From: an uncultured Smithella sp.
GTDB taxonomy: Bacteria > Desulfobacterota > Syntrophia > Syntrophales > Smithellaceae
Direction: 5' to 3'
NCBI GenBank assembly: GCA_964394185.1
Contig: CAYMWM010000003.1
Span: 1,193-65,192 of the forward strand
DNA: 64,000 bases
The notes under the pieces were generated by a model. The model searched no databases. It was given only the letters and a program-made list of their open reading frames with translations, and was not told the DNA's origin. Made by a program: the position numbers and the translations under genes. How positions within the stretch are numbered: the first letter of the stretch is position 1; every line of letters starts with the position of its first letter. This document shows positions 1 to 64,000 of the stretch, one piece after another.

Positions 1-467
1 ATAATGGCCCGGTCAAGTATGGTCCGGTAAAAATTGAAGACCATGTTTGGCTGCCATGGAGAGTCTTTGTTCTGCCGGGAGTCACTATTGGCAGGCGTTC
101 CATTATAGGGGCAAATTCAACCGTTATCAATTCTATTCCCGCTTATACGATGGCGGCAGGTTGTCCCGCAAAGATTATGAAGTCAGGAGTTAATTTGGAA
201 ATGAGTCCTGAGGAGTTTAGAAAAAGAGTGGAAATTATTTTCTCGGAATATGAAAAATATTGTTTGAGGCTGGATGCAAGTGTACCCAAAGTTTTCCCTG
301 GTAATGCCTGTTTCTACAGATCTCATCTTGGTGAAAAACCACTGGCAACGGCTTTGATAAATATAGATATGAGCAATTATACTTGCCAGGCCGAAAAAGG
401 TATTGATCCATCAAACTTTTTGATGTTTTTGGTTAAATATGGGATTCGATTGGAGAGAATAAAATAA
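1..467 (+). CDS. Hexapeptide-repeat (left-handed beta-helix) sugar/acyl acetyltransferase, 5' end outside window
   Basis: Frame 3 is open from the window edge and runs into tracked ORF 150-467. The translation ...VWLPWRVFVLPGVTIGRRSIIGANSTVINSIPAYTMAAGCPAKI shows the hexapeptide periodicity of WbbJ/Maa-type acetyltransferases, followed by a ~95-aa non-repeat tail. Confidence 0.7.
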   Translation, partial: NGPVKYGPVKIEDHVWLPWRVFVLPGVTIGRRSIIGANSTVINSIPAYTMAAGCPAKIMKSGVNLEMSPEEFRKRVEIIFSEYEKYCLRLDASVPKVFPGNACFYRSHLGEKPLATALINIDMSNYTCQAEKGIDPSNFLMFLVKYGIRLERIK

Positions 468-574
468 AATTATTTTATCCACCGGCATTGATAAATTCTA
501 ATAAGTCTGTCTCGGTAAAAAAGTAAATTACTGAAGGAAATATAGCCTTGTATTATTAATATCAGGGTATCTCT

Positions 575-2236
575 ATGAAATTATCAGAATCATCTTCCCA
601 CAATACCGAATTACCTCAAACCGGATATTGTCGAAGAACAAGTTTGTTATCTGGCAGATTTAATGTCTTTGACCTGTTGGCAATAATCATCTGCCTGGCG
701 AGTTTTCTATGCAGTTTAACTGAATCGATTGTCAATAATGACAATCATCACTGGGGTGCCGCATATGTTGTGGCATTAGATTTGCGTAGAGGTGCTATCC
801 CATATTCAGAGGTGATTATCTTCTATGGATATCTGACAACCTGGCTTCACAGTGTCTCCTTGACACTTTTGGGAGAAAGGTTATTGAGTATCGGAGTTAT
901 CACGGGGTTATTCTATTCTTTTACATTATTTTTTTCATATCTGATTTTTCTCCGGTTTTTGAGAAAAAATATGGCGTTTTTTTCCCTACTGCTGCTTTTT
1001 CTGATTCATCCTTATATTATTTATCCGGGGCCTAATTACCTGGTTTATACTTTTCATCTGCTGGCATTGATTTTTTTTCTGCGATATCCCAAGGGGCGTT
1101 ATAATGGTTTACTTGCGGGATTTTTTCTGTGTCTGGCATTTCTTGCGCGTTTTACTTCCTTACAAGCAATTCTTCCTCCATTTGCCATCCTTCTTTTGTG
1201 TGATTTTTTTGCCGCCAAAGGAGAGAAGAAAAAAGCTATAGAAAAAATCTTCATAATCATTTCCGGCTTTATTATTCCGTTAACGTTGTTTCTTGCATAT
1301 CTTTTTATGAATTCAGCACTAAGTGCTTTCTTTTATGAAAATAAGATGCTCGCCATTACATGGGGAGGCATTGGAGATACCGATGTTTATTTAAATTTTT
1401 TAGCCTCCATACTTCAGATCGTGCCAAGTTATGCGTCTGATTTGCGTGGCAAACTTTTTACCATAATTTTGTTCGTCTGTTTATTGATCATAGTGAGGGA
1501 AGCCATCAGGAAAATATCCGGCGATTTTACGAAGTCGGTTTATGCCAACTACGATATCATGGCGGTATGCCTTGTTGCAATTTTCGGATATCTTAATTCC
1601 ATACATGTTTATGAAACCGCCCGGCTGGTTAATGGTGCGGCTTTAGGTGTCGGCATATGCACACTTCTTTTTTATGACTTATTTATGAAATTCCCAAAAC
1701 CTTTAAAATATATGCTGGTTTTGTTGGTTATCGGGCTGGTTCTGTTTTTATCATCCTCACTCTTTTTTGTAAGAACCACATCGGCTTATTACCCATGGAG
1801 ATCTGATGTTTTACTCCACAATGGCGTGTCTAATAAAACCATCGGAATATTTAAAGGCAAAATTTTGACTGAAGAGTTCAATAATTTTTATCAGGAAGCG
1901 TATGATGCAATCGCGCCTTTTAAAGAACATTGTGTCATTATCAATTACACACCTGATTGTGTGGCTTTGATTATGAATGACCTGCCGCGTGTCCAAATTT
2001 CCCCCATGCACTTTTCCTGGCTGGAAGACATGACCAAACAGGCAAAATTAATTGATGAATATAAGGCCGTCGTCCTTTCCTACAAACCGCTGGACTTCCC
2101 GGGTTATAATAATATTTTTAAAAAACAGTGGCCGGATGAGATACCGTGGTTAGGTGGAGGATATTTATTTATCTATGCGCCAAAGCAATATTCAGACAAT
2201 AAAAAAGATCTTCCTGTTCCCGTTGGTAAAAAGTAA
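575..2236 (+). CDS. Polytopic membrane protein, GT-C fold (ArnT/PMT-like) glycosyltransferase candidate with ~150-aa soluble C-terminal domain
   Basis: 553-aa ORF with roughly a dozen hydrophobic helices over the first ~400 aa and a hydrophilic C-terminus. It sits among glycosylation genes. The function is inferred from architecture and context only. Confidence 0.5.
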   Translation: MKLSESSSHNTELPQTGYCRRTSLLSGRFNVFDLLAIIICLASFLCSLTESIVNNDNHHWGAAYVVALDLRRGAIPYSEVIIFYGYLTTWLHSVSLTLLGERLLSIGVITGLFYSFTLFFSYLIFLRFLRKNMAFFSLLLLFLIHPYIIYPGPNYLVYTFHLLALIFFLRYPKGRYNGLLAGFFLCLAFLARFTSLQAILPPFAILLLCDFFAAKGEKKKAIEKIFIIISGFIIPLTLFLAYLFMNSALSAFFYENKMLAITWGGIGDTDVYLNFLASILQIVPSYASDLRGKLFTIILFVCLLIIVREAIRKISGDFTKSVYANYDIMAVCLVAIFGYLNSIHVYETARLVNGAALGVGICTLLFYDLFMKFPKPLKYMLVLLVIGLVLFLSSSLFFVRTTSAYYPWRSDVLLHNGVSNKTIGIFKGKILTEEFNNFYQEAYDAIAPFKEHCVIINYTPDCVALIMNDLPRVQISPMHFSWLEDMTKQAKLIDEYKAVVLSYKPLDFPGYNNIFKKQWPDEIPWLGGGYLFIYAPKQYSDNKKDLPVPVGKK

Positions 2237-2272
2237 TTATATTATTACAAAAATAGAGGCGCTTATTTTTTG

Positions 2273-3691
2273 ATGTCGAAGATATTATTAATTAAACCCA
2301 GATTTCTTGCCCCCGATTTCAAGACGATAACGCAGCCAATGGGACTGATGTATATCGCTGCCGCGTTGAAGCAGGTTGGCCATCAACCGAAAATTTACGA
2401 CTACTGCGGTGATCATAAAGACCTTCGTGCACTCAAGAATATCATTGCCGGGTGGAAACCTGATTTCATCGGCATCAGCATCATTGTAACCGAATTGGAG
2501 AATACAAAGGGAATTATGGAAATGATACGCCATCTGCTGCCGGACATTCCCGTGACATTCGGTGGGCCTTGGCCTTCGGTAAATCCGCAGGAAGCCATCG
2601 AGACCTTCGGCGCAGATTTTGTGGTTATCGGTGAAGGGGAACATGTATTTCCGGAACTGGTGGATGTGATAAACAAAGGACGTTCCCCAGAATCCGTCGG
2701 TGGAGTTGCATCCCTGGTCAAAGGAGAGGTGAAAATCAATCCGGGACGGACATTGACAGAAGAAGAACTGAATGCCCTTCCATTTCCGGCCTGGGACCTG
2801 CTGGATCACAGCCTGTACACGAAAATGCCTTCGGGAGCCGGTGTCGGATGCCGGCCCTATATGGCCATTGTCACTTCCCGCGGCTGTCCTTTCAGGTGTG
2901 CCTACTGCCACCGGACGATGGGCAAAGTTTTTAGAAAGAGGACAGCTCACTCGGTACTGGTGGAGATGGAAGAGCTTCACTTTAAGCACGGCTTCAGGGA
3001 GTTTGAGATTGTCGATGATTGTTTTAATCTGGACCGTGAAAGAATGTACGCAATTCTTAATGGCATTCGGGATAGACTTCCCTATGTTAAACTTCATTTC
3101 GGAAACGGTCTGCGGGCTGACATCCTTGAACCCGAAGACATGAAACTTTTCAGGCAGGCGGGGACTGTTTCTGCCGGTTTTGGCATAGAGACATCCAGCC
3201 CGCGGCTGCAAAAGATGATTCACAAGAATCTGAATATTAATAAGGCGGTTATTGCTATCAACGCGGCTGTCAAGGCCGGAATTTACACGTCCGGTTTCTT
3301 TATGTTCGGATTTCCGACAGAGTCTTACGAAGAGGCTTCTGCCACCGTTGAGTTTGCCGTTTGCTCCTCCCTGCACCGTGCATCATTCATGCTGGTTACA
3401 CCATTTAGCGGGACCGAACTTGCCGAAATGGCTGCGGACATCCTTAAAAACAGAAATGATGCAATTGACCCGAGAAAAATGACCTTTTTTACCAGCACAC
3501 TCAATGTTTCGGCAATGACGAACAGCGATTTACAGAAGGTTTTTCGGCAGGCCTACAGACGCTTTTATCTGAATCCCAAAAGATTATGGAATCTGGTCAT
3601 TAATCATCCGTATATCCTTTCGCTCCCGTGGTATGCGTTTATTGTATTGATCAATGCTCTGCCAATAAGGCGAAACCACACTGATTCATAG
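2273..3691 (+). CDS. Cobalamin-binding-domain (class B) radical SAM enzyme, paralogue 1 of 3
   Basis: N-terminal B12-like Rossmann segment (LLIKPRF..MGLMYIAAALKQVGHQPKIYDY) and the radical SAM motif SRGCPFRCAYCH (CxxxCxxC). The ATG at 2273 follows the TTG at 2270 used in the track. Confidence 0.9.
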   Translation: MSKILLIKPRFLAPDFKTITQPMGLMYIAAALKQVGHQPKIYDYCGDHKDLRALKNIIAGWKPDFIGISIIVTELENTKGIMEMIRHLLPDIPVTFGGPWPSVNPQEAIETFGADFVVIGEGEHVFPELVDVINKGRSPESVGGVASLVKGEVKINPGRTLTEEELNALPFPAWDLLDHSLYTKMPSGAGVGCRPYMAIVTSRGCPFRCAYCHRTMGKVFRKRTAHSVLVEMEELHFKHGFREFEIVDDCFNLDRERMYAILNGIRDRLPYVKLHFGNGLRADILEPEDMKLFRQAGTVSAGFGIETSSPRLQKMIHKNLNINKAVIAINAAVKAGIYTSGFFMFGFPTESYEEASATVEFAVCSSLHRASFMLVTPFSGTELAEMAADILKNRNDAIDPRKMTFFTSTLNVSAMTNSDLQKVFRQAYRRFYLNPKRLWNLVINHPYILSLPWYAFIVLINALPIRRNHTDS

Positions 3692-3785
3692 ATGTGAATG
3701 TCCTTCCTGGATCAATTGATGCATGCCATTAATGATCATAAACAAGTTACCCGATTTAAGAAAATATTTTCAGCTTAATATTACT

Positions 3786-3816
3786 TTGACACGCCTAATC
3801 ATTGTATATATATAAT
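3786..3816 (+). promoter_or_regulatory. Sigma70-like promoter candidate (TTGACA, then TATATA at 17 nt or TATAAT at 19 nt)
   Basis: TTGACA at 3786-3791, TATATA at 3809-3814 and TATAAT at 3811-3816. This places a predicted start within a few nt of the ATG at 3823. The surrounding DNA is AT-rich, so a chance match is possible. Confidence 0.3.
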
Positions 3817-3822
3817 TTTGCT

Positions 3823-5571
3823 ATGAAGGGGGAATATCTTATCGAGCAAAGCACAAAGGGCAGCACCTCTCCGGGAAAAAACAGTTACCTCGTGCTTTCC
3901 CTGGTGTTGTTCATGACGGCCCTCGTTTTTTCCGGCAGCATGAAGCTGGACTGGACTAACTGGGACGATGATTTGTACGTCTACAAAAATCCGGTTGTCA
4001 GAGAAGGAACGCTTAAAGAGGTTTTCACGACGTCTGGCGATTATAATATGTATGTCCCTCTGGTGATAGCGTCTTTCGCTCTGGAATGGAAACTGGTACA
4101 GGATAAACCTTTTCTTTATCACCTTGATAATTTGTTGCTGCATCTTTTCTGCACGGCGCTTGTGTTGCTGTTTTTTCGCAGGTTAGGGCTATCCGTTTGG
4201 TGGAGCGGGTTTGCCGCCATGCTTTTTGGCATCCATCCAATGCGGGTGGAAACAGTCGCGTGGGTTACCGAACGCAAGGAACTGCTCTGTACAGTCTTCT
4301 ATTTGGCATCACTGCTCTCTTATCTCCGCTATATAGATTCCGGCAAAATAAGGCATATGTTGATTTCCGGTCTTTTTTTTGCGCTCTCTATATTTTCTAA
4401 AACGGTGGCTCTGACACTGCCTTTCATCCTGGTGCTGCTGGACTGGTATTTTCGAAGAAAGTTTTGTCCGAAAGTTATCTTCGAGAAAATATTCTTTATT
4501 ATCGTAACCGTTGGCATAATGCTACCGCAATATTTTATTTTCAGTAAAACCAATCCCCCCAGTACCAGCCCTCAGGCAATCATGAATGCTTTTAATTATT
4601 TTGAACAAGCAGTCCTGGGTTGTTATGTTTATGCCATCTACATGCTGAAGTCCGTTATTCCATATACGTTGTCCGCGATGTATCCCATACCTGCTGCGCT
4701 TCGGACGGAGCACTGGATAGGCGCGGCCGTTGCCATATTTGCCGTCGGTGGCACACTAGCCAGGGCGCGCAAGGACAGATTTGCTGCCTTCGGTCTACTA
4801 TTCTTTTCTTTTAATATTGGTCTGCTCATTCTAGTTTCATTTTACCTGAGCGATTTTGCCTTCCTTAATGATCATTATTCCTATATCGCCTATATTGGCC
4901 TGTTCTTCGTCATTGCCTTGAGTCTGCAACGATTAACGGTTGAAATTTCTCCTGTCAGGATACCCGTGACGGGTTTTGCCGTTGGTCTGCTGGTCGTTTT
5001 GAGTTTTGTGACGATGAAATATATTCCCGTCTGGAAAAACAGCGAAACTCTCTGGACGCACGTTATTGAAAAATATCCGCGTCAATTTGCGACGGCTTAT
5101 TTAAACAGAGGCCACTACTGGTACGAAAACAATCGGCCGGACAAAGCACTGGAAGATTACAGCGCGGCAATCAAAATTAAAACGGCTTTTCCTGAGGCTC
5201 TGAAGAATCGGGCACTCATCTATCTGATAAAAAACGACTTGCCGAAAGCTCTTCAGGATTATAACCGATATCTTGAATTTATGCAGTCTTGCGATAATGG
5301 CAACAAAAGTGCCGAGCCCCGTATTTCCGATGCATTGGGCAACAGGGGGTTGATATATTACAGAATGGGACAATACTCCAAAGCGTTGATTGATTTGGAT
5401 TTGGCCATAAAACTCAATCCGTCGAATCCCACCAATTATTTCAACCGGGCTTCCGTCTATCAGAAAATCGGCCGCATCGCGGAAGCAAAAAGAGATGTAA
5501 GAAGAATCAGGCAAATGGGAGTCATCATTGATCCTGCGTTTGAAAAATTACTGAAGCTTAGCACGAAATGA
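3823..5571 (+). CDS. TMTC-like membrane glycosyltransferase (GT-C/PMT_2-type N-terminal domain) with C-terminal TPR repeats
   Basis: About 10 TM helices, then TPR-like repeats (YLNRGHYWYENNRPDKALEDYSAAIKI.., LGNRGLIYYRMGQYSKALIDLDLAIKLNP.., YFNRASVYQKIGRIAEA). The track ORF starts at 3802, but 3823 (MKGEY) lies just downstream of the promoter-like motif. Confidence 0.75.
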   Translation: MKGEYLIEQSTKGSTSPGKNSYLVLSLVLFMTALVFSGSMKLDWTNWDDDLYVYKNPVVREGTLKEVFTTSGDYNMYVPLVIASFALEWKLVQDKPFLYHLDNLLLHLFCTALVLLFFRRLGLSVWWSGFAAMLFGIHPMRVETVAWVTERKELLCTVFYLASLLSYLRYIDSGKIRHMLISGLFFALSIFSKTVALTLPFILVLLDWYFRRKFCPKVIFEKIFFIIVTVGIMLPQYFIFSKTNPPSTSPQAIMNAFNYFEQAVLGCYVYAIYMLKSVIPYTLSAMYPIPAALRTEHWIGAAVAIFAVGGTLARARKDRFAAFGLLFFSFNIGLLILVSFYLSDFAFLNDHYSYIAYIGLFFVIALSLQRLTVEISPVRIPVTGFAVGLLVVLSFVTMKYIPVWKNSETLWTHVIEKYPRQFATAYLNRGHYWYENNRPDKALEDYSAAIKIKTAFPEALKNRALIYLIKNDLPKALQDYNRYLEFMQSCDNGNKSAEPRISDALGNRGLIYYRMGQYSKALIDLDLAIKLNPSNPTNYFNRASVYQKIGRIAEAKRDVRRIRQMGVIIDPAFEKLLKLSTK

Positions 5572-6287
5572 TCATGGAAAAACTTTACATTGTAATGCCG
5601 GCCTATAACGAAGAAAATACAATAGCGACGGTTGTCGACGAATGGCATGCCGTTGCCGAAATGGTCGGCCATGGCAGTAAACTTGTCGTATTCAATGACG
5701 GCAGTAAGGACAGCACAGCAGGTATATTAGAAAAAATAAAAAATAAATATCCCCATCTCGTGATCATCAACAAAAAAAACTCCGGACACGGGCCAACATG
5801 CAGGCTTGCATATCAATATGCTGTTGATGAAAAAGCGGATTGGGTTTTTCAAACGGATTCCGATGGCCAGACAAAATCAGGTGAATTCGGGAATTTCTGG
5901 GAAAAAAGAAATCAATATGATTTTATTATCGGTCATCGCGTGAAACGGTCCGACAGCGTGGACCGGAGATTCATTTCACAAATTCTCAAACGGGTGCTGT
6001 TTATGATATTCAAGGTTACAGTGGCCGATGCCAACACTCCTTTCCGTTTGATGAAGGCTGAACGTCTGCGATATTATTTGCCATTAATTCCCAATGATTA
6101 TTTTCTATGTAACACGCTATTATCGGTACTGATTACAAAAAATAAGGAAAGAATTTTTTGGCAGGAGATTTCCTTTGCCCCGAGACTTTCCGGAATATCA
6201 TCAATTCCTCTGGCAAAATTCAGCAAACTGGCAATTAAATTGATACCGGAATTATATAAAATGAGAGACCTGAATCTTCCAAAATGA
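5568..6287 (+). CDS. Family 2 glycosyltransferase, Dpm1/ArnC-like polyprenyl-phosphate sugar synthase candidate
   Basis: IVMPAYNEENTI.. followed by FNDGSKDST and a DSDGQ motif, which is typical GT2 (GT-A) sequence. The start overlaps the previous stop (ATGA). Confidence 0.85.
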   Translation: MIMEKLYIVMPAYNEENTIATVVDEWHAVAEMVGHGSKLVVFNDGSKDSTAGILEKIKNKYPHLVIINKKNSGHGPTCRLAYQYAVDEKADWVFQTDSDGQTKSGEFGNFWEKRNQYDFIIGHRVKRSDSVDRRFISQILKRVLFMIFKVTVADANTPFRLMKAERLRYYLPLIPNDYFLCNTLLSVLITKNKERIFWQEISFAPRLSGISSIPLAKFSKLAIKLIPELYKMRDLNLPK

Positions 6288-7657
6288 AAATTGCACTGGT
6301 AAGACCCAATTACAGAAGCCATATCATAACGCCTCCGCTGGGGCTGGGTTATCTTTCCGCTTATCTGAAAAAGCACGGCATAAGCACTGTTATAATCGAC
6401 GGTCTGAAAGAAAATCTGAATTTACGCAGGATGATTAAAAGACTTCATGATTTGAAACCCGATGCCGTGGCCATCACCTGTCTTACCGCTTTTTACCAAC
6501 AAACCGTATTATTGTCGCGGGAACTTAAAAAAAATGGAATGACAACCATTATAGGTGGTCCGCATCCCACTTTTTTGCCCTACCAAACATTGGTTGAATC
6601 ACAGGCTGATTATGTCATCTGCGGAGAGGGAGAAATTCCACTTCTCGGTTTAATTAGGAACAATTTCTGCAATGATAATATTCAGGGTGTCTATTCCCTG
6701 GATAATCTAAAAGATGAAGGGCAGGCTGTTATAAAAGCAAAAATCGTGGAGAAACTGGATGTTTTACCCTTTCCCGATTGGGAGCAGATGAATCCTCATG
6801 ATTATCCTAAAGCCCCGCATGGCGCTATCATCAGGGGATTCCCGGTCGGTGTCATAGTGACCAGCCGCGGTTGTCCTTACGAGTGCACATTTTGCGCCGC
6901 GCCAAAATTTTGTGACAGAAAAATAAGATTCAGAACTCCTGAAAACGTTGTTGAGGAAATCGAGTATCTGATAAAGAATTTTAAAATCAGAGAAATCCAT
7001 TTTGAAGATGATAGTCTGACTTTCAATGCAGATAATGTAAAAAAGCTCTGCCGTTTATTGATAGAAAGAAAAATTAAAATTAATTGGGCTTGCCCCAATG
7101 GAATACGAGCGGATAATATCAGCCCGGAAATAATTCAATTAATGAAAAACAGCGGATGCTATTATTTCGCCTATGGCGTTGAATCCGCCAATCCTCAGAT
7201 TTTAAAAAAAATCAAGAAAAAGGAATCCATAGAAACCATTGAAAAAGCGATTGAGATGGCGGACAGGGCGGGAATATCCACTCAGGGATTTTTTATTTTT
7301 GGTCTGCCAGGAGAGACCAAAGAAACCATTGAAGAGAACATAAATTTTGCTCTGAGGTCAAGACTGTCGCGCGCTCAATTTATTATCCTCGATGTTTTAC
7401 CTGGTTCGGAATTATGGGACACCCTCAAGGGGGAATTTATTCCTAACTGGGAAAAGGAAAGTTACAGAGAACCGGAATGGCTGCCGGAGGGAATGACTAA
7501 AGATCAGTTGCTTGCGGCGCAGACGAGAGCCTTTAAAAAATTTTATTTAAGGCCGAAAATATTTCTTGAATTATTAAAATTAGTCGATCACAGACAAATT
7601 TCTTACCTCATTAGAAGATTTAAGATTTATGGATTAATAAAAAAAAGAACAATCTGA
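6284..7657 (+). CDS. Cobalamin-binding-domain (class B) radical SAM enzyme, divergent from the three close paralogues
   Basis: N-terminal B12-like domain (MKIALVRPNY..LGLGYLSAYLKKHGI) and SRGCPYECTFCA (CxxxCxxC). ATGA overlap with the upstream GT2 gene. Confidence 0.9.
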   Translation: MKIALVRPNYRSHIITPPLGLGYLSAYLKKHGISTVIIDGLKENLNLRRMIKRLHDLKPDAVAITCLTAFYQQTVLLSRELKKNGMTTIIGGPHPTFLPYQTLVESQADYVICGEGEIPLLGLIRNNFCNDNIQGVYSLDNLKDEGQAVIKAKIVEKLDVLPFPDWEQMNPHDYPKAPHGAIIRGFPVGVIVTSRGCPYECTFCAAPKFCDRKIRFRTPENVVEEIEYLIKNFKIREIHFEDDSLTFNADNVKKLCRLLIERKIKINWACPNGIRADNISPEIIQLMKNSGCYYFAYGVESANPQILKKIKKKESIETIEKAIEMADRAGISTQGFFIFGLPGETKETIEENINFALRSRLSRAQFIILDVLPGSELWDTLKGEFIPNWEKESYREPEWLPEGMTKDQLLAAQTRAFKKFYLRPKIFLELLKLVDHRQISYLIRRFKIYGLIKKRTI

Positions 7658-7809
7658 AAAATATGTCAATCACTTGTTTTATTATCAGGATTTGCTTTTA
7701 TTAACATCTGCGTATAAAATTTAAGCTTACCGCAAATGAACAGGTAAAAATAGTTCCAATTGCATGTGAGCTAATTTCTGCAAAAAGTTAAGGAGAATCT
7801 TTTGTATTC

Positions 7810-8865
7810 ATGAAAACAGCAATAAAAATGTTACAAGGGCTTATCCATGCCAAATACTTTTCCGCGCCATTCTATATGCATCTTTATGTTACGGAAAGGT
7901 GCAATCTCCAATGCAAAATGTGCAATATCTGGCAAAGAAAATCAAAAGATATGACTATGAAGGAAATAGAGCAGTACGCAGAAATCATGAAAGCGTTGAA
8001 AGTGCCCAATATAGTCGTAACCGGAGGAGAACCATTTCTTCATCCGGATATAATTGAAATTGTTAAATTATTGAATTTTTATGGATTTTCTTTAAGGCTA
8101 CAAACGAATGGAATTCTGGTTACAGAAGAAAAAATCAATGCCCTTGCCAAAGCCGGATTAAAAAATATTACTCTCTCACTGGATACACTGGATGAAGAAA
8201 AATTTGACTGGATTTGCAACTCAACAAGTCTTGTTCATAAAGTTGAAAAATCACTGGACATAGTGACCAAAAACATCGATGGTTTTGTTGTTGTTAATAC
8301 TGCCGTATCAAAAATTAATATTTCTGATCTGCCGATAATTGTTGAATTCGTTAATTCGAAAGGAGCCTACTCTTCCCTCATGCCTGTGCATCTGCGGCCG
8401 GACGAAAACATTCCTCACTTTTGTTACGGGTTTTGTAAAGAAATGCTTTTTTCGAAAAAGGATATTTCTGAAATAGAGAAATCCTATACTGAAATTTTGA
8501 GAATGAAGAAGAATGGATATAGAATAATTAATTCCAAAAAATATTTAGAGGCTTCTCTTGAATATTTAAGGACAGGCAATTATGCATGGAATTGTAGGGC
8601 CGGCGAAAGATTTTTTGTTGTGTATGCCGATGGCGGGATTGCTCCCTGTGACGCATTTCCTCCTTTATTCAATATAAAATCAAATTTCCCGGATCAATTC
8701 AGAAATCCCGAATATCGTGAAGGCGTCAGGCGCATAAGAGAGGGATGCAATGGCTGCATGTCGGCCTGTTGGCGCGAAACAAACCTGCTTATTGATGATT
8801 TTTCCACCAAGATGGAGCAAATGAGGCTTTATCTTAGAAAAATAACAGGCACCCATCATAAATAA
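7810..8865 (+). CDS. Radical SAM enzyme with C-terminal Cys-rich (SPASM/twitch-like) extension
   Basis: VTERCNLQCKMCN (CxxxCxxC), a GGEPF motif, and C-terminal CRAGERFFVVYADGGIAPCD plus CNGCMSACW. RBS AAGGAGAA lies upstream. Confidence 0.8.
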   Translation: MKTAIKMLQGLIHAKYFSAPFYMHLYVTERCNLQCKMCNIWQRKSKDMTMKEIEQYAEIMKALKVPNIVVTGGEPFLHPDIIEIVKLLNFYGFSLRLQTNGILVTEEKINALAKAGLKNITLSLDTLDEEKFDWICNSTSLVHKVEKSLDIVTKNIDGFVVVNTAVSKINISDLPIIVEFVNSKGAYSSLMPVHLRPDENIPHFCYGFCKEMLFSKKDISEIEKSYTEILRMKKNGYRIINSKKYLEASLEYLRTGNYAWNCRAGERFFVVYADGGIAPCDAFPPLFNIKSNFPDQFRNPEYREGVRRIREGCNGCMSACWRETNLLIDDFSTKMEQMRLYLRKITGTHHK

Positions 8866-8950
8866 ACAAGTTATATCTGGAAAAAGCTTAAATAATTTTC
8901 AAAGGTAAAACATCTCATCAAAAACGAAACAAGAAATAGACAATTGAAAT

Positions 8951-10198
8951 ATGACTGCAGAAATCCTTAAACATACGAAAAGTCTTTCGCCTCTTACTTT
9001 GAAAACAATTGATGCAAAAATCATTTTCGACGGCGAAAATGTTTGTATGGTTAAAAAGGATGAAGAAGGAAATGAATATAAATCCTTGATTGAAAAAGAT
9101 AAGGAACTATATCTGCTTTTTACAAGATTAACCGGTGACGCTTCTGTAAAAACGAAATTTATCTCCACTTATGCATCATCAAAATGCAACTTGAATTGTC
9201 AAGTATGTTATGAAAAATCGGGTAATAACAAGGAGATTAGCCTTGAAGAGATAAAAGAATTGTCGAAGAAATACAATAACTGCAGAATGGGCGTGACGGG
9301 AATGGAGCCTACCTGCAGAGAAGATATCTTTGACCTCATGGAAATCGTACGACATAATCACAGCCTTGTTACCAACGGGATAAAATTGGCATCTCTCGAA
9401 TATGTTCAAAAATTAAAACGCCATGGTTTAACAAGACTTTGTTTTTCTCTTAATGGCTTTGATGATGAAATTTACCGGAAAATAAATGGTGAAAATCTTC
9501 TTGATACAAAATTGAACGCACTTAAAAATATTGAGCTTGAAAAAATCGATACCCTGCTCTCGGCGACAATAGCAAGGGACATTAATGAAGATCAAATTCT
9601 GCCTTTGGTTGAATTTTGTTTTGAGCACCGTTCTTTTATCATTGGGCTTAGAATAAGAACAATGGTTCAAACTGGAAAATATCTGGATATAGAGCAAATG
9701 TGCATGTCCGAATTAATAGAACTGATTGCGGATTCACTGAATATCAACAAAACGGATATTATCAACGAATTCTGCTTTATTCAGGCATTTATCGAAAAAT
9801 TCAGTAAGATTCTGCCACAGGGGTTTAAGGATCATTACGGTTCCAAACTGTGCAGTTTTATTTTTAATATCCGGGAAAATGGCAACGGGAAATATTATTC
9901 CCCCGGTATTCATATTGACATAAATAGAATAAACAGGAGCATGTTCAAATCGGCTTATTTGTTTTATTATCTGTTTAAGGCATACGGTCCGTCATTATTA
10001 TTGGAAACGGTTCTGCATGTCCTGAATTTGCGCCGGTTTGTTGTGCAGAAAAATATCCTTAATATTTCTCTCAAATGCTGGCCTAATCTTTATAATATTG
10101 ATTTAGAGGAAATGGATAAATGCCCGCATGTATATTACAGAAATGGAGAAATGGAGAAATTCTGTATTTCCAATATTAAGAATTCTATGAAGAAATAA
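8951..10198 (+). CDS. Radical SAM enzyme, COG1964/Tes-like architecture (tentative)
   Basis: SSKCNLNCQVCYE (CxxxCxxC), TGMEPT, TNGIKL and CFSLNGFDDEIY..NG.. segments, preceded by a ~75-aa N-terminal domain. The family assignment comes from remembered motif patterns only. Confidence 0.7.
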   Translation: MTAEILKHTKSLSPLTLKTIDAKIIFDGENVCMVKKDEEGNEYKSLIEKDKELYLLFTRLTGDASVKTKFISTYASSKCNLNCQVCYEKSGNNKEISLEEIKELSKKYNNCRMGVTGMEPTCREDIFDLMEIVRHNHSLVTNGIKLASLEYVQKLKRHGLTRLCFSLNGFDDEIYRKINGENLLDTKLNALKNIELEKIDTLLSATIARDINEDQILPLVEFCFEHRSFIIGLRIRTMVQTGKYLDIEQMCMSELIELIADSLNINKTDIINEFCFIQAFIEKFSKILPQGFKDHYGSKLCSFIFNIRENGNGKYYSPGIHIDINRINRSMFKSAYLFYYLFKAYGPSLLLETVLHVLNLRRFVVQKNILNISLKCWPNLYNIDLEEMDKCPHVYYRNGEMEKFCISNIKNSMKK

Positions 10199-10334
10199 AT
10201 GTGAAAATAGAAAGATATTTAGATATAGATATTGAACATCAATCCTATTTGTTAACTCAGGGATAAGAATATATTTTTTGTAATAATTTCAATTTAAATT
10301 TATTGGCAGGGCTAAAATAAGGATTTTCATTCTA

Positions 10335-11747
10335 ATGTTGAAAATATTGCTGATAAAACCACAATTCTTTCTCTCTGAATCTCAGATGATTATGCAGCCG
10401 GTGGGGCTGATGTATATTGCTGCTGCATTAAAAAATGCCGGACATGAACCGAAGATTTATGACTATTGCAGCGACCATAGAGACCTACGTTTTCTCAAGA
10501 AAATTATCACCGGTTGGAAACCGGACTTTATCGGCATTAGCATCATTGTCACTGAGTTGGAGAACACAAAAAGAATCATGGGGATGATACGTCATCTGCT
10601 TCCGGATGTGCCTGTGACATTCGGCGGGCCATGGCCTTCGGTAAATCCTCGGGAAGCCATTAAGACTTTTGGCGCGGACTTCGTCGTTATAGGTGAAGGG
10701 GAGTATGTATTTCCCGAACTGATAAATGCCATAAATCATGGTCGGCCAACTGAATCCATACCGGGAATGGCATCTGAGGTTAATGGACAGATAAAAATCA
10801 ATTTGAGACAGCCATTAACCGAAGATGAACTGAATACCCTTCCGTTTCCGGCATGGGAACTTCTGGATCACAGTCTTTATGAGAAAAGGCCTTCAGGGGC
10901 CAGTGTCGGCTGCAGGCGGTACATGACAATCGTCACTTCTCGCGGCTGTCCTTTCAAATGTGTATACTGTCATCGGACATTGGGTAAGGTTTTTAGAAAG
11001 AGGACAACCGAGTCGGTCTTGTCTGAAATGGAAGAGCTCCGTTTCATACATGGATTCAGGGAATTTGAAATCGTTGATGATTGTTTCAATCTGGACCATG
11101 AAAGAATGTATGCAATTCTAACCGGCATTCGGGACCGGCTGGGCGATGTTAAACTGCATTTCCCAAATGGCCTGCGGGCAGACATACTTGAACCGGAAGA
11201 CATGAAACTTTTCAAACAGGCGGGGACCGTATCTGCCTGCTTCGCCATAGAAACACCCATCCCGAGGCTGCAAAAGATGATTCAAAAGAATTTGAATATC
11301 GATAAGGCAATGCTTGCTGTCAATGCGGCTGTAAAAGCCGGAATATACTCTTCCGGTTTCTTTATGATTGGATTCCCGACAGAGTCGTATGAGGAGGCTT
11401 CTGCTACCGTTGAATTTGCAGTCCGCTCCTCCCTGCACCGTGCATCATTCTATCTGGTTACACCATTTGCCGGGACCGAACTTGCAGAAATGGCTGCGGA
11501 TATTCTTAAGAACAGGCATGACAACATTAACCCGAGTTCAATGACCTTTTTTTCCAGCACGATTAATGTTTCGGCAATGCCGGACAGAGAATTACAGACA
11601 GTTTTTCGACGTGCTTACAGGCGCTTTTATATGAATCCCAAAAGACTATGGAATCTGCTCATTTATCATCCGCAAGTCTTTTCACTCCCAAGGTATGCGA
11701 TGTCCATGATGATCAGGACTCTGCCATTCAGGCGTTATACCGCCTGA
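10335..11747 (+). CDS. Cobalamin-binding-domain (class B) radical SAM enzyme, paralogue 2 of 3
   Basis: Collinear with 2273-3691 along its whole length, with long identical peptide runs such as WKPDFIGISIIVTELENTK and SYEEASATVEFAV. Motif SRGCPFKCVYCH. Confidence 0.9.
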   Translation: MLKILLIKPQFFLSESQMIMQPVGLMYIAAALKNAGHEPKIYDYCSDHRDLRFLKKIITGWKPDFIGISIIVTELENTKRIMGMIRHLLPDVPVTFGGPWPSVNPREAIKTFGADFVVIGEGEYVFPELINAINHGRPTESIPGMASEVNGQIKINLRQPLTEDELNTLPFPAWELLDHSLYEKRPSGASVGCRRYMTIVTSRGCPFKCVYCHRTLGKVFRKRTTESVLSEMEELRFIHGFREFEIVDDCFNLDHERMYAILTGIRDRLGDVKLHFPNGLRADILEPEDMKLFKQAGTVSACFAIETPIPRLQKMIQKNLNIDKAMLAVNAAVKAGIYSSGFFMIGFPTESYEEASATVEFAVRSSLHRASFYLVTPFAGTELAEMAADILKNRHDNINPSSMTFFSSTINVSAMPDRELQTVFRRAYRRFYMNPKRLWNLLIYHPQVFSLPRYAMSMMIRTLPFRRYTA

Positions 11748-11902
11748 TTAAAAAAATTAATTTTATGTAAGTATGCTATGCATTAATTCAGTTTAATGTT
11801 ATCAAGGCTGTAAATAAAATATTCATGAGACTCGTAACAATTTTTATGAATTTACGCAAAATGAAATAGCATTATTTAATTAAAGGAGGAGCTTTCTTTT
11901 CA

Positions 11903-13315
11903 ATGTCCAGGGTCCTGCTGATAAAACCCAGATTCCTTTTTCCGGTTTTTCTGTCCATAACGCACCCGATGGGACTTATGTATCTCGGAGCCGTACTCAA
12001 GATGGCCGGACATGAAACGAGAATTCACGACTGTGCCCTCGACGATAAAGATCTTCATATACTCAAACAGATAATTCAAGAATGGAAACCTGACTATATA
12101 GGCATCAGTGTTATTATTACCGAGCTGGAGATCACAAAAAGAATCGCGAAAATGATCCGTGAGATAATGCCTGATATTCCCATTATTTTCGGCGGTTCCT
12201 GGCCATCGGCCAATCCTGAAAAGGCAATCAAGACTTTCGGAGCTGATTTTGTTGTTCTGGGAGAAGGAGAACATGTGTTTCCGGGACTGATTAATGCCTT
12301 AAATAATGGCCGTTCCACTGAATCCATTCGGGGAATTGCTTCACTGGTTAACGGTCTTTTAAAAATTAATCAGGGGCGTTACCTGAGCGAGACCGAACTT
12401 GACGCTCTGCCGTTTCCTGCATGGGAACTCCTCGATCACAAACTCTACGCAAGAATGGATTCATTTGCCGTCATCGGCCGCAGGCCTTATATGACGATAT
12501 TCACTTCACGTGGCTGCCCATATAAGTGCGCTTACTGCCACAGGACGATGGGCAAGATCATCAGAAATAGATCGGCGGAGTCTGTTATTTCAGAAATGGA
12601 AGAACTTCGTTTCAAATATGGATTTAAAGAATTTGAGATTGTTGATGATTGTTTCAACTTTGATCGAAAAAGGATGTGCGTAATTCTCACTGGTATCAGA
12701 GACAGACTTGGTGATGCCAGATTGCATTTTCCGAACGGTTTAAGATCCGATATGCTCGAGCCGGAAGACATGACTCTTTTCAAGCAGGCAGGAACTGTTT
12801 CCGCCCATTTTGCCATTGAAACGTCCAGCCCGCGTCTGCAAAAGATGATTCACAAGAATTTGAATGTTGAAAAAGCCGTGAAGGTCATTCATGCGGCTGT
12901 CAAAGCGGGCATTTATTCGACCGGATTCTTCATGATCGGTTTCCCGACGGAAACTTATGAAGAGGCTTCCTCCACAGTGGAATTTGCCATCAATTTGCCT
13001 CTGCATAGAGCTTTCTTCTTTAATCCCGTACCATTTCCCGGAACAAAACTGGCTGAAATGGTTTCAGATGTATCTGAGAAAATAGATTGTGATTTCGATA
13101 TATACGATGCAAACTTTTTTACCAGAATAACCAACATTTCGGCTATGTCGGATGATGATTTACAAAGAATTTTCCGGCGAGCATATAGGCGCTTTTATCT
13201 GAATCCGAAAAGAATAATAAGACTGGTGGGCCATCATCCGAGCATTCTATCGCTTCCGTTTTATGCGTATCTGTTTTTAATCAGGATTTGGTCGAGGAAG
13301 CGAAGATCTCCCTGA
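11903..13315 (+). CDS. Cobalamin-binding-domain (class B) radical SAM enzyme, paralogue 3 of 3
   Basis: Same length class and collinear with 10335-11747. Motif SRGCPYKCAYCH. RBS AAAGGAGGAG lies upstream. Confidence 0.9.
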   Translation: MSRVLLIKPRFLFPVFLSITHPMGLMYLGAVLKMAGHETRIHDCALDDKDLHILKQIIQEWKPDYIGISVIITELEITKRIAKMIREIMPDIPIIFGGSWPSANPEKAIKTFGADFVVLGEGEHVFPGLINALNNGRSTESIRGIASLVNGLLKINQGRYLSETELDALPFPAWELLDHKLYARMDSFAVIGRRPYMTIFTSRGCPYKCAYCHRTMGKIIRNRSAESVISEMEELRFKYGFKEFEIVDDCFNFDRKRMCVILTGIRDRLGDARLHFPNGLRSDMLEPEDMTLFKQAGTVSAHFAIETSSPRLQKMIHKNLNVEKAVKVIHAAVKAGIYSTGFFMIGFPTETYEEASSTVEFAINLPLHRAFFFNPVPFPGTKLAEMVSDVSEKIDCDFDIYDANFFTRITNISAMSDDDLQRIFRRAYRRFYLNPKRIIRLVGHHPSILSLPFYAYLFLIRIWSRKRRSP

Positions 13316-13480
13316 GTTCAAAATAAATACTTTACAAAATCATCTTATTTCATAAAACAATTCAGGCTTTGAAAAAATTAATAAAGGTACGATTTTTTTA
13401 AAAACATTTTACATTTTGTTGCCCGGTATTGAATTAATTGATATACAAAAAGAGCTTCAATAATACAAAAGTGAAAAGCA

Positions 13481-14890
13481 ATGTCTAATCAAATCATTCA
13501 GGAAAAGAAGTCTCTGGGAGCCAAAGGGATTCTTTATTTATCGATACTGATCCCCTTCGCGTTGGTTTTTATATACACATGGGACACTTCAACCGATGTG
13601 GTTGGCAGCGATGACATGTATCTCATTAAAGGCGGATTCATTGAGAGTTACTTAAAAGGCACGTTTACTTTTGAAGAACTTTGGCGTCCCTTGAATGTGT
13701 CGAGAATGCTGGGTTATAATCTGCTACAGATTGCCAATATCGAATTGTCTTCCATGAATTCCAAAATTCTCGTTATGCTGATACCTTTTTTTATGCTGGC
13801 GTCTGCCATCCTAATTTATCAGGAATATCGTAAAAGTCTGATGTCGGAGCGTTCACCAAAATTTATTGCAACAACATTTGCTTTCCTTTCATTCATACTT
13901 TTCAATATTATCCAGTGGGAAGGACTTCTGGGTGATGCTGATTTGGTATATCAGTCATCCATGCCGTTCTTTATTGCCAGTTTCATCAGCATGGAGTTAT
14001 TCATTTTGAGGGGCAATTGGAAATACTTGCCGGCAACAATAATATTAATCCCTTTGGCGTTGCTAGTTTTTAATGGCAAGTTGTACGTATCTTTTATACC
14101 AACATTAGGTTCAATCCTTCTTTGTTATTTGCTGGTTTTTCGTTTCTGTTTGACGAAAGATTTCTGGTTCCGTATGCTCCTGATTAGTATTTTTATCGCT
14201 TTAATTACTTTTTTATACGTATTTGGATTCGACTTTAAATCGAATACCTCATATGATGCGGCTGTAATTTTCAACAGTCCCATGGATGTAGGCGAGTTTC
14301 TTCTTGCCGCTTTTGCATCAAGCGTTGTCGGCGCCGATGTTTTTTTCTCTTCCTCTTATCTTTCATTTAATGCAATTTTAATCATTGGAATTAGCCTTGT
14401 GCTTCTCTATTTTTTAGCTCTGGCACTATTCTTTAAATCGCGCATGTATGAAAAAACATATTTGCCGCTTTTTCTAATCGTGCAAACCTTCTTTTATCTG
14501 GGAATCATGATGCTTGGAAGGTATGAACTGGGGAAAGACGCGGGCATGGCCTCCCGTTACACCTGTGTCAGCATTTTCGGTATTGCGGCGATAGTATGGA
14601 TATTCATATTTGTACTGGTTCAGGCAAAGAAACCAAAAACATTATTGAAGAGCGCAATGATTGCAGGTTTCGTTATAATTTTTACAGGACTTCTTCTGAC
14701 CTCAATAGTCGTTTGGCATATCCAGCCCCAGCGGAAAGCTTTTTTAGCGAAGCGCAATGAGATTGCCATGCGCGTGGATACGGCCCCGCCGGAGGAACTT
14801 TATAAGTTTTTCCTGGAGAGTCCGGAGTTGGTCCGTGATTCGCTGCTTATTTTGAGGAAATACAAGTTGAACGCTTATCGTACAAAATAA
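13481..14890 (+). CDS. Polytopic integral membrane protein (glycan polymerase/GT-C-like candidate)
   Basis: 469-aa ORF that is hydrophobic almost throughout (at least 10 predicted helices), in glycan-biosynthesis context. I recognised no specific motif. Confidence 0.5.
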   Translation: MSNQIIQEKKSLGAKGILYLSILIPFALVFIYTWDTSTDVVGSDDMYLIKGGFIESYLKGTFTFEELWRPLNVSRMLGYNLLQIANIELSSMNSKILVMLIPFFMLASAILIYQEYRKSLMSERSPKFIATTFAFLSFILFNIIQWEGLLGDADLVYQSSMPFFIASFISMELFILRGNWKYLPATIILIPLALLVFNGKLYVSFIPTLGSILLCYLLVFRFCLTKDFWFRMLLISIFIALITFLYVFGFDFKSNTSYDAAVIFNSPMDVGEFLLAAFASSVVGADVFFSSSYLSFNAILIIGISLVLLYFLALALFFKSRMYEKTYLPLFLIVQTFFYLGIMMLGRYELGKDAGMASRYTCVSIFGIAAIVWIFIFVLVQAKKPKTLLKSAMIAGFVIIFTGLLLTSIVVWHIQPQRKAFLAKRNEIAMRVDTAPPEELYKFFLESPELVRDSLLILRKYKLNAYRTK

Positions 14891-14911
14891 AAAAAATAAT
14901 GGTATGACACT

Positions 14912-16234
14912 ATGAAAATAGGAATTATAGGCGGAGGCCTTTGCGGTATTGCATTAGCTTATTTTCTGCAGAAAAACGATAGCGTTAGCAGCATAGACAT
15001 TTTGGAAAAAGAAAACGAGCCGGGAGGTCTGTGCCGTTCATTTAATTTAAACGGATTGTTTTATGATATTGGCCCGCATGTCATTTTTTCCAAAGACAAT
15101 GTTGTGCTGGATTTAATGATCAATCTCCTTGGCGAGAATAAAAACAAAATCAAAAGGTCAAATAAAATATATTACAAAAAAAAATTTATAAAATACCCTT
15201 TTGAGAATAATTTATGCGCGCTTCCGGATGATGAGAAAAAAAATTGTCTCAATGCCTTTCTTAACAATCCTTATAAGAATGAAAAAGCGCCGAATCTGCA
15301 CCAGTTTTTTCTGAAAACTTTTGGAGAGGGCATTACCAATATTTATTTGAAGCCGTACAATGAGAAAATATGGAAATACAATCTTTCATTAATGGATACA
15401 AAAATAGCAGATCGGATTCCCCAAGCGCCTCAGGAAGACATTATTCAAGGTGCCGCCGGAGCATCAACAGAGGGATACTTTCATCAATTGTATTTTTATT
15501 ATCCCCAAAGGGGTGGAATCAACTCGTTAGTAGATGTTTTCGTTGATCAATTTAGTAACAAAGTGCAGGTTATCGTGGATAACAGTATCACCGCATTGCA
15601 AAAGATTGACAAGCAATGGGAAATAAAAACTGACAAGGGATTTAGTGGAGAATATGATTTCGTTATTTCCACGATACCGGTTCAAATATTAGCGAAAATT
15701 TATCAGTCAAATATTCCAAAGCAAATCATGGATTCGGTTAATTGTTTGAAATACAATTCCATTATGATTACAATCATCAATGTCAAAAAGGATAATCTCG
15801 TAAATAATTTTGCGGTCATGGTTCCGGATAAAAACATTATTTTTCACCGGGTGTCGAAGCTCAATTTTTTGGGAACAAACTATGGTACAAAGGATAATTC
15901 AACAAACTTGATGGTAGAGGTAACTCACGCTACAGATAGTCTGATTGATAAAATGAATCAACGTGAAGTGGAAGAAAAAATAGTCGAAGGATTGGAAAAT
16001 ACCGGATTTATCGATAAACGAGCAGATATTAATTTTTTGGATACAAAAAAATTCAAATATGCCTATGTTATTTACGATTTAGAGTATAAGAAAAATATGA
16101 GTTTGATCAGAAATTATTTCGATAAGCAGGGTATTAAGCTTTGCGGTAGATTTGGAGAATTTGAATATTTGAATATGGATGCCGTTATAAGGCATGCCAA
16201 AGATTTGAGTGACGAAATAGGAAAAAATATATAG
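14912..16234 (+). CDS. FAD/NAD(P)-binding oxidoreductase (amine-oxidase / UDP-galactopyranose-mutase-like fold)
   Basis: N-terminal dinucleotide-binding motif MKIGIIGGGLCGIALAYFL..EKE..GGLCRS followed by GPHVIF. Confidence 0.75.
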   Translation: MKIGIIGGGLCGIALAYFLQKNDSVSSIDILEKENEPGGLCRSFNLNGLFYDIGPHVIFSKDNVVLDLMINLLGENKNKIKRSNKIYYKKKFIKYPFENNLCALPDDEKKNCLNAFLNNPYKNEKAPNLHQFFLKTFGEGITNIYLKPYNEKIWKYNLSLMDTKIADRIPQAPQEDIIQGAAGASTEGYFHQLYFYYPQRGGINSLVDVFVDQFSNKVQVIVDNSITALQKIDKQWEIKTDKGFSGEYDFVISTIPVQILAKIYQSNIPKQIMDSVNCLKYNSIMITIINVKKDNLVNNFAVMVPDKNIIFHRVSKLNFLGTNYGTKDNSTNLMVEVTHATDSLIDKMNQREVEEKIVEGLENTGFIDKRADINFLDTKKFKYAYVIYDLEYKKNMSLIRNYFDKQGIKLCGRFGEFEYLNMDAVIRHAKDLSDEIGKNI

Positions 16235-16321
16235 GAAATATACCTTTAACCGGAGAGAGATTTGTTTCCGGACAGTGTTGATGGAATTATAATAAATTGA
16301 AGATAGTTTGAAGAGAATGTA

Positions 16322-17263
16322 ATGATGAAAACATTAATCACAGGCGGTGCCGGTTTTATCGGGAGCCATTTATCGGATCTGCTGGTGTCCCAATATTATA
16401 ATGTGGTGGCGCTGGATAATCTCTCTCTGGGAACAATGAAAAACATCGATCATTTGTCAAATCATAAGGAGTACTTATTCCTCAAAGAGGATTTACTGCA
16501 TCTTGATACATTAAAAGAAATATTTCATAAAAATAACTTTAACGCCGTTTTCCATTTGGCGGCCAATTCGGATATAGCCAACAGTGCAGATAATCCGGGA
16601 ATCGATTTAGATAATACTTTTATGACAACATGGAACGTTCTGGAATGCTGCCGGCTGTTTCATGTTAATCAGTTTATGTTTGCTTCGACATCCGCTGTCT
16701 ACGGAGAAACATCTCGGAAATTAACGGAAGAGTCAGGGCCCCTTTCTCCCGTATCCTATTATGGAGCGGGCAAGCTCGCATCGGAGGCCTTCATTTGCGC
16801 CTATTCTTTTATGAATAATATTCAGACATGGATTGTAAGGTTTCCCAATGTTGTGGGAGAAAGGGCTACTCATGGCGTTATTCATGATTTTATTGCCAAA
16901 CTGAAAACAAATCCCCGACAACTGGAAATATTGGGCGACGGAAACCAAAAAAAGCCTTACCTCTATGTCAGTGATTTGGTAGAAGCCATGCTCTTGATAT
17001 ATCAGGAAGCAAAAGACAGACTGAACTATTATAATGTTGGCGTGGAAGATCAGACATCGGTTACCGAGATTGCCGAAATCGCTTGTGAAGAAATGCACCT
17101 GGAAAATGTGAAATTAAAATATACCGGCGGCAGCGCAGGCTGGATGGGTGATGTCTCCCATTATCAATATGACCTGAATAAAATAAGTTCTCTGGGATGG
17201 AGAGCAAAATATTCATCCACGGAGGCCGTCCGTATGGCCGTTAGGAGAATTCTGAAGCAATGA
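16322..17263 (+). CDS. NAD-dependent nucleotide-sugar epimerase/dehydratase (extended SDR)
   Basis: TGGAGFIGSHL glycine motif, a YGAGK (YxxxK) catalytic motif and ~313 aa length. Confidence 0.85.
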   Translation: MMKTLITGGAGFIGSHLSDLLVSQYYNVVALDNLSLGTMKNIDHLSNHKEYLFLKEDLLHLDTLKEIFHKNNFNAVFHLAANSDIANSADNPGIDLDNTFMTTWNVLECCRLFHVNQFMFASTSAVYGETSRKLTEESGPLSPVSYYGAGKLASEAFICAYSFMNNIQTWIVRFPNVVGERATHGVIHDFIAKLKTNPRQLEILGDGNQKKPYLYVSDLVEAMLLIYQEAKDRLNYYNVGVEDQTSVTEIAEIACEEMHLENVKLKYTGGSAGWMGDVSHYQYDLNKISSLGWRAKYSSTEAVRMAVRRILKQ

Positions 17264-19176
17264 TAGCACTTATCCTCGCAGGCGGGAAAGGAACGAGACT
17301 GAAGGAAATTACACCGGACAACATGCCCAAGCCGCTGATAAGCATCGCGGGTAAACCTGTCCTGCAATATCAAATAGAGTTTCTGGCGAAAAATACAGTC
17401 CATGAGGTTATCATCAGTGTCGGTTACGGCGCAAAAGCAATCAAAAAATATTTCGGAGACGGTGAAAATTTTGGTATAAAGATAAAATATTCAGAAGAAT
17501 CCGAGCCGCTGGGTACCGGCGGCGCTTTTAAATATGCTGAATCACTTTTTAATAGTGCAAAAGATATTCTTGTTTTGTATGGAGATGTCATTTTCGATAT
17601 CGATTGGAACAGGTTTGTAAATTTCCATCATACCCATAGCGGTCTCGGCACATTGCTGGTTCATCCCAACGATCATCCTTTTGATAGTGATTTGCTGGAG
17701 ACCAATCATGTGAATAAAATAATAAGATTTATACCCAAACCGCATCCTGCCGATAGATATTATCAGAATCTGGTCAACGCCGGCATCTATATTCTGAAAC
17801 CGGAAATCGCCCGTTTTATAGCAAGTAAGCGAGAATCGGATTTCGGGCATGATGTTTTTCCGGCGCTGATGGCTGAGGGAAAAGAAATCTATGCCTACCG
17901 GACGTCGGAATATGTAAAGGATGTCGGATCGGTTCAAAGATACCAAGAAGTCCAGCGGGATATTCTAAGTGGAAAGGTCAATTGCAGAAATCTGATAAAC
18001 AGGCAAAAAGCGATATTTCTCGACAGAGATGGAGTTATTAACAAGGAAGTCAGTTATCTCTGCCGCCCCGATCAATTGGAACTGCTTAAAGATTCAGCCC
18101 GTGCCGTAAAAAAAATAAATGACTCGGATTACCTGGCCATCGTTGCAACCAACCAGTCCGCCGTAGCCCGGGGGCTTTGTTCGGAAGAAGATATTGCTGA
18201 AGTTAATAAAAAACTGGATGTGCTTTTAGGTGAGAAAAACGCTTTTTTGGATAGAATTTATTATTGTCCTCACCACCCGGATAAGGGATTTGAAGGGGAA
18301 AACAAACCATATAAAATGGAATGTGAATGCCGGAAACCCCAAACAGGCATGCTTAGGCAGGCCCGAAGCGATTTCAATATTGACGAAAAAGAATCTTTCC
18401 TGATTGGCGACACCACTTCTGATATTATGACGGGTGTGAACGCAGGCATTAAAACGATACTTGTCAGGACAGGCTATGCCGGAAAGGATCGCAAATATGA
18501 TTGCTGCCCCGATTTTATTTTTGAAAATCTTAGAGAAGCGGTAGATTTCATTATAGATGATTACGAAAAGTTAAGTACCCAAATAAATCACATAATATCT
18601 CCCCTCCTTAAAATCTCAAACAAACCATTCGTCATCTTAATAGGTGGGGTATCCCGTTCGGGAAAATCCACGATTGCCGGGATGCTGTCCCTTGTTTTTG
18701 CCAATCATGGGGTAAAGTCAATAACAGTGGGGCTGGACAACTGGCTTGTGGATTTGAAAAATCGCGAGGATTGGATGGGCGTGCGTGAACGGTATGACTA
18801 TTCGAAGATAGAAGAAGATATCAGAACGTTTCTTACCGGGCATGAGATTTATGTGCAAAAATATGACGCCCAAACCAGACAAAAAAGCAAAAGCACTGAC
18901 GTTATTAAATTTGATAATTATGAAGCAGTCATCATAGATGGTGTCGTAGCGCTGGACATTGCTTATCTTCGTGAAATTAGCGGTTTGAAGATATATGTGG
19001 ATATAAATGAAGAATTAAGAAAAAAGAGATTTAATGAGTTTTATCGCTACAAAGGATTAACCGGGAATGAAATTACAAAATTGTATGTGGAAAGACAAAC
19101 CGACGAATATTCCATCATTGTCGAAGGTAAAAAATATGCAGATCATATCTTTACTCTAAAGGGAGATGCCCCATGA
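17260..19176 (+). CDS. Three-domain fusion: sugar-1-phosphate nucleotidyltransferase (HddC-like) + D,D-heptose-1,7-bisphosphate phosphatase (GmhB-like HAD) + P-loop uridine-kinase/PRK-like domain
   Basis: LILAGGKGTRL..KPL (NTP transferase). FLDRDGVIN plus YYCPHHPD..CECRKPQTGM (GmhB DxDGT-type motif and Zn-binding Cys/His). GGVSRSGKST Walker A in the C-terminal ~185 aa. Confidence 0.8.
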   Translation: MIALILAGGKGTRLKEITPDNMPKPLISIAGKPVLQYQIEFLAKNTVHEVIISVGYGAKAIKKYFGDGENFGIKIKYSEESEPLGTGGAFKYAESLFNSAKDILVLYGDVIFDIDWNRFVNFHHTHSGLGTLLVHPNDHPFDSDLLETNHVNKIIRFIPKPHPADRYYQNLVNAGIYILKPEIARFIASKRESDFGHDVFPALMAEGKEIYAYRTSEYVKDVGSVQRYQEVQRDILSGKVNCRNLINRQKAIFLDRDGVINKEVSYLCRPDQLELLKDSARAVKKINDSDYLAIVATNQSAVARGLCSEEDIAEVNKKLDVLLGEKNAFLDRIYYCPHHPDKGFEGENKPYKMECECRKPQTGMLRQARSDFNIDEKESFLIGDTTSDIMTGVNAGIKTILVRTGYAGKDRKYDCCPDFIFENLREAVDFIIDDYEKLSTQINHIISPLLKISNKPFVILIGGVSRSGKSTIAGMLSLVFANHGVKSITVGLDNWLVDLKNREDWMGVRERYDYSKIEEDIRTFLTGHEIYVQKYDAQTRQKSKSTDVIKFDNYEAVIIDGVVALDIAYLREISGLKIYVDINEELRKKRFNEFYRYKGLTGNEITKLYVERQTDEYSIIVEGKKYADHIFTLKGDAP

Positions 19177-20162
19177 TCGGGACAAGAACTCCCTTTCGTG
19201 TAAGCTTTGCCGGCGGGGGAAGCGATTTGAAAGCATTTTATTCAAAACATCCCGGCTGTGTATTAAGCACGACCATCAACAAATACATGTTTATATTTGT
19301 TCACCCATTTTCGGATGATAGAATCCAGGTGAAATATTCCAGAACCGAACTGGTCAACAATATAGATGAAATCAAACATCCTATTGTCCGGGAAACGCTC
19401 AGGAGATTAGGCATTATCGGGATAGATATCAATTCCATAGCCGATATACCGGCAGGAACCGGGATAGGATCATCGGGGTCTTTTACTGTTGGCTTGTTAA
19501 ATGCTTTATATGCCTATTGCGGGAAGAAAACGGCAAAGGAATATCTGGCCGGGGAAGGCTGTGAAATTGAAATTGATATTCTGGGAGAACCCATCGGCAA
19601 GCAGGATCAATATGCAGCCGCCAATGGCGGGCTGAATTTAATCACATTCAACCCCGACGATACGGTCAGAGTTGAGCCGGTTATGATGCCTCTCGATAAA
19701 TATGATGAATTGGAAAATAATCTCCTGTTCTTTTATGTGGGAGGAGCAAGACCGGCTCGGGAAATATTAGCCGATCAGCAAAGACGAACTCTTTCTGACA
19801 AAAAAACTTTTGCCAATCTTAAAAGAATGACGGAACTGGCGGTAAATTTGAAAGACAGCCTGTCAGCCGGTAATTTGCAGGATGTGGGGCCTATACTCGA
19901 TGAAAGCTGGCGTCTGAAAAAAAAACTTTCGTTGAAAATTTCCGATAATAAGATAGATTATTATTATGATCTGGCAAAAAAAAACGGTGCTGATGGCGGA
20001 AAACTGCTGGGTGCAGGCAGCGGCGGTTTTTTGATGGTCTATTGTGAACAGGCGCATCAGATCAAATTGAGAAATTCATTAAAAGATTTGAGAGAATACC
20101 ATTTTAAATTCGACAGTCTGGGAACCAAAATTATCTATAATGACATGAATGATTTATGTTAA
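19173..20162 (+). CDS. hddA: GHMP-family sugar kinase, D-glycero-D-manno-heptose-7-phosphate kinase-like
   Basis: N-terminal RTPFRVSFAGGGSDL and GHMP motif PAGTGIGSSGSF. Overlaps the upstream fusion gene (ATGA). The symbol is tentative and rests on motif plus context. Confidence 0.7.
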   Translation: MIGTRTPFRVSFAGGGSDLKAFYSKHPGCVLSTTINKYMFIFVHPFSDDRIQVKYSRTELVNNIDEIKHPIVRETLRRLGIIGIDINSIADIPAGTGIGSSGSFTVGLLNALYAYCGKKTAKEYLAGEGCEIEIDILGEPIGKQDQYAAANGGLNLITFNPDDTVRVEPVMMPLDKYDELENNLLFFYVGGARPAREILADQQRRTLSDKKTFANLKRMTELAVNLKDSLSAGNLQDVGPILDESWRLKKKLSLKISDNKIDYYYDLAKKNGADGGKLLGAGSGGFLMVYCEQAHQIKLRNSLKDLREYHFKFDSLGTKIIYNDMNDLC

Positions 20163-20206
20163 CAGGCGGCGTTTCTTAAAGTTCAACTTCCCGTGACAAT
20201 ATAAAA

Positions 20207-20776
20207 ATGAATAATGATAAATTCTCAAAATTAAAACACGACAAGCTTGAACTGGGCTGCGGACAGAGGCCGACACCGGGGTATTTACATCAGGATATCA
20301 CCGGCCAGCCGGATGTGGACTTGGACTTTAACTGCCAGATATGGGAGATTCCTCTGCGGGAAAATACGCTCTCCGAGATCATTGCCCTGGCGTCAGTGGA
20401 ACATCTAAATTTCGCCGACTTCAGCAAGGCACTGAAACATATTTATAAACTTCTTGTGCCCGGCGGAATGTTCCTTTTTGACATTCCGGATATAAAAATA
20501 TGGAGCGAATATCTTTATGATATTACGCACGATATGCCGGGAAACTGCCCCTTTTCCAAAGAGCATGTCTTTGCGACTTTCTGGGGCTGGCAGCGATGGC
20601 CGGGAGACGAGCATAAATGCGCGTGGCTCAAAGATGATTTGTTCCGGCATCTCAGGGAAACCGGATTCAGCGAAATATTATTTGAAGATACTCAAATATT
20701 CACGTCCCGGGGAATTTTCAGGGATCGTTTTAATAATCCGGACAACGCGCACTTTTATATAAAAGCAATCAAATAA
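20207..20776 (+). CDS. Class I SAM-dependent methyltransferase
   Basis: LELGCGQRP (motif I) and LVPGGMFLFDIPD (post-II region). 189 aa. Confidence 0.7.
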   Translation: MNNDKFSKLKHDKLELGCGQRPTPGYLHQDITGQPDVDLDFNCQIWEIPLRENTLSEIIALASVEHLNFADFSKALKHIYKLLVPGGMFLFDIPDIKIWSEYLYDITHDMPGNCPFSKEHVFATFWGWQRWPGDEHKCAWLKDDLFRHLRETGFSEILFEDTQIFTSRGIFRDRFNNPDNAHFYIKAIK

Positions 20777-20802
20777 TCTGACCCGGGCCGGCGAAATAAA
20801 AT

Positions 20803-21558
20803 ATGAACAGTGAAATGACCAATATTTCGACTCATGATCCCGTTTCAATCATTATTACTGTTTACAATGAGGCAGATACCGTCGAGGATGAAATTATCAA
20901 TATCCATAATAAGATTCTATCCAAAATACCGGGGTCGGAACTTATCATCGCAGAAGACGGCAGTACCGATGGAACTCAGGAAATCATTTTAAAATATGTT
21001 CGTGATAATGGTGTCATTCATTCTTCCGGCACACAAAGGAAAGGATACGCAAAGGCTCTGAAAGATGCAATCATGATAGCTCAAAATCCATATGTTTTTT
21101 TCAGCGATACCGGCGGCAAATTCGATTTTGATGATTTTTGGGAGTTATACGATATCCGCGCAAAGTATTCACTTATCATTGGCGCAAGATCAAAGAGAAC
21201 CGATATACTATACCGCCGCATTCTGACTGCCGCTTACAATTTTATTTTGAGAAAATATTTTAATGTTTATCTGAAAGATTCCGACAGCGGTTTTCGAATT
21301 TATAAAAGAGAACTCATCAAAAAGATTGGTCATGAAACGTGGGTAAACACGGCTTTAATCGAATCTGAATTAACGTTAAGAGCCATATTCAGCGGAGGCA
21401 GAGTAGGTTATGTGCCGGTTGCTTATATGCAGCGGTCAGGCATATCAAGGGGCTTGCCCCCTCAAAATATTCTTAAGGTTATATTCGGTGTATTACATAA
21501 TTTCCCAAAATTGAAAAAAGTTCTTTTATCAGACGCTTATCCGAAAATGGCGGATTGA
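20803..21558 (+). CDS. Family 2 glycosyltransferase (second Dpm1-like enzyme)
   Basis: VSIIITVYNEADTV, AEDGSTDGT and a DTGG/DSD region. 251 aa. Confidence 0.85.
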   Translation: MNSEMTNISTHDPVSIIITVYNEADTVEDEIINIHNKILSKIPGSELIIAEDGSTDGTQEIILKYVRDNGVIHSSGTQRKGYAKALKDAIMIAQNPYVFFSDTGGKFDFDDFWELYDIRAKYSLIIGARSKRTDILYRRILTAAYNFILRKYFNVYLKDSDSGFRIYKRELIKKIGHETWVNTALIESELTLRAIFSGGRVGYVPVAYMQRSGISRGLPPQNILKVIFGVLHNFPKLKKVLLSDAYPKMAD

Positions 21559-21610
21559 ACTGTCATCAAGGTGCATCGTATTAAATTTGTAATTAAAAAA
21601 GAGGATTCTT

Positions 21611-22570
21611 ATGAAAAAATGTAACGGTTTTTATCAAATAATTTTTCTTCTGCTTATACTGGGCTTTTATGGCTGTAGCACGATAGATGTTTCCAGATAT
21701 CCCGATGGCATGAACTTTATCAAAGATGAACGTCTAAAAAAATCCGATACTTTGCCCGAAGTTCATTTTTCAATAATCAACACCGGAGAATTTCCTCAGA
21801 TTGAAGGTTTTTTAATCAGCAGCGGCAGCTGGTTCAAAAGGGTCAATGCCTTGTTGCCGTGTATTCTGGTGCAGCATCCCCGTGGAACAATACTTTATGA
21901 TACAGGCCTGGGAAATAACGCAGACAGGGATTTTCAGGAAGCCATGCCCTGGGGGACCCGATTTACGTTTCCATACAAGCCGATAGGCAGTGCGCGCACA
22001 CAAATGCAGATGTCCGGCAAAGTTAATCCTGACTCTATCAAGACGATTATCATGTCACATTTGCACTGGGATCATGCAAGCGGCATAGAAGATTTCCCCG
22101 ATGCTGAAATATGGACAACTCAGACAGACTATAATTATGCAATAAAGAAGATGGGCTTTGGATTCAGTCGCTCTGTGTTTGATAATAATAAGGTAAAATG
22201 GCGTTTCATAAATTTTCAAAACAAGCCCTATGAAAATTTTGATCAGAGCCTTGATGTATTCGGGGATGGAAGCATCGTGCTTATTCCATTGCCAGGTCAC
22301 ACGCCAAGCCTTACCGGCATGTTTGTCAATATGAAATCCGGTAAACGGGTTTTATTTATAAACGATGCATCATTGTTTTCGGATGATTTAAAAGTACCGG
22401 CCAAGGCCTGGATGGAAACACTTTTTGTTGATGATGATAAAAAACAAACCGAAGCCACCATTGCCCGGATTTACAGGCTGATGAAGCAATATCCTGATTT
22501 GGTCATCATCTCATCGCATGATGATGCGAATAAATTCACCGGTAAGCTTTTCCCAACATTTATAGAATAG
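21611..22570 (+). CDS. Metallo-beta-lactamase-fold hydrolase, predicted lipoprotein
   Basis: Signal peptide with lipobox (LLILGFYGC), HLHWDHASG (HxHxDH) and a downstream PGHTPS. Confidence 0.8.
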   Translation: MKKCNGFYQIIFLLLILGFYGCSTIDVSRYPDGMNFIKDERLKKSDTLPEVHFSIINTGEFPQIEGFLISSGSWFKRVNALLPCILVQHPRGTILYDTGLGNNADRDFQEAMPWGTRFTFPYKPIGSARTQMQMSGKVNPDSIKTIIMSHLHWDHASGIEDFPDAEIWTTQTDYNYAIKKMGFGFSRSVFDNNKVKWRFINFQNKPYENFDQSLDVFGDGSIVLIPLPGHTPSLTGMFVNMKSGKRVLFINDASLFSDDLKVPAKAWMETLFVDDDKKQTEATIARIYRLMKQYPDLVIISSHDDANKFTGKLFPTFIE

Positions 22571-22744
22571 GTTCTGCGGGGGGATCCGTAAGGTTATATT
22601 CAGGAACACTTTACTTTGAGATTCAGATTATCCTTGACCGAAATGCTATGGCAGTGAAAGACAAAATTATTTTGGCTATATCGGGGATTATTTGAGCCGA
22701 CTCTCAACTTTTCCTTTCTTCCGGAACATTTTTTGAAAAATTTC

Positions 22745-22776
22745 TTGACATAAATAATATTTTTGTTATTTATAAT
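22745..22776 (+). promoter_or_regulatory. Promoter-like element with embedded 8-bp inverted repeat (possible TetR operator)
   Basis: Consensus TTGACA at 22745-22750 and TATAAT at 22771-22776, but with a suboptimal 20-nt spacer. ATAAATAA (22750-22757) and TTATTTAT (22766-22773) form a perfect inverted repeat. Confidence 0.3.
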
Positions 22777-22996
22777 GACCATTCGATATAAAATACACAT
22801 ATTCATTTTCATCTGAGTAGCATCATTATTACGGTATTGGTACCGAAGTAGATTAAAGAGGTTCCGTTTGATGAATTCTTTAAATCATGATTGCATGCCC
22901 GCTTTTTTGATTCCTTTACCGTATTTTCACGGCACTGCCTTTGCTATGCGTTATTTCCAAAGATCGGGAAATTAAATTCCAGGAAAGGTGATCCCC

Positions 22997-23776
22997 ATGC
23001 CCAAGATTGTTAATCATGATGAATACCGGCAGGAACTGCTGGAGAAGTCTTTTCATTTATTTACCCGCAAGGGCTATACTAATATAAACATGAAAGAAAT
23101 TGCCGCTGAAATCGGTGTATCCACCGGTACTCTCTATCATTATTTCCCTTCCAAAGAAAATATGCTTGCCGAGATGATTTCCTGGATAGGCCAGGAAAAC
23201 ACCGAAGAATATATCAAACGAACAAGTTCGGTCGAAAGCATCAGCGACCGTTTTGATATGATTGTTGATTACTGGAAAGAAAAGGGCAAGCTGTATGAAT
23301 GCATCCTGCTTCTGGCCTTCGACATGTACCGCAATACGGATATTGAACACTGGAAACCGCTCTATGACGCTTTTGCTGAACGCTACACGGCCGGTATGTC
23401 GGAGAGGCTCAATATCTCCCGCCAGTTTGCCCGTTCCATATTCATTTATTTTCTCGGACTTTCCTTTCACGCCATTGCTACCGGCAGCGACACCGATGAA
23501 TACAACAGGCAAGTGGATTTCCTCGATGTCATATTCAGACCGTTGATTGTTGATGCCGGACAGGACATGGGTAAAGCGACTCGGAAATTCAGGGAAGTTT
23601 ACAGAACATTTCTCGCCAATTTGCCGGTTGTTAAAAAGGAAGCCATTGAAAAGACAATGGAAAATTCACAGACGGAAAAAACCGGAAAAAAGCTTAAAAA
23701 ATCCAAAACAAAAATAAATAAATCAGCATTGAACAAGTCGAATAAAAAACAATATTCGGTAAAGGAGGCACCATGA
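22997..23776 (+). CDS. TetR/AcrR-family transcriptional regulator with Lys-rich C-terminal tail
   Basis: N-terminal HTH LFTRKGYTNINMKEIAAEIGVSTGTLYHYFPSKE. The ATG at 22997 follows AGGAAAGG; the track ORF starts at GTG 22988. Confidence 0.85.
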   Translation: MPKIVNHDEYRQELLEKSFHLFTRKGYTNINMKEIAAEIGVSTGTLYHYFPSKENMLAEMISWIGQENTEEYIKRTSSVESISDRFDMIVDYWKEKGKLYECILLLAFDMYRNTDIEHWKPLYDAFAERYTAGMSERLNISRQFARSIFIYFLGLSFHAIATGSDTDEYNRQVDFLDVIFRPLIVDAGQDMGKATRKFREVYRTFLANLPVVKKEAIEKTMENSQTEKTGKKLKKSKTKINKSALNKSNKKQYSVKEAP

Positions 23777-25014
23777 ATAAAAGCCTGGATGAATTATTTG
23801 TTTACCCGAAGGAACTGGTTGATGAAGAATCGAAGCGGATTATTCATCTGGTCGGGCAATGGGCGAATAAGGAAATTATTTCCAAACGTCAGGAGTACCG
23901 GGAAAATTACGAAAAGCTCTTTATCGAAAAGAGAAAATCCCTTAATCTTGCTATTGGTTTACAGAGGCTGACTTTACCGGAGGAACATGGAGGCTTCGGC
24001 TGGAACAGTCCCGCTAATGCTCCCGGTATCGTTTCCATCCTTGCCGAAATCGGACGGGCGGATGCCGCTATAGGCGTTGTCTCCGCCGTCAAATATACTA
24101 TATTTGCTGCAATCAGCATGGCACCCCATCTGGATAAAAAGCTGTGCGATGCGCTGGCACCGATTTATTGCGCCGAAGAGTTAAAAACGCCTTCCCTCAT
24201 CCTGCCAGGTTCGGGTAATATCGGGCAGGATACATCCCTGTTTTTAGGCAGGTCGATTCTCGCCACGGCTGAACCGGAAGGAGAAGGTTATGCGGTCAAT
24301 GGAAAGAATCTCAGGCCTTTAAACAGCGGCGCCGTGGCCGACCTCTTTTGCGTGGTATGCGCGGACAAACTGGGCAGGCCGTGCATCGCTTTGGTTCCCG
24401 GCGATGATCCAAATATCATCCGTGGTAAAACGCTTCTGGAAACCGGTTTAAACGCCAGCGCCAATGCCGGTGTAAGTTTCAATAATGTCAGAATCCCCCA
24501 ACCCCATGTTATTGCCCGCGAAGGCGTCGTCGAAGAAATCTACACCTGGCTGAATTTATTGCTCGGCGGTGTAAGTGTCGGCGCCGGAATGAACTTTTTT
24601 GAAATAGTGAGCGACTGGTCGGAAACCAGAACGATCAAGGGCGGATATATGATGAAGGAAAATCCTCTCTGCGCTTCTGTCCTGGCCGATGTGGCCGACG
24701 AGATTTTTACCGCAAGACTGCTCCTTTACAATCTGGCGCACATTATGTCCAAGCCGGATGACTGGGGATACAGCGGCTCGCAGCGGGTCTATACCTTTGC
24801 GCAGATCATTGGTTCGCAGGTGCAGCAGAAAGTCATCAGGGCAATCAACAGAGGAATGGAACTGATGGGTTCAGCCGGCTATTCCAAAGAGTGGCACGTG
24901 GAAAAACACTGGCGTGACGTCAAAACCATCCAGTCGTACTTATGCGGAGTCGGCGCTGAGGCGCCGGTGAAAATGGATACCGCGCGGTTTTTCTTTGACT
25001 GCAAAGAGATTTAA
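23773..25014 (+). CDS. Acyl-CoA dehydrogenase-family protein lacking the canonical C-terminal YEG(T/S) catalytic-Glu motif
   Basis: ACAD-length protein ending ..EKHWRDVKTIQSYLCGVGAEAPVKMDTARFFF. Overlaps the TetR stop (ATGA). Confidence 0.8.
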   Translation: MNKSLDELFVYPKELVDEESKRIIHLVGQWANKEIISKRQEYRENYEKLFIEKRKSLNLAIGLQRLTLPEEHGGFGWNSPANAPGIVSILAEIGRADAAIGVVSAVKYTIFAAISMAPHLDKKLCDALAPIYCAEELKTPSLILPGSGNIGQDTSLFLGRSILATAEPEGEGYAVNGKNLRPLNSGAVADLFCVVCADKLGRPCIALVPGDDPNIIRGKTLLETGLNASANAGVSFNNVRIPQPHVIAREGVVEEIYTWLNLLLGGVSVGAGMNFFEIVSDWSETRTIKGGYMMKENPLCASVLADVADEIFTARLLLYNLAHIMSKPDDWGYSGSQRVYTFAQIIGSQVQQKVIRAINRGMELMGSAGYSKEWHVEKHWRDVKTIQSYLCGVGAEAPVKMDTARFFFDCKEI

Positions 25015-25030
25015 TAAGGAGGCCAACACG

Positions 25031-26311
25031 ATGAAAAACTTCGATGAATTCTCAAAACAGGAAGAATACATATCCCCAATGGATAAACACCTCCGTAGTG
25101 CGCTAAGAAACTGGGCAGACAAAGAAGTCATACCCTTCAGGCGTCAATACGATGAAGACTGGAAAGATCATCACATCATCGAACCGGCCTTTGACAAACT
25201 TATGGGAAACAAAGGTCTCGGAATTCAAAAAGCTTTATTCCCGCCGGAGCTAGGCGGTTGGGGAATCGGTCATTCCGATTACGCCTTCACGGTTGCCTGT
25301 GCGCTGGGAGAAGAGGTGGGAAGGGCGGATACCGCCATGGCTGTAGCTTTTATGGTTACTTACTGGCCTCTCACTACAATCCTTGTCGAGCCTCACGTCA
25401 ACTGGCGTCTGGCCAAAGAGTTCGCGCCGATGTTTTGCAATGCCGAAAAGGCGGTTTTCGCAGCCAATGCCATGACGGAGCCTCAGGGCGGAGCAGATAT
25501 CGAGAATATGGAGATATTAGGCGGCAAGACCATCCGTACCACTGCGCGCCTCGATGGTGACGAATGGGTACTCAACGGCCACAAACTCTGGCCGACCAAT
25601 ACCGGCGGTGTGGCCAAGCTCTTCTGCGTGCCCTGTACAACCAAACCAGGTTCAAACGATCCCAATGATTTTGCATTGATATTTGTACCCGCCGACGCCA
25701 AAGGAGTAACCCAGGGAGGAGCTTACGAAAAGGCCGGTATGGCCGCAGACAAGAACGGCGACATCTGGTTTGAAGATGTCAGGGTGCCCAGCTGGTACCG
25801 TGCTCATGGTCCGGGTATCGACGCGCAGGTCTTTCGCGAAATCATTCCATGGGGACTGGTGGGCAGCATGGGATTCCTGTGTGGCGCCATGTTCAATCTT
25901 TATGAAATTCTCTATGAATTTGTTTCGACAAGAACCTACAAAAACAGACCGTTAAAGGAGGACGATTGCATTGCCGGTATTATCGGCAGGATTGCCGGCG
26001 ACATTGATATCTGCCGGATTCTGTCCTATGAAGCTGCAAAAATGTGCGACAGGCGCAACAAACCTTACGGATATCCGATATATTCCGATGAGGTAGTTTG
26101 CAAGATGCGCAACCTCAAGGATTTCGTTTCCGATAGAGCGGTGGATATTTTCGGCAAGACCATGGACGTATTAGGTGCGTATGGAGCCGATCGGGATTAT
26201 GATATCGAAAAGCACTGGCGCGATATCAAAATCATTCAGTTATGGATGGGCGGCAAGCAACTCTGTCAGATGGAAGCAGCCCGGTATTTCTTCAATTGCA
26301 AGACATTATAG
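25031..26311 (+). CDS. Acyl-CoA dehydrogenase-family protein, paralogue of 23773-25014, also without the YEG(T/S) motif
   Basis: TEPQGGADI (ACAD signature-like) and C-terminal EKHWRDIKIIQLWMGGKQLCQMEAARYFF. The ATG at 25031 is preceded by AAGGAGG; the track ORF starts upstream at 24995. Confidence 0.8.
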   Translation: MKNFDEFSKQEEYISPMDKHLRSALRNWADKEVIPFRRQYDEDWKDHHIIEPAFDKLMGNKGLGIQKALFPPELGGWGIGHSDYAFTVACALGEEVGRADTAMAVAFMVTYWPLTTILVEPHVNWRLAKEFAPMFCNAEKAVFAANAMTEPQGGADIENMEILGGKTIRTTARLDGDEWVLNGHKLWPTNTGGVAKLFCVPCTTKPGSNDPNDFALIFVPADAKGVTQGGAYEKAGMAADKNGDIWFEDVRVPSWYRAHGPGIDAQVFREIIPWGLVGSMGFLCGAMFNLYEILYEFVSTRTYKNRPLKEDDCIAGIIGRIAGDIDICRILSYEAAKMCDRRNKPYGYPIYSDEVVCKMRNLKDFVSDRAVDIFGKTMDVLGAYGADRDYDIEKHWRDIKIIQLWMGGKQLCQMEAARYFFNCKTL

Positions 26312-26322
26312 GAGAGCAAATC

Positions 26323-26760
26323 ATGGAAGAAGCCAACAAGGGAGTCATTGACTTAACCGACAGAGTGCTTAAAGAACTTCTCAAAAAGCCCGGTTTTAAA
26401 GAAGGCGTCAGAACAGTGCTGCAGAATATTGATCCGGATTCCAGCCGCAGACTGGTCAGAACGATGATGTGGCAGGATCCGGAGTTTTTTCTCGGATTGC
26501 TCGGCGCAGTTCCCTCTATCGTTAATTCCCTTGCGCAGGGAACGGATGAAATGCTTACTCAGCTCAACGAAAAATTTTCTCCGCAGCTGCTTCATGATTT
26601 TATGAAGTCGATTTTTTTGTCGCTGGATAAAGATACACTGGAGAACATTGTCCGCAATGGAAAAATTCTGGCAACAAAATTATGGATTGTAGCGGAAGAA
26701 ACATACAATGAACAAAACGCAGCCAATAGCATTACGGGGGGAAAAGAACATGGAAAATAA
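26323..26760 (+). CDS. Hypothetical helical protein, member 1 of a local three-gene paralogue family
   Basis: The ATG at 26323 follows GGAGAG. Shares the pattern ..NIDPD..LV..MWQ(D/E)PE..L..LG(A/S)(V/I)P..VNS.. ..LNEKFS..LL.D.. with the next ORF. Confidence 0.6.
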   Translation: MEEANKGVIDLTDRVLKELLKKPGFKEGVRTVLQNIDPDSSRRLVRTMMWQDPEFFLGLLGAVPSIVNSLAQGTDEMLTQLNEKFSPQLLHDFMKSIFLSLDKDTLENIVRNGKILATKLWIVAEETYNEQNAANSITGGKEHGK

Positions 26761-27391
26761 CGCCGCAATGCCCGCCGCAGGCGGAGTAATGAAAGAAGTG
26801 TTGAGTACACCCTTTGTCAAAGATTTGATTCGCCTCAATCTGCAGAACATCAAACCGGAGAAAACGCATCCGCTCGTCAATACGCTTATCTGGCAGGAAC
26901 CGGAAGTTATTTTATCTGTTTTGGGTTCGATTCCTCCCGTTGTCAATTCCTGTACCGGCGCTCTGGCAGAAGCGGGAAAGCAACTCAATGAGAAATTTTC
27001 ATCGGAACTGCTCCGGGATTATGTCGGCAGCATTCTGAAGGATATCGATACGGAAGCATTGAAAGGTCTGGTTGAAGCTTATGTCGCTCTGGGGAAAAAT
27101 CTCTGGGACGCTTCCCCCGAATTCAGGGAGATGGTCGGCAAAGCATTAACTCAGGATGCACCGCCGCTCGTCGGCAAAGGAATCAGTTCGGCCTGTCGCT
27201 TTGTCAACGACGTCAGCAGGGAAGACCCGCAGGTGGTAAGCCGGTTTGTTTCGGATGTCGTGAAAAATATCGACGGCGAAGAATTTAAGGATGCGACCCA
27301 TACAATTGCCAACGCGTTTTTGGATCAGAAGCTGCATTTAATTTCCTGGACATGGCAGTTACTGCGCAAAAGAATGAAAAGAAGAAAGTAG
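26750..27391 (+). CDS. Hypothetical helical protein, member 2 of the local paralogue family
   Basis: Aligns with member 1 (LQNIKPEKTHPLVNTLIWQEPEVILSVLGSIPPVVNS..LNEKFSSELLRDY). The start at 26750 overlaps the member 1 stop by 11 nt. Confidence 0.6.
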   Translation: MENNAAMPAAGGVMKEVLSTPFVKDLIRLNLQNIKPEKTHPLVNTLIWQEPEVILSVLGSIPPVVNSCTGALAEAGKQLNEKFSSELLRDYVGSILKDIDTEALKGLVEAYVALGKNLWDASPEFREMVGKALTQDAPPLVGKGISSACRFVNDVSREDPQVVSRFVSDVVKNIDGEEFKDATHTIANAFLDQKLHLISWTWQLLRKRMKRRK

Positions 27392-27418
27392 TTATTAACA
27401 TGAATGGAGGCACGTTCC

Positions 27419-28651
27419 ATGAATGATGTTGAAAAACAGATTCAAACCGATCCCGCCGCCAAAGTAATAGGCGAAATTATCTGGAGATTTGCCAAAACAC
27501 CTCCGGCAAGAAATCTGGTTATGTCCGTTGTTCGTGCTGCGCTGAAGGACTGGTCGGGTGACAGCAGATTTAGGGAACACATATCAGCAAACCTGGAAAA
27601 GACCATTGATAATGTCCTTTCTCAGAGAGGAAATAACGAAAACAAAATTGCCGGAGATGCAAGTTACGCGGAAAGCCTTCGTCCAATTGTACGTGATTTG
27701 GTCGAAAACATTGATTTTGGCGAAATAAAGGAAGCAGCAGACTTTCACAAAGAAAACATCGGGGCCGCTGTCATGATGATCAATGAGGAGCTCTGGCGTT
27801 ATCCGGCCAAGGTCATTTGTTTGTTGTCACTGCTTCCTGCCGCCGCGAACATGACTGTGTCGGCGGCCAAGGAAACCCTGACGCCAATGAACAGGCTGGC
27901 GCCGGATCTGCTGGCCGATGTGGTTTTTTCTCTGGTTGATGATATTGACGGCAAAAATATCGGTGAACTGATTAATGAACTAAGTGAACTTGTTCGTAAA
28001 ATTCATACCGGCAGCACGCTTTTGGGCGAACCGGGCAAACCTCAGCTGCCCAACTCTTTAAATCGTCTGACAGGTGAAGTCATCAGCACGATTGATATCA
28101 ATCTGTTGCTGAAATCCAGAAAGCTTTTGGCGGAAATCAAGGAAGTCTCGCTGAAATCCTTCATTGACCAGCTGGAACTAAGCCCCGAACTTTCCAGTGA
28201 ATTTTTCCAGGATCATTTTCTTTCTATAGTGGCGTTTATCAGAAACTGGAGCCGCAAAGCCGACGCCTTTGAGCGTCTGTTTTCCGATGAAGACATTGCT
28301 CGTGAATTTGCTAAAGGTATGGGCGAGATTGACGCCCAGGAAGTGGCTAGTACGATCAGCATGTTGTGCGGCATTGTGAATCGTGTGCGTGCTGTTACGC
28401 CGGGTGTTATACGCAATACCCTGTCGCAGACGATAAACGCGATGGACGCGGACGAAGCCGGTGAGACGGTGCGCTGGCTTACCGAGGATATCGTGGAATC
28501 TCTTAAACCGGTGGCTTCCGAGGTACTGCCCCCTCTTATCAGAGGATTGGCGGACCTTTTAAGACCGGATCCCAACAATGGTTCCAAAGAAATTCAGGAA
28601 GCGCTTGCCTATTTTAATAACGCAATTGACGGGAAGGAGGCACCTGTATGA
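27419..28651 (+). CDS. Hypothetical helical repeat protein, member 3 (about three copies of the module)
   Basis: Contains the related segment NEELWRYPAKVICLLSLLPAAANM..MNRLAPDLLADVVFSLVDDIDGKNI and recurrent x-(I/M)-D-x3-(hydrophobic) motifs. The ATG at 27419 follows GGAGG. Confidence 0.6.
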   Translation: MNDVEKQIQTDPAAKVIGEIIWRFAKTPPARNLVMSVVRAALKDWSGDSRFREHISANLEKTIDNVLSQRGNNENKIAGDASYAESLRPIVRDLVENIDFGEIKEAADFHKENIGAAVMMINEELWRYPAKVICLLSLLPAAANMTVSAAKETLTPMNRLAPDLLADVVFSLVDDIDGKNIGELINELSELVRKIHTGSTLLGEPGKPQLPNSLNRLTGEVISTIDINLLLKSRKLLAEIKEVSLKSFIDQLELSPELSSEFFQDHFLSIVAFIRNWSRKADAFERLFSDEDIAREFAKGMGEIDAQEVASTISMLCGIVNRVRAVTPGVIRNTLSQTINAMDADEAGETVRWLTEDIVESLKPVASEVLPPLIRGLADLLRPDPNNGSKEIQEALAYFNNAIDGKEAPV

Positions 28652-29796
28652 TGAAGGAATTTATTGAGGCCTCCACGGCTCTCAACAACAAGCATGTAAA
28701 CCAGTGGAAGAAAAAAGGAAAAAAAGTTGTCGGTTATACCTGTTCCTATGTGCCCGATGAAATCTTTCACGCGGCGGGTATTCTGCCATTTAGAATCCGC
28801 GGATTCGGCGCTACCGAAAATACAATCGGGGACACATACTTTGGCCCCTTCATTTGCAGTCTTCCCAAGTGCATGCTGCAACTGGCCGGTGAAGGGAAAT
28901 TTAATTTTCTGGATGGCGCGATCATCACACCCGGTTGCGATTCAATGAGACGGCTCGATGAGTGCTGGCGCAAAGCCGGTAGTGATATGCCGGGTGTTAT
29001 ACCCCCATTCTTTTTTCATTACGGCGTTCCTCATAAGTATGAGGACTATACCATCAAGTGGTTTACGGATGAAACCAAGCGTCTGATTGCGGCGGTTCAA
29101 GAACATTTTAAAGTTGAAATAACCGAGGCTGATCTCAAGGAGTCCATCAGTGTTTATAATTACAGCAGAAAACTCCTTGAAAGATTTGACGCACTGCGCA
29201 CGATGGATAATCCGCCGTTCGGCGGCGGAGAAGCGCTAGCGGTCATTCTTGCCGGCACGACCATGCCCCGGGAGAATTACAACACCCTTTTGGGGAAATT
29301 CCTTGCCGATGCTCAAAAAGCTCCCGGAATAAAGGATCGTGTACGATTGATGCTTGTCGGCAGCGCCAATGATGACATCGGATTGGTTCGGGTGATGGAA
29401 GGATCAAAGGCGCTTGTGGTTGCCGATAATCTTTGTTTCGGGTCCCGTTTTTACACCGACCGGGTTGGCGAAGACGGCGATCCGGTTTTGGAACTGTCCA
29501 AACGCTATCTGGGGCACAATGATTGTCCCCGCATGTATGGCGATTATCAGAGAAGATTGAACATACTGGAACAGAAGGTCAAAAAAGCAAAAATTGACGG
29601 TATCGTTCTGCAGAACATCCGCTTCTGCGATCTTCACGGCGCGGAAAACGGCATCTTTGAACGGGACCTGGAAGCCAAAGGAATACCCTGCATGCGTCTC
29701 GAACGGGAATATGGTCCTTTGGTGGAGACGGGAAGAATGAAAATGCGCGTCGATGCTTTTATTGAGCGAATACAGCAGAGGAGGAAAGCAGCATGA
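28648..29796 (+). CDS. HGD-D family subunit, BcrC/BzdN/HgdB-like (small subunit) of an ATP-dependent reductase/dehydratase
   Basis: GYTCSYVPDEIFHAAGILPFRI (characteristic N-terminal C-x-Y-x-P-x-E motif) and conserved Cys in ITPGCDSMRRL and IRFCDLHG. 382 aa. Confidence 0.8.
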   Translation: MMKEFIEASTALNNKHVNQWKKKGKKVVGYTCSYVPDEIFHAAGILPFRIRGFGATENTIGDTYFGPFICSLPKCMLQLAGEGKFNFLDGAIITPGCDSMRRLDECWRKAGSDMPGVIPPFFFHYGVPHKYEDYTIKWFTDETKRLIAAVQEHFKVEITEADLKESISVYNYSRKLLERFDALRTMDNPPFGGGEALAVILAGTTMPRENYNTLLGKFLADAQKAPGIKDRVRLMLVGSANDDIGLVRVMEGSKALVVADNLCFGSRFYTDRVGEDGDPVLELSKRYLGHNDCPRMYGDYQRRLNILEQKVKKAKIDGIVLQNIRFCDLHGAENGIFERDLEAKGIPCMRLEREYGPLVETGRMKMRVDAFIERIQQRRKAA

Positions 29797-31199
29797 GAAA
29801 GGAAACCAGAGAATATAAATTTGACTGGATGATGTGGACCACCTTTGCGTCAGGTGCCAGATTGAAAAGCGGAACTCAAAAAGAATATAATGCGAGCTTG
29901 AAATATATTCCTTATTTCAGCCGGATTATCGATGTCCTGCTCAGTGCGGGAGAACCGGGCACGAAGTTTATCGAGATCTGCGCCAAGTACATGGAAAATC
30001 TGACTTTTGCGAAAGAGAAGGGTAAAAAGACAGCCGTCACAACCTTCTGTTTCTCACCCGCCATTTTTTACGCCATGGATATCGTGCCGATCTGCCTGGA
30101 AGTCCTCTCCGTGATGATGACTTTTGTCTATAAAAGAGGAACGGCTGAATTTTTGGATTATTGCAACGAAGCGGGCTTTACAGAAACATCCTGTTCTGCC
30201 CAGCGCGGTTCTATCGGCGCTTATCTGGCAGGTATCGGTACGGATGTGGACATGTTCGTGATGGATACGCCGGGGGTTTGTGATACCAACGCCAATGCTT
30301 TCTCTTTTGCCTCGGCTTATTTGAACAAACCATTCTTTCAACTGGATATGCCTCCGGATCTCACAGGGCAGCGTTCCAATGAATATCATCGTGAGGACTT
30401 TAAATCACTCATCTGCTTTTTGGAAGAACAGACAGGGAAAAAACTTGATTCTGAACGCTTGAGGGCAAGTCTTCGGGAACTCGCCAGACAGGATGAGATT
30501 ATTGCCGAACTGGAGGATCTGGCAAGAATGATACCGAATCCCCGGCCTGTTTCCTACAACCTGATGTTGTACGCTTCGCGGTTTCTTTTTGCCAGTATGC
30601 CGGAGTGTACAGAGGTGCTTGAAGCTATGTTAAAAGTCGCCAGGAAAAACGCCGCGAATAACATTTCCGGATTAAGCAGTGGAAAAGAAAAACTTCGGGC
30701 TTTTTTCTGCTACATCGACCATTACGCCCAGAACATGCAGTTCTGGAAGATGCTCGACGGCAATGGCATCTGCTATCAGGGCAATATCCTCAGTCATTTT
30801 TGGTCTCATAATTCGCCTTGTGTTGCTCATTATAATAAGGAAGAAGCGTCCTATACGATTGATACAAAAGATCTGGATTCGATGATTGACAGTCTGGGTA
30901 TGATCAATTCCCGCATGCCTATGATCAAATCCATCCGCGGACCCTACGACGCCCCCAATATGTGGCTGGAAGATACCCTGGGATTGGCGAAACTCTACAG
31001 CGCAGACCTTATTGTTTACAATGGAACACCGGGGTGCCGCAACACTTGGGGAATGGTGAAACTTCTGGCTCGCGATACCGAAAAGGCCGGCTATCCGACG
31101 TATATTATGTATGCCGACGCCTTTGATGAGCGCGTGCAGTCCTGGGAAGCGACAGAAGAACGGTTCATGGAATTTCTTAAGGTAAGGAGGCTTGTATAA
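29793..31199 (+). CDS. HGD-D family subunit, BcrB/BzdO/HgdA-like (large subunit)
   Basis: 468 aa. TFCFSPAIFYAMDIVPICLE, TSCSAQRG, PGVCDTNANAF and PGCRNTWG Cys-containing segments typical of the family. ATGA overlap upstream. Confidence 0.8.
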   Translation: MRKETREYKFDWMMWTTFASGARLKSGTQKEYNASLKYIPYFSRIIDVLLSAGEPGTKFIEICAKYMENLTFAKEKGKKTAVTTFCFSPAIFYAMDIVPICLEVLSVMMTFVYKRGTAEFLDYCNEAGFTETSCSAQRGSIGAYLAGIGTDVDMFVMDTPGVCDTNANAFSFASAYLNKPFFQLDMPPDLTGQRSNEYHREDFKSLICFLEEQTGKKLDSERLRASLRELARQDEIIAELEDLARMIPNPRPVSYNLMLYASRFLFASMPECTEVLEAMLKVARKNAANNISGLSSGKEKLRAFFCYIDHYAQNMQFWKMLDGNGICYQGNILSHFWSHNSPCVAHYNKEEASYTIDTKDLDSMIDSLGMINSRMPMIKSIRGPYDAPNMWLEDTLGLAKLYSADLIVYNGTPGCRNTWGMVKLLARDTEKAGYPTYIMYADAFDERVQSWEATEERFMEFLKVRRLV

Positions 31200-31990
31200 T
31201 GTTTGCAGCGGGATGCGATGTTGGTTCATTAACGTCCAAGGCCGTCATCATGAAGGACGGCAAGATCGTTGAATCCGTCATTATAAAATCAAAGGCACGA
31301 CCCTGGGAGTCGGCCGATGAGGTGATGAATATTGTACTATCGCGAGCCAACCTGACGATGCAGGATATCAAATACTGTGTCGGTACCGGCTACGGCCGCG
31401 ACAAGATATCTTTTATTAACGAGGCTGTCTCCGAGATTGCCTGCCACGGCATGGGAGCCCGCTGGCTGGTTCCATCCGTAAGAACGGTTATTGATATAGG
31501 TGGTCAGGACTGCAAGGCCCTGCGTCTGGATGACAAAGGCAATATGGTGAAGTTCATTACCAACGACAAATGCGCTTCGGGAACCGGACGGTTTCTCGAA
31601 GTGATGGCAAAAGTCATGCATCTGAATCTTGACGAACTGGGAGAGATGTCGGCGCGTTCCAGACAGCCCGTTACCTTTGCTTCGGCCTGTACGGTGTGGG
31701 CACAGGCTGACGTTATACAGCATTTGAATGACAAGGTGCCCATCGAAGACATTGCCGCCGGGGTCAATAACGCCATGGCCAGCCGTATGTCCACTCTCGC
31801 CAACAACATCGGTCTGGAGAGAGATGTGTGCATGACAGGCGGTGTAGCCAAAAACACTGGTGTGGTAAACGCGCTGGAAAAGCACCTTGGCATAAGGATT
31901 AAAAGGATTCGCCGCGAAGACCCGCAGCTTGCCGGCGCCATCGGCGCGGCGCTCTTTGCTGCGGAAAAAGCAAATGGAGGTGCTAAATGA
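31199..31990 (+). CDS. BcrAD/BadFG/HgdC-family (ASKHA) electron-activating ATPase, copy 1
   Basis: GCDVGSLTSKAV, IDIGGQDCK, DKCASGTGRFLE and TGGVAKN motifs. 263 aa. Confidence 0.85.
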   Translation: MFAAGCDVGSLTSKAVIMKDGKIVESVIIKSKARPWESADEVMNIVLSRANLTMQDIKYCVGTGYGRDKISFINEAVSEIACHGMGARWLVPSVRTVIDIGGQDCKALRLDDKGNMVKFITNDKCASGTGRFLEVMAKVMHLNLDELGEMSARSRQPVTFASACTVWAQADVIQHLNDKVPIEDIAAGVNNAMASRMSTLANNIGLERDVCMTGGVAKNTGVVNALEKHLGIRIKRIRREDPQLAGAIGAALFAAEKANGGAK

Positions 31991-32772
31991 TTACAGCGGG
32001 TTGTGATATCGGTTCTCTTACGGCCAAGGCCATTATTATGAAAGATGGAAAAATCATCGCCTCGGAAGTCATCCTTGCATCGGCTCAGCCTGAAAAATCG
32101 GCAACCGAAGTGATGAAACGTGCTATTGAAAAAGCCGGCATCAAAATGGAAGACATCGGATACTGCACGGGTACCGGCTACGGCCGTAAACACATCCCTT
32201 TCATGAATTCCGAAGAATCCGAAATTGCCTGCCATGCCAGAGGTGCGGTCTGGCAGGTACCTTCGGCTCGCACGGTGGTGGATATCGGCGGACAGGACGC
32301 CAAGGCTATCCGCGTGGATGAAAAAGGGAATGTCGAACGTTATGTTTACAACGACAAATGTGCTTCGGGCACAGGACGGTTCCTGGAGATTATCGCTGAT
32401 GCGTTGGACATTAAGCTGGAAGATTTGGGTTCCCTATCGGAAAAGGCAAAGGAAAAACTGACCCTTTCCAATCAATGCGTGGTTTTTGCTGAAACGGAAA
32501 TTATTTCCCTGGTGAACGATGGAAAAGAAATTGCCGACATTATCAATGCCCTGCATCAGGCCGTTGCCAACCGGGCGGCGTCATTGGCCAGAGGTATTCT
32601 TGTCGAGCCCGATGCCGTTATGACGGGCGGTGTAGCGAAAAATTCCGGCATGTTCGCGGCACTGGAAAGGGCTCTGGGTGTGAAACTGCACAAAGTGGAG
32701 AATCCCCAGATAAACGGGGCTCTGGGAGCGGCTCTTTTTGCAGCCGATAAAGTAAACGGTTCAGGGAAGTAG
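31987..32772 (+). CDS. BcrAD/BadFG/HgdC-family (ASKHA) electron-activating ATPase, copy 2
   Basis: GCDIGSLTAKAI, DIGGQDAK, DKCASGTGRFLE and TGGVAKN. 261 aa. ATGA overlap with copy 1. Confidence 0.85.
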   Translation: MITAGCDIGSLTAKAIIMKDGKIIASEVILASAQPEKSATEVMKRAIEKAGIKMEDIGYCTGTGYGRKHIPFMNSEESEIACHARGAVWQVPSARTVVDIGGQDAKAIRVDEKGNVERYVYNDKCASGTGRFLEIIADALDIKLEDLGSLSEKAKEKLTLSNQCVVFAETEIISLVNDGKEIADIINALHQAVANRAASLARGILVEPDAVMTGGVAKNSGMFAALERALGVKLHKVENPQINGALGAALFAADKVNGSGK

Positions 32773-32778
32773 GGGAAA

Positions 32779-33513
32779 ATGGAGCTTTTTGGAGAAACCC
32801 TCTCAGATATCAGAAAGTATATGGCGGGGAAAAACAGTGAGGCACGGGTTATAGAAGCGCAAAAAAATGCCTGGCCCCCGGGCGGGGGCAGAAATGTGGT
32901 TTTATCGGACGATATGGCGCTAGAATTGGGAAATCCCCAGATGAATTCCGTCTCCTGCCTGATATGGACACAAAATGCCGGTTTTGTTCATGACGGGAGA
33001 ATCAGTCTTATCGGTCCGGATATAAAAGAAAGCAGCGGGAAGAGTCTGCCCTTCGGGAAGATTGTTCTTGCCGAGGTTAGCGGATTTGATGAAGAGACGA
33101 CCTACGATAAATATAAGGAAATGGAAACCGTGCGATACGCTCTCGATCTTAAAGGATACATGATCAGGGCGGTATCGCAGTATCAGAGGGAATGGAGCCG
33201 AATCAGCAGGGAAGCCGTTCAAAAAGGTTTTTCCTTTGAAATCCTGGCCGGTTCTTTGAGAAATGAATATTTAAAGAAGGATTATATTCATGCCGTTGAA
33301 TTTATTTTTGTGACATCTAGCGCCGGTGATGTCGGTGAACTTCAGGAAATCACGAAAAACGTGGGCCGTAAGGTCAGCGCCCTCAACAAGATGTTAAGTG
33401 AAATGGATACCGATTGCGATGAGTGTGAGTACAACGATGTTTGTGATGAAGTCGATGAACTCAAAGGCATGAAAAAAAAGCGTGATGAAAAAAGGATAGG
33501 AACAAATGGATAA
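32779..33513 (+). CDS. Truncated acetyl-CoA synthase (AcsB/CdhC)-like protein lacking the Ni-binding A-cluster domain
   Basis: LIGPDIKESSGKSLPFGKIVL and EWSRISREAVQKGFSFE resemble the central GPD(I/L)..LPFG and W.RVSKD.A.K segments of ACS as I remember them. The protein ends at DCDECEYNDVCDE. Needs HMM confirmation. Confidence 0.55.
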   Translation: MELFGETLSDIRKYMAGKNSEARVIEAQKNAWPPGGGRNVVLSDDMALELGNPQMNSVSCLIWTQNAGFVHDGRISLIGPDIKESSGKSLPFGKIVLAEVSGFDEETTYDKYKEMETVRYALDLKGYMIRAVSQYQREWSRISREAVQKGFSFEILAGSLRNEYLKKDYIHAVEFIFVTSSAGDVGELQEITKNVGRKVSALNKMLSEMDTDCDECEYNDVCDEVDELKGMKKKRDEKRIGTNG

Positions 33514-34276
33514 AAAAACAAAGACGATAGCATTATGCGGAAAGGGCGGCGTGGGCAAAACATCTGTGTCGGCGCTGATGATCAAGGACCTTGCCCAAAG
33601 AAAAGACATCAAGGTGCTGGCCATAGATGCCGATCCGGCTGTGGGCCTCTGTACGGCGTTGGGCATACAAATCAGAAAGACCGTGGATGATATAAGAAAC
33701 GATTTAATCAAATCGATTAAAAAAGGAGAGGGGCAGGACAAAGCGGCCACGCTGAACATGCTCGATTACGAACTCTTTGATGCCCTGACGGAATTTAATA
33801 ATGTCGGATTGCTGGCGATCGGCAGGCCGGAATCCGAGGGTTGCTTCTGCAAGGTTAACTCTCTTTTAAAGGATATCATCCAGGATCTGGCGAAAAATTT
33901 CGATGTAGTTTTAATTGACGGGGAAGCCGGCGTCGAGCAGATCAACAGAAGAGTGATGAAAACAGTGGATCACCTGATTATGATATCCGATACATCAGCC
34001 AAAGGTGTGAATGTTGCCAACACCATCAAACATCTGGCCCAGGATAATAAGGCCGTGAATTATAAAAGCATCGGGATGATTTTGAACCGCGTTAGAGATG
34101 AACGTGAAGTTAAGGACATCGGAAAGAATACCTCCATTAATATTTTAGGCTGGCTGTCTGAAGACAACCTGATCAGGGAATTCGATTTTCACGGCAGGTC
34201 ATTTCTGGATTTTCCTGACGAAGCCGGTGCCAGCAAAACCGTAAAACAAATTATACAGGATTTGCAGATTAATTAG
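33506..34276 (+). CDS. CooC/AcsF-type MinD-family metal-insertion ATPase
   Basis: Deviant Walker A CGKGGVGKTS, IDADP, and a CxC motif in GRPESEGCFCKVNSLL, as in CooC nickel chaperones. The start overlaps the upstream stop by 8 nt. Confidence 0.75.
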   Translation: MDKKTKTIALCGKGGVGKTSVSALMIKDLAQRKDIKVLAIDADPAVGLCTALGIQIRKTVDDIRNDLIKSIKKGEGQDKAATLNMLDYELFDALTEFNNVGLLAIGRPESEGCFCKVNSLLKDIIQDLAKNFDVVLIDGEAGVEQINRRVMKTVDHLIMISDTSAKGVNVANTIKHLAQDNKAVNYKSIGMILNRVRDEREVKDIGKNTSINILGWLSEDNLIREFDFHGRSFLDFPDEAGASKTVKQIIQDLQIN

Positions 34277-34294
34277 TCAAAGAGAGAATGCGTC

Positions 34295-35128
34295 ATGAAT
34301 ATTGCGGTGGTATATTTTTCGCAAACAGGCCAGACCCTGAAAGTTGCTGAAGCGATGGCGGAAAATCTGCGTGAAAAAAAGCATACGGTAAAGGTTTTGC
34401 CAATGCGGAAAGTAAAACCTGCCGATATTGCAATATGTGACTTGCTGGGCGTGGGATCTCCCTGCTTCGAGAGTCAGGCTCCGACACCGGTTCTTGACTG
34501 GCTTGGTAAGTGGCCTGCTCTTAACGATAAACCTGTTTTTGTCTTTGCAACTTCGGGCGGAGCGCCAGGCCGTGTTCTTTATGATCTTAACAGGGTGTTG
34601 CGCGTCAAGGGCGCCAGAGTCATCGGCGGGTTTATGAGCCGTGGTACCGTGCATCATCCTGCACCCTGCCTGATCGGTCGCCTGCCGAACCGCCCCAATT
34701 CCGAAGATTTGGCACAAGCCCGTGCCTTTGCTTCGGCAGTGGATAAATATATGCAGTCTTGCAGTACGGGCGTCATGTCGGAGAGCCGTCCGGACGCGCT
34801 CAAACCCATGTGGGGTTATTTTCACCTGATAGGTCTTGTCACGAAACCGTTCCTGCTGCGCATGGTACTTCCCAAACCAAAGGTGGATAAGAACCTATGC
34901 AATCAATGCGGGCTTTGCGCGAAAGAATGTCCGGTGAACAGCCTGACCCTTAAGCCGTATCCGGTACTGAATAGCCACTGCATCCGCTGTTATCACTGCC
35001 AGAATATCTGTCCGCAAAATGCCCTGAGTGAATCGTGGTGGTATGGAAATCTGGTTATATGGTTCCTTTATAACACAATCTTTTCCCGTCTTTTCGGGGA
35101 TCTGAAGCCGGGAGAAAGTATTTACTGA
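34295..35128 (+). CDS. Flavodoxin-like domain fused to 2x[4Fe-4S] ferredoxin domain, with hydrophobic C-terminal helix
   Basis: MNIAVVYFSQTGQT (flavodoxin FMN-loop motif), CNQCGLCAKECP and CIRCYHCQNICP, and the C-terminal WWYGNLVIWFLYNTIFSRLF. Confidence 0.8.
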   Translation: MNIAVVYFSQTGQTLKVAEAMAENLREKKHTVKVLPMRKVKPADIAICDLLGVGSPCFESQAPTPVLDWLGKWPALNDKPVFVFATSGGAPGRVLYDLNRVLRVKGARVIGGFMSRGTVHHPAPCLIGRLPNRPNSEDLAQARAFASAVDKYMQSCSTGVMSESRPDALKPMWGYFHLIGLVTKPFLLRMVLPKPKVDKNLCNQCGLCAKECPVNSLTLKPYPVLNSHCIRCYHCQNICPQNALSESWWYGNLVIWFLYNTIFSRLFGDLKPGESIY

Positions 35129-35162
35129 TAGGACAGCAGTAGAACAAAGAAGGGGGATCAAT

Positions 35163-36299
35163 ATGGCAACATCCGGAAAAACCATGAAGGTATTTGAAGA
35201 ACTTTTGGAAAGTCCGCAGAATCGTCTGGTTGAACAGGCTCTACAGGATGGACGCATACCCATTGCCTATTCATGTTCTTATGTTCCCGAAGCCCTGCTT
35301 ATGGCGGACAAACTTTTTCCCGTACGTCTGCACACGCCCGGTGTCGCAGGCACCGAAATTGCGGACAACTATCTTTCCAGCCTCACTTGTTCTTATACCC
35401 GCAGCCTGCTGGAATTTACTATGGATGATCGTTTCGATCAAATTAAAGGCTGGGTATTCGTACCCGCCTGCATTCATATGCAGAGGCTCTATGACAATCT
35501 GGAATATCTGAAACATCCGGTTTTCAATCATGTGCTGGATGTGCCGCGGAAAGTGAATAAGGACACACTGGAATGGATGGCCGAAGAACTGAAAATTCTG
35601 GCGGATAAACTTGCCGCGCATTTCGGCGTGGACATGAGCGATGATTCAATCAAAAGAGCTATTCGTCAATGGAACGACTTTGCCGCTGCCGTCCAGTCTA
35701 TCGGTGAGTTGCGTAAAAAACCAAATCCGCCCGTAACCGGCACGGAATTTCATCAAATGGTAATGGCCGCGCTGGCCTCGCCCAAGGACCTTATTTTACC
35801 GGTTATCTCCAATCTCAAAAAAGAACTGGATGAGCGGGAAGGCATCAAGAAATACCGGGCGCGTCTGATGATTGTCGGCGGTCATCTGCACGATCCGGAT
35901 TTCATCAAAATCATCGAATCACAGGGTGGCTTGGTTGTGGCGGACCGTTTCTGTACTGGGACGATTCCCGGCTTTAAAACCATAGGACTTAACGGAGGCA
36001 ACCCGTACAAGACTCTGGCTGAATATGCCTTCGACAAAACACTTTGCCCGCGGATGATGGAGGAATTCGACCGTCGGCTGAACATGATTATCGATACCGT
36101 AAAAGAATACAAGGTGGATGGTGTGGTGTTGGAGATCATCAAATTCTGCGATCTCTGGGGAGTGGATTCCATGCCGCTGGTAACCGCTTTGCGCGAGACG
36201 GGCATCCCGGTGCTCAAATTGGAGCGGGAATACCGGCTCGGCGGGGAAGGTCAACTGCGCACACGCGTGCAGGCTTTTATCGAAAGCATGGGTAAATAA
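35163..36299 (+). CDS. HGD-D family small (BcrC/HgdB-like) subunit, second set
   Basis: AYSCSYVPEALLMADKLFPVRL N-terminal motif, FVPACIHMQRL and IKFCDLWG. 378 aa. Confidence 0.8.
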   Translation: MATSGKTMKVFEELLESPQNRLVEQALQDGRIPIAYSCSYVPEALLMADKLFPVRLHTPGVAGTEIADNYLSSLTCSYTRSLLEFTMDDRFDQIKGWVFVPACIHMQRLYDNLEYLKHPVFNHVLDVPRKVNKDTLEWMAEELKILADKLAAHFGVDMSDDSIKRAIRQWNDFAAAVQSIGELRKKPNPPVTGTEFHQMVMAALASPKDLILPVISNLKKELDEREGIKKYRARLMIVGGHLHDPDFIKIIESQGGLVVADRFCTGTIPGFKTIGLNGGNPYKTLAEYAFDKTLCPRMMEEFDRRLNMIIDTVKEYKVDGVVLEIIKFCDLWGVDSMPLVTALRETGIPVLKLEREYRLGGEGQLRTRVQAFIESMGK

Positions 36300-36316
36300 T
36301 TTGATAAGGAGAATGC

Positions 36317-37831
36317 ATGAAACTCAATACGGTTATTGATAATACCAAAGCCAAAATGATGGATTTGCCATTCATTACAAAGAGATTTCTTCGAAACTCC
36401 TGGGCCGGATACCTTTTTCGCGGACCGAATCCCCGCGATGCGGCTGTTTTTATAAAATACTGGATTATGAACTGGGCGGCTATTTTCTACTGGATTGGCG
36501 AATCTATAATTAAACTGGGCCCTGTCGGATTCACCCGCGCGCTGATTAAAAATCCCTGGATACTGATTTTGCTCAGGGTCAATGGCGCCTCCAACCGTAT
36601 GGTGCTCGGTCGAACCGGCATGTATCACGATTCCATCTGTCTGACCATGCATACCATTTGTCTGGGCGTAATCGATCAACTGCGCCAGATGCTGTTTGAT
36701 CCCGAGCGCCTGGTTGTCTTCGAGGATCTCGTTCCCTATGATATCGGACGGGCTATGGGATTGAACTGTTACCTGCTCGAACTGATGGGTATTGTTTTGC
36801 CCATTCTCTATTCCGATGCTTCCTTGCCGTACATCGATGAAGCGGAAAACTCGGGTATGAATCCCGATGCCTGCAGTTTACCCAAGGCCACCGTGGGCAT
36901 GGTCATCAAGGGTCATATGCCCAAAGGGGTGGCCATGGTAAGTTCCAACATGCCCTGCGACGCGGGGGCTGCCTCCTATGCCTTCATCGAGCGCGCCTTT
37001 AATGTTCCCACCTACCGGGTGGACGCGCCTTATTTTTTCTACAACGAACGGGCGGAAAAGCTGTTTGGCAAGGATATTGACGGCATGATTGCCTGGCTGG
37101 AGGAACATACCCCCGGACGCATGGACTGGGATGAAATGCGCAAAATCTGTGAAGGCCGCAACCGCATGCTGGAAATGGAGACGGAGCTCTGGGAAATGAT
37201 TAGAGTCAAACCCGCGCCGCTGGCCTGCGAGGCGGTGTGGTTGAGCCACATCTGGCATTTCAATGTCACGGCTGGTTATCACCGGTCGGTCAAATTTTAT
37301 GAAAAGCTCCTAAAAATGGCGCGCAGAAATTATGAAAATAAAATTTCCGCCACAAAAAATGAGAGATATCGGGCGGTGCTCTGGAACCCGCCGTTTCTCC
37401 ATTTCAGCGATATTTTCAACTGGGTAGAACGCACCTACGGTGTAGTTCTTATCAATGACAGCATGACTTACAATCATCATGGTCCCATCGATACGACCTC
37501 GAAGGAAACCATGATCAGGGATTGGGGCAGGACCGTCATGCAGGGGCCCATGGTTCGCCATACGCGCGGACCGGCTGAGAACTATCTGGACGATATTTTC
37601 CGCATGTATGAGCAGTTCAGTCTCGATATGGTCTGGGTAGCCAACCATGTGGGGTGTAAAGGCGGTCAGGCCATGAACGGCATCCTGCGGGAGCGGTGCC
37701 GCGCCAAAGGCATTCCCCTGCTCATTCTGGATTACGACCTCTCCGATCGAAGGATCGTATCGCATGACAACATGATGAAGCAGGTGGATTTCTTTATGGA
37801 AAACGTCATGAAGGCAAATCGCCTGAATTAA
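36317..37831 (+). CDS. HGD-D family large subunit with ~110-aa hydrophobic N-terminal extension (copy A)
   Basis: 504 aa. DACSLPKATVG, SNMPCDAGAASY and VANHVGCKGGQA conserved Cys segments. About three-quarters of aligned positions look identical to 40071-41591 by eye. Confidence 0.8.
   Translation: MKLNTVIDNTKAKMMDLPFITKRFLRNSWAGYLFRGPNPRDAAVFIKYWIMNWAAIFYWIGESIIKLGPVGFTRALIKNPWILILLRVNGASNRMVLGRTGMYHDSICLTMHTICLGVIDQLRQMLFDPERLVVFEDLVPYDIGRAMGLNCYLLELMGIVLPILYSDASLPYIDEAENSGMNPDACSLPKATVGMVIKGHMPKGVAMVSSNMPCDAGAASYAFIERAFNVPTYRVDAPYFFYNERAEKLFGKDIDGMIAWLEEHTPGRMDWDEMRKICEGRNRMLEMETELWEMIRVKPAPLACEAVWLSHIWHFNVTAGYHRSVKFYEKLLKMARRNYENKISATKNERYRAVLWNPPFLHFSDIFNWVERTYGVVLINDSMTYNHHGPIDTTSKETMIRDWGRTVMQGPMVRHTRGPAENYLDDIFRMYEQFSLDMVWVANHVGCKGGQAMNGILRERCRAKGIPLLILDYDLSDRRIVSHDNMMKQVDFFMENVMKANRLN
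37538..37818 (+). repeat. Near-identical 281-nt tract shared with 41295-41575 (3' ends of the duplicated HGD-D genes)
   Basis: Gap-free collinear alignment at offset 3757. It includes a 41-nt run of perfect identity (cggtgccgcgccaaaggcattcccctgctcattctggatta), so synonymous sites are conserved. Confidence 0.85.
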
Positions 37832-37847
37832 AGATAGAGGAGTTACA

Positions 37848-39158
37848 ATGGGTCACATTGCTGCCAAGGACATATTTCGCCGGGTTGGAGATAAACTGGA
37901 TAGCCTCCATGTCCGATGCTCGTGGAATGATGATCTCAAGGCATTGTTGAAGGCGCTCTTTACCGAAGAAGAGGCCGAAATTTTTGTCAAGATGCCTTAT
38001 GTGTTTTCGGACTTGAATCGCATAAGCAAGATTACCAGATTGCCAAGAGAGCATACTCGGCAATTACTTAATAGCTTATGCAGCAAGGGGCTCGTCGTAG
38101 ATATCTGGATTAACGACCGCTATCATTATATGCCCTCGCCCATGATCATCGGCGTGTTTGAATTCACCATGATGCGAACAGGCAAAGACGCCAAACCCGC
38201 AGAATGGGGACCGCTGTTTTATCGAGTGCTCGAGAACAAAGAGAGTTTCTACCATCCCAATGCGGGAGCAGATCAGGTTATGTCACCGGCGAGAGTCTAT
38301 CTTCATGATGAATCTGTCCTGCCGGATGAATACACGCGCATATTGGACTACGAATCGGCCACACACATCATAGATACATCCTCGAAATGCGCTATAGGTA
38401 TCTGTTCCTGCCGTCATGAAAAATTGCATGCGGGCGTAAAAAAATGCGACCTGCCTCTAGAAACCTGCGCCAGTTTCGGTTGGGCTGCCGATTACCTCGT
38501 CCGCCATAAAATGGCGCGCGAGGTTACGAAAGAACAGATGAAGGATAATATGGCCCTATCCCGTGAAAAAGGTCTGGTCTTTTGCGGCGACAATGTCCGG
38601 CGCAATGTAACCTTTATCTGTCAATGCTGTTCCTGCTGCTGCAACCTGTTGCTGGGAGTTAACCGGCACGGCTACCCCAATACGCTTGTGACATCAAGCT
38701 TCATCGCCACGGTGGATGAAGCTGCATGCACGGGCTGCACCAAATGTTACAAGGCCTGTCCGGTAGAGGCCATTGAAATAATTGAAAAGCAAGCTTCCGC
38801 CAAACCCCGCAAACTGGCTGTCGTCAAAGAAGATTTGTGTCTCGGATGCGGCGTATGCACAATGCAATGTGCCCAAAAGGCTATTAAAATGGAAAAAAGA
38901 CCGGAGCGCTACATTCATCCGGAAACGACTTTTGAGCGGGTGTTGCTGCAATGCCTGGAGCGGGGCACGCTGCAAAACCAGATATTCGACAATCCCGAGA
39001 GCCTTTCTCAGGAATTCATGCGTGGTTTGATTAAAGGGTTCATGAAACTTGTACCCGCCAAACAGATTGAGATGAATAAAACATTACGATCCAGTTTTCT
39101 GGCTTTGGGCGGAATGGTCATCAGCCTGAAGAACAAAAGCTGGATCAAGGAACTTTAA
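37848..39158 (+). CDS. Cys-rich Fe-S protein: N-terminal winged-helix-like region, CxxxCxC and CxCCxCCC motifs, plus 2x[4Fe-4S] ferredoxin motifs (copy A)
   Basis: CAIGICSCRHEKLHAG..C..C, FICQCCSCCCNLL, CTGCTKCYKACP and CLGCGVCTMQC. 436 aa. Confidence 0.75.
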   Translation: MGHIAAKDIFRRVGDKLDSLHVRCSWNDDLKALLKALFTEEEAEIFVKMPYVFSDLNRISKITRLPREHTRQLLNSLCSKGLVVDIWINDRYHYMPSPMIIGVFEFTMMRTGKDAKPAEWGPLFYRVLENKESFYHPNAGADQVMSPARVYLHDESVLPDEYTRILDYESATHIIDTSSKCAIGICSCRHEKLHAGVKKCDLPLETCASFGWAADYLVRHKMAREVTKEQMKDNMALSREKGLVFCGDNVRRNVTFICQCCSCCCNLLLGVNRHGYPNTLVTSSFIATVDEAACTGCTKCYKACPVEAIEIIEKQASAKPRKLAVVKEDLCLGCGVCTMQCAQKAIKMEKRPERYIHPETTFERVLLQCLERGTLQNQIFDNPESLSQEFMRGLIKGFMKLVPAKQIEMNKTLRSSFLALGGMVISLKNKSWIKEL

Positions 39159-39181
39159 ATAAATACATGAAGGAGATTGAC

Positions 39182-39973
39182 ATGACGAAGAAATATTACG
39201 GCGGCTGCGATGTCGGCTCCACAACCGGCAAAGCGGTCATTCTTGATGAAAGCGGCAACATGGTTTCCAGCGCCATCGTTCCCAGTGAAATTGATCCGGA
39301 ATTGACCTCTGTATTGGCTCTGGAGAAGGCCTGCGCAATGGTGGATGGCTTAAAAAGCTACAAAGAGCTGGCTTATCTTGTGGGTACGGGCTACGGGCGG
39401 AATGAGGTCTCTTTTGCCAACGAAAATATTTCTGAGATCAGCTGCCACGCCATGGGGACTTTTTCCTGCGCGCCTTTAGTCAAAACTATTGTGGATATCG
39501 GCGGGCAGGATGTAAAAACGATTTCCTTAAACGGCGATGGTTCGGTGCTGGAATTTGCCATGAACGATAAATGTGCCGCCGGTACAGGAAGATTCTTCGA
39601 GGCCATGAGCCGTATCTTCCGGATGGATCTCAATGAATTTTCATCGCTGTCTTTGAAGGCCAACAAGATTATTCCGGTTACCGCCCAGTGCAGTGTCTTC
39701 GCGGAGAGTGAGGTCATCAGTCTGCTGGCGCGCCGCAATCCTCCCGAAGAAGTAGCAGCAGGAATTCAGGCGGCGGTTTCCAAGCGCTGCTTCACATTGC
39801 TCAAACGAATCGGTATGCAGCCTCTGGTGACCGTGACGGGTGGATGCGCCAAAAGCAAGGGACTGATTAAATCATTGACCAAAGTCATTGGCATGGAAGT
39901 GACGCCTCTGCCGGTAGATCCCCAGATAATTGGCGCACTGGGAGCTGCTGTATTTGCCCGACGCCGGCAGTGA
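39182..39973 (+). CDS. BcrAD/BadFG/HgdC-family (ASKHA) activator ATPase, copy 3
   Basis: GCDVGSTTGKAV, DIGGQDVK, DKCAAGTGRFFE and TGGCAKS. The ATG at 39182 follows AAGGAG; the track start is 39167. Confidence 0.85.
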   Translation: MTKKYYGGCDVGSTTGKAVILDESGNMVSSAIVPSEIDPELTSVLALEKACAMVDGLKSYKELAYLVGTGYGRNEVSFANENISEISCHAMGTFSCAPLVKTIVDIGGQDVKTISLNGDGSVLEFAMNDKCAAGTGRFFEAMSRIFRMDLNEFSSLSLKANKIIPVTAQCSVFAESEVISLLARRNPPEEVAAGIQAAVSKRCFTLLKRIGMQPLVTVTGGCAKSKGLIKSLTKVIGMEVTPLPVDPQIIGALGAAVFARRRQ

Positions 39974-40070
39974 ATATAGTAGTTGATAATTTTGGTGCTT
40001 TAAAAATTAAATTGGAAAAGAGGCCAGTCTTATTCGGAAGCAGGAACAACGTATTTATGGTGAGTCTTAC

Positions 40071-41591
40071 GTGAAGTTTAATACTGCCATTGACGACACC
40101 ATGACCAATATCTTGCGCCTGCCGGATTACGTGAAGGGTTTCCTGAAGCGATCGCTCATCGGATATCTTTTCAGTGCGTCGCATCCGCGGGATGTGCTTG
40201 TTTTTACAAAATATTGGATCCTAAACTGGGTGGCAATTTTGCATTGGATAGGGCAGTCCATCTTTAAACTCGGTCCCATCGTCCTTGGCCGCGCTTTGAT
40301 TAAGCATCCGTGGATATTGATTTTACTTCGTGTCAATGGCCTCACCAATCGTGTGGCGCGCGGTAAAACCGGTGTGTATCATGATGCGCTTTGTCTGATT
40401 GTTCACACCATTTGTTTGGGCGTTATTGAAGAATTGCGCAACATGCTGTTTGATGCGGAGCATTTGGTCATTTTCGAAGATCTTGTCCCTTATGATATCG
40501 GCAGGGGCATGGGTTTAAATTGTTACATGCCTGAACTGTGGGGTATTATCCTGCCCATTCTAACATCCGAGGCCACCTTGAAATATATTGATGAAGCTGA
40601 AAACTCGGGTATGAATCCCGACGCGTGCAGTCTGCCTAAGGCCACGGTGGGAATGGTTCTCAAAGGTCATGTTCCCAAAGGCATTGCCATGGTCTGTTCC
40701 AATATGCCCTGTGACGCTGGCGCTGCTTCCTACTCGGTCATTCAACGCGCGTTTGGCAATATACCGGCCTACCGGTTGGACGCGCCTTATAATTTTTACA
40801 ATGAGCGCGCGGAAGAGTTTTTTGCCAGAGATGTCATGGGCATGATCTCCTGGTTGGAGAAACACACTCCCGGACGGATGGATTGGGGTCGGATGCGAGA
40901 GATATTCCAGGGACGCAACCGCATGCTGGAGCTTGAGACGGAACTTTGGGAAATGAACCGGATCAGACCGGCTCCTCTGGCGGGTGCCGCGGTCTGGTTG
41001 AGTCACTTGTGGCATTTCAATGTCTCGGCCGGGAGTCCGGCATCGGTGCGATACTATGAAAAGCTGGTTAAACTGGCACGCAAAAATTATGAAAATAAAA
41101 TTCCTGCCACAAAGAATGAACGATACCGGGCGGTGCTCTGGAACCCGCCTTTTATGCATTTCAGTGATATTTTCAACTGGGCTGAACAGAAGTATGGCGT
41201 TTTAATAATCAACGACAGCATGACCTACAATCACCATGAACCCATTGACACAACGTCACCGGAAACCATGATAAAAGGCTGGGCCAGGACTATCATGCAG
41301 GGTCCTATGGTGCGTCACACACGCGGACCGGCTGAAAATTATCTCGATGATATTTTCCGAATGGTCGAGCAGTTCAGTCTCGATATGGTCTGGGTTGCCA
41401 ACCATGTGGGGTGCAAGGGCGGTCAGGCTATGAACGGTATCCTGCGGGAACGGTGCCGCGCCAAAGGCATTCCCCTGCTCATTCTGGATTATGACCTCTC
41501 CGATCAAAGGATCGTATCGCACGACAACATGATGCGGCAGGTGGATTTTTTTATGGAAAACATCATGAAGGCAAAGTGTATCGATAAGTAA
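40071..41591 (+). CDS. HGD-D family large subunit with hydrophobic N-terminal extension (copy B, no adjacent small subunit)
   Basis: GTG start. 506 aa. Collinear with 36317-37831, and the last ~90 aa are nearly identical. Confidence 0.8.
   Translation: MKFNTAIDDTMTNILRLPDYVKGFLKRSLIGYLFSASHPRDVLVFTKYWILNWVAILHWIGQSIFKLGPIVLGRALIKHPWILILLRVNGLTNRVARGKTGVYHDALCLIVHTICLGVIEELRNMLFDAEHLVIFEDLVPYDIGRGMGLNCYMPELWGIILPILTSEATLKYIDEAENSGMNPDACSLPKATVGMVLKGHVPKGIAMVCSNMPCDAGAASYSVIQRAFGNIPAYRLDAPYNFYNERAEEFFARDVMGMISWLEKHTPGRMDWGRMREIFQGRNRMLELETELWEMNRIRPAPLAGAAVWLSHLWHFNVSAGSPASVRYYEKLVKLARKNYENKIPATKNERYRAVLWNPPFMHFSDIFNWAEQKYGVLIINDSMTYNHHEPIDTTSPETMIKGWARTIMQGPMVRHTRGPAENYLDDIFRMVEQFSLDMVWVANHVGCKGGQAMNGILRERCRAKGIPLLILDYDLSDQRIVSHDNMMRQVDFFMENIMKAKCIDK
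41295..41575 (+). repeat. Partner copy of the 37538-37818 tract
   Basis: Same alignment as above. Confidence 0.85.
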
Positions 41592-41622
41592 GGTTGTTTT
41601 TATTTCATGAGGCATAGGAGAC

Positions 41623-42939
41623 ATGCGTATGCATATGGCCACTAAAAAGACAGCTTATCATAAGCTGGGGGAAAAGATAGACAACCTGCATGTAAAATCA
41701 CCCTGGAATGAAACATGGCATCATATCCTTAAGGAGTTATACACCATTGAGGAGGCTGATGTGGTGGTCGGGATGCCCTATACTCTTTCAACACTGGAAA
41801 GAATATCGCAGATAACCGGAATTGAGGGCACCAGACTTCAGAACATTCTGGAGAGCTTGTGCAGAAAAGGGCTTGTTATGGATGTATGGAATGTGGATCA
41901 CGGCCGGTACTATTATCTGCCCTGGCCTATAGCCATAGGGATTTTCGAATTTACCATGATGAGGACCGATAGAGATCTCAACAAGAAGAAAATAGCGGAA
42001 CTCTTTCACGAATACTTCGGTTCCGTGCACGCTGCTAATTTTTCAAACGATGAAAAAATTTCAGCGCTACGCGTCATTCCCGTTGAAGAATCTATATCCA
42101 ACGGCAATCATACGGTGTTTTTCAATTACGAAAAAGCCACATCGATCATCGAAAGTTCGGATAAGTATGCCATCGGCCTTTGCTCCTGCCGGAACGAAAA
42201 ACTGCATGCTGGAGCCGGGACTTGCGATGCGCCTATGGATTCCTGCAGCCTCTTGGGGATTGGTGCGGATTACGGGATCAGAAATAAACTCGCCAGGCAG
42301 GTCACGAAATCTGAAATGCTGGATAACTTAGCCCGGTCAAAAGAATATGGTCTGGTATTCTGTGCCGTCAACACTCAAAAGAATCCGGTGGCCATCTGCC
42401 ACTGCTGCAAGTGCTGCTGCAACTTTTTAGGCGGATTGACCAAATACGGATATCAGAATTGCGTCGTTACATCCAATTTCATTTGCCGGATCGATGTCGA
42501 CAAGTGCAAAGGATGCGGTCGATGCGTTAACGCATGTCCGGTCAATGCTTTGAGTATGGTGTCGGCAAATGATCCTCGGAACATGAAAAAGAAAATATGC
42601 CTGCTCAATACGAAAATATGCGTGGGCTGCGGTGTTTGTGTAAACAAATGTGTCGGCAAGGCCATTGAGATGATACCGCGGGAGAACAGGGTTATTCATC
42701 CGGAGTCTCTTTTCGAAGTGATTATGATGGCGGCACTTGAACGCGGCACCCTGCAGAACCAACTGTTTGATAATCCATTGAGCATAACGCAGCATTACAT
42801 GAGAACCTTTGTCGGGGCGTTTCTGAAGCTTGAATCGATCAAACAGGTTTTTATGAGCAATCTTTTCCGATCCATATTCTTATCATCGGCAAGGGGAATT
42901 GCCAGAATGCAGGGCAAGCGTTGGATGCTGGATCTATAA
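41623..42939 (+). CDS. Cys-rich Fe-S protein (copy B), paralogue of 37848-39158
   Basis: YAIGLCSCRNEKLHAG, ICHCCKCCCNFL, CKGCGRCVNACP and CVGCGVCVNKC. The start could be 41623, 41629 or 41635 (MRMHM). Confidence 0.75.
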   Translation: MRMHMATKKTAYHKLGEKIDNLHVKSPWNETWHHILKELYTIEEADVVVGMPYTLSTLERISQITGIEGTRLQNILESLCRKGLVMDVWNVDHGRYYYLPWPIAIGIFEFTMMRTDRDLNKKKIAELFHEYFGSVHAANFSNDEKISALRVIPVEESISNGNHTVFFNYEKATSIIESSDKYAIGLCSCRNEKLHAGAGTCDAPMDSCSLLGIGADYGIRNKLARQVTKSEMLDNLARSKEYGLVFCAVNTQKNPVAICHCCKCCCNFLGGLTKYGYQNCVVTSNFICRIDVDKCKGCGRCVNACPVNALSMVSANDPRNMKKKICLLNTKICVGCGVCVNKCVGKAIEMIPRENRVIHPESLFEVIMMAALERGTLQNQLFDNPLSITQHYMRTFVGAFLKLESIKQVFMSNLFRSIFLSSARGIARMQGKRWMLDL

Positions 42940-43195
42940 AGCTAGGAGAACTTTTTCATTAAGCGAAAAAATAGACTTTCTATATCGTCAATAACCAGCC
43001 ACAATCATTAAGCATTGGAGTTGAAAATAAAAAAATTGACAAAAAGTATTAAAATTTTTTACAAGGAGATCATTTAAAAGGAAGAAAGAAGGCATTGCTG
43101 CAAATCGATGAACAACTGGTAGCCATCAGAGGCTCAATTTTACAGAGGGAAGTAAAAATACAGGGGAAAAATTAGTTTCTAGCAAGGATGATTAA

Positions 43196-43606
43196 ATGAT
43201 GAAAAAAATCAGTACAGATTTTTGGGAGAAAATGTTTTTTATCGGCGCTTTGTGGAATATCGGCATCGGCCTTAGCGGTCTCTTATTCTATGATTTCAGC
43301 ATGAAGATGCTTTTCGGAGAGCAGGCGGCAACGGCCAATTTTCTGACCCTGTTTTTTTTCCGGTTCTTTATGATTGCGGTGATTATCTTTGGTGTTGGTT
43401 ATTATATCGTCTCCCGTGATCTTAACACCAATCGGGCCGTTGTGTGGCTGGGGCTTGCGGCAAAACTCATCATCTTTTTTACCTTCGTTTATTACTATAT
43501 TTTGGGACAAGCTACCTGGTTTTCCGTGTTTGGCTGTTCAGGCGACTTCGCCTTTTCCATTTTGTTTATAATCTTTCTTTACCAGACAAAAGAAGGCGTT
43601 CAATAA
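43196..43606 (+). CDS. Small integral membrane protein (about 4 TM helices), unknown function
   Basis: 136-aa hydrophobic ORF after a 256-nt intergenic gap. I recognised no motif. Confidence 0.5.
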   Translation: MMKKISTDFWEKMFFIGALWNIGIGLSGLLFYDFSMKMLFGEQAATANFLTLFFFRFFMIAVIIFGVGYYIVSRDLNTNRAVVWLGLAAKLIIFFTFVYYYILGQATWFSVFGCSGDFAFSILFIIFLYQTKEGVQ

Positions 43607-43631
43607 TTTTTAATAGGATAAGAGGCGAACA

Positions 43632-44381
43632 ATGGCAAAAAAACCGATAGATAATCTCTCCCGGCTGTATACGTATAAAGAGGGTATGGAATGGAATCCT
43701 GTGGAAAAGGTCATCATGGAGCGGCGCAGTATCCGGAATTTCAAAAAACAGCCGGTTCCCGACAATATGATCAGAAGAATTCTTGAGGCCGGGAGATTCG
43801 CACCTACGGCGGGTAACGCCCAGCCCTGGAAATTCGTTGTCATCAAGGATCAGGCGCTGATTGCGGAAATGGAAAAAGAAACAATCAAATTCAGTAAATT
43901 GCTCATGTGGTTTGTTGATTATAATCGCAATGCCTTCCGGAGCGTATTTCTTGCTCCTTATACAAAGTTTATGACGCGGTTGATGCCCAATAAGCTTCAT
44001 CCCATCCCTTTCAACCTGCTCCAGCAGATAGCGGCGGAAAAAACACCGGTTTACCACAATGCTCCGGTGATGATCCTGCTGATGATAGATAAAAGGGGCG
44101 TCGGCAATCCTGTTTTGGATACGGGAATCTGCGGACAGAACATGGTTCTGGCTGCCCACAGTTTGGGCTTGGGAACCTGCTGGGTCGGCATGATAACCGT
44201 ATTGATGATGAATCCCCTTTGGCGGAAAAAATTGGGAGTAGCCTCTCCTTATGAACTTACCGATTGTCTTGTTTTAGGCTGGCCCAAAGGCGATTATGAC
44301 GGCGAGGTGGAAAGAGAGGTCCAATTGGTTGAGTGGATTGATGAAAACGGAGTAAAAAGAATAGAGAGTCAGGGAGTTTGA
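43632..44381 (+). CDS. Nitroreductase-family flavoprotein
   Basis: RRSIRNFKKQPVP....ILEAGRFAPTAGNAQPWKFVVI is the classic nitroreductase N-terminal signature. Confidence 0.8.
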   Translation: MAKKPIDNLSRLYTYKEGMEWNPVEKVIMERRSIRNFKKQPVPDNMIRRILEAGRFAPTAGNAQPWKFVVIKDQALIAEMEKETIKFSKLLMWFVDYNRNAFRSVFLAPYTKFMTRLMPNKLHPIPFNLLQQIAAEKTPVYHNAPVMILLMIDKRGVGNPVLDTGICGQNMVLAAHSLGLGTCWVGMITVLMMNPLWRKKLGVASPYELTDCLVLGWPKGDYDGEVEREVQLVEWIDENGVKRIESQGV

Positions 44382-44737
44382 TTGATATGTTAAATTTGGC
44401 ACTGGGTAAAAAAAATAAGATACCGAATTATTTCAAAGAGAATCAAATGACTTACGGCATTGTAATGTTCGATCCGAAGGCGTGCACGGGTTGCGGGATT
44501 TGCGTCTCCCTTTGTCCGGCGCGGGGCTTGATTCTTGCCAGAAGATCCGAAGATTCCAAAAAGAAAATTCCGTTGATGATACAGCCGGCACTGGGAATAT
44601 CGCTGTGCATGGCCTGCGGAGATTGCCGGGCTGCCTGTCCCGAAAATGCCATCAGCATAAAGCAGGGATTCAATACCAGGTTCTTTTACCGAAAGTTGTC
44701 TCAAAAACCGGACATGACCGGGCCTAAGAAATATTAG
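44378..44737 (+). CDS. 2x[4Fe-4S] ferredoxin
   Basis: CTGCGICVSLCP and CMACGDCRAACP. 119 aa. ATGA-type overlap with the nitroreductase gene. Confidence 0.8.
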   Translation: MIDMLNLALGKKNKIPNYFKENQMTYGIVMFDPKACTGCGICVSLCPARGLILARRSEDSKKKIPLMIQPALGISLCMACGDCRAACPENAISIKQGFNTRFFYRKLSQKPDMTGPKKY

Positions 44738-44763
44738 TTTTGCAACAAGGAGGAAGTAAATCA

Positions 44764-46155
44764 TTGAAGCCGACCCCTAAACCTTTCGAATATCTCAAGT
44801 GGAGCGCTGATTTCCTGAATCTGGGCTATTACGTCAGTGTTTTCCCCTCTCTGGCTTACTGGTCGATGAAGTTAACCAGGCCTCTCTATGTTCAGGGGGA
44901 GAATTTTTTTAACCGCAAGGTGCGCTGGTCGTTTCTCACCATGGGTGCCGGCGTTGCTCCACCTGAAGACATTCGTGCCTACCGTTATGGAGTAAGGGCT
45001 TTTGTTGATAATTTTAAAAATGCCATGAAGGCGAATGAGGATGGCAAGCCGGTTGTGTGGGTCGAATGGATACTGTCCTCCGAAATCGTCGGGGCCTTCG
45101 ATGCTGTAGCTTTCAACCCGGAAACGCTCAGCGTGTTCGGAAATATGTCCGGTAAGGACATACCGTCTATGTTGATAGAAGAAGCGGAAAGCAGAGGGTT
45201 TGCTTCCGAATATTGTTCTGCCATCAAAGTCACGGCGGGAGCCTACATGCTGGGACAAAGCCCGCAGCCTGCGGCAATAGTTGCAGGCTCTCATCCCTGT
45301 GATACGAATGTTTCCGCATATCAGAGTATTGCCCATCTTACGGGAGCACCGGTCTATTATTTTGATGCCCCCTACTGGAGGGACGAGGATTCCTATAATT
45401 ACTACGAAACAAGAATGTGGGATCTTGTCGCCTTTTTGGAAAAAAATCTTCACCAGAAAATCGACTGGGACAGGCTCAAGCAGATTGTGGATAATGAAAA
45501 CAAATTTAATTTTTATCTGCACGAAATCTGTGAGATGATGCGGGCCGTTCCTGCCCCGGCCAGCATGATTACGCTTGTTTTTGCCTGGATCGTGCGGGAA
45601 ATAGGTATCGGTGATTCCAACGGAACCGAGATGGCCAGACTCATGTATGAAAACACCAAAGACCGTTACAAAAACGGCAGGGGTGTTGTCAAAAAGGAAA
45701 ACATTCGCGTCTTATGGTGGAATCCGCCCATCGCTTTTTTCAGCTATGTTTTTAAGTGGATGGAAGATGAGTTTGGTGCCGTTGTTGTCAAAGATTTTAT
45801 TGGCGATGTTCAGGTGCCCCAGATTGATACCTCCACGGAAAAAACCATGATTCGCGGATTGGCGGAGAACCATCTCTTTCTGGCAATGGCCAGACAATGC
45901 CGTGGACCGGTGGAATTCATTATCGAGGAGTTGGAGCAGGCCATCGAAGAATATTCGCCAGACTGCCTGATTTTTGCCGGACACGCGGGTTGCAAACATG
46001 GCTGGGGCGTTATCGGCATTATCAAGGATGTACTGAAAAAGCGGGGCCTGCCGTCTTTATTTATGAACATGGACATCATGGATCAGAGGCACGCCACAGA
46101 AGATGATATCAAAGGCTGGATAAGGGAATTTTTCAGGAGCAATGGATTCGCATGA
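44764..46155 (+). CDS. HGD-D family large (HgdA/BcrB-like) subunit, third set
   Basis: EYCSAIKVTAG, SHPCDTNVSAY and GHAGCKHGWG Cys segments. The TTG at 44764 follows AAGGAGGA; the track uses the TTG at 44740. Confidence 0.75.
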   Translation: MKPTPKPFEYLKWSADFLNLGYYVSVFPSLAYWSMKLTRPLYVQGENFFNRKVRWSFLTMGAGVAPPEDIRAYRYGVRAFVDNFKNAMKANEDGKPVVWVEWILSSEIVGAFDAVAFNPETLSVFGNMSGKDIPSMLIEEAESRGFASEYCSAIKVTAGAYMLGQSPQPAAIVAGSHPCDTNVSAYQSIAHLTGAPVYYFDAPYWRDEDSYNYYETRMWDLVAFLEKNLHQKIDWDRLKQIVDNENKFNFYLHEICEMMRAVPAPASMITLVFAWIVREIGIGDSNGTEMARLMYENTKDRYKNGRGVVKKENIRVLWWNPPIAFFSYVFKWMEDEFGAVVVKDFIGDVQVPQIDTSTEKTMIRGLAENHLFLAMARQCRGPVEFIIEELEQAIEEYSPDCLIFAGHAGCKHGWGVIGIIKDVLKKRGLPSLFMNMDIMDQRHATEDDIKGWIREFFRSNGFA

Positions 46156-47339
46156 AAACAATACTTGATAAAACAAAAGAAATCTCCTCTTCGACTTCCA
46201 ACCATTATCTGGACGAAGCCAAAAAACAGGGAAAGGGCATTATCGGATATTTTTGCTCTTATATGCCTGAAGAAATCATTCATGCCGCCGGATTTATTCC
46301 GTACCGCATGCGCGCGGTGAAAAGCAAGGGAACAACGAAAGCTGACGCTTATTATTCTTCAATCAATTGTACCTTTGTCAAACATTGCTTCAATAAGGCA
46401 TTAAACGGCGAATTTGATTTTCTTGACGGCGTGGTTTTTCTCAACGGCTGCGATCATTCCCGGCGTATGTATGATAACTGGCGTTATGCCGGAATCAGAC
46501 ATTCATTCCTGCATATGTTTTTTGTGCCTCATGTTATCAGCGATAGTGCTTATGAACATTTCACTCTTGAGTGCAAAAAGCTCAAGTCATCTCTGGAAAA
46601 TCATTTTAAGGTGTCCATTAGCGACGATACACTCAGGAAATCAATCGGTCTTTATAACGAGAAGCGGCGGCTTTTGACGGAGATTTATGCCTTGAGAAAG
46701 AAAAAAGATGTTCCCGCCAAAGCCAGCGAGATTTTGGGCGTTTTACTGGCAATCACGGCGGTACCTCTCGAACTGGCCTTAGAAATACTGACAGAAGTAA
46801 AAGATTTTCTTAAAGGGCGTGTCGTTTCCAAACCCGGGGAACCACGTCTTTTTCTCTCAGGAGGTTGTATCGAGGAGATAGAGCATCTGGAACTCATCGA
46901 AGATTGCGGCGCTTCCATTGTGGCCGATAACATCTGCCTGGGCACGCGTCATTTTCTGGGTGAAGTGGAGCTGGAAGGAGATCCCTGGCAGGCTGTCGCT
47001 CATCGATACTTAAATCATCTTTCCTGCCCGCGAATGATGGGCGAATTTAACCGGAGATTTGATTATTTAATGAATATTAAAGATGAATACAGCATTGATG
47101 GCATCATCATTGAAAAATTGAAGTTTTGTGATTTATGGGGAGGGGAAATATATCTCTATCGCGCAGAATCAAAAAACAAAAATATTCCTTTGCTGTTCAT
47201 GGAGAGGGAAGTATATGGAGGCGGCACCGGACAGATCAAAACAAGGGTACAGGCTTTTCTGGAAAAGATTAAGAATAAGCAAACGACGGATGAGAGTTTA
47301 GTTCAGGCGGCCGGAGCTGATTATAGACCAAAATTATGA
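46152..47339 (+). CDS. HGD-D family small (HgdB/BcrC-like) subunit, third set
   Basis: GYFCSYMPEEIIHAAGFIPYRM N-terminal motif, LNGCDHSRRM and LKFCDLWG. 395 aa. Confidence 0.8.
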   Translation: MKTILDKTKEISSSTSNHYLDEAKKQGKGIIGYFCSYMPEEIIHAAGFIPYRMRAVKSKGTTKADAYYSSINCTFVKHCFNKALNGEFDFLDGVVFLNGCDHSRRMYDNWRYAGIRHSFLHMFFVPHVISDSAYEHFTLECKKLKSSLENHFKVSISDDTLRKSIGLYNEKRRLLTEIYALRKKKDVPAKASEILGVLLAITAVPLELALEILTEVKDFLKGRVVSKPGEPRLFLSGGCIEEIEHLELIEDCGASIVADNICLGTRHFLGEVELEGDPWQAVAHRYLNHLSCPRMMGEFNRRFDYLMNIKDEYSIDGIIIEKLKFCDLWGGEIYLYRAESKNKNIPLLFMEREVYGGGTGQIKTRVQAFLEKIKNKQTTDESLVQAAGADYRPKL

Positions 47340-47359
47340 AGTAAATAAGGAAGGAAATT

Positions 47360-48724
47360 ATGAACAAAGCAGGAAGTGATTACGAATACATAATCGTCGG
47401 TACGGGACCCGGAGGCGGTCCTGTGGCCAGAGAGTTAGCCAGAGCGGGCAAAAAAGTGCTCATGGTGGAAAAAGGAGATTACCACAAAAAGTTTCTTGGT
47501 CTTCCCTTTGGTATCCGATTATTGGAACGTTATATGCTTTTTGCAAGGTCCTTGGAAGGCGTAATTATCGAGCGCGGCATTACGGTCGGCGGTTCTTCCA
47601 TGGTTTACCAGTCCAACGTCATGGAACCTCCCAAAAAGTTGATAGACAATATGGGAATAGATTTCAGCCCGGAGGCAAAGGAACTCAAAAGTGAAATCGG
47701 TGTCGAGGTCCTGCCGGAGCGCTTTTACCGGAACAACAAGGGGCTGTCCCGGATGCTGGAAGCGGCCGAAAAGATGGGTATACCCTTCCGGGAGCAGGAA
47801 AAATTCGTTCATGCCGATAAGTGCAAACTGGGCTGCGACTGGTGCATGCTGGGTTGTCCGGAAAATGCCCGCTGGACAACAAGAGAGCATGTGGAAGAGG
47901 CAAAGTCATACGGCGCCGGACTCATTTATAATTCGCCCGTCCACAATGTCCTTTTTAATGCTGGTAAAACAAAGGCAACCGGGGTGCAGTTGAGTAACGG
48001 TACCGTCATCAACGGTGATAACGTCATTCTCGCCGCCGGAGGAATCGGTTCTCCGGCCATTCTCTTAAGATCGGGAATAAAAAAATTGGGAACACAGGAC
48101 GTAGGGACGAGATTCTTCATGGATCCCATGAACATCATGCTGGGTTACAGTAAAGATCCTGACGGTGGATTGTGGGGGATACAGACCTTCACGCACGCCA
48201 TTGAATCTATGGCTCAGAGCGAAGGCTTTATGATCGGGAACTGTTCCGCCTTCGGAACATGGACGGTTTTATCTTTCTTCCGCTTGAAAACAGCAAAAGA
48301 AAATCTGCCCAAATTCCCTATCATGAGAAGGGGGATGGGATTATTTCTGAAACTCTCCGACGAAGCGCGCGGTCAGATTTATCCAAATGAAAAAACCAGC
48401 AAGCCGTTCACGGAAGTCGATGAGAAGAAGCTGAAGAAAGGAACGGATATTATGCGGGAGATCATTATAAAATCGGGTGGTGATCCCAAAACGATTTCCA
48501 TTCTCAAGTGGGCAGGCGGTCATCCCGGCGGGACGCTTGCTATGGGGCAGGCGGTCAACAGGGATTTCTCAACCGAGATTGAGAATCTCTATGTCTGCGA
48601 CGGCAGCACCATGCCCGTGTCGCCCGGCGCTCCGCCTTCGCTTTCCATTTGTTCCATGTCAAAGCTTCTGGGAAAGATGCTTTTGGGCAAGGTGAAGGCT
48701 GAAGAACGGTTCGTAAATAAATAA
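47360..48724 (+). CDS. GMC-family FAD-dependent oxidoreductase
   Basis: YIIVGTGPGGGPVARELA..KVLMVEKG (FAD ADP-binding motif) and C-terminal LYVCDGSTMPVSPGAPPSLSI, typical of the GMC C-terminal domain. Confidence 0.8.
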   Translation: MNKAGSDYEYIIVGTGPGGGPVARELARAGKKVLMVEKGDYHKKFLGLPFGIRLLERYMLFARSLEGVIIERGITVGGSSMVYQSNVMEPPKKLIDNMGIDFSPEAKELKSEIGVEVLPERFYRNNKGLSRMLEAAEKMGIPFREQEKFVHADKCKLGCDWCMLGCPENARWTTREHVEEAKSYGAGLIYNSPVHNVLFNAGKTKATGVQLSNGTVINGDNVILAAGGIGSPAILLRSGIKKLGTQDVGTRFFMDPMNIMLGYSKDPDGGLWGIQTFTHAIESMAQSEGFMIGNCSAFGTWTVLSFFRLKTAKENLPKFPIMRRGMGLFLKLSDEARGQIYPNEKTSKPFTEVDEKKLKKGTDIMREIIIKSGGDPKTISILKWAGGHPGGTLAMGQAVNRDFSTEIENLYVCDGSTMPVSPGAPPSLSICSMSKLLGKMLLGKVKAEERFVNK

Positions 48725-48919
48725 CGACAATTCCTTTAAGGGGATTAACTTTCTGATATACGGAAAAGTTCTAAGAAAGTTCTTAAAGAGCATTTTAGCC
48801 CGAATGTTGTTCATATTGAAAAACTGAGCAAGGAAAAGGAGTAAATCAATAGTATTTTGTTGACATAATTATTTTCATCCTGTAGCGTCGACAATAATCA
48901 TTATTAAAAAAGAGAAACA

Positions 48920-49309
48920 ATGGCTGAAAATCACGGAGAAGAAAAGCCTTACAAAATCAAGTTTGAACAGCGTGAAGGCTACGTGTACGCTTACGGTCAG
49001 GCGAAACAGGATAGTTTTGACACGTCACTTGGCTTCTGGATGGATATAGCGGCATATTGTAAAGAAAACCATGTTTCCAGAGTGCTTGTCGAGGAAGATT
49101 TCGGGACGGACAACTCGATGATGGATACTTATGAAATTATGATTCAGGGACAAAAGATTGGCTTTATTGGTGTAAAGGTAGCCTTTGTAGATCGTCATCC
49201 CAATCACATGGACACTAATCTGTTTGCCGAAACTGTGGCCCTGAATCGCGGTCTCATAGCTAAAGTGTTTTCCAACATCAAAGAAGCCGAAAAATGGCTC
49301 CTTTCATAA
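48920..49309 (+). CDS. Hypothetical protein (129 aa)
   Basis: Stand-alone ORF with its own intergenic regions. No motif recognised. Confidence 0.45.
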   Translation: MAENHGEEKPYKIKFEQREGYVYAYGQAKQDSFDTSLGFWMDIAAYCKENHVSRVLVEEDFGTDNSMMDTYEIMIQGQKIGFIGVKVAFVDRHPNHMDTNLFAETVALNRGLIAKVFSNIKEAEKWLLS

Positions 49310-49380
49310 ATCAATCGTAATTAATCAATTTTTTGTTCAGTCAGAATAATTCTTTTATGTTAAGAGTATAAAAGCTTTCA

Positions 49381-50148
49381 TTATTCCTGCGGTTGTTTGG
49401 CAGTTAATGGAACGCTGTTCTGAACCAGCTTGCCGCGGGCAACCTGGCGTTGTGCTATCAGGATTGCCCGATATTTCTCCACATCCATGGCTGTATTTTT
49501 ATCGGAGTTTATCAGAAAATCCATCAGCAATTTTTTTTTGATGGCAATGAATTGTTCCATATCTTCTTTGTTGACGCATTCCAAGTATATACGGAGTATA
49601 TTTCTTCGCAGAGGTCTCGATGAATTAAATATGAGCATCAGTACCGTGTTGTTGACTGCAGCGGCAATAAGATCCTGCTCATCCAGCCAAAGTTCAATAA
49701 GTTTTTCTTTATCGTCAAAACTGTTTATTTCGATATCCATCAGGTCGGACATGGCCTTAAGGTCGCGGGATGAAGCACGCTGGGCGGCCAGTTTCAGCAT
49801 TTCGGGGAACAAAATAATCCACCATTCCCATACTTCATCAATCATGAACATATCCATATCGATGTCTTTGCCCTGTTCTGATTTATTATGGGAGAAAAGA
49901 ACACGCAAGAAATCAATGCCGGCGTGTTTTAAAAAATCCTTTACATAGATTCCGTCTCCGGGACGTATATCCAGCAATTCCATTGCCTCCAGTTGCTTTA
50001 GCGCCACGCGTAAAGATGTCCTGTCCACATTCATGGAATTGGAAAGTTCCCGTTCTGACTGGAGTTTTTCACCTGGCTGGAGTTTGCGCAGAAAAATATC
50101 ACGCATGAGGACTGTTGAGACCTTCTGGTGGGTTTGCTTATTAGCCAT
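49381..50148 (-). CDS. GntR-family (FadR/FCD-type) transcriptional regulator
   Basis: N-terminal wHTH LQPGEKLQSERELSNSMNVDRTSLRVALKQLEAMELLDIRPGDGIYV and an all-helical C-terminal domain. Divergent from the thiolase operon. Confidence 0.85.
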   Translation of the reverse strand: MANKQTHQKVSTVLMRDIFLRKLQPGEKLQSERELSNSMNVDRTSLRVALKQLEAMELLDIRPGDGIYVKDFLKHAGIDFLRVLFSHNKSEQGKDIDMDMFMIDEVWEWWIILFPEMLKLAAQRASSRDLKAMSDLMDIEINSFDDKEKLIELWLDEQDLIAAAVNNTVLMLIFNSSRPLRRNILRIYLECVNKEDMEQFIAIKKKLLMDFLINSDKNTAMDVEKYRAILIAQRQVARGKLVQNSVPLTAKQPQE

Positions 50149-50208
50149 TGATATTAAAATCCTCCGGATAAGATATTAAACCAGTAATGTCATTATTTAG
50201 TTATTTTC

Positions 50209-50237
50209 TTGACAAAATCAAGTAAAATATGTATAAA
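50209..50237 (+). promoter_or_regulatory. Near-consensus sigma70-type promoter for the thiolase operon
   Basis: TTGACA (50209-50214), a 17-nt spacer, then TATAAA (50232-50237). Confidence 0.45.
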
Positions 50238-50238
50238 C

Positions 50239-50249
50239 TGGTTAAACCA
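50239..50249. promoter_or_regulatory. Palindrome TGGTTaAACCA, candidate GntR/FadR-type operator
   Basis: Perfect 5+1+5 palindrome immediately downstream of the -10 hexamer. An inverted partial copy AAACCAGT lies at 50178-50185. Confidence 0.4.
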
Positions 50250-50292
50250 ATACGGTGAATAGATAAGACCAAATAATGTGGGGTTCAATTTT

Positions 50293-51699
50293 ATGAGAGA
50301 TGTATATGTTATAGGTGCTCATACTATCAAATTTGGAAAGTATTTTGATAAGAGCATTAAAGATCTTGCTGCCGATACGGTCATTCCCTGCCTGACAGAT
50401 GCCAATCTTGAAAAAAAAGATATACAGGCTCTCTGGTTTTCCAATTCCGCCTGGGGATATTATAAAAGTCAGGATTGTATCAGGGCACAATGTGCTCTCC
50501 GTCCCATCGGAGTAGAAGCCATTCCCATGACTAATGTGGAAAACGCCTGCGCCGGAGGTTCTACGGCTTTTCATCATGCATGGATGGGTGTTGCCAGTGG
50601 TCTTTATGACATTACCATGGCCGTGGGTGCCGAGAAAATCAACCATCCCAATAAAATGAAAATCTTTGCAGGATTTTTAACGGGTCTGGATATCGAGAAC
50701 ATCGGTAACAATATCGACAGTATGACTACTTTCTTCATGACGGATGAAGACAAAAAAAATATGCAGGAATGTGTGGCGAAATATTCGGCTCAAGTAAAGA
50801 AAGAAAAGGGTAAAAAGAAAAGGAAACAATCCTTTAAGGAAAAATTGGATGAATATTACAATATGTTTACTGTGTACATTCACCTGAAGGATAATCTGGG
50901 CAATGAAACGGTCAGCAAGCTGCGCAAAATGATGGGAGGCGGAGATCATTCTCCCTTCATGGATGTCTATGCTTACGCGGCGCGGCAGCACATGAAAAAA
51001 TTCGGTTCTACTTTCGAACAACTGGGTATTATAGCTTCTAAAAACCATTTCCATTCTTCACTTAATCCCAACGCTCAGTATAATTTCCTCGTTTCTCTGG
51101 AACAGGTGCTGGCCGACCGGATGGTCAGCTGGCCATTTACAAGGGCGATGTGCGCGCCAATCGGGGACGGTGCCGCGTCGGCAATTCTTTGTGATGGAGA
51201 AACGGTAAAAAAGTTGGGGCTAACGTCGCAGGCGGTCAAGGTGCGCGCGTCTATTCTCGGTTCAGGACGTGCACGCTCTTTCGATGATATTGATATCGGT
51301 GAACGTTTGAGCAAAATAGCTTATGAGAAGGCTGGGCTTGGTCCGCAGGACATGCATTTTGCCGAAGTGCATGACGCGACCGCTTATGGCGAACTTCATC
51401 AGTCGGAGGCTTTGGGTTTCTGCAAGGAAGGTGAAGGAGGAATCTTTGCTGAAAGTGGTGCGACGAAGCTTGGCGGCAAGGTTCCGATTAACATCAGCGG
51501 CGGGCTGGAATCGCGCGGCCATCCTATCGGAGCTTCGGGACTGGCGCAGATTCACGAGCTGGTTACACAGCTTCGCGGCAATGCCGGTTCCCGGCAGGTG
51601 CAGAGGGCGAAAATCGCGATAGCCGAAAACGGCGGCGGAGCACTGGGACAGGAAGAAGCCGCAATGTGCATCCATATCCTGGAGGCTCCTTCGAAGTAA
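50293..51699 (+). CDS. SCP-x/Ltp-type thiolase-family protein
   Basis: NVENACAGGSTAF (nucleophilic Cys region), HDATAYGE and GHPIGASGL..ENGGGA C-terminal motifs. The ATG at 50293 (MRDVYVIG); the track ORF starts at GTG 50278. Confidence 0.85.
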   Translation: MRDVYVIGAHTIKFGKYFDKSIKDLAADTVIPCLTDANLEKKDIQALWFSNSAWGYYKSQDCIRAQCALRPIGVEAIPMTNVENACAGGSTAFHHAWMGVASGLYDITMAVGAEKINHPNKMKIFAGFLTGLDIENIGNNIDSMTTFFMTDEDKKNMQECVAKYSAQVKKEKGKKKRKQSFKEKLDEYYNMFTVYIHLKDNLGNETVSKLRKMMGGGDHSPFMDVYAYAARQHMKKFGSTFEQLGIIASKNHFHSSLNPNAQYNFLVSLEQVLADRMVSWPFTRAMCAPIGDGAASAILCDGETVKKLGLTSQAVKVRASILGSGRARSFDDIDIGERLSKIAYEKAGLGPQDMHFAEVHDATAYGELHQSEALGFCKEGEGGIFAESGATKLGGKVPINISGGLESRGHPIGASGLAQIHELVTQLRGNAGSRQVQRAKIAIAENGGGALGQEEAAMCIHILEAPSK

Positions 51700-51756
51700 T
51701 TATTTTCAATTATTGGGGAGGATAGAGCCATCGAAAGAAGCAGTTTACAACGAGGT

Positions 51757-53475
51757 TTGAGGATTGCCGAAATAGGCAAGGATGTTTTAAAAACTTTTGG
51801 CAGATTCGTCAAAGAGGAAATTTCCCGTGGTACTTTGATGAAAAATCTTGAAGGGCTCAGCAGGGTTAAAATACCTGTGGATATGTCTTGGGCGGCGCTC
51901 CTTGAAGAGCGCGCCGCTCAGTTTCCGGATAAAACATTCCTGCTTTATGAAAATGAACGCTTTACCTACAGCCAGATGGATCAGAACGCCAACAAAGTGG
52001 CGAATCTGATAAAGTCTTTCGGCGGCGTTCAGGGCAAGGGTATCGGCATTTTCATGAAAAACTCTCCCCGTTATCTGGATGTATTCTTCGGAGTTCAGAA
52101 AATTGGTATGTATGTGGTGCCGCTTAATCCCGAACTGAAGGGTGATGGCCTGCAGTATGTCATTGACCACAGCGATGTGGAATTCCTTGTCGTGGACGGT
52201 GAGCTGTTTGAAACACTGGAAGCCGTGAAGAAAAACCTCCCCAAGTTGAGACATGTATTCGTTAATGATTGTGAACCGGGTACCAAAGATATAAAAGTTC
52301 CCTTCGGAATAAAAAAATTAAGCGCTGCCAGGGAATATCCTGGCACCAATCCGGGTGTTGGTTACAATCTCGAAGATAAGTGCCTCATTATGTACACCTC
52401 GGGAACAACCGGAAGAGCCAAAGGCGTGGTCTACCGTTACGGCCGTTCCAGTGTGAAGAAGCTATCGTTGCTCTCCGGCCTGTTTGTCAAATCCGATGAT
52501 GTTTACTATACGGCCATGCAGCTATGCCACGGCAACGCCATGTTCCTGACGGTGACATTTTCATTGGCCGGTGGCAGTACGGTTGCGCTGGCGCGTAAAT
52601 TTTCCGCCAGCCGTTTCTGGGAAGACATACGCTGCTACAACGTTACCATATTTAATGTCATCGGTTCCATGGTGCCGATCCTGATGAAGCAGCCGCCCGG
52701 TCCCCTGGATTCGCAAAATCATGTACGTTGCGTCATTTCGGCCGCCTGTCCCGCCGATATGTGGGAAGCCTTTGAAAAGAGATTCGGCCTGACAATTTAT
52801 GAAGGTTATGGAGCGGTGGACGGGGGCGGCAAGGTGATTATGAATATCGGTACCGGACCCGTGGGTTCCATTGGCAAACCGTCGAAGAGTATCGGTGAAA
52901 TCCGTCTCATTGATTCCCATGGGAAGGATGTGAAAAAAGGGGAGCCCGGAGAACTTGTCTTTGTCCTCGGAAACAAAAAGAAAAATTCGGAAAAGAAAAA
53001 TGAATCCGGTGATGGAGTCGAATATTACAAAAACGAGCAGGCGACCGGTGAAAAGAACAAGGATGGCTTTCTTTACACAGGAGATCTCCTGCGTAGCGAT
53101 GAAAAAGGATATCTTTACTTTGTCGGCCGGAATACCGAAAGTATGCGCAAAGGCGGTGAGAATGTCAGCGCTTTTGAAGTGGAACATGTGATTATGGATC
53201 ATCCAGCAGTAGAAGAGGTTGCCGTTTACGCGGTGCCTTCCGAAATGGCTGAAGATGAAATCATGGCTTCCATCAAACTGGTAGAGGGGATGACACTGGA
53301 TCCCAAAGAGCTGATGGCCTTTCTCAAAGACCGTCTGGCCAAGTATGCCGTGCCACGCTATATTCGCTTTGTTACAGAATTTCCCATGACCAATTCCTTC
53401 AGGGTCGTGAAAAAAGAACTCGAAAAAATCGGCGTTACGCCGGACACTTTTGACGCTCAGAAAAACAAGGGGTAA
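51757..53475 (+). CDS. AMP-forming acyl-CoA synthetase/ligase (ANL superfamily)
   Basis: IMYTSGTTGRAKGV (AMP-binding P-loop), YGAVDGG, YTGDL and a GGENVS region. The start is TTG 51757 or ATG 51838. Confidence 0.85.
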   Translation: MRIAEIGKDVLKTFGRFVKEEISRGTLMKNLEGLSRVKIPVDMSWAALLEERAAQFPDKTFLLYENERFTYSQMDQNANKVANLIKSFGGVQGKGIGIFMKNSPRYLDVFFGVQKIGMYVVPLNPELKGDGLQYVIDHSDVEFLVVDGELFETLEAVKKNLPKLRHVFVNDCEPGTKDIKVPFGIKKLSAAREYPGTNPGVGYNLEDKCLIMYTSGTTGRAKGVVYRYGRSSVKKLSLLSGLFVKSDDVYYTAMQLCHGNAMFLTVTFSLAGGSTVALARKFSASRFWEDIRCYNVTIFNVIGSMVPILMKQPPGPLDSQNHVRCVISAACPADMWEAFEKRFGLTIYEGYGAVDGGGKVIMNIGTGPVGSIGKPSKSIGEIRLIDSHGKDVKKGEPGELVFVLGNKKKNSEKKNESGDGVEYYKNEQATGEKNKDGFLYTGDLLRSDEKGYLYFVGRNTESMRKGGENVSAFEVEHVIMDHPAVEEVAVYAVPSEMAEDEIMASIKLVEGMTLDPKELMAFLKDRLAKYAVPRYIRFVTEFPMTNSFRVVKKELEKIGVTPDTFDAQKNKG

Positions 53476-53581
53476 GAGGCTCCGGCGTTTTACCCCCTGA
53501 ATATATGAAGCTATTCCTTTAATTTAATTATAAGCAGTTTTGATTTCGAATAAAGCATTAGTATATCCAAAGGGAGGATGC

Positions 53582-55069
53582 ATGATATCGCCAAAGGAGA
53601 ACCAATCTTTATTGGAACGGGAACCGCGTTTTGAGGACAGCTTTTGCAGTGTTCAGGCCACGCCCAGGATTCCCAAAATTCAGCTCAGCCATGCCCGCAG
53701 GTTTAATGATGAAGTAGTCAGGCCCTTGGCGTTAAAAACCGATCTCACGACCTTTGAAGATCCGGAATACCTTCCCTGGGATCTGGTGAAGAAAGCGAAT
53801 GAGTGGGGTTTCTATACCATGTTCATTCCCAAATTATTCGGCGGTCAGGGATGGAGTCTGCCAAGTCATGCTTATGTGATTGAAGAGTTGTCCTCGGCCT
53901 GTGTGGGCATTGCCAATGTAATCTTTGTTCACTATCTTGGTTTTATGACCTGTCTGGCATCCTGGAACGTGCCGCTTGTCAACAGAATATGCCGCGATGT
54001 GGCCGAAGGACAGCGCACAGGCAATCCCTGCCTCATCACTCTGGCTATCACCGAACCCGGAGCAGGCACTGATGTGGAGGAAGTGGAACTGGTTGACCGC
54101 GGCAAGGTGACCTGTTATGCCGAAAAGGTCAAGGGAGGCTATGTTGTCAACGGCAGCAAGATCTTTATCTCCATGGGACATGTCTCCACCTGGCATGCTC
54201 TTGTAGCCTACACCGATCTGAAAAAACCTTCGGAAAATACGGTAATCCTGGCAGTCAAAACAGGAACAAAGGGATTTAAGTTCGGCAAGCACGAAGACAA
54301 GATGGGTCAGCGGGCATGTCCGGCCAGTGAATTGATTTTTGAAGATTGTTTTATTCCCGATGATTGTGTGTTGTGTGATTCCCGTGACATACCGGACTCG
54401 AAGATACGAAAAACAGCGGATCTGGTAAACCAGATCATCCATTATGTCGTGGAAGTCACCCGCGCCTCGGTGGGTGCTTTTGGAACCGGGGTTGCACGTG
54501 GAGCCTTTGAACATGCTCTTCAGTATGCCGGAGAAACAGAAATTGACGGGAAACTTCTTGTCAACCATGAATGGGCGCAGATCATGCTGGCCGAAATGTA
54601 TAAGAATGTTATTGCGGGACGGCTCGCTTATGTTGAGGCCAATTATTCCAACAGTCTGAAAGGAGGAATTTTTAATTTCCTTCAAATGAAGCCGCTATAC
54701 TATTATCTCAAATACATTCCACAGTTCGTCATCGATATATTTTTTGTTCCTTTCTATAAATTTAAATTAGTGGATTCGCTGATGCGTCAGATTTATGTGG
54801 AAGGGCAATCCATTCAAGCTCAGCACCGATGCTCCGGATGGTCGTCCATTGCCAAGTTTTTCGGTACCGATATGGGCATGAAAAACTCTCAGATGGCGCT
54901 GGAAATGATGGGGCAGGCGGGATTGAGGCACGAACGCGGCGCGGAAAAGATTCTGCGTGACGCCAAACTGCTGCAAATCTACGAAGGTACCAACCAGTTA
55001 AATAGACTCAATCTTTTTAATTGCCTGATCGCGCGTTGTGTACCACAGGCTCGCGTATTCGAAGAATAG
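53582..55069 (+). CDS. Acyl-CoA dehydrogenase with canonical catalytic motif
   Basis: TEPGAGTDV and C-terminal RDAKLLQIYEGTNQLNRL (catalytic Glu present). The ATG at 53582 follows GGGAGG. Confidence 0.85.
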   Translation: MISPKENQSLLEREPRFEDSFCSVQATPRIPKIQLSHARRFNDEVVRPLALKTDLTTFEDPEYLPWDLVKKANEWGFYTMFIPKLFGGQGWSLPSHAYVIEELSSACVGIANVIFVHYLGFMTCLASWNVPLVNRICRDVAEGQRTGNPCLITLAITEPGAGTDVEEVELVDRGKVTCYAEKVKGGYVVNGSKIFISMGHVSTWHALVAYTDLKKPSENTVILAVKTGTKGFKFGKHEDKMGQRACPASELIFEDCFIPDDCVLCDSRDIPDSKIRKTADLVNQIIHYVVEVTRASVGAFGTGVARGAFEHALQYAGETEIDGKLLVNHEWAQIMLAEMYKNVIAGRLAYVEANYSNSLKGGIFNFLQMKPLYYYLKYIPQFVIDIFFVPFYKFKLVDSLMRQIYVEGQSIQAQHRCSGWSSIAKFFGTDMGMKNSQMALEMMGQAGLRHERGAEKILRDAKLLQIYEGTNQLNRLNLFNCLIARCVPQARVFEE

Positions 55070-55081
55070 GAGGAAACAAGA

Positions 55082-56203
55082 ATGCTGACGACAGTAAAAT
55101 GCGAACTCAAATCCTTTGAAGATCTGGCGCACAGTTTCGCTGCCAAAGAGCTTGCCGCCAACAGGGAAGAACACGACCGCTATCCTTTTGGCCCTTTCTT
55201 TGAATCCGTTTTAGCCAAAGCCTACGAAGTTGGATTGCTGGGGGCCACGCTGCCCGAAGAATGCGGCGGTATCGGCCAGGACATCAGCGCCCTGTGCGTT
55301 ATCCTCGATTATATCAGCGTGGCTGATGCAAGCCTTAGCGGAATTATTTTTACCAACGCCCTGTCTCAGGAAATCATACTGGCGTCGGGAAATAAAGATT
55401 TGCTTGCCAATATTACTGGAAAAGCAACCGACGCGAAGGCAGCGCTTATTGCCTGTACATCTTTTGCAAACCCTTCTGAAAGCGCAATTCCACTGGAGGC
55501 TGTCGCAATCAAAGACAGCTATAGTCTCAATGGTAGAATTGAATATGTAGTTCTGGGCGATATTTCCGGTCATGCAGTTGTCCCGGCTAAAATCAGAGGG
55601 AAAGAAGGCTATTCGTTCTTCCTCATCAATCTTGCGGATAAGGGAGTCAACAAGAGCCAGCCTGTTTTCAGTTTAGGATTGCACGCCTGTCCGGTTGTTG
55701 ATTTGAATCTGTCGGAAGTTACCGGCACGCTGGTGGGTAAGGAAGGAGACGGTGCAAAGTATTTTGGTCACGCATCCGATCGGATGCACTCAGCCGTTGC
55801 TGCCATTCAGTGCGGAATCATGAAAGGTTCTTTTCACGAAGCCCTCGATTATAGTCAGCAGCGCTGTCAGGGGGGCAGAGAGATTATCAAATGGTCGGGA
55901 TTGAGGATGCTGTTGGGTCAGATGGCCGTGCAGGTGAAAATTGCCGAAATGGTAGTGTCGGAGGCGGCCATGGCGGTGGAGAATAAGGAGAATCAGTGGA
56001 ACCTTTACTCCAGGGCGGCGGCACTTCACCTGTCGGAACTGGCCTGCAAGTTGACGGCGGACGGCATACAGTGTCTGGGCGGGAACGGCTACATGAAGGA
56101 TTACAGTCAGGAGAAACGGTTCCGGGATGCTAAACATGTGCAGGCACTGCTCGGATTGGCTCCCATGCGCAAACTGTCCATGATTAAGGATATGTTGACA
56201 TAA
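55082..56203 (+). CDS. Acyl-CoA dehydrogenase-like protein lacking the catalytic YEG motif (possible non-catalytic partner subunit)
   Basis: ACAD-like length and N-terminal region, with C-terminal RDAKHVQALLGLAPMRKL in place of IYEGT. Confidence 0.75.
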   Translation: MLTTVKCELKSFEDLAHSFAAKELAANREEHDRYPFGPFFESVLAKAYEVGLLGATLPEECGGIGQDISALCVILDYISVADASLSGIIFTNALSQEIILASGNKDLLANITGKATDAKAALIACTSFANPSESAIPLEAVAIKDSYSLNGRIEYVVLGDISGHAVVPAKIRGKEGYSFFLINLADKGVNKSQPVFSLGLHACPVVDLNLSEVTGTLVGKEGDGAKYFGHASDRMHSAVAAIQCGIMKGSFHEALDYSQQRCQGGREIIKWSGLRMLLGQMAVQVKIAEMVVSEAAMAVENKENQWNLYSRAAALHLSELACKLTADGIQCLGGNGYMKDYSQEKRFRDAKHVQALLGLAPMRKLSMIKDMLT

Positions 56204-56252
56204 AGAATTACGATAGTCCTACCCCCCCCCAATGTCGGTAGGTAACCGAAGG

Positions 56253-56300
56253 ATGCTCCCGATGGAGCCTCAAGGCTTTATCGGGAGCATTCCGATTATT
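56253..56300 (+). terminator. Rho-independent terminator candidate
   Basis: Perfect 11-bp stem ATGCTCCCGAT (56253-56263) / ATCGGGAGCAT (56280-56290) with a 16-nt loop, followed by a moderately T-rich tail. It lies 50 nt after the ACAD-like stop. Confidence 0.4.
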
Positions 56301-56341
56301 TAGAAATTAATAAATTCGTAAAAATTGAAAGAGGAATATCA

Positions 56342-57220
56342 ATGGACCTGAACAAAAAATATCCCGAAAAAAGAGTGGTTATTACCGGCGCGGGCAGCGG
56401 TTTGGGGAGGGCTTTGGCGCTCGAGTTTGCCAGGAGAGGGTGGAAAATAGCTATCGCCGAAATCAATGATGAAAGGGCTAAAGAATCGGCGGGAATGGTG
56501 AAAAAAGAAGGAGGAACTCCACTTACTATTCACTGTGACGTAACAAAGCCGGAAGATTTCGAAAATGTTCTGAAAGTAGTTGAAAAGGAATGGAAAGGCG
56601 TGGATATCCTGATTAACAATGCCGGAGTCGCCTCGGCGGGATGGTTCGAAAAGATTCCTTTGGAAAAATGGGACTGGATTATCGGAATTAATCTGATGAG
56701 TATTATTTACGGGTGCCGCACGTTTATCCGCTATTTCAAGGAATCCGGGAAGGGCGGATATCTTGTCAATGTGGCATCCAATGCCGGTATTGCATCGCTT
56801 CCCGAGATGGTTAGTTATAATACGACGAAAGCCGCAGTCATATCGCTTTCCGAAACCCTGAAGATTGAACTGTCCAAAATCAATGTCGGCGTTTCCGTCG
56901 TCTGTCCTACTTTTTTCAAAACGAACCTGATGGATCAATTCACTTCGCCGGATGAACGCCAGCGGAATATGGCCAATACTTTTTTTGGTAACGCGAAAAG
57001 TACATCCGAACAGGTCGCCATGCACACCATCCAATCCATTGAGAAGAACCGCCTGTATGTTTTGACGCAGAAAGACGGCAGAAATATGTGGATGCTGAAA
57101 CGCCTTACTCCGGAAACATATTTTAAGGTATTCTGTTTTCTGTACAAAAAGGGAATCTTTGAAAAGCATCTGGCAACATTATTAAAGATAATGAATATCG
57201 CAGTGCCGAGATTGAAGTAA
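56342..57220 (+). CDS. Short-chain dehydrogenase/reductase (classical SDR)
   Basis: VVITGAGSGLGRALA (TGxxxGxG), NNAG and YNTTK (YxxxK). Confidence 0.85.
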   Translation: MDLNKKYPEKRVVITGAGSGLGRALALEFARRGWKIAIAEINDERAKESAGMVKKEGGTPLTIHCDVTKPEDFENVLKVVEKEWKGVDILINNAGVASAGWFEKIPLEKWDWIIGINLMSIIYGCRTFIRYFKESGKGGYLVNVASNAGIASLPEMVSYNTTKAAVISLSETLKIELSKINVGVSVVCPTFFKTNLMDQFTSPDERQRNMANTFFGNAKSTSEQVAMHTIQSIEKNRLYVLTQKDGRNMWMLKRLTPETYFKVFCFLYKKGIFEKHLATLLKIMNIAVPRLK

Positions 57221-57427
57221 TTATATAAAAACTGTTTCAAAAATATTTTAAAAGATTTGAAGAATCCATTCATTGCAAACCGATTTGATTTTTTATTAAA
57301 TTACTGTATTATTTCAAAAATAAGATTAATCTTAGTCGTTTCATCGTATAAGACCTGAAGTGTAATGAGAGAAGTACAAAGAAATAACAGTTAATCAAAC
57401 AAATTTTTACCGGGGAAATCTTATTCA

Positions 57428-59101
57428 ATGGGAGTAGCCGGAGACATTGTCATTATCGTCATGTCCGCACTGATAGGCGGTCTTATCGCACAGGCTCTCA
57501 AGCAGCCGCTGATTCTTGGCTATATATTGGCTGGGGTATTGGTCGGTCCTCATACCGGTGGTATCACGGTTTCCGAAGTGCATAATATCGAAAAACTGGC
57601 GGAGATTGGTGTTGCGCTCCTGCTTTTTGCTTTGGGTCTCGAGTTTTCCTTCCGGGAGTTAAAACCGGTACGCGCGATAGCTCTTCTCGGTACCCCGGTG
57701 CAGATCGCTTTAACAATGCTCTATGGATTCGGCATCGGTTGGATTTTGGGCTGGTCCTGGACTTCTTCCGTCTGGTTTGGTGCTCTGATTTCGTTGTCCA
57801 GTACGATGGTCATGATAAAAACGCTGGAAAAACAGGGTATGATGGGCACGCTGTCTAGCCGTGTGATGATAGGCGTTTTGATTGTTCAGGATCTGGCGAT
57901 TGTCCCCATGCTGATTATCCTGCCGCAATTAAACAATATCCAAAGCGGCGTTTCGATACTGTTAATAGCAGCCGTCAAGGCGGCCGTCTTTCTTCTCGTC
58001 ATGATTTTAATCGGCACAAAGATTATTCCCGGTCTGATGCGATATATAGCGAACTGGAATTCACGGGAACTGTTTCTTATAACAACGACCGCCATTGGTC
58101 TCGGTATCGGTTACGGCACCTATGTTTTCGGTCTTTCATTTGCCTTCGGCGCCTTTGTGGCCGGTATACTTTTGAGTGAATCGGATTACGGCTATCAGGC
58201 TTTAAGCGACATCATTCCATTAAGAGACGTTTTTAGTTTATTGTTTTTTACTTCCATCGGCATGCTGCTGGATATTGATTTTCTGTTTGCCAATTGGACA
58301 ACGATATTGTCAATCGTCGTGCTTGTCATGCTGGGCAAGGCGTTGATTTTTGCCGTTTTAAGCAGATCATTCGGCTATCGGAATGTTATTCCGTTGGCGA
58401 TGGGATTGGGGCTTTCTCAGGTTGGTGAATTTTCTTTTATTCTGGGCCGGGTCGGTGTGAGCACAAAATCTATATCCGCGGAATTTTACACCCTGGTCCT
58501 GACCATGTCCATTATAACCATATTGCTGACACCTTTTGTATCAGGGCTTACATCTCCGCTTTATGCTTTTGCCCGGCGCTGGATTAAACCGCTGAAACTG
58601 GCGCCCATTCATTTTCCCAAAAGTGGTTTAAAAGATCATATCGTTATTGCCGGCGGGGGGCGCGTGGGCATGTACATTGCCAATGTCTTACACCATATGA
58701 GCATACCCTTTGTGATTCTGGAATATAATTCCCGCCGTGTTCATGATGTTAAATCAAGCGGTTTTCCTATCATCTTCGGAGATGCAGGAAAGGAAGTAAT
58801 CCTGCAAGCCGCTGACTTGAAGAGAGCAAAGCTCTTGCTGATAACAACGCCCGTGGCGGTTATTTCTTTAGGAATTGTTTCGCAGGCACAGAAAATAAAC
58901 CCTGATATTCAAATTATTGCCCGGGCGGAAGGAACCCAACAGATGAAAGAACTTTATAAAAAAGGCGTGACTTATGTCGTGCAGCCGGAATTTGAAGCCA
59001 GCCTGGAAATCATCAACCAGACGTTACTTAATCTAGGCATTCCCGCCGAACAACTCAAAGAGCTTACCGAAGATGCCCGTCAGAAACTAAACCGGCCTTG
59101 A
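57428..59101 (+). CDS. CPA2-family cation:proton antiporter with C-terminal TrkA-N (RCK) domain (Kef-like)
   Basis: About 12 TM helices (Na_H exchanger-like), then the Rossmann motif [18 protein letters not shown]. Confidence 0.85.
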
Positions 59102-59289
59102 TAAATTTAAAGGCCGGAACTCATGTTATTCTAATCCATAATAATTCATTTGAGTTTATTTTAATTGACATTGAAAGGTGATTTGATTATAGACTTTCAG
59201 TCCCACATCTATCCCTAAAATTTATTTAATAACTTAAAAGGTATTCATGCGGCAATGTTGATAATTATTTTAACTACAGGAGCCTTATC

Positions 59290-61404
59290 ATGAAAAAAAT
59301 AGTTCGAATTATTCTAGTGCTATTGCTTGTCTCTTCAATCTTTACCTCATGCAGCGAAAATAACAGCACCACGAATACGAATGATGCAAAAGCCATTACC
59401 TCATTCTCTTTTACTAATCCGGCAGCATCGGCTACCATTGATGAAAATGCAAAGACCGTTTCCATTACAGTACCGCATAACACAGACGTGACTGCATTAA
59501 CAGCGACATACACAACAACAGGCGCGAAAGTACAGGTTGGTTCGGTTGCTCAAGCAAGCGGAACAACCCCGATTGATTTTACTAATCCGGTATCATACGT
59601 TGTAACAGCCGCAGATGGCTCAACCGCAACTTATACCGTTACGGTGACGGTGGCATCTGATTCCGCAAAAGCCATTACTGCGTTTTCAATTACCAATCCG
59701 GCGGTATCCGGGACCATAAATGAGGAAACCAAGACAATACTCATAACCGTTCCCTATAAAACAAATGTAACTGCATTGTTCGCATCGTTTATTACGACGG
59801 GGGCAAGCGTACAGGTCGGTTCGACAGTTCAAGTAAGCGGGACAACCACCAATGATTTTACCAATGCGGTTTTATACGTCGTATCGGCCGCGGATGGCTC
59901 CACTGCAACCTATACCGTGACAGTGGCAGAGGCTTCTGATTCAGCGAAAGCCATTACTGAATTTTCGTTTACGAATCCAATCGTATCGGGAGTGGTCAAT
60001 GAAGAAGCAAAGACGATTTCCGTTACGGTACCATACAAAACAAATGTGACTGCCTTGTACGCGAAATTTACTACAACTGGCATCAGAGTGCAGGTGGGAT
60101 CAATCGTTCAGGAAAGCCGGCGAGCGTACAACGACTTTACTAATCCTGTATTGTATGTCGTAACAGCCGCTGACGGTACAAAAGCCACATATACCGTAAC
60201 GGTAACCGTGGGCCTTAATCCTGCAAAGGTTATCACAGTCTTCTCATTTGCCAATCCGGCAGTGACAGGGATTATCAACGAAAGTTCAAAGACCATTTCT
60301 CTAACCGTGCCCGGCGGGACGGATTTAACTTCATTAATTGCATCATTTGCAACAACGGGAGTAAGTGTAAAAGTCGGTTCCACTGTCCAGGTGAGCGGAA
60401 CAACACCCAACAATTTCACAACCCCGGTTATCTACACAGTCACCGCCGAAAATGGCTCGACGGCAAATTATGCGGTTACGGTTACGCTTGCATTTCAACC
60501 AAATTATGTAAGCCTGCAAAGCGATTCCGGAGATTTCATAGGTCAGGGGAAAAAATACTATTACACACAGGCCAATTCTATAATTAAAATAAGTGCCTCT
60601 AGCGGTCGTCTTTCAGTCAGTGTTACCGGAGATGAGGATTGGAGGGGTGATTTCCGGGTGCCGAATAGCCTCAGTCAACTTCAGACCGGTTACTATGGAA
60701 ATTTTGAAGGATACCCGTTCCATGATCCCGCTCTGGGCGGACTTGAATGGTGGGGTGATGGGAGAGGTTGCAATCGTCTTAGTGGATGGTTTTCTATCGA
60801 TAATGTAACCTATTCCAACGGAAATCTAACCGCAATTGATTTGCGTTTTGAACAGAATTGCGAATGCGGCTCCACAACGCTTCATGGCCGGATTCACTGG
60901 TCGTCAAGTGATACAACATCACCCCCGGGTCCGATTAATCCTCCTCCGGCCGGTTTGTGGCAACCGTTATCCGGATCCACACCATCGAGCGGAAATTATA
61001 TCTATTTAATAAGTGATGCTGGAGACTACATCGGTCAGGGACAGACATACACCTATACACCGGCCAATGCTACGATTACCGTCAGCGCCACGGGAAATCA
61101 TCTTACAACCAGCATTTCTGTAAACGGGAATTGGTGGTGGGGTGATTTCCAAACTATGAGTTTTTTAAGCCAGCTTCTACTGGGCTACTATGGGAATCTC
61201 CAACGCAGTCCATTTCATAATCCAACGCGTGGCGGCCTTAGCTGGGACGGTTTTGGCCGGGGGTGTAATACTCTCACCGGCTGGTTTGTCGTCGATAATG
61301 TCACATATAGCAGTGGTGCTCTTACAGCAATTGATCTGCGTTTCGAGCAGCATTGCGAGGGCGGAACTACCGCTCTTCGCGGTCAAATTCACTGGGTAAA
61401 ATAA
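59290..61404 (+). CDS. Surface/periplasmic lipoprotein with four 93-aa beta-sandwich-like repeats and two ~135-aa C-terminal repeats
   Basis: Lipobox SSIFTSC at the N-terminus. The internal repeats were read directly from the translation. Confidence 0.8.
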   Translation: MKKIVRIILVLLLVSSIFTSCSENNSTTNTNDAKAITSFSFTNPAASATIDENAKTVSITVPHNTDVTALTATYTTTGAKVQVGSVAQASGTTPIDFTNPVSYVVTAADGSTATYTVTVTVASDSAKAITAFSITNPAVSGTINEETKTILITVPYKTNVTALFASFITTGASVQVGSTVQVSGTTTNDFTNAVLYVVSAADGSTATYTVTVAEASDSAKAITEFSFTNPIVSGVVNEEAKTISVTVPYKTNVTALYAKFTTTGIRVQVGSIVQESRRAYNDFTNPVLYVVTAADGTKATYTVTVTVGLNPAKVITVFSFANPAVTGIINESSKTISLTVPGGTDLTSLIASFATTGVSVKVGSTVQVSGTTPNNFTTPVIYTVTAENGSTANYAVTVTLAFQPNYVSLQSDSGDFIGQGKKYYYTQANSIIKISASSGRLSVSVTGDEDWRGDFRVPNSLSQLQTGYYGNFEGYPFHDPALGGLEWWGDGRGCNRLSGWFSIDNVTYSNGNLTAIDLRFEQNCECGSTTLHGRIHWSSSDTTSPPGPINPPPAGLWQPLSGSTPSSGNYIYLISDAGDYIGQGQTYTYTPANATITVSATGNHLTTSISVNGNWWWGDFQTMSFLSQLLLGYYGNLQRSPFHNPTRGGLSWDGFGRGCNTLTGWFVVDNVTYSSGALTAIDLRFEQHCEGGTTALRGQIHWVK
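59386..60501 (+). repeat. 4 x 279-nt in-frame tandem repeat (93 aa each) inside the lipoprotein gene
   Basis: Each unit starts AK(A/V)IT.FS(F/I).NP and ends ..DG(S/T).A.Y(T/A)VTV.. . The units have exactly equal length. Confidence 0.85.
60502..61401 (+). repeat. 2 x diverged repeat of a ~135-aa domain, separated by a Pro/Ser-rich linker
   Basis: NYVSLQSDSGDFIGQG..GRGCNRLSGWFSIDNVTYSNGNLTAIDLRFEQNCE..HGRIHW versus NYIYLISDAGDYIGQG..GRGCNTLTGWFVVDNVTYSSGALTAIDLRFEQHCE..RGQIHW. Confidence 0.8.
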
Positions 61405-61495
61405 TATACGATAATATGTTTAGTATAGTATTAGAAGCGCAGATCGATTAGATATAATGGAGATAACAGTTAAACGAGGGCTTACTTAAAATTTA

Positions 61496-63160
61496 TTAGA
61501 CAATATCTGCAAGATTTTTTAAACCGGCTGCGGGGTTTGTCCGGAAGTGGAAGCGGATGATTCTTCTTTTAGCTTCTGTTAAAGCCTGCCAGTCGCCCTG
61601 AGCCTGGAAGGCTTTAAGCGTGCCGAAGGAAAGGGAAGATTTTTCTTCGCCGGGATTGTCTGGAATATCTATATCCGAAGAATAATCCTGCGTCAGTTGA
61701 ATAAACAAGCCATTGCCGGAGTCGCCTTTATGCAACTGGCCGGTGGAATGCAAATAACGCGGGCCATAACCGCAGGTCACCGGCAAAAGATACTTTTGAG
61801 AGATGGCTTTCCGCAAGCGGCTTATCGCCTCGTCAACTTCCGGCGAGGGGCTTAAGTATACCTGCAAACAAATATAGTCACCGGATGTTCCCTGTTTTAA
61901 AAAGTTTGCCAACACTTCGGCGGGATTTGCACCGCTGATATTGCCGAAGATTTCTCCCTGTTCAAATATCAGCGCGGGCTTTTGATTTTTCGTGCTGTTT
62001 TTCTGATAATCAGTAATCATGGCGCGGGTATGTTTCTTGGTTGCTTCAACATCCGGCTGATCAAAGGGATTAACACCCAGAAAATGCGAAGCAACAGCCG
62101 TGGCCATCTCCCAGATAAACATTTGTGTACCCAAATCATAATCGTTCTTAATCTCAATTGTAATGACAGGATGCCCCGCTTTTATCAAAGATTCTTTTTG
62201 AGGCAATATGATGTTGTCTTTATTTTTAAAAATGACAAATGTACAGTCCTTTCCATTAACCGTATTTTCCGCAAGCGGTTCATCCAAAACCGGCAGAATT
62301 CCTTTTCCTTCCTTGCCGGTGCTCTCCGCTATCAATTGTTCCAGCCAATCGCCGAAAACTCTCCATTGTGGCGGCAGGACAAAAGTCAGCTTGTCGCGTC
62401 CGACCTGAGCCAGTATTCCCAGAGCTGCTCCCAGAGAGGCACCCGTTGTGATGAGTTCTTCCTTGTGTGAACAGATTCGCTCCAGTAATTGTCTTACATC
62501 AATACCTGTAAAAGCGGCCGGTACTATACCGGTTATGGAAAGAGCCGAATAACGTCCGCCGATATCGGATTTGCTGAAAAAAGTGTAATGCGCCGATAAA
62601 CTTTCAGCGGTTTTAACCAGAGGGCTGCCTTCATCCGTAATAAATATAAAATGACTTCCCGCGCTTTTTCCGGAATTTTTATAACATAAATTATAAAAGT
62701 ACTTTAAAAGAGAATTTATCTCCAGTGTCGTGCCCGATTTGGAAGAGACCAAAAAAAGAGTATTTCCAAGATCAAGATTTTGGGCGACGGTGGAAATAGA
62801 AACCGGATCGGTGGTGTCCAGTATATGGAGCTTGGGATAGCCGGTTTTACGGCCAAAGATTTTGCTGAATACTTCGGGAGCTAGAGAAGAACCGCCTATT
62901 CCCAGCAAAACAACATCACGAAAACTCTTTCCCCTTAACGGCTCAAAAATGGCGAGAATGTAGTTAACCTTTTCCAGGGTTTCCTCGGTAATATCAAGCC
63001 AGCCCAACCGGTTAACGATTTCATTCGGCGCGGGTTTCCAGACTGTATAATCTTTTGCCTTGATGCGCTCAATTAGATTATCTTTACGCATTTTTTCCCA
63101 GCCGCCGTTTACGGCGCTTTGGTATTCTCCAAGAGAACAATCAATGCGTATATCGTTCAT
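61496..63160 (-). CDS. pgi: Glucose-6-phosphate isomerase
   Basis: LLGIGGSSLAPEV and SKSGTTLE (SIS-domain PGI signatures). 554 aa. Lies 11 nt downstream of tkt on the - strand. Confidence 0.8.
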   Translation of the reverse strand: MNDIRIDCSLGEYQSAVNGGWEKMRKDNLIERIKAKDYTVWKPAPNEIVNRLGWLDITEETLEKVNYILAIFEPLRGKSFRDVVLLGIGGSSLAPEVFSKIFGRKTGYPKLHILDTTDPVSISTVAQNLDLGNTLFLVSSKSGTTLEINSLLKYFYNLCYKNSGKSAGSHFIFITDEGSPLVKTAESLSAHYTFFSKSDIGGRYSALSITGIVPAAFTGIDVRQLLERICSHKEELITTGASLGAALGILAQVGRDKLTFVLPPQWRVFGDWLEQLIAESTGKEGKGILPVLDEPLAENTVNGKDCTFVIFKNKDNIILPQKESLIKAGHPVITIEIKNDYDLGTQMFIWEMATAVASHFLGVNPFDQPDVEATKKHTRAMITDYQKNSTKNQKPALIFEQGEIFGNISGANPAEVLANFLKQGTSGDYICLQVYLSPSPEVDEAISRLRKAISQKYLLPVTCGYGPRYLHSTGQLHKGDSGNGLFIQLTQDYSSDIDIPDNPGEEKSSLSFGTLKAFQAQGDWQALTEAKRRIIRFHFRTNPAAGLKNLADIV

Positions 63161-63171
63161 TTTATTCCCCT

Positions 63172-64000
63172 CTAGTTACGATGCAGTAAATCCCAGGCTT
63201 CCGCGATAATACGGTCGACGGTGAAACCGAATTTTTCATAAAGAACCGGTCCGGGGGCTGAAGCGCCGAATGTCTCCATGCCGATAACTTTCCCGGAAAG
63301 ACCTACATAATGTTCCCATCCCAGCTTGATACCCGCTTCCACGGCAATCCTGACGGTTACTGCGGGCGGTAAAACACTGTCGCGGTATTCGCGCGGCTGG
63401 CGGTCGAATACTTCCCAACTGGGAAGCGAGACGACTCTTGTCTTTGTTCCGCTTTCCGCAAGTTTACGGGCAGCGGTAAGCGTAAGTGCCACTTCCGAAC
63501 CTGTTGCTATTAAAATCAATTCTGGATTGGGAAAAGATTCCCAAAGAATGTAGCCGCCCCGTTTTGTTCCGGAAGCAGAACCGCATATGTTTCTATCCAG
63601 CACCGGCAGATTCTGTCGGCTTAAAACAAGAGTGGTCGGGCCGCTTGTATTGGATATAGCCATTTTCCAGGCTTCCAGTGTTTCATTGGCATCGCCGGGA
63701 CGGATAACAATCATGTTGGGTACCTGGCGCAGGTTCATAATCTGCTCAACGGGCTGATGAGTCGGGCCGTCTTCCCCAACGCCGATACTATCATGCGTGA
63801 AAACAAAAACAGCGCGCAAACCCATCAATGCGGCCAGCCGCATGGGAGGACGCATATAATCGGCAAAAGTCATGAATGTTGCTGTGTAAGGAATAATTCC
63901 TCCGTGAAGGGCAAGACCAACAGCAACGGAGCCCATGGCGTGTTCCCGCACGCCGAAATGGATGTTGCGCCCTTCATAACCCCAGGGACCGCCAACCATA
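63172..64000 (-). CDS. tkt: Transketolase, C-terminal ~275 aa (5' end outside window)
   Basis: GRNIHFGVREHAMGSVAVGLALHGGIIPYTATFMTFADYMRPPMRLAAL and HDSIGVGEDGPTHQPVEQ are hallmark transketolase pyrimidine-binding-domain sequences. Confidence 0.9.
   Translation of the reverse strand, partial: MVGGPWGYEGRNIHFGVREHAMGSVAVGLALHGGIIPYTATFMTFADYMRPPMRLAALMGLRAVFVFTHDSIGVGEDGPTHQPVEQIMNLRQVPNMIVIRPGDANETLEAWKMAISNTSGPTTLVLSRQNLPVLDRNICGSASGTKRGGYILWESFPNPELILIATGSEVALTLTAARKLAESGTKTRVVSLPSWEVFDRQPREYRDSVLPPAVTVRIAVEAGIKLGWEHYVGLSGKVIGMETFGASAPGPVLYEKFGFTVDRIIAEAWDLLHRN

Follow-up and report, generated by a model that had tools for sequence, protein, structure and literature searches.

Four consecutive genes in a 64,000-nucleotide stretch of an uncultured Smithella sp. 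contig (the whole stretch is hereafter called the window) on balance probably encode the core subunits of a low-potential iron-sulfur reductase that is driven by ATP and has a Bzd-like build; the set belongs to a distinct, uncharacterised BCR/HAD sister clade. In our best reading, its likeliest role is that of an ATP-driven reductase of some acyl-CoA. The substrate is almost certainly not benzoyl-CoA; the initial annotation of this DNA had left the substrate open, and in this our analysis agrees with it.

In the ORF listing of the window, the four genes are intact and lie where the initial annotation had placed them (all coordinates given here refer to genes on the + strand). The first two encode a small HGD-D subunit (28648..29796, 382 aa; Pfam HGD-D 2e-82) and a large HGD-D subunit (29793..31199, 468 aa; Pfam HGD-D 8e-47). 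These are followed by ATPase 1, an ASKHA electron-activating subunit (31199..31990, 263 aa; Pfam BcrAD_BadFG 1e-57), and by its paralogue ATPase 2 (31987..32772, 261 aa; Pfam BcrAD_BadFG 3e-59). Sizes, order and overlaps were thus borne out by ORF listing and Pfam, the two ATPases of ‘~262 aa’ being 263 and 261 aa long. Successive stop/start overlaps are 4, 1 and 4 nt, and a GGAGG-type Shine-Dalgarno sequence is found 6-9 nt 5' of the start codon in all four genes. The same small-large-ATPase-ATPase order is seen in bzdNOPQ of Aromatoleum evansii. As the arrangement is also found in Spirochaetota and in further families of the order to which the window's host belongs, it is not due to chance. 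In all homologous loci whose flank is long enough (L001, L085, L086, L088, L090, G093, G012 and G166), the two ATPase genes stand in tandem after the large-subunit gene, even where large-subunit identity is as low as 32%. Domains, gene order and the conservation of this tandem across loci, with both paralogue lines kept, all argue for a reductase.

In the case of the small subunit, the top PDB match is BzdN (141 bits). Its Cys32, 70, 97, 263, 293 and 327 match the six-Cys [8Fe-9S] pattern of BzdN and DCCP, and by virtue of these residues it is predicted to carry an [8Fe-9S] double-cubane. Only two double-cubane proteins are structurally known, and both are reductases (PMC11971306, PMC7317905). 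The retention of all six cysteines supports the reductase reading, since HadC keeps four of them, MbdN only three, which implies a single [4Fe-4S] cluster, and the HadBC-like set of the window genome itself does not keep the pattern. On the other hand, the neighbouring HGD-D pair B, with only one ATPase, shows the six-Cys pattern as well; the pattern consequently tracks the clade and not the ATPase count, and this weakens the argument. DCCP, which together with DCCP-R from Carboxydothermus hydrogenoformans served as double-cubane reference (PDB 6ENO, 7YYL), shares the six cluster ligands. However, DCCP consists of two copies of a single HGD-D protein, has one ATPase and carries a seventh Cys, whereas the window's set is a predicted heterodimer whose large subunit is devoid of the second sub-cluster.

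The large subunit is predicted to be the catalytic one and to hold a [4Fe-4S] cluster ligated by three Cys. Across its clade C134, C163 and C415 never vary and E103 hardly does; these are the equivalents of BzdO C95, C128, C380 and E65. This retention throughout the clade favors the reductase reading, although Glu103 is common to HadB and therefore does not tell a reductase from a dehydratase. Other active-site residues of BzdO are exchanged: His131 to Asn, Tyr97 to Ala and Trp46 to Val. The thioester-binding Tyr97 is conserved in BzdO, MbdO and HadB. With His131 as Asn and Tyr97 as Ala, active-site chemistry, even thioester use, could differ, and this counts against the reductase reading. The AF2 model of the large subunit (pLDDT 87) gave Foldseek TM-scores of 0.73 to BzdO, 0.72 to MbdO and 0.71 to HadB. 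In the large subunit of CoA-ester enzymes, loss of the second sub-cluster provides the organic-substrate pocket seen in BzdO (PMC11971306), and the window's large subunit resembles these enzymes in having no second sub-cluster.

Phylogenetically, the catalytic subunit falls into a separate clade (support 100/97-99), which is sister to the clade of BzdO, MbdO and HadB. Grouping it with the reductases was rejected by the AU test, and so was grouping it with HadB (p 9e-6). In a profile search of the four proteins, none of the curated equivalog cut-offs was reached: the scores were 136 of 454 bits for BzdN, 195-206 of 380 for BzdQ, 145 of 421 for BcrC and 157 of 350 for DCCP, while HadB and HadC were far from reached. 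In comparison, Bzd-type sets from obligate anaerobes of the same phylum score 250-570 bits to the BzdN model, with 430-570 bits for the genuine ones, and their O, P and Q proteins form 100%-supported clades with BzdO, BzdP and BzdQ, outside of which the window's proteins fall. Judged by its sequences, the four-gene set is not an orthologue of Bcr, Bzd or Mbd. Failed orthology tests, the separate clade and the missed cut-offs together place it outside class I on the same grounds, in spite of its likeness to class I reductases in architecture and cofactor complement. Regarding the class I reductase initially proposed, the BCR/HAD/DCCP family and the Bzd-type order therefore stand, whereas class membership does not.

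Taken in its strict sense, that proposal would mean a true class I aryl-CoA reductase dearomatising benzoyl-CoA or a close analogue, which we consider very improbable. The likeness to the reference BzdNOPQ of Aromatoleum sp. CIB (BzdNO structures 8S02, 8S1T and 8S2R; Fuchs et al. 2025, PMC11971306) is considerable: the subunit order is the same, six Cys occupy the [8Fe-9S] positions and three Cys plus the Glu65 equivalent the catalytic site, two different ASKHA ATPases carry the bridging-cluster Cys pair, and BzdN and BzdO lead the sequence and fold matches, if by small margins. But identity is only about 20%, scores fall threefold short of the equivalog cut-offs, the catalytic subunit belongs to a different clade that the AU tests keep apart, and His131, Tyr97 and Trp46 are lost. 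Moreover, the window's host has no benzoyl-CoA downstream pathway. In the six near-complete carrier genomes searched, no ring-cleaving hydrolase Oah or BadI scored above cut-off, and a search of G000 gave no Oah, Dch or BadI above cut-off; this also speaks for a substrate other than benzoyl-CoA. A further class I-type enzyme of obligate anaerobes in this phylum, Thn, resembles the window's set in having a regulator at the head, a ferredoxin after it and a CoA-ester catabolic operon around it. Thn was compared by description, and the same-phylum Bzd-type sets whose clades exclude the window's proteins may or may not include it.

As initially annotated, the two ATPases are different proteins; their identity is 52%. 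Both keep the cluster ligands Cys125 and Cys164, a check that had been proposed, as well as the canonical ATP motifs (DxGS and DIGGQD in ATPase 1), in line with a reductase. Against PDB entries, ATPase 1 scored 238 bits with HadI, 212 with HgdC, 210 with MbdQ and 137 with MbdP; ATPase 2 scored 219.5 with MbdQ, 218 with HadI and 134 with MbdP. The gamma-beta-delta-alpha equivalence initially drawn from the BzdNOPQ-like layout does not hold: AU tests rejected both ATPase 1 with delta (p 0.0007) and ATPase 2 with alpha (p 0.0016), and the two are each other's paralogues. Orthologues of ATPase 1 occur in Spirochaetota, G093 and L086, and those of ATPase 2 form their own clade (support 99-100), so that each paralogue is a separate orthologue line in which Smithella-like and Spirochaetota proteins are 76-77% identical. 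On this sequence evidence, the pair arose by duplication within its family, independently of the delta/alpha pair. In the case of the 3-methylbenzoyl-CoA reductase MbdONQP (Thauera chlorobenzoica, PDB 9G87, 9GAI), the likeness comprises four subunits, ATP-dependent reduction and MbdQ as best match of ATPase 2. In contrast, MbdO belongs to the characterised clade and the delta subunit MbdP scores no higher than about 135 bits with ATPase 1 or ATPase 2.

That the ATPases are as close to the homodimeric dehydratase activators HadI and HgdC as to MbdQ weighs against a reductase. The set could instead be a ketyl-radical enzyme of the redox-neutral type known from 2-hydroxyacyl-CoA dehydratases (a dehydratase, eliminase or isomerase), in which the ATPases would prime the reaction with one recycled electron. 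The reference here is (R)-2-hydroxyisocaproyl-CoA dehydratase HadBC with its activator HadI (PDB 3O3M, 4EHT), and HgdC (1HUX). It shares the superfamily and the catalytic site of three Cys plus Glu; the ATPases are 45-50% similar, HadI is the best match of ATPase 1, and the fold distance to HadB equals that to BzdO. Nevertheless, we regard such an enzyme as unlikely: HadBC has one homodimeric activator in the order activator-alpha-beta, whereas the window has two conserved ATPase paralogues after both HGD-D genes, and the HadBC beta subunit, with its four of six Cys, carries a [4Fe-5S] cluster. With HadBC and its activator as reference, the clustering with dehydratases that would have spoken against the initial annotation was not found.

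A different question is whether the two ATPases act together. They may be two separate homodimeric activators serving different HGD-D modules of the island, which could be combined with any other reading. Four HGD-D modules face three ATPases in the window, so some ATPase sharing must occur, and in ATPases 1 and 2 the ATP and cluster motifs are complete, whereas the delta subunits BzdP and MbdP are degenerate. Yet loci that have just one HGD pair (L091 in G093, L092 in G012) keep the tandem too, the two genes are translationally coupled by their 4-nt overlap, and both lineages are retained together wherever flank is present, which makes separate homodimers rather unlikely. The third ATPase (268 aa) belongs to a segment with a second HGD-D pair (378 and 504 aa) and a poly-Cys Fe-S protein (35163..39973; Pfam). 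A companion module of the same small-large-ATPase make-up lies downstream in the Spirochaetota locus L001, and large subunits of companion modules form a sister subclade of the new clade.

Returning to the reductase reading, reduced ferredoxin or flavodoxin would reduce a [4Fe-4S] cluster sitting between ATPase 1 and ATPase 2, ligated by Cys125 and Cys164 of each in a putative heterodimer. A flavodoxin-2x[4Fe-4S] ferredoxin fusion of the operon (34295..35128, 277 aa; Pfam Flavodoxin_5, Fer4) is a plausible donor because of the known HgdC and BCR donors, although a dedicated ferredoxin is missing from some homologous loci. ATP hydrolysis would then push the electron into the [8Fe-9S] double-cubane of the 382-aa subunit, where electrons may be stored before they move on to the 468-aa subunit with its three-Cys [4Fe-4S] cluster. 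Finally, the bound substrate, most likely a CoA thioester from a nearby CoA ligase, would be reduced beside Glu103, probably by a net two electrons.

The neighbouring genes are consistent with such a substrate. CoA ligase genes adjoin the set in L086, L091 and L093, and ACAD genes in the window, L086, L090 and L092. In the window these are two adjacent acyl-CoA-dehydrogenase-like genes (23773..26311, 413 and 438 aa; Pfam Acyl-CoA_dh) with a weak best NCBIfam match, cyclohexane-1-carbonyl-CoA dehydrogenase (104 bits, cut-off 650). In the Spirochaetota locus, however, no CoA ligase or ACAD lies within 10 kb, and across the loci the commonest neighbour is a GMC oxidoreductase (in the window a short flavoprotein, 47360..48724, 454 aa; Pfam GMC_oxred_N, GMC_oxred_C; also in L001, L002, L091 and L092). 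Together with the DCCP-type six-Cys motif and the absence from the catalytic clade of the Tyr with which BzdO hydrogen-bonds the thioester, this could point to reduction of a substrate other than a CoA ester (a small molecule, a ketone or an aldehyde), as proposed for double-cubane cluster proteins. We consider this quite unlikely, given the CoA ligases or ACADs in most other loci, the missed DCCP cut-off and the sub-cluster loss shared with CoA-ester enzymes (PMC11971306).

Unlike BzdNOPQ, the operon adds three further genes. Firstly, an uncharacterised all-helical protein (27404..28651, 415 aa) is a candidate fifth component. A Pfam search gave no match and its AF2 model (pLDDT 43) was unusable; its gene runs 4 nt into the small-subunit gene, indicating translational coupling. 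Homologues lie directly 5' of the small subunit in L001, L086 and L087 (aligned), with ORFs matched by size and position, not alignment, in L091, L092 and L093; like the ATPase tandem, this partner recurs wherever flanking sequence is present. Secondly, a mini-ACS, an acetyl-CoA-synthase-fragment protein (32779..33513, 244 aa; Pfam CdhC 2e-13; NCBIfam ACS beta fragments), also lies 3' of the ATPase pair in L001 and L091 and between ATPases and HGD pair in the C24 locus, while it is absent from the position after the ATPase pair in L092. Thirdly, there is a CooC/MinD-type P-loop ATPase gene (33506..34276, 256 aa; Pfam AAA_31, CbiA, Fer4_NifH), which in L001 and L091 forms a pair with the mini-ACS. 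At the head of this same-strand array of about 20 kb stands a TetR-family regulator (22988..23776; Pfam TetR_N 9e-16), and TetR genes likewise adjoin the homologous sets in L001, L092 and L093.

The four genes occupy positions 28648-32772 of the forward strand, and ORF listing together with Pfam confirmed the coordinates, order and overlapping stop and start codons reported for them in the initial annotation. They encode a small HGD-D subunit (28648-29796, 382 aa; Pfam HGD-D, PF06050, 2e-82), a large HGD-D subunit (29793-31199, 468 aa; PF06050, 8e-47), ATPase 1 (31199-31990, 263 aa; BcrAD_BadFG, PF01869, 1e-57) and ATPase 2 (31987-32772, 261 aa; PF01869, 3e-59). Successive genes overlap by 4, 1 and 4 nt, and a GGAGG-type ribosome-binding site precedes each of them. 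Two HGD-D proteins combined with BcrAD/BadFG ASKHA ATPases, as seen from Pfam and from the fold of the large subunit, place the set in the superfamily of benzoyl-CoA reductases (BCR), 2-hydroxyacyl-CoA dehydratases (HAD) and double-cubane cluster proteins (DCCP). Its four different subunits in the order small, large, ATPase, ATPase correspond to the layout of a class I enzyme, and the same order is found in the bzdNOPQ genes of A. evansii.

The set is embedded in an array of 19 genes on one strand (22988-42939, ~20 kb). This array starts with a TetR regulator, two ACAD-like genes and three uncharacterised helical proteins. Directly after the four genes follow an acetyl-CoA-synthase fragment (mini-ACS, 32779-33513), a CooC-like ATPase (33506-34276) and a flavodoxin-ferredoxin fusion. 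The array ends with a module (35163-39973) of a second HGD-D pair (pair B), an Fe-S protein and a third ATPase, and with another large HGD-D subunit that has its own Fe-S protein. Beyond the array, the window continues downstream with a fourth HGD-D pair, a GMC oxidoreductase, a thiolase, a CoA ligase and a further pair of ACADs. The genome as a whole, a 3.63-Mb MAG that is 85.5% complete, carries 11 HGD-D and ~8 ATPase genes. When promoters and terminators were scanned for, nothing exceeded the shuffled controls, and NCBIfam returned no specific name pointing to a substrate for the ACADs, the CoA ligase, the thiolase, the GMC oxidoreductase and the SDR in the neighbourhood. ACAD-like genes occur twice as side-by-side pairs whose members differ in length (23773-26311 and 53540-56203), an arrangement reminiscent of heteromeric alpha2beta2 ACADs; in NCBIfam they came closest to cyclohexane-1-carbonyl-CoA dehydrogenase and acryloyl-CoA reductase, far under cut-off.

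None of the four subunits reached the curated equivalog cut-offs of BzdN, BzdO, BzdQ, BcrA, BcrC, BcrD, HadB, HadC or DCCP. The small subunit scored 157 of the required 350 for the double-cubane model, 150 of 700 for HadC, 145 of 421 for BcrC and 136 of 454 for BzdN. The ATPases scored 195 and 206 of 380 for BzdQ, and 132 and 146 of 313 for BcrD. For HadB the score was 32 of 750, and the BzdO model was not among the listed matches of the large subunit. Against the PDB, the small subunit matched BzdN with 141 bits, HadC with 129, MbdN with 119 and DCCP with 98. Used as a single phmmer query, the large subunit found DCCP and HadB weakly and missed BzdO; a profile built from 19 of its relatives gave 136 bits to BzdO, 112 to HadB, 107 to DCCP and 98 to MbdO. 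Both ATPases scored 210-238 bits to HadI, HgdC and MbdQ alike, and ~135 bits to the delta subunit MbdP. For the large subunit, an AF2 model with pLDDT 87 and pTM 0.90 confirmed the predicted BCR/HAD/DCCP fold, with Foldseek TM-scores of 0.73 to BzdO, 0.71-0.72 to HadB, 0.72 to MbdO and 0.68-0.70 to DCCP, values too alike to tell these four apart.

As references, the phylogenetic trees contained PDB-derived sequences with slightly truncated ends, the Aromatoleum evansii bzdNOPQ locus and Desulfobacterota Bzd-type four-gene sets. For catalytic subunits, they covered Bzd and Mbd among the reductases (not Thn or Thauera Bcr) and Had alone among the dehydratases (not Hgd, Fld or Lcd). The catalytic subunits fell into two groups. 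Firstly, a characterised-type clade (support 95/93) united BzdO, MbdO, HadB and the protein from contig C175 of the same genome; when same-phylum sets were added, the Bzd-type O sequences formed a 100/100 clade within it. Secondly, a new clade (support 100/97-99) split into two subclades. One of these (support 99-100) holds the large subunit of the set together with sequences from Spirochaetota, from genome G093 and from metagenome loci with no more than 32% identity in this subunit, and the other holds the remaining large subunits of the window and the locus on contig C24. Clustering with the class I reductases, expected from the reading in the initial annotation, did not hold up, since AU tests rejected a grouping of this large-subunit type with BzdO and MbdO (p 3e-6). 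The opposite outcome, clustering with dehydratases, was not found either: a grouping with HadB, the sole dehydratase reference, was rejected with p 9e-6.

A similar picture was obtained for the ATPases. The proteins of the first and second position have separate orthologues in Spirochaetota and G093 (support 95-100), and they group together and with further ATPases from the new class. Neither falls into the Bzd P (100/100) or Q (100/99) clade. The initial annotation had likened the gene order to the gamma-beta-delta-alpha layout; this equivalence has to be given up, as the two ATPases are paralogues with 52% identity, and AU tests rejected ATPase 1 as an orthologue of delta (p 0.0007) and ATPase 2 as one of alpha (p 0.0016). 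Trees and AU tests thus indicate that a duplication within this enzyme class gave rise to the pair, and that its origin is separate from that of the alpha/delta pair in benzoyl-CoA reductases.

Cofactor ligands were compared using the BzdNO structure paper (PMC11971306) and a review on double-cubane proteins (PMC7317905) as yardsticks. In the alignment, C32, C70, C97, C263, C293 and C327 of the small subunit correspond to BzdN C36, C73, C100, C263, C293 and C327, and the same six cysteines align with six ligands in the 7-Cys motif of DCCP. Fewer of these positions are kept in HadC (4/6), MbdN (3/6) and the HadBC-like set on C175 (3/6). In the large subunit, C134, C163 and C415, which are invariant across the clade, and the nearly invariant E103 align with BzdO Cys95, Cys128, Cys380 and Glu65. 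The cluster-ligating cysteines are also conserved in both ATPases, each of which has Cys125 and Cys164 at the positions of HgdC Cys127 and Cys166, the bridging [4Fe-4S] ligands. Both ATPases further contain canonical DxGS and DIGGQD motifs, which are not intact in the degenerate delta subunits BzdP and MbdP. Three further residues of BzdO differ in the large subunit: His131 is replaced by Asn166, Trp46 by Val and Tyr97 by Ala136. Tyr97 forms a hydrogen bond to the thioester oxygen (PMC11971306), and MbdO, HadB and the C175 protein share it with BzdO. As these ligand residues are kept in the small subunit, the large subunit and the ATPases, the predicted cofactor complement is that of BzdNO, an [8Fe-9S] cluster and a three-Cys [4Fe-4S] cluster, and the substrate pocket would differ. 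DCCP is a homodimer of one HGD-D protein with a 7-Cys motif and one ATPase, whereas the four-gene set would form a heterodimer, with 6 of the 7 cysteines in the small subunit and three in the large one.

Regarding the substrate, benzoyl-CoA is highly improbable, as its downstream pathway was not found in the carrier genomes searched. In the genome of the window, 85.5% complete, neither Oah/BamA (best 78/464) nor the dienoyl-CoA hydratase Dch (best 85/292) was found over cut-off. Likewise, no Oah was over cut-off in five carrier genomes of 96-100% completeness, and no BadI in the window's genome and four carriers (best 299/468). True BzdN orthologues do occur in the phylum, in 7 of 401 genomes over cut-off and with up to 570 bits; none of them is in this genome. 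A naphthalene thn operon, first suspected from the TetR regulator, the ACADs and the BCR-like genes, was also rejected, because the closest homologues are named by their sources as Smithella, Smithellaceae or Spirochaetota and the Bzd-type clade does not include the proteins of the set. For the small subunit, these nearest homologues are 82-86% identical in Smithella/Smithellaceae and 64-81% in Spirochaetota (names as given by the sources).

Overall, the best-supported reading is an ATP-driven reductase with BCR-like architecture, from an uncharacterised sister clade and acting on an acyl-CoA, and we rate its chances as somewhat better than even. A 2-hydroxyacyl-CoA dehydratase would be laid out as activator-alpha-beta with one homodimeric activator gene, and here two ATPase genes lie downstream of the small and large subunits. 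The six-Cys double-cubane signature, the conserved ATPase pair and the gene order speak for the reductase; the signature counts in this direction because structures are known for only two double-cubane proteins, both of them reductases (PMC11971306, PMC7317905). On the other side, the reductase reading is weakened by both ATPases being as close to dehydratase activators as to MbdQ, by the six-Cys pattern recurring in the neighbouring pair B with its one ATPase, and by the altered active site with Asn for His and without Tyr97. More speculatively, and with the balance in our view tilted against it, the four genes could constitute an ATP-driven iron-sulfur reductase of a new class, together with a helical partner that would be obligatory and, in many genomes, with an acetyl-CoA synthase fragment and an ATPase resembling nickel chaperones. 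The chemistry of this class would be unlike both arene dearomatisation and 2-hydroxyacyl dehydration; a non-aromatic acyl-CoA of alicyclic or isoprenoid-derived type could, for example, be reduced or undergo C-C/C-S chemistry. Its heterodimeric electron injector would have an origin independent from that of the benzoyl-CoA reductases.

To our knowledge, the biochemistry of the family all derives from one catalytic-subunit clade (BCR, HAD) plus DCCP. The set described here belongs to a well-supported sister clade of these characterised catalytic subunits. Two-ATPase electron injectors have accordingly evolved on at least two occasions, a point relevant to the use of heterodimers by reductases, and the rare [8Fe-9S] double-cubane would gain a second, here predicted, heterodimeric setting. 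In the literature searched, neither the clade nor any BCR-like enzyme accompanied by mini-ACS and CooC was found described. Close homologues carry the source name 'benzoyl-CoA reductase subunit C', and bcr-annotated subunits in a Syntrophaceae MAG were cautiously taken to indicate that aromatics could be degraded (PMC10936416). That deduction is probably wrong if the subunits in question are of the type described here.

The ATPase tandem follows the large subunit in every homologous locus with enough flank, namely the Spirochaetota loci L001 and L002, the loci L085, L086, L088 and L090, and the genomes G093, G012 and G166. In the 100% complete genome G093, the operon runs from two PF04240 membrane proteins through an ORF of the size of the helical partner, the small and large subunits and two ATPases to mini-ACS, CooC-like ATPase, GMC oxidoreductase and CoA ligase. 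In G012 the order is partner-sized ORF, small, large, ATPase, ATPase, GMC, TetR, ACAD. Each of these two loci contains a single HGD pair, which speaks for both ATPases acting on the same catalytic dimer. For the helical protein encoded before the small subunit (27404-28651), homologues could be aligned from L001, L086 and L087, and L091-L093 contain ORFs that match it by size and position; its AF2 model (pLDDT 43) was unusable. CoA ligases adjoin the set in L086, L091 and L093, and ACADs do so in the window, L086, L090 and L092, which favours a CoA-thioester as substrate. At locus L092 (G012:C31, 1826-4746), the GMC oxidoreductase directly follows the ATPase pair, without mini-ACS or CooC; these two are consequently frequent but not obligatory neighbours.

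Of 201 genomes sampled from the order, 12 contain the large-subunit type of the set, and so do 6 of 8 further genomes sampled from the window's own genus. Its clade covers part of the sampled Syntrophales, and close relatives were among database matches labelled Spirochaetota and Chrysiogenales. The Spirochaetota orthologues are 71-77% identical, compared to ~50% for other families of the window's own order, and this greater closeness suggests lateral transfer of the cluster.

Several further arrangements were observed. In the locus of G093, a genome of the same order (L091, G093:C62:11000-30000), the two PF04240 'carotenoid biosynthesis protein' membrane genes lie on the minus strand (12892-15206) directly before the partner-sized ORF; with the GMC oxidoreductase and CoA ligase of that operon, they are a possible hint at an isoprenoid-derived substrate. 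In L086, a distant homologous locus, an aldehyde:ferredoxin oxidoreductase and a CoA ligase (2677-6230) are located directly upstream of the helical partner, which suggests a feed from aldehyde to acid to CoA-ester into the enzyme. A second two-ATPase set of the window's genome, on contig C24 (L003, G000:C24:5000-20000; 5380-10390), has a different gene order, i.e. ATPase, very divergent ATPase, mini-ACS, large HGD-D, small HGD-D, and its second ATPase is strongly degenerate (branch length 2-3). Contig C175 (L004, 576-3651, minus strand) carries a classical HadBC-like set with one ATPase, whose large subunit, grouping with BzdO, MbdO and HadB, also retains His131. An ORF of 72-74 aa, absent in the window, lies between the small and large genes in L086 (8715-8939) and in L087 (1861-2079), likewise a distant homologue of the set. 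Finally, two tandem large-subunit genes of the same type as in the set, each ~51-52% identical to the query, precede the ATPase pair in four genomes of the same order (G165:C4:60537-63410, G166:C56:26985-30101, G098:C224 and G195:C3).

Follow-up and report, generated by a model that had tools for sequence, protein, structure and literature searches.

An acetyl-CoA-synthase-derived A2-domain protein and a CooC-like ATPase as a conserved add-on to benzoyl-CoA-reductase-like enzymes in anaerobic bacteria and archaea

To our knowledge, acetyl-CoA synthase (ACS) has so far been known solely within the CODH/ACS or ACDS carbon-fixation machinery. In archaeal cdh operons, a CooC-like gene lies beside cdhC. 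Class I benzoyl-CoA reductase (BCR)/HAD enzymes represent a frontier of low-potential radical enzymology, and we know of no bzd or bcr operon that encodes a 415-aa helical protein, a stand-alone ACS middle-domain protein (ACS-mid) or a CooC-like ATPase. AcsF, a CooC paralog, reportedly puts Ni into ACS, according to Gregg et al. 2016. A recent ACS-wide phylogeny contains A2–A3 and A1–A3 forms only. Here, we describe a gene cluster in which an A2-only ACS homolog and a CooC-like ATPase are joined to a BCR-like reductase.

Gene layout and the partner reductase

The cluster lies on the forward (+) strand of the window, that is, of the whole stretch of 64,000 nucleotides that was analysed, and comprises the following features:

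22988–23776, + strand: TetR-family regulator, first gene of the cluster (Pfam TetR_N, E = 9e-16)
23773–26311, + strand: two adjoining acyl-CoA dehydrogenase genes, 23773–25014 and 24995–26311 (Pfam Acyl-CoA_dh domains)
26242–28651, + strand: three paralogous proteins without Pfam match, 26242–26760, 26708–27391 and 27404–28651
28648–29796, + strand: BzdN-like HGD-D subunit (Pfam HGD-D, E = 2e-82)
29793–31199, + strand: BzdO-like HGD-D subunit (Pfam HGD-D, E = 8e-47)
31199–32772, + strand: two BcrAD/HgdC-type ATPase genes, 31199–31990 and 31987–32772 (Pfam BcrAD_BadFG, E = 1e-57 and 3e-59)
32779–33513, + strand: ACS-mid, 244 aa, an isolated A2 domain of acetyl-CoA synthase followed by a Cys3 tail
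33190–33207, + strand: EWSRIS motif of ACS-mid (residues 138–143), putative CoA-adenine-binding site
33415–33444, + strand: C213-x2-C216-x5-C222 motif of ACS-mid, putative remnant of the A-cluster cubane ligands
33506–34276, + strand: CooC-like MinD-family ATPase, 256 aa (best PDB match CooC1, 3kje)
33539–33562, + strand: deviant Walker A motif GKGGVGKT of the CooC-like ATPase (residues 12–19), read from the sequence itself
33842–33850, + strand: C113-F-C115, putative metal-binding motif of the CooC-like ATPase
34295–35128, + strand: flavodoxin fused to a 2x[4Fe-4S] ferredoxin, EFR1 family (NCBIfam EFR1, 100.5 bits, cut-off 75)

The end of the TetR-family gene overlaps the start of the next gene by 4 nt, and upstream regulators of the TetR or GntR type recur in related loci. 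The paired acyl-CoA dehydrogenase arrangement upstream of the module is found in ~20 loci, including the archaeal L070 and L073, and in L077 too. Among the three paralogous proteins, the 26242 and 26708 products share 39% identity and the 26708 and 27404 products are weakly similar. The 27404–28651 product, a 415-aa helical protein with no match in Pfam or among PDB sequences, is a member of the conserved core; its orthologs were usable from 49 of 76 loci and, in loci with an intact arrangement, lie directly 5′ of the BzdN-like gene.

ACS-mid starts 6 nt past the fourth BCR-like gene, its ORF overlaps that of the CooC-like ATPase by 8 nt, and the latter ends 18 nt before the flavodoxin–ferredoxin gene. 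An earlier sequence-only reading of this DNA had placed the first ORF (244 aa) at 32779–33513 and the overlapping pair at 32779–34276, with spacings of 6 and 18 nt, all of which is borne out, and the motifs that it quoted (LIGPDIKESSGKSLPFGKIVL, EWSRISREAVQKGFSFE, DCDECEYNDVCDE, GKGGVGKT and EGCFCK) are all present; the four-gene BCR-like reductase that it saw upstream is resolved by Pfam into two HGD-D proteins and two BcrAD ATPases. The flavodoxin–ferredoxin, which also matches Pfam Fer4 and Flavodoxin, is the likely electron donor. By blastp, 6 of 76 loci have such a gene downstream of the pair, and it thus stands outside the conserved core.

In the BzdN-like subunit, Cys32/70/97/263/293/327 are near-invariant (56–58 of 58 sequences), and the [8Fe-9S] ligands of BzdN are Cys36/73/100/263/293/327 (PMC11971306). 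The 28648–29796 product probably carries an [8Fe-9S] double-cubane cluster, and it is matched by the NCBIfam double_cubane, HadC, BcrC and BzdN models, all under cut-off. Cys134/163/415 of the BzdO-like subunit are invariant in all 59 sequences; the [4Fe-4S] ligands of BzdO are Cys95/128/380 (PMC11971306), and the gap of 251 residues between the second and third cysteine is equal in the two proteins. The catalytic subunit is probably the 29793–31199 product, which would carry a three-Cys [4Fe-4S] cluster. Both BcrAD ATPases score above the NCBIfam CoA_E_activ cut-off and contain invariant Cys125 and Cys164, the putative cluster-bridging cysteines; the best BCR model for them is BzdQ (195–206 bits, cut-off 380), and they would form a BzdP/Q-like electron-activating heterodimer. 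The HGD-D subunits lie under the NCBIfam equivalog cut-offs as well (BzdN 136 vs 454, BzdO 24 vs 449). With equivalog scores this far below cut-off, the enzyme is not an ortholog of benzoyl-CoA reductase; it appears to form a subclass of its own among the ATP-dependent class I acyl-CoA enzymes of the BCR/HAD family, with a BzdNOPQ-like architecture. A role of ACS-mid as substitute for the CoA-binding elements of BzdO was considered and is not supported, since BzdO binds the whole CoA moiety by itself.

The ACS-derived protein and its ATPase

ACS-mid matches Pfam PF03598 (CdhC) with E = 2e-13 (50.9 bits, cut-off 24), and a phmmer search of the PDB returned ACS chains exclusively, aligned to Moorella residues 330–481. 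NCBIfam ACS models cover it at model positions ~310–472 of 705 only, with scores below their equivalog cut-offs (41–50 bits vs 356–809). With its AF2 model (pLDDT 79, pTM 0.78), Foldseek found 23 PDB chains at E <= 1e-3, of which all 23 are ACS, the next match having E = 0.5; the ACS fold aligns over ~170 residues (E = 2e-11, rmsd ~3 Å). Sequence and fold together confirm that ACS-mid is a true homolog of the middle (A2) domain of ACS, as the sequence-only reading had surmised in assigning the ORF to the central part of the enzyme. That reading had also proposed a Pfam scan and a structure search: the scan yielded CdhC for the first ORF and AAA_31 and CbiA for the second, and the search is the Foldseek comparison given above.

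Within the EWSRIS motif, W139 and R141 are invariant in 77/77 ACS-mid sequences, and W139, R141 and S143 align with Moorella ACS Trp427, Arg429 and Ser431. Moorella Trp427 corresponds to C. autoethanogenum Trp405; in the acetyl-CoA-bound ACS structure, the ligand lies mainly on A2 and its adenine is π-stacked on Trp405 (bioRxiv 10.1101/2024.08.05.606187). We infer that ACS-mid retains the CoA-nucleotide site of A2 (W139, R141), and CoA binding is predicted. The Arg and His to which ACS acetyl transfer has been ascribed (Arg383 and His386 in C. autoethanogenum; R405 and H408 in Moorella) are not clearly conserved in ACS-mid, which has M115 and either V118 or Y120 at the aligned positions.

The three cysteines C213, C216 and C222 are invariant in 76/76 complete orthologs. 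The C-terminal 72 residues alone found no ACS match in the PDB, and the equivalence of the Cys motif was therefore tested by alignment. A homolog search with the Moorella A2 segment returned ACS fragments only, five of which spanned the A2/A3 junction and were used; in the resulting MAFFT alignment, C213, C216 and C222 align with the A-cluster ligands Cys506, Cys509 and Cys518. The putative equivalence of the Cys3 motif with A-cluster ligands is drawn from this one alignment and from position, and the region has pLDDT < 50 in the apo AF2 model. By alignment, Cys528 has no counterpart because the protein ends in a helix, leaving only three cubane cysteines, and by alignment and sequence the Cys-Gly-Cys (SCGC) Ni site is absent. 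The sequence ends ~30 residues past C222 and keeps only the first ~20 residues of A3; ACS-mid would then be an ACS paralog cut down to A2 and the beginning of A3. The A2/A3 junction alignment agrees with the earlier statement that the ORF stops at the start of the A-cluster motif, without the Cys-Gly-Cys Ni site, whereas the CoA-adenine-stacking Trp, the three of four cubane ligands and the BzdN/BzdO cysteine pattern go beyond it.

Truncation relative to ACS, together with the label that JGI gives to these proteins, "CO dehydrogenase/acetyl-CoA synthase beta subunit", could indicate that the ORF is the remnant of a decaying CODH/ACS operon and came to lie beside BCR-like genes by chance. We consider this extremely improbable. 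Clustering at 50% identity divides the family into 203 clusters (E <= 1e-30), the 150 clusters listed are all 113–308 aa long and most of them ~230–270 aa, and the motifs are invariant down to 28% identity. Synteny extends over 76 genomes across domains, with no CODH/ACS among the recurrent-neighbour clusters or families listed. Conservation and synteny refute a pseudogene or an incidental linkage.

In a sequence search of the PDB, the CooC-like ATPase is nearer to CooC than to other MinD/ParA/NifH families: CooC1 (3kje) is the first match at E = 2e-17, and the best MinD follows at 6e-9. Pfam returns AAA_31, CbiA and a weak Fer4_NifH match (E = 4e-6), and none of the NCBIfam models scanned is above cut-off. 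The Walker A motif GKGGVGKT is kept in 70/71 orthologs. The CxC motif, which aligns with the CYC motif of CooC1, is invariant in 71/71 in the context RPExxGC[Y/F]C, and Cys11 is mostly conserved. The CooC1 match and the aligned CxC motifs bear out the CooC-type assignment made from the sequence alone. Family membership is what suggests a nickel role for the ATPase and ACS-mid.

The weak matches to the NifH, BchL and CfbC families (Fer4_NifH, NCBIfam) raise the alternative that the pair is a second, NifH-like, ATP-driven electron-transfer module, in which a CooC-like dimer would hold a bridging [4Fe-4S] cluster on two CxC motifs and a Cys3 cluster of ACS-mid would relay electrons from the flavodoxin–ferredoxin to the reductase. 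The four dimer-interface cysteines could in principle bind a cubane, the cysteines of ACS-mid derive from [4Fe-4S] ligands, and an electron-carrier gene lies 18 nt downstream in the window. However, (i) the module already has a two-subunit ASKHA electron activator, (ii) RPExxGCxC fits the CooC metal site while nothing in the protein corresponds to the second Cys ligand of NifH, (iii) the NifH-type scores are all far under cut-off, and (iv) the flavodoxin–ferredoxin is downstream in only 6/76 loci. We regard electron transfer of this kind as improbable.

Distribution, co-evolution and proposed role

The module, in the order helical protein, BzdN-like subunit, BzdO-like subunit, two BcrAD ATPases, ACS-mid and CooC-like ATPase, was found in 76 genomes, which range from Smithella to Spirochaetota, Actinomycetota and Archaeoglobi. 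In 60 of 73 loci the CooC-like gene adjoins ACS-mid (<= 150 nt), and in at least 68 of the 73 it follows ACS-mid at a distance of no more than 3 kb. L046, L060 and L062 are without an adjoining CooC-like gene, and in L053, L057 and L065, whose flanks are adequate, the sequence available around the pair contains no HGD-D genes; in L057 the pair is located beside beta-oxidation genes and a regulator. In L012, L014 and L015, genes for a methyltransferase of the MtaA/CmuA family and a corrinoid protein of the MtbC type separate ACS-mid from the CooC-like gene, with every junction overlapping or abutting; these loci are 83–93% identical and represent one lineage (3/76 loci). SufC-like and SufBD-like genes downstream in L077 were considered as a link to Suf and rejected, as they occur in one lineage only (>90% identical loci) and lie behind an opposite-strand gene.

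Pfam scans of ~50 further window ORFs of at least 150 aa outside the pair found no CODH, CFeSP or MeTr, consistent with the earlier statement that the window holds no CODH, corrinoid Fe-S protein or methyltransferase. CODH, CFeSP and methyltransferase are not among the recurrent neighbours in the 76 loci, nor in L077; the ten most recurrent extra-neighbour clusters tested include no CODH or ACS family, and the 25 families listed for large unassigned ORFs, among them every family that at least three members matched, include no CODH/ACS. The genome survey advised by the sequence-only reading thus gives the pair with BCR-like genes in 76 genomes and CODH/ACS not as recurrent neighbours, and the two outcomes that would have spoken against that reading, a lack of significant ACS homology and pairs that always flank CODH/ACS operons, are not what was found. 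The recurrence of the gene order in 76 genomes of several bacterial phyla and Archaeoglobi strongly supports a linkage to BCR-like genes that is more than incidental.

A corrinoid protein is the natural methyl donor of ACS, and the methyltransferase and corrinoid protein inserted in L012, L014 and L015 could mean that organometallic or methyl-handling chemistry of the ACS kind persists in ACS-mid, with corrinoid proteins as its partners. We consider this very unlikely: the insertion is limited to one lineage (3/76 loci), ACS-mid is without the Ni–Ni site where methylation occurs, and O-demethylation of a methoxylated substrate explains the insertion equally well. Retention of the CoA-site residues but not of those for acetyl transfer, the MinD and ParA relatives as next-best matches of the ATPase, and the L057 pair beside beta-oxidation genes and a regulator would also fit a role of ACS-mid in sensing or carrying CoA or acyl-CoA, its Cys3 site being structural (e.g. 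Zn), alongside a MinD-type assembly or positioning ATPase and with no part in metal-cluster chemistry for either protein. We give this reading little credence in view of the CxC motif, which is invariant in 71/71 orthologs and embedded in the motif context of the CooC metal site, the alignment of the three cysteines with cubane ligands, and the tight translational coupling of the pair within the enzyme operon.

Mirror-tree correlations were calculated over 35 loci that are phylogenetically non-independent. The distances of the CooC-like ATPase correlate best with those of ACS-mid (r = 0.76; partial r = 0.61 with the BCR background removed), compared to partial r of 0.29 and -0.21 with the HGD-D subunits. 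ACS-mid correlates with the four BCR subunits at r = 0.76–0.82, about equal to the values among the BCR subunits themselves. The closest co-evolution partner of the CooC-like ATPase is therefore ACS-mid, which in turn co-evolves with the reductase subunits.

This pattern bears on the possibility that the pair are transient assembly or repair factors for the HGD-D Fe-S clusters ([8Fe-9S] or [4Fe-4S]-OH2), ACS-mid serving as scaffold and the CooC-like ATPase as ATP-driven insertase. Maturation or scaffolding was the first role put forward by the sequence-only reading, an extra redox subunit the second. The CooC family consists of metallocentre maturation ATPases and CooC1 is the closest solved relative, the reductase genes have the pair at their 3′ end, the partner enzyme is predicted to contain unusual clusters, and the acidic-rich Cys3 motif could hold a cluster transiently. 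Against this, the CooC-like ATPase co-evolves with ACS-mid and not with HGD-D (partial r 0.61 vs 0.29 and -0.21), retention of the CoA-adenine Trp and Arg in 77/77 ACS-mid sequences is left unexplained, and BzdNO acquires both of its clusters, [8Fe-9S] and [4Fe-4S], in E. coli with no dedicated factor (PMC11971306). The E. coli result and the co-evolution pattern lean against a pure HGD-D maturase, a role that we hold to be rather unlikely.

The explanation that we favour, tentatively, is that ACS-mid is a CoA-binding metallo-accessory subunit of the BCR-like subclass whose Cys3 centre is loaded by the CooC-like ATPase. ACS-mid would bind either free CoA or the CoA part of an acyl-CoA, be it substrate or product, with a Cys3-ligated metallocentre beside the CoA site, most likely a site-differentiated [4Fe-4S] cluster and possibly an extra metal. 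A dimer of the CooC-like ATPase would load or complete this centre via its CxC site and ATP hydrolysis, a chaperone–client relation parallel to the service of CooC/AcsF to CODH/ACS. Docked to the reductase, ACS-mid would act as accessory subunit or adaptor in substrate handling or electron entry and not as a general maturase. Several observations argue against this explanation: BzdO takes the whole CoA itself and an extra CoA-binding subunit is not obviously needed; the Cys3 region has pLDDT < 50 and, taken alone, no detectable similarity to A3; L053, L057 and L065 are without HGD-D genes, and L046, L060 and L062 without an adjoining CooC-like gene; and the ACS acetyl-transfer residues are not clearly kept.

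An extended version, which we judge unlikely, would have BCR-type radical enzymes of a new subclass contain ACS-mid as their fifth subunit, in stoichiometric amount, with a minimal ACS-derived Cys3 centre at the bound CoA thioester and a catalytic, electron-transfer or acyl role. The Cys3 [4Fe-4S] cluster could then be bridged, via the Cys509 equivalent, to Ni or another metal delivered by the CooC-like ATPase. If true, ACS/CooC-type Ni-Fe-S chemistry would enter ATP-dependent acyl-CoA reduction, in one lineage along with corrinoid-dependent methyl transfer, and ACS machinery would for the first time be seen at work beyond the Wood–Ljungdahl/ACDS context.

As an observation, the pair of ACS-mid and CooC-like ATPase is confirmed as a conserved, undescribed add-on to ATP-dependent BCR-like enzymes in many anaerobic bacteria and archaea; no description of the module was found in the searchable full-text literature on BCR, HAD or double-cubane enzymes combined with ACS, CdhC or CooC. 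A cross-domain, A2-only family tied to BCR-like enzymes suggests that an ancient ACS domain and a CooC-type partner were recruited elsewhere, and a BCR subclass in which a helical protein, ACS-mid and a CooC-like ATPase are conserved as three additional parts hints at new needs in cofactor or substrate handling. The module may mark a widespread, uncharacterised anaerobic acyl-CoA pathway, and the ACS-beta label used by JGI could lead reconstructions from MAGs to infer a nonexistent Wood–Ljungdahl pathway. Its occurrence in a cultured isolate, Desulfoluna limicola ASN36 (L047), makes experiments feasible.

Comparison with known systems

ACS-mid has in common with ACS (AcsB/CdhC) the A2 fold, sequence homology, the adenine-stacking Trp with the adjacent Arg and Ser, and a CooC-family ATPase encoded alongside. 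The cubane cysteines Cys506/509/518 appear to be kept, with a loop between the second and third cysteine that is 3 residues longer in ACS, whereas Cys528, the Cys-Gly-Cys Ni–Ni site, the A1 domain and A3 beyond ~20 residues are lost. CODH, CFeSP and MeTr are the neighbours of ACS; ACS-mid is found in BCR-like acyl-CoA operons, where these genes are not recurrent neighbours. The CooC-like ATPase shares with CooC/AcsF the deviant Walker A motif GKGGVGKT and a CxC at the position of the CooC1 metal site, but differs in its own context RPExxGC[Y/F]C and the mostly conserved Cys11. The client of CooC/AcsF is CODH or full ACS, neither of which is encoded nearby here, which leaves ACS-mid as the sole ACS-like client candidate.

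Double-cubane cluster proteins (DCCP, NF040772) are the top NCBIfam match of the 28648–29796 product (157 bits, cut-off 350), which belongs to the same superfamily and probably also carries an [8Fe-9S] cluster. The seven-Cys motif of DCCP, which likewise come with an ATPase, is not matched, however, and the cysteine spacing is that of BzdN; this protein would be heterodimeric with a three-Cys partner. With Bzd-type BCR (BzdNOPQ; PMC11971306), the enzyme described here shares a six-Cys and a three-Cys HGD-D subunit and two ASKHA ATPases. Bzd-type BCR is flanked by benzoyl-CoA pathway genes, whereas the present operon is flanked by paired acyl-CoA dehydrogenases, and to the BzdNOPQ architecture (PMC11971306) it adds three components: the 415-aa helical protein, ACS-mid and the CooC-like ATPase.

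The ACS-mid protein and its CooC-like partner

We examined two open reading frames that the sequence-only reading had described as a truncated acetyl-CoA synthase (ACS) and a CooC-type ATPase wired into a benzoyl-CoA reductase (BCR)-like operon, and found both at their positions, with the spacings and every peptide motif quoted there.

32779–33513: ORF1 (ACS-mid), 244 aa, start 6 nt past the fourth gene of the BCR-like set
33506–34276: ORF2 (CooC-like), 256 aa, overlapping ORF1 by 8 nt, stop 18 nt ahead of a flavodoxin-ferredoxin gene

ORF1 is a homolog of ACS, as had been proposed. The expected partial match to Pfam CdhC was obtained above the cut-off (E = 2e-13, 50.9 bits, cut-off 24), the NCBIfam ACS models are covered only over ~310–472 of 705 positions, and phmmer against the PDB returns ACS chains only, with an alignment to Moorella residues 330–481. 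The AlphaFold2 model, based on an alignment of 15 family members (pLDDT 79, pTM 0.78), has 23 PDB matches at E ≤ 1e-3, all of them ACS chains (~170 residues aligned, rmsd ~3 Å); the next structural match has E = 0.5. W139 and R141 of the EWSRIS motif are present in 77/77 sequences at identities down to ~28% and align, together with S143, to Trp427, Arg429 and Ser431 of Moorella ACS, where Trp427 is the counterpart of Trp405 in C. autoethanogenum ACS, the residue on which the adenine of acetyl-CoA stacks in the ligand-bound structure, a ligand held mainly by A2. Arg383 and His386 of the latter, equivalent to Moorella R405 and H408, have been tied to acetyl transfer (bioRxiv 10.1101/2024.08.05.606187); they fall on M115 and V118 or Y120 of ACS-mid and are not clearly conserved.

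Three cysteines, C213, C216 and C222, are found in 76/76 complete sequences. We aligned ACS-mid by MAFFT to ACS fragments covering the A2/A3 junction, which carry the canonical FYSC(506)xxC(509)QSFAPNHVC(518)...GLC(528)G...SCGC. The alignment places the three cysteines onto ACS Cys506, Cys509 and Cys518, and the loop in ACS-mid is shorter by 3 residues; past C222, ACS-mid has a terminal helix and neither Cys528 nor Cys-Gly-Cys, in agreement with the reported absence of the Ni site. The equivalence of these cysteines is plausible, not proven, because the Cys segment on its own has no detectable similarity to ACS in a PDB search and a pLDDT below 50 in the model. In short, ACS-mid is by sequence an A2 domain with, plausibly, the first three of the four cubane ligands, and it cannot act as an acetyl-CoA synthase.

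The CooC hallmarks of ORF2 were likewise borne out. Its closest solved relative is CooC1 (3kje, E = 2e-17; MinD, 6e-9), and its CFC motif aligns to CYC of CooC1. Orthologs carry the deviant Walker A motif GKGGVGKT in 70/71 cases and the motif RPExxGC[Y/F]C, in which R107, E109, G112 and both Cys are retained in 71/71 and P108 in 70/71. No NCBIfam model matches ORF2 at or above its cut-off. We assign ORF2 to the CooC-family ATPases.

Partner enzyme and gene island

The pair lies in a single acyl-CoA catabolic island (22988–57220) with intergenic distances of −70 to +34 nt from the TetR gene on, in the following order:

TetR regulator, then two acyl-CoA dehydrogenases (ACADs), 23773–26311
26242–28651: three paralogous proteins without Pfam match
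28648–32772: BCR-like set, two HGD-D proteins (BzdN-like, BzdO-like) and two BcrAD ATPases
32779–34276: ACS-mid and CooC-like, then an EFR1-type flavodoxin-ferredoxin
35163–47339: two more HGD-D pairs and one extra HGD-D, one BcrAD, two paralogous polyferredoxin-like proteins
Nitroreductase, GMC flavoprotein (47360–48724), GntR regulator
Thiolase, CoA ligase, two more ACADs, SDR

Pfam searches of ~50 further window ORFs (≥150 aa, the pair excluded) detected no CODH, corrinoid Fe-S protein or methyltransferase, as the sequence-only reading had noted.

The first HGD-D protein has near-invariant Cys 32, 70, 97, 263, 293 and 327, and the second has invariant Cys 134, 163 and 415. In the crystal structure of BzdNO, the [8Fe-9S] ligands are Cys36/73/100/263/293/327 and the catalytic [4Fe-4S]-OH2 ligands are Cys95/128/380 (PMC11971306). 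Since Cys pattern and spacing are the same, we assign the partner enzyme, at the level of sequence, to the BzdNOPQ-type members of the class I BCR/HAD family. The NCBIfam equivalog scores of the set are all far below cut-off, which sets the enzyme apart from benzoyl-CoA reductase proper.

Several further features of the window were recorded. The first ACAD pair consists of adjacent, divergent genes and is conserved upstream of the module in ~20 loci from bacteria and archaea; a second, separate pair of this kind lies at 53540–56203. Pairs of this type are similar to heteromeric ACADs for bulky substrates, as in steroid side-chain degradation. The paralogs at 26242–28651 (172, 227 and 415 aa) diverge fast, with a mean pairwise distance of 1.66 vs 0.5–0.9 for enzyme subunits; the 415-aa protein has no PDB match, and usable orthologs from 49/76 loci, archaea included, lie directly upstream of the BzdN-like gene. 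The called starts at 24995 (TTG) and 26242 (ATG) run 20 and 70 nt into the preceding genes. Since orthologs elsewhere begin further downstream, translation probably starts inside both ORFs (e.g. at the Met at residue 13 of the 24995 ORF). Within 35163–47339, the HGD-D pairs 35163/36317 and 44740/46152 and the extra HGD-D at 40071 have one BcrAD ATPase gene (39167) for all, and among them 37848 and 41623 encode paralogous 436/438-aa 2x[4Fe-4S] proteins, the latter with a weak TrmB-like N-terminal match; this arrangement also occurs downstream of the CooC-like gene in many other loci. The low-GC region 2270–13315 (0.35–0.45) appears to be a distinct island for envelope or natural-product functions, with no relation to the pair: it has five B12-binding radical SAM genes (2270, 6284, 10335, 11903 and, probably, 13481, for which Pfam gives no match at E ≤ 1e-5), at least three of them alike in size and domain layout, two further radical SAM genes at 7810 and 8951, and genes for a TPR protein and a GT2 glycosyltransferase; sugar-nucleotide genes then extend to 22570.

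Conservation and co-evolution of the module

We scanned one genome per GTDB species and obtained 76 loci with ACS-mid (numbered with the prefix L), from Smithella, other Syntrophales, many Desulfobacterales (among them the isolate Desulfoluna limicola ASN36, with the module at NZ_AP024488 2.90–2.92 Mb), Spirochaetota, Bacillota, Actinomycetota, Myxococcota, Binatia, SAR324 and Archaeoglobi. Gene order, determined by blastp with the window proteins as probes, is near-universal: helical (415-aa) protein, BzdN-like, BzdO-like, BcrAD, BcrAD, ACS-mid, CooC-like. Among loci with enough flank, the CooC-like gene lies ≤3 kb downstream of ACS-mid in 68/73 (L054 and L064 also have it and fall outside this count owing to an over-extended ORF start) and adjoins it (≤150 nt) in 60/73. 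A BcrAD gene lies ≤2.5 kb upstream in 59/71. The linkage would have been incidental if such pairs always flanked CODH/ACS operons, and they do not. HGD-D genes are found in 67/76 loci. Contig ends limit six of the other nine, and the remaining three (L053:2201-3805, L057:10001-17088, L065:9995-11504) are adequately flanked and have the pair with no HGD-D or BcrAD gene in the available flanks. In L057 a sigma-54 two-component regulator comes before the pair and beta-oxidation genes (enoyl-CoA hydratase, CoA-transferase, 3-hydroxyacyl-CoA dehydrogenase) come after it; both L057 and L065 have an AIM24-family gene upstream.

Clustering of 536 unassigned neighbour genes gave a GMC-type flavoprotein as the most frequent extra neighbour (25/76 loci), along with GntR and TetR regulators, CoA ligases, histidine kinase, ABC ATPase, enoyl-CoA hydratase, SDR, aldehyde:ferredoxin oxidoreductase and thiolase. 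The GMC-oxidoreductase-like gene is usually upstream of the module in Spirochaetota and Desulfobacterales. For all 67 unassigned ORFs ≥500 aa, neither CODH nor ACS is among the best 25 of 110 Pfam families, which include each family with at least three matched members. An independent, pre-annotated JGI contig (L077) shows this module too, again with no CODH. In L077 (12268-14140), L010, L011 and L013, a SufB/D-core gene and one for a SufC-like ABC ATPase lie shortly downstream of the module, past an opposite-strand gene; this is probably coincidence, as only one closely related lineage shows it.

Searched with the family profile, 1.84 billion cluster representatives included 203 ACS-mid clusters at E ≤ 1e-30; the 150 listed are all 113–308 aa, the majority ~230–270 aa. 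A word-indexed database yielded 282 matches to a single sequence and 836 to the profile. These homologs are "hypothetical" at NCBI and "CO dehydrogenase/acetyl-CoA synthase beta subunit" at JGI; the finding has practical weight because such annotation can give false ACS calls in MAGs. We excluded a decayed or incidental remnant as an account of ACS-mid.

Pairwise-distance matrices were compared in a mirror-tree style test for 35 loci with all seven core proteins. CooC-like correlates best with ACS-mid (r = 0.76 vs 0.51–0.64 with the other five proteins), and their partial correlation is 0.61 with the mean of the four BCR subunits regressed out, compared with 0.29 or less for ACS-mid and any single BCR subunit. 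ACS-mid correlates with the BCR subunits at 0.76–0.82, and these among themselves at 0.78–0.90. The correlations suggest, though not rigorously given the small number of loci and their lack of independence, that ACS-mid goes with the enzyme and CooC-like with ACS-mid. They also bear on the main rival explanation, that the two proteins act transiently, as a pair, in maturing the HGD-D clusters. This explanation is weakened, because CooC-like co-evolves with ACS-mid and not with the HGD-D proteins and because BzdNO gains both clusters in E. coli (PMC11971306).

Proposed role and known systems

We tentatively prefer, at somewhat short of an even chance, a model in which ACS-mid would be a CoA-binding accessory subunit of the reductase with a Cys3 metallocentre loaded by CooC-like. 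The underlying observations are A2 homology, the retained CoA-adenine site and three cubane ligands, the motifs of a CooC-type ATPase, translationally coupled genes, synteny with a BzdNOPQ-like enzyme across domains, and co-evolution. ACS-mid would bind the CoA moiety of an acyl-CoA; that it does so as a non-catalytic CoA sensor seems improbable to us. Its Cys3-ligated centre, most simply a site-differentiated [4Fe-4S], would be loaded or completed by the CooC-like dimer using ATP, in parallel to AcsF, which serves ACS. We consider it equally improbable that the pair instead acts as a NifH-like second electron activator.

In a single lineage (3/76 loci; L012:10731-12571, L014:10731-12571, L015:10731-12568), two genes absent from the window separate ACS-mid from CooC-like, and the junctions overlap or abut. 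One encodes a methyltransferase of the MtaA/CmuA family (URO-D fold), the other a corrinoid protein of the MtbC/MtaC type that has a DPHDLG motif. Since a corrinoid protein is the natural methyl donor of ACS, the insertion may be a clue to what ACS-mid does; it could just as well stem from O-demethylation of a methoxylated substrate.

Our literature search found no description of a BCR-like enzyme combined with ACS-mid and CooC-like, and a July 2026 preprint on ACS phylogeny gives only A2-A3 and A1-A3 forms. The module should surprise ACS and BCR specialists alike, and it is open to direct testing because a cultured host exists. Compared with ACS, ACS-mid lacks the defining fourth cubane Cys, Ni-Ni site, A3 domain and CODH/CFeSP context; ORF2 has the sequence hallmarks of CooC, whereas the canonical CooC client is absent; and the partner enzyme shares the cofactor-ligand hallmarks of BzdNO but is not its ortholog. 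We class the system as a class I BCR/HAD-family enzyme with an ACS-derived accessory module.

Follow-up and report, generated by a model that had tools for sequence, protein, structure and literature searches.

Evidence for 3'-end gene conversion between old paralogous catalytic subunits in a predicted radical-enzyme cluster of Smithella

Among the systems closest to the locus described here, DCCP is a homodimer, and its partner ATPase, DCCP-R, is encoded by a single gene. The 2-hydroxyacyl-CoA dehydratases (HadBC/HgdAB) work with a homodimeric activator (HadI/HgdC), whereas BzdNO (PDB 8S02), a heterodimer of two HGD-D-fold subunits, is the catalytic core of the class I (Bzd-type) benzoyl-CoA reductase; HadB is reported to have no His at the position of BzdO His131 (PMC11971306). 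On the evolutionary side, gene conversion itself is an ordinary, well-known mechanism. Its RecA-dependent form is responsible for the concerted evolution of the duplicated tuf genes. The same process operates on the rRNA operons, and bacterial conversion tracts have been described (PMC5485169, PMC8022953). Here we analyze a gene cluster in a window of 64,000 nucleotides, the whole stretch of DNA studied, from an uncultured Smithella (Table 1); the sequence is that of a Smithella/Smithellaceae-type genome. We consider it highly probable that the cluster contains old paralogs whose 3' ends underwent gene conversion, both before and after the split from the lineage of a related locus (L003); these paralogs would probably serve as alternative subunits that share a partner and an activator.

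Table 1. Genes of the cluster and repeated segments, in window coordinates
Feature	Position	Strand	Basis
Single BzdN-like small subunit, HGD-D, 378 aa	35163-36299	+	Pfam HGD-D, E = 2.4e-84
A1, BzdO/MbdO/HadB-like catalytic (large) subunit, 504 aa	36317-37831	+	Pfam HGD-D, E = 2.5e-52
A2, Cys-rich Fer4 protein, 436 aa	37848-39158	+	Pfam Fer4 families
Single activator ATPase, BcrAD_BadFG, HgdC/HadI type	39167-39973	+	PF01869, E = 1e-50
B1, paralogous catalytic subunit, 506 aa, GTG start	40071-41591	+	Pfam HGD-D, E = 1.6e-53
B2, Fe-S protein, 438 aa, of a different deep subfamily from A2	41623-42939	+	Alignment, tree
Putative conversion tract, copy A	37610-37818	+	A1 codons 432-500
Putative conversion tract, copy B	41367-41575	+	Corresponding B1 codons, offset 3757
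Perfect 41-nt repeat, longest exact A1/B1 match	37694-37734 and 41451-41491	+	

Coordinates and Pfam matches confirm the gene order given by the first-pass annotation, with the activator ATPase gene between two pairs of large-subunit and Fe-S genes. The Cys patterns (PMC11971306), along with the matches in Pfam, NCBIfam and PDB and the AF2 and Foldseek results, identify the cluster as an uncharacterised member of the benzoyl-CoA reductase/2-hydroxyacyl-CoA dehydratase family of oxygen-sensitive, iron-sulfur radical enzymes. It probably consists of a six-Cys subunit, an activator and two catalytic subunits that serve as alternatives. The small subunit has exactly six Cys (38, 76, 103, 264, 295, 329), all invariant in 42 homologues and corresponding to BzdN 36/73/100/263/293/327 (PMC11971306); by this alignment they are the ligand pattern of an [8Fe-9S] double cubane. 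In A1, Cys186, Cys214 and Cys447 are the predicted [4Fe-4S] ligands: the A1 Cys align with BzdO Cys95 and Cys380 and, once the printed alignment is shifted by one residue, with Cys128 (PMC11971306). The best PDB match of the A1-type large subunit is BzdO, both by sequence (8s02_A, E = 3e-8) and by fold, with the AF2 model of A1 (pLDDT 84.7) matching 8s02_C in Foldseek at E = 5e-15 and TM 0.78. The activator passes the NCBIfam acyl-CoA dehydratase activase model TIGR00241 (220.7 bits against a cutoff of 125.4). A2 carries a 2x[4Fe-4S] ferredoxin domain at residues 286-350 and belongs to a widespread family of ~437-aa proteins (2983 homologues, many labelled '4Fe-4S binding protein').

Set beside BzdNO, the locus is alike in its predicted heterodimer of HGD-D-fold subunits and in the Cys of both. 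However, sequence identity is only 17-20%, neither the bzdO nor the bzdN model of NCBIfam comes anywhere near its cutoff, there is one activator gene rather than a BzdPQ-type pair, and a gene for a 436-aa Fe-S protein is attached. In the AF2 model, the large subunit further carries an N-terminal helical extension of ~90-125 residues. Gly/Ala appears to stand at the position of BzdO His131, the printed alignment being uncertain by one residue. The 2-hydroxyacyl-CoA dehydratases (PDB 3O3M) resemble it in fold (TM 0.81 to HadB), in the single activator gene passing TIGR00241 and, within the same one-residue uncertainty, in the absence of His at that position; they differ in that the HadB and HadC NCBIfam models fall far under their cutoffs here and that the small subunit has the six-Cys pattern of BzdN and DCCP. 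With DCCP and its reductase (PDB 6ENO, 7YYL) the locus shares the six-Cys motif and a single gene for the partner ATPase, and double_cubane is the top NCBIfam model for the small subunit, albeit at 158.8 bits against a cutoff of 350; unlike in DCCP, the six-Cys subunit is accompanied by a distinct three-Cys catalytic subunit.

A1 and B1 share 75% protein and 76% nucleotide identity with one single-codon indel, and their dN/dS of ~0.1 indicates that both are under purifying selection. The N-terminal part is, as had been noted, the more diverged, with only 40% identity over the first 30 codons. Synonymous divergence is far from uniform along the pair: dS is 1.47-1.58 outside the 3' tract and 0.27 inside it (Nei-Gojobori), and it drops likewise, to 0.29, in the A/B pair of L003. 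Codons 432-500 are the top-scoring segment in a maximal-segment permutation test, which is significant for polymorphic third positions (p = 2e-4 in the window, 1e-4 in L003) and for strictly synonymous sites (p = 0.0076 and 0.0004, respectively); the longest-uninterrupted-run test alone is not significant for A1 versus B1 (p = 0.12). The two tract copies differ at 13 of 209 nt (93.8% identity), which falls short of near-identity. The first-pass annotation had placed near-identity over ~280 nt (37538-37818) at a constant offset of 3757, with a 41-nt perfect run. Both offset and run are present, but the stretch had been drawn too long: it holds 27 mismatches in 281 nt (90.4%), 14 of them in its first 72 nt, where synonymous divergence is ordinary. 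In the AF2 model, the copy-A tract covers strand 438-443, the loop with Cys447, helix 450-464, strand 468-472 and the C-terminal helix 483-497; Cys447 is the third of the Cys predicted to bind the active-site cluster.

The locus L003, a syntenic metagenome locus at ~87% nucleotide identity, has both copies (its B1 ortholog is 89% identical) and allows the history of the tract to be separated from that of the remainder. Outside the tract, the quartet-informative sites of the window and L003 are divided as 160 for orthology, 9 for grouping by genome and 17 for the cross pairing; inside it, the figures are 2, 7 and 0, and the shift from 160:9 to 2:7 has a Fisher p of 3.8e-7. Neighbor-joining bootstraps move in parallel: outside, the A1 genes of the window and L003 pair at 100%, as do the B1 genes, whereas inside, all four sequences come together at 96%, with window A1 and B1 pairing at 82% and those of L003 at 91%. 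On the evidence of the lower dS in the tract, the permutation tests and this phylogenetic switch, the mosaic is attributed to gene conversion, as had been proposed. By the sequence comparison this is concerted evolution that went on after the split of the window and L003 lineages, with at least one conversion event later than that split. It can be called 'ongoing', as first suggested, only loosely, since the tract has gained a dS of ~0.27 in the meantime. Timing and number of events are weakly resolved, as the tract is short (209 nt, ~42 synonymous sites) and has just 9 quartet-informative sites. In other two-copy genomes, the conversion signal is weak or absent.

Could purifying selection on a conserved C-terminal domain, along with codon bias, have generated this pattern with no recombination at all? 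Across the family, single-copy genomes included, the C-terminal 95 residues show 84-94% identity, even in homologues that are ~60% identical elsewhere. Hence, protein identity there calls for no special explanation, and the shared partner behind the earlier idea of a homogenised interface is not needed to account for it. The tract segment is also among the most nucleotide-conserved across clades, and orthologs are closer within it (dS 0.34-0.44 against 0.65 outside), making some lower synonymous rate, or exchange between lineages, possible in the tract. Nevertheless, we regard selection by itself as very unlikely: A-clade and B-clade genes from different genomes are 0.81 identical in this segment as against 0.94 for the window pair; third positions of codons for the same amino acid are identical in 50/59 cases in the tract versus 0.57 elsewhere; and protein-level selection cannot produce a switch from orthology to genome grouping. 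Slightly less credible again is a nucleotide-level element in both 3' ends, such as an RNA structure, an internal promoter or a translational-coupling signal for the Fe-S gene. The tract does end within a few codons of the stop codon, close ahead of where the Fe-S gene begins, and its RNA fold has a z-score of -1.71, with 10 of 200 shuffles folding equally well; but that score is not significant, the tract has no Rfam match, orthologs (L001, L005, L013, L008) show many synonymous changes over the same codons, and A and B are unlike in their intergenic regions and final codons. Nor would such an element make paralogs group by genome.

The source is probably a MAG, and a 41-nt exact repeat common to both copies is the kind of feature that breaks short-k assemblers; yet a collapsed or chimeric repeat is extremely improbable, with Logan contigs from two sequencing runs reproducing 37705-41480 and 37705-39420 without mismatch. 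These contigs break at k-1 bases within the repeat, as they should at a true repeat; L058, the k=31 contig for 37705-41480, begins and ends 30 nt inside the two repeat copies. Moreover, the 13 tract mismatches lie on both sides of the 41-mer, where collapse would not create them, and L003 has the same architecture and tract in another sample. A single conversion before the window/L003 split, followed by ordinary divergence with nothing recurrent, we hold to be unlikely. The single clade formed by the four tract sequences would fit it, as would the cross-genome tract dS of 0.34-0.51, only slightly above the within-genome 0.27-0.29, and the small number of informative sites. Against it stand the 7:2 majority of these sites for genome grouping, the bootstraps of both within-genome pairs, and the significant segments found in each of these pairs and in none of the cross-genome paralog pairs (window versus L003).

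Under the favored reading of repeated conversion, the last ~70 codons of A1 and B1 have been homogenised via non-reciprocal homologous recombination between direct copies 3.76 kb apart, in the ancestor shared by the window and L003 organisms and anew after the two had diverged. Within the C-terminal domain, the tract would correspond to the final beta-alpha-beta-alpha unit, which would contain the third of the Cys ligands for the catalytic [4Fe-4S] cluster. Being one of the two most nucleotide-conserved segments of the gene, it might supply the exact matches that recombination needs, and converted products would be tolerated because the protein sequence is nearly invariant there. However, codons 175-245 are equally conserved yet unconverted; thus, sequence identity alone does not explain the location. 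A1 and B1 are probably alternative catalytic subunits that would both work with the one small subunit and the one activator of the cluster, and their substrate channels would differ because their N-terminal and middle parts are divergent.

The paralogs themselves are old by their dS of ~1.5, and their split is older than the separation from the L003 organism. Comparison of related loci dates it before several Smithella lineages too, for some genomes carry one type alone: the B1+B2-type is the sole module in L008, L023 and L024, where B2 orthologs adjoin B1-type genes, and the A1+A2-type in L065. The Fe-S genes are much diverged, as the first-pass annotation observed (44-45% protein identity, where it had estimated roughly half). 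Its view of one two-gene unit duplicated in tandem does not survive, since A2 and B2 each show ~51% identity to ~100 stand-alone homologues of other phyla and the modules occur singly; in the tree, A2-type proteins cluster with these homologues and separately from the B2-type. It is possible that the B module was added, not duplicated in place. The arrangement of one small and two large genes recurs at 10 or more separate related loci (L011, L012, L014, L016, L017, L019, L022, L032, L038, L048), and it is plausible that A1 and B1 both use the single small subunit.

Compared with tuf and the rRNA operons, the locus presents the same non-reciprocal homogenisation of directly repeated paralogs on one chromosome, with a tract of low synonymous divergence, sharp borders and grouping by genome. 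It departs from them in that homogenisation is confined to the final ~70 codons, the paralogs being otherwise old, that the tract is at present 94% rather than fully identical, and that the copies appear to be functionally diverging catalytic subunits as opposed to redundant housekeeping genes.

The locus comprises six genes on the forward strand between 35163 and 42939 (see the table): a single BzdN-like HGD-D small-subunit gene, two paralogous HGD-D catalytic (large) subunit genes, A1 and B1, each directly followed by an Fe-S gene (A2 and B2, respectively), and a single activator ATPase gene between A2 and B1. The A1 and B1 genes are 75% identical at the protein and 76% at the nucleotide level and align with one single-codon indel, upstream of which the offset is 3754 and downstream 3757. 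The first-pass annotation held that their last ~280 nt (37538-37818) are nearly identical; this stands only for the final 209 nt (hereafter the tract, codons 432-500), where 13 mismatches leave an identity of 93.8%. The whole stretch has 27 mismatches in 281 nt, and the 14 of these in its first 72 nt represent ordinary synonymous divergence. The 41-nt perfect run noted earlier is indeed present within the tract, and the similarity stops 3-5 codons short of the stop codons, with the intergenic regions being unrelated. Likewise, the greater divergence claimed for the N-terminal part and for the Fe-S genes is seen in the alignments, the first 30 codons of A1 and B1 being 40% identical and A2 and B2 sharing 44-44.7% protein identity. 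The most divergent part of the A1/B1 pair is a partly hydrophobic, all-helical N-terminal region of ~90-125 residues (A1 residues 1-126) that is extra with respect to BzdO.

Features of the locus, its surroundings and related loci (window coordinates unless a locus is named)
Feature	Location	Strand	Evidence or remark
Small subunit, HGD-D, 378 aa	35163-36299	+	Pfam HGD-D 284 bits (cutoff 28.4)
A1, HGD-D, 504 aa	36317-37831	+	Pfam HGD-D 179 bits (cutoff 28.4)
A1 N-terminal helical region	36317-36700	+	residues 1-126
Tract in A1	37610-37818	+	pairs with 41367-41575
41-nt perfect run in A1	37694-37734	+	
A1 Cys461	37697-37699	+	B1 Cys462
A2, 436 aa	37848-39158	+	2x[4Fe-4S] ferredoxin domain
Activator ATPase	39167-39973	+	PF01869 E = 1e-50; TIGR00241 220.7 bits (cutoff 125.4)
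B1, HGD-D, 506 aa, GTG start	40071-41591	+	Pfam HGD-D 183 bits (cutoff 28.4)
Tract in B1	41367-41575	+	pairs with 37610-37818
B2, Fe-S, 438 aa	41623-42939	+	
Upstream HGD-D pair	28651-29772, 29793-31199		pair spans 28651-31199
Upstream BcrAD ATPases	31199-31990, 31987-32772		pair spans 31199-32772
Upstream region	28651-34276		BCR-like set and the genes behind it
Third HGD-D pair	44740-46155, 46152-47339		pair spans 44740-47339; 4-nt overlap
Downstream region	43632-48724		third HGD-D pair and neighbors
C-type Fe-S gene	L001/L005/L013 11527-12840		
A2-type Fe-S gene	L065 7001-8311		
B2-type Fe-S gene	L008 11555-12868		
Fourth Fe-S paralog	L001 14968-16266		32-34% identical to A2/B2
B1-like tandem genes	L030 2-2402		short metagenome contig
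Tandem 467-aa HGD-D genes	L067 921-3810		
A2-type Fe-S gene	L067 7001-8311		

The amino-acid identity of the tract needs no special explanation, because the C-terminal 95 residues are conserved across the whole family, being 84-94% identical even in homologues that are only ~60% identical elsewhere. Its synonymous sites, unlike the amino acids, do call for one: the A1/B1 dS (Nei-Gojobori) stands at 1.47-1.58 for codons 30-432 as against 0.27 for codons 432-500. Where the two genes share the amino acid and the first two bases of the codon, the third positions are identical in 50 of 59 cases in the tract versus 57% elsewhere. A best-segment permutation on these strictly synonymous third positions yields p = 0.0076 for the window pair, and one restricted to third positions varying among 23 homologues yields p = 2e-4; only the mismatch-tolerant maximal-segment test attains significance, whereas a test on the longest unbroken stretch of concordant third positions does not (p = 0.12 in the window). 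Between A-clade and B-clade genes of other genomes the identity in this segment is 0.81, compared with 0.94 in the window, and both A1 and B1 are under purifying selection (dN/dS ~0.1). Thus, the mosaic that had been proposed in place of uniform divergence takes the form of a bounded low-dS tract with permutation support.

A syntenic JGI metagenome contig, L003, allows the history of this tract to be followed in a second genome. It presents the same order (small subunit, A1, A2, activator, B1, B2) followed by the same downstream genes, and its proteins are 89-95% identical to their window counterparts; since it carries both copies in the same order, the duplication is older than the split between the window and L003. 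Its own A1/B1 pair has the same tract (dS 0.29; p = 1e-4 and 4e-4). Outside the tract, 160 informative sites group the genes by orthology, that is, A1 with A1 and B1 with B1, against 9 that group them by genome and 17 that support the cross pairing, whereas inside it 2 sites speak for orthology, 7 for genome and none for the cross pairing (Fisher p = 3.8e-7). Correspondingly, neighbor-joining trees of 23 genes recover both ortholog pairs with 100% bootstrap outside the tract, while inside it the four genes come together (96%), with the two window genes (82%) and the two L003 genes (91%) pairing with each other. Low dS in the tract together with this grouping by genome inside and by orthology outside is characteristic of concerted evolution through gene conversion, as had been suggested from the sequence at first sight, although the conversion is less extensive and less recent than was then held. 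The common ancestor of the window and L003 was already homogenized at the tract, with at least one further conversion probably taking place in each lineage after they split. A single older conversion combined with a reduced synonymous rate, rather than recurrent events, is a minor possibility: the orthologs too are somewhat closer inside the tract (dS 0.34-0.44 versus 0.65), and 209 nt limit the resolution on the timing of conversion.

Other explanations of the similarity fare worse. As to an assembly artefact in the form of a collapsed repeat, two sequencing runs yield Logan contigs (k=31; L058 and L059) that match window positions 37705-41480 and 37705-39420 with zero mismatches and whose starts or ends fall 30 nt (k-1) into the 41-nt repeat, exactly where a true repeat would put them; further, mismatches are scattered on both sides of the 41-mer, and L003 was assembled independently. 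An artefact, which had been named at the outset as one outcome that would overturn the claim, is hence excluded. Selection at the nucleotide level, for instance on an RNA element within the tract, would also depress synonymous divergence, but the tract has no Rfam match, its RNA fold z-score of -1.71 is not significant, and single-copy orthologs vary freely at its synonymous sites. In sum, gene conversion in the window is real, has statistical support and independent replication, and is confined to the 3' end of two old paralogs. Conversion at this tract is not general to the family, since the signal is weak or absent in ten other two-copy loci (L011, L032, L012, L017, L014, L016, L022, L019, L038 and L048), where the best p values of ~0.01-0.05 are placed elsewhere in the gene. 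Tract identities to other genomes, all of 0.72-0.87, pointed to no clear donor clade, and the loci reached via the A2-type homologues P0124, P0128 and P0131 in search of further genomes with both modules were all single-module. On a separate short metagenome contig, L030, a B1-like 3' end is followed ~450 bp later by a second B1-like gene, with neither an Fe-S nor an activator gene in the interval; over 141 overlapping codons their synonymous sites are 84% identical, pointing to either a later duplication or a more extensive conversion.

The description of the locus as a tandemly duplicated two-gene unit holds only loosely, as the Fe-S genes diverged much earlier and the modules also occur singly. 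In the large-subunit tree, an A clade (L001, L013, L005, the window and L003) is sister to a B clade (L025, the window, L003, L023, L008 and L024). Three loci (L008, L023 and L024) have a B1+B2-type module alone, directly after the small subunit, L065 has an A1+A2-type module alone, and in L001, L005 and L013 the Fe-S gene after the A-clade large subunit is of a third (C) type. Homologues from other phyla (about 100) have a mean identity of 51.6% to A2 and 50.7% to B2, as compared with 44.7% between A2 and B2; neither of the two that were inspected adjoins HGD-D genes, and in the Fe-S tree the A2-type groups with these other-phyla homologues. From the A2/B2 identity, the single modules and the tree, we conclude that the Fe-S genes are exchangeable cassettes that diverged much earlier. 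Only the window and L003 were found to have A and B together, an arrangement that may go back to a second module variant being added rather than to duplication in place. The position between large subunit and activator is thus occupied by an Fe-S gene of one of three deeply separated types (A2, B2 or C), which are swapped among otherwise closely related loci, a distribution suggestive of cassettes being exchanged in the interval from the conserved 3' end of the large-subunit gene to the activator gene. The L001 locus (HGW-Deltaproteobacteria-13), which is without a B1-type gene, has a fourth, very divergent Fe-S paralog ~1.3 kb downstream of its activator.

As claimed earlier, copy B has no small-subunit gene of its own, there being no second such gene beside B1, and at least ten related loci likewise combine one small with two large genes, arranged in several different ways. 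Most likely, the one six-Cys subunit and the one activator work with either A1 or B1 as the catalytic partner. The subunit interface of BzdNO involves both alpha/beta domains (PMC11971306), and hence, by analogy, the tract plausibly lies near that interface. A more far-reaching reading, which we consider rather unlikely, would have selection retaining the 3' conversion because two catalytic subunits dock on one double-cubane subunit and one activator: the cluster-proximal C-terminal unit would stay co-adapted while the substrate-channel parts and the Fe-S proteins diversify, making the locus a modular "one electron-input module, several catalytic heads" system in syntrophic Smithella, with the conserved 3' end serving as a recombination joint by which A2/B2/C Fe-S cassettes are swapped between genomes. 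If the electron-input module is indeed shared by both catalytic subunits, the locus would illustrate how ATP-driven radical enzymes of syntrophic bacteria widen their substrate range in nature by modular means. The mechanism itself is textbook concerted evolution, well known and not surprising; the modest interest lies in the uncharacterized modular enzyme locus that hosts it. The finding draws attention to a conserved Smithellaceae locus in which both the catalytic subunits (one or two) and the Fe-S proteins are exchangeable, next to one six-Cys (BzdN-like) subunit and one activator; our literature search returned no paper on this Smithella cluster. In practical terms, trees of the catalytic subunit must leave out the last ~70 codons, because their inclusion makes the paralogs look too young.

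Two further, far more distant HGD-D pairs flank the locus, such that three distinct BCR/HAD-type systems occur inside ~20 kb of the window. The upstream pair belongs to a separate BCR-like four-gene set with two BcrAD ATPase genes directly behind it, followed by genes for a protein of 244 aa whose match to the acetyl-CoA synthase CdhC (PF03598) covers only the middle part of the latter and for a CooC/MinD-like ATPase, an order kept in all fetched Smithella loci. In L067, this set includes two tandem HGD-D genes, and an A2-type Fe-S gene directly follows the CooC-like gene with no adjoining small or large subunit gene. The third pair, downstream, has a nitroreductase, a small Fer4 protein and a GMC-type oxidoreductase as neighbors, in an arrangement syntenic in L003. 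A promoter and terminator scan returned nothing informative.

As regards known systems, the relatives are MAGs of Smithella, Smithellaceae and Syntrophaceae; a search recovered the exact A2 protein (P0121), while the exact A1 protein was absent from the protein-search results, its best match being 84% identical. Against the PDB, A1 detects BzdO and MbdO by sequence (E = 3e-8), and its AF2 model (pLDDT 84.7) matches the fold of BzdO, MbdO, HadB and DCCP with target-normalized Foldseek TM scores of 0.72-0.81 (0.78-0.81 for 8s02 and 3o3m). Both subunits score above the Pfam cutoff for the HGD-D superfamily (PF06050; BCR, 2-hydroxyacyl-CoA dehydratase and DCCP), and a BcrAD_BadFG-type ATPase is encoded beside them. 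Within it, the Bzd-type BCR models score far below cutoff (TIGR03191 bzdO 34.8 versus 448.6 bits; TIGR03190 bzdN 99.8 versus 453.8), as do those of 2-hydroxyacyl-CoA dehydratase (NF052455 HadB 20.4 versus 750; NF052456 HadC 106.7 versus 700), and in place of the P+Q ATPase pair of BzdNOPQ there is only the single ATPase gene. The small subunit reaches 158.8 of the 350 bits required by the DCCP model NF040772, though its six-Cys motif is complete. With no BCR, HAD or DCCP equivalog reached and a single activator, the locus therefore represents an uncharacterized branch of the family. The Cys residues of the small subunit number exactly six; each is invariant across 42 homologues, and their positions match the [8Fe-9S] ligands of BzdN (PMC11971306), making them candidate ligands of such a cluster. 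In A1, Cys186, Cys214 and Cys447 are invariant in 51 homologues and align with the [4Fe-4S] ligands Cys95, Cys128 and Cys380 of BzdO (PMC11971306), Cys128 only after a one-residue shift. In the A1 model the tract spans a strand (438-443), the Cys447 loop, a helix (450-464), a second strand (468-472) and a second helix (483-497). The first of these helices bears a fourth invariant Cys, in the motif RERCR (A1 Cys461), and BzdO has no Cys at the aligned position. The position of BzdO His131, which with Glu65 makes up the acid-base pair at the water-ligated cluster of the Bzd type, falls in the alignment on Ala216 or Gly217 of the invariant A1 motif PCDAG, the register being uncertain by one residue.
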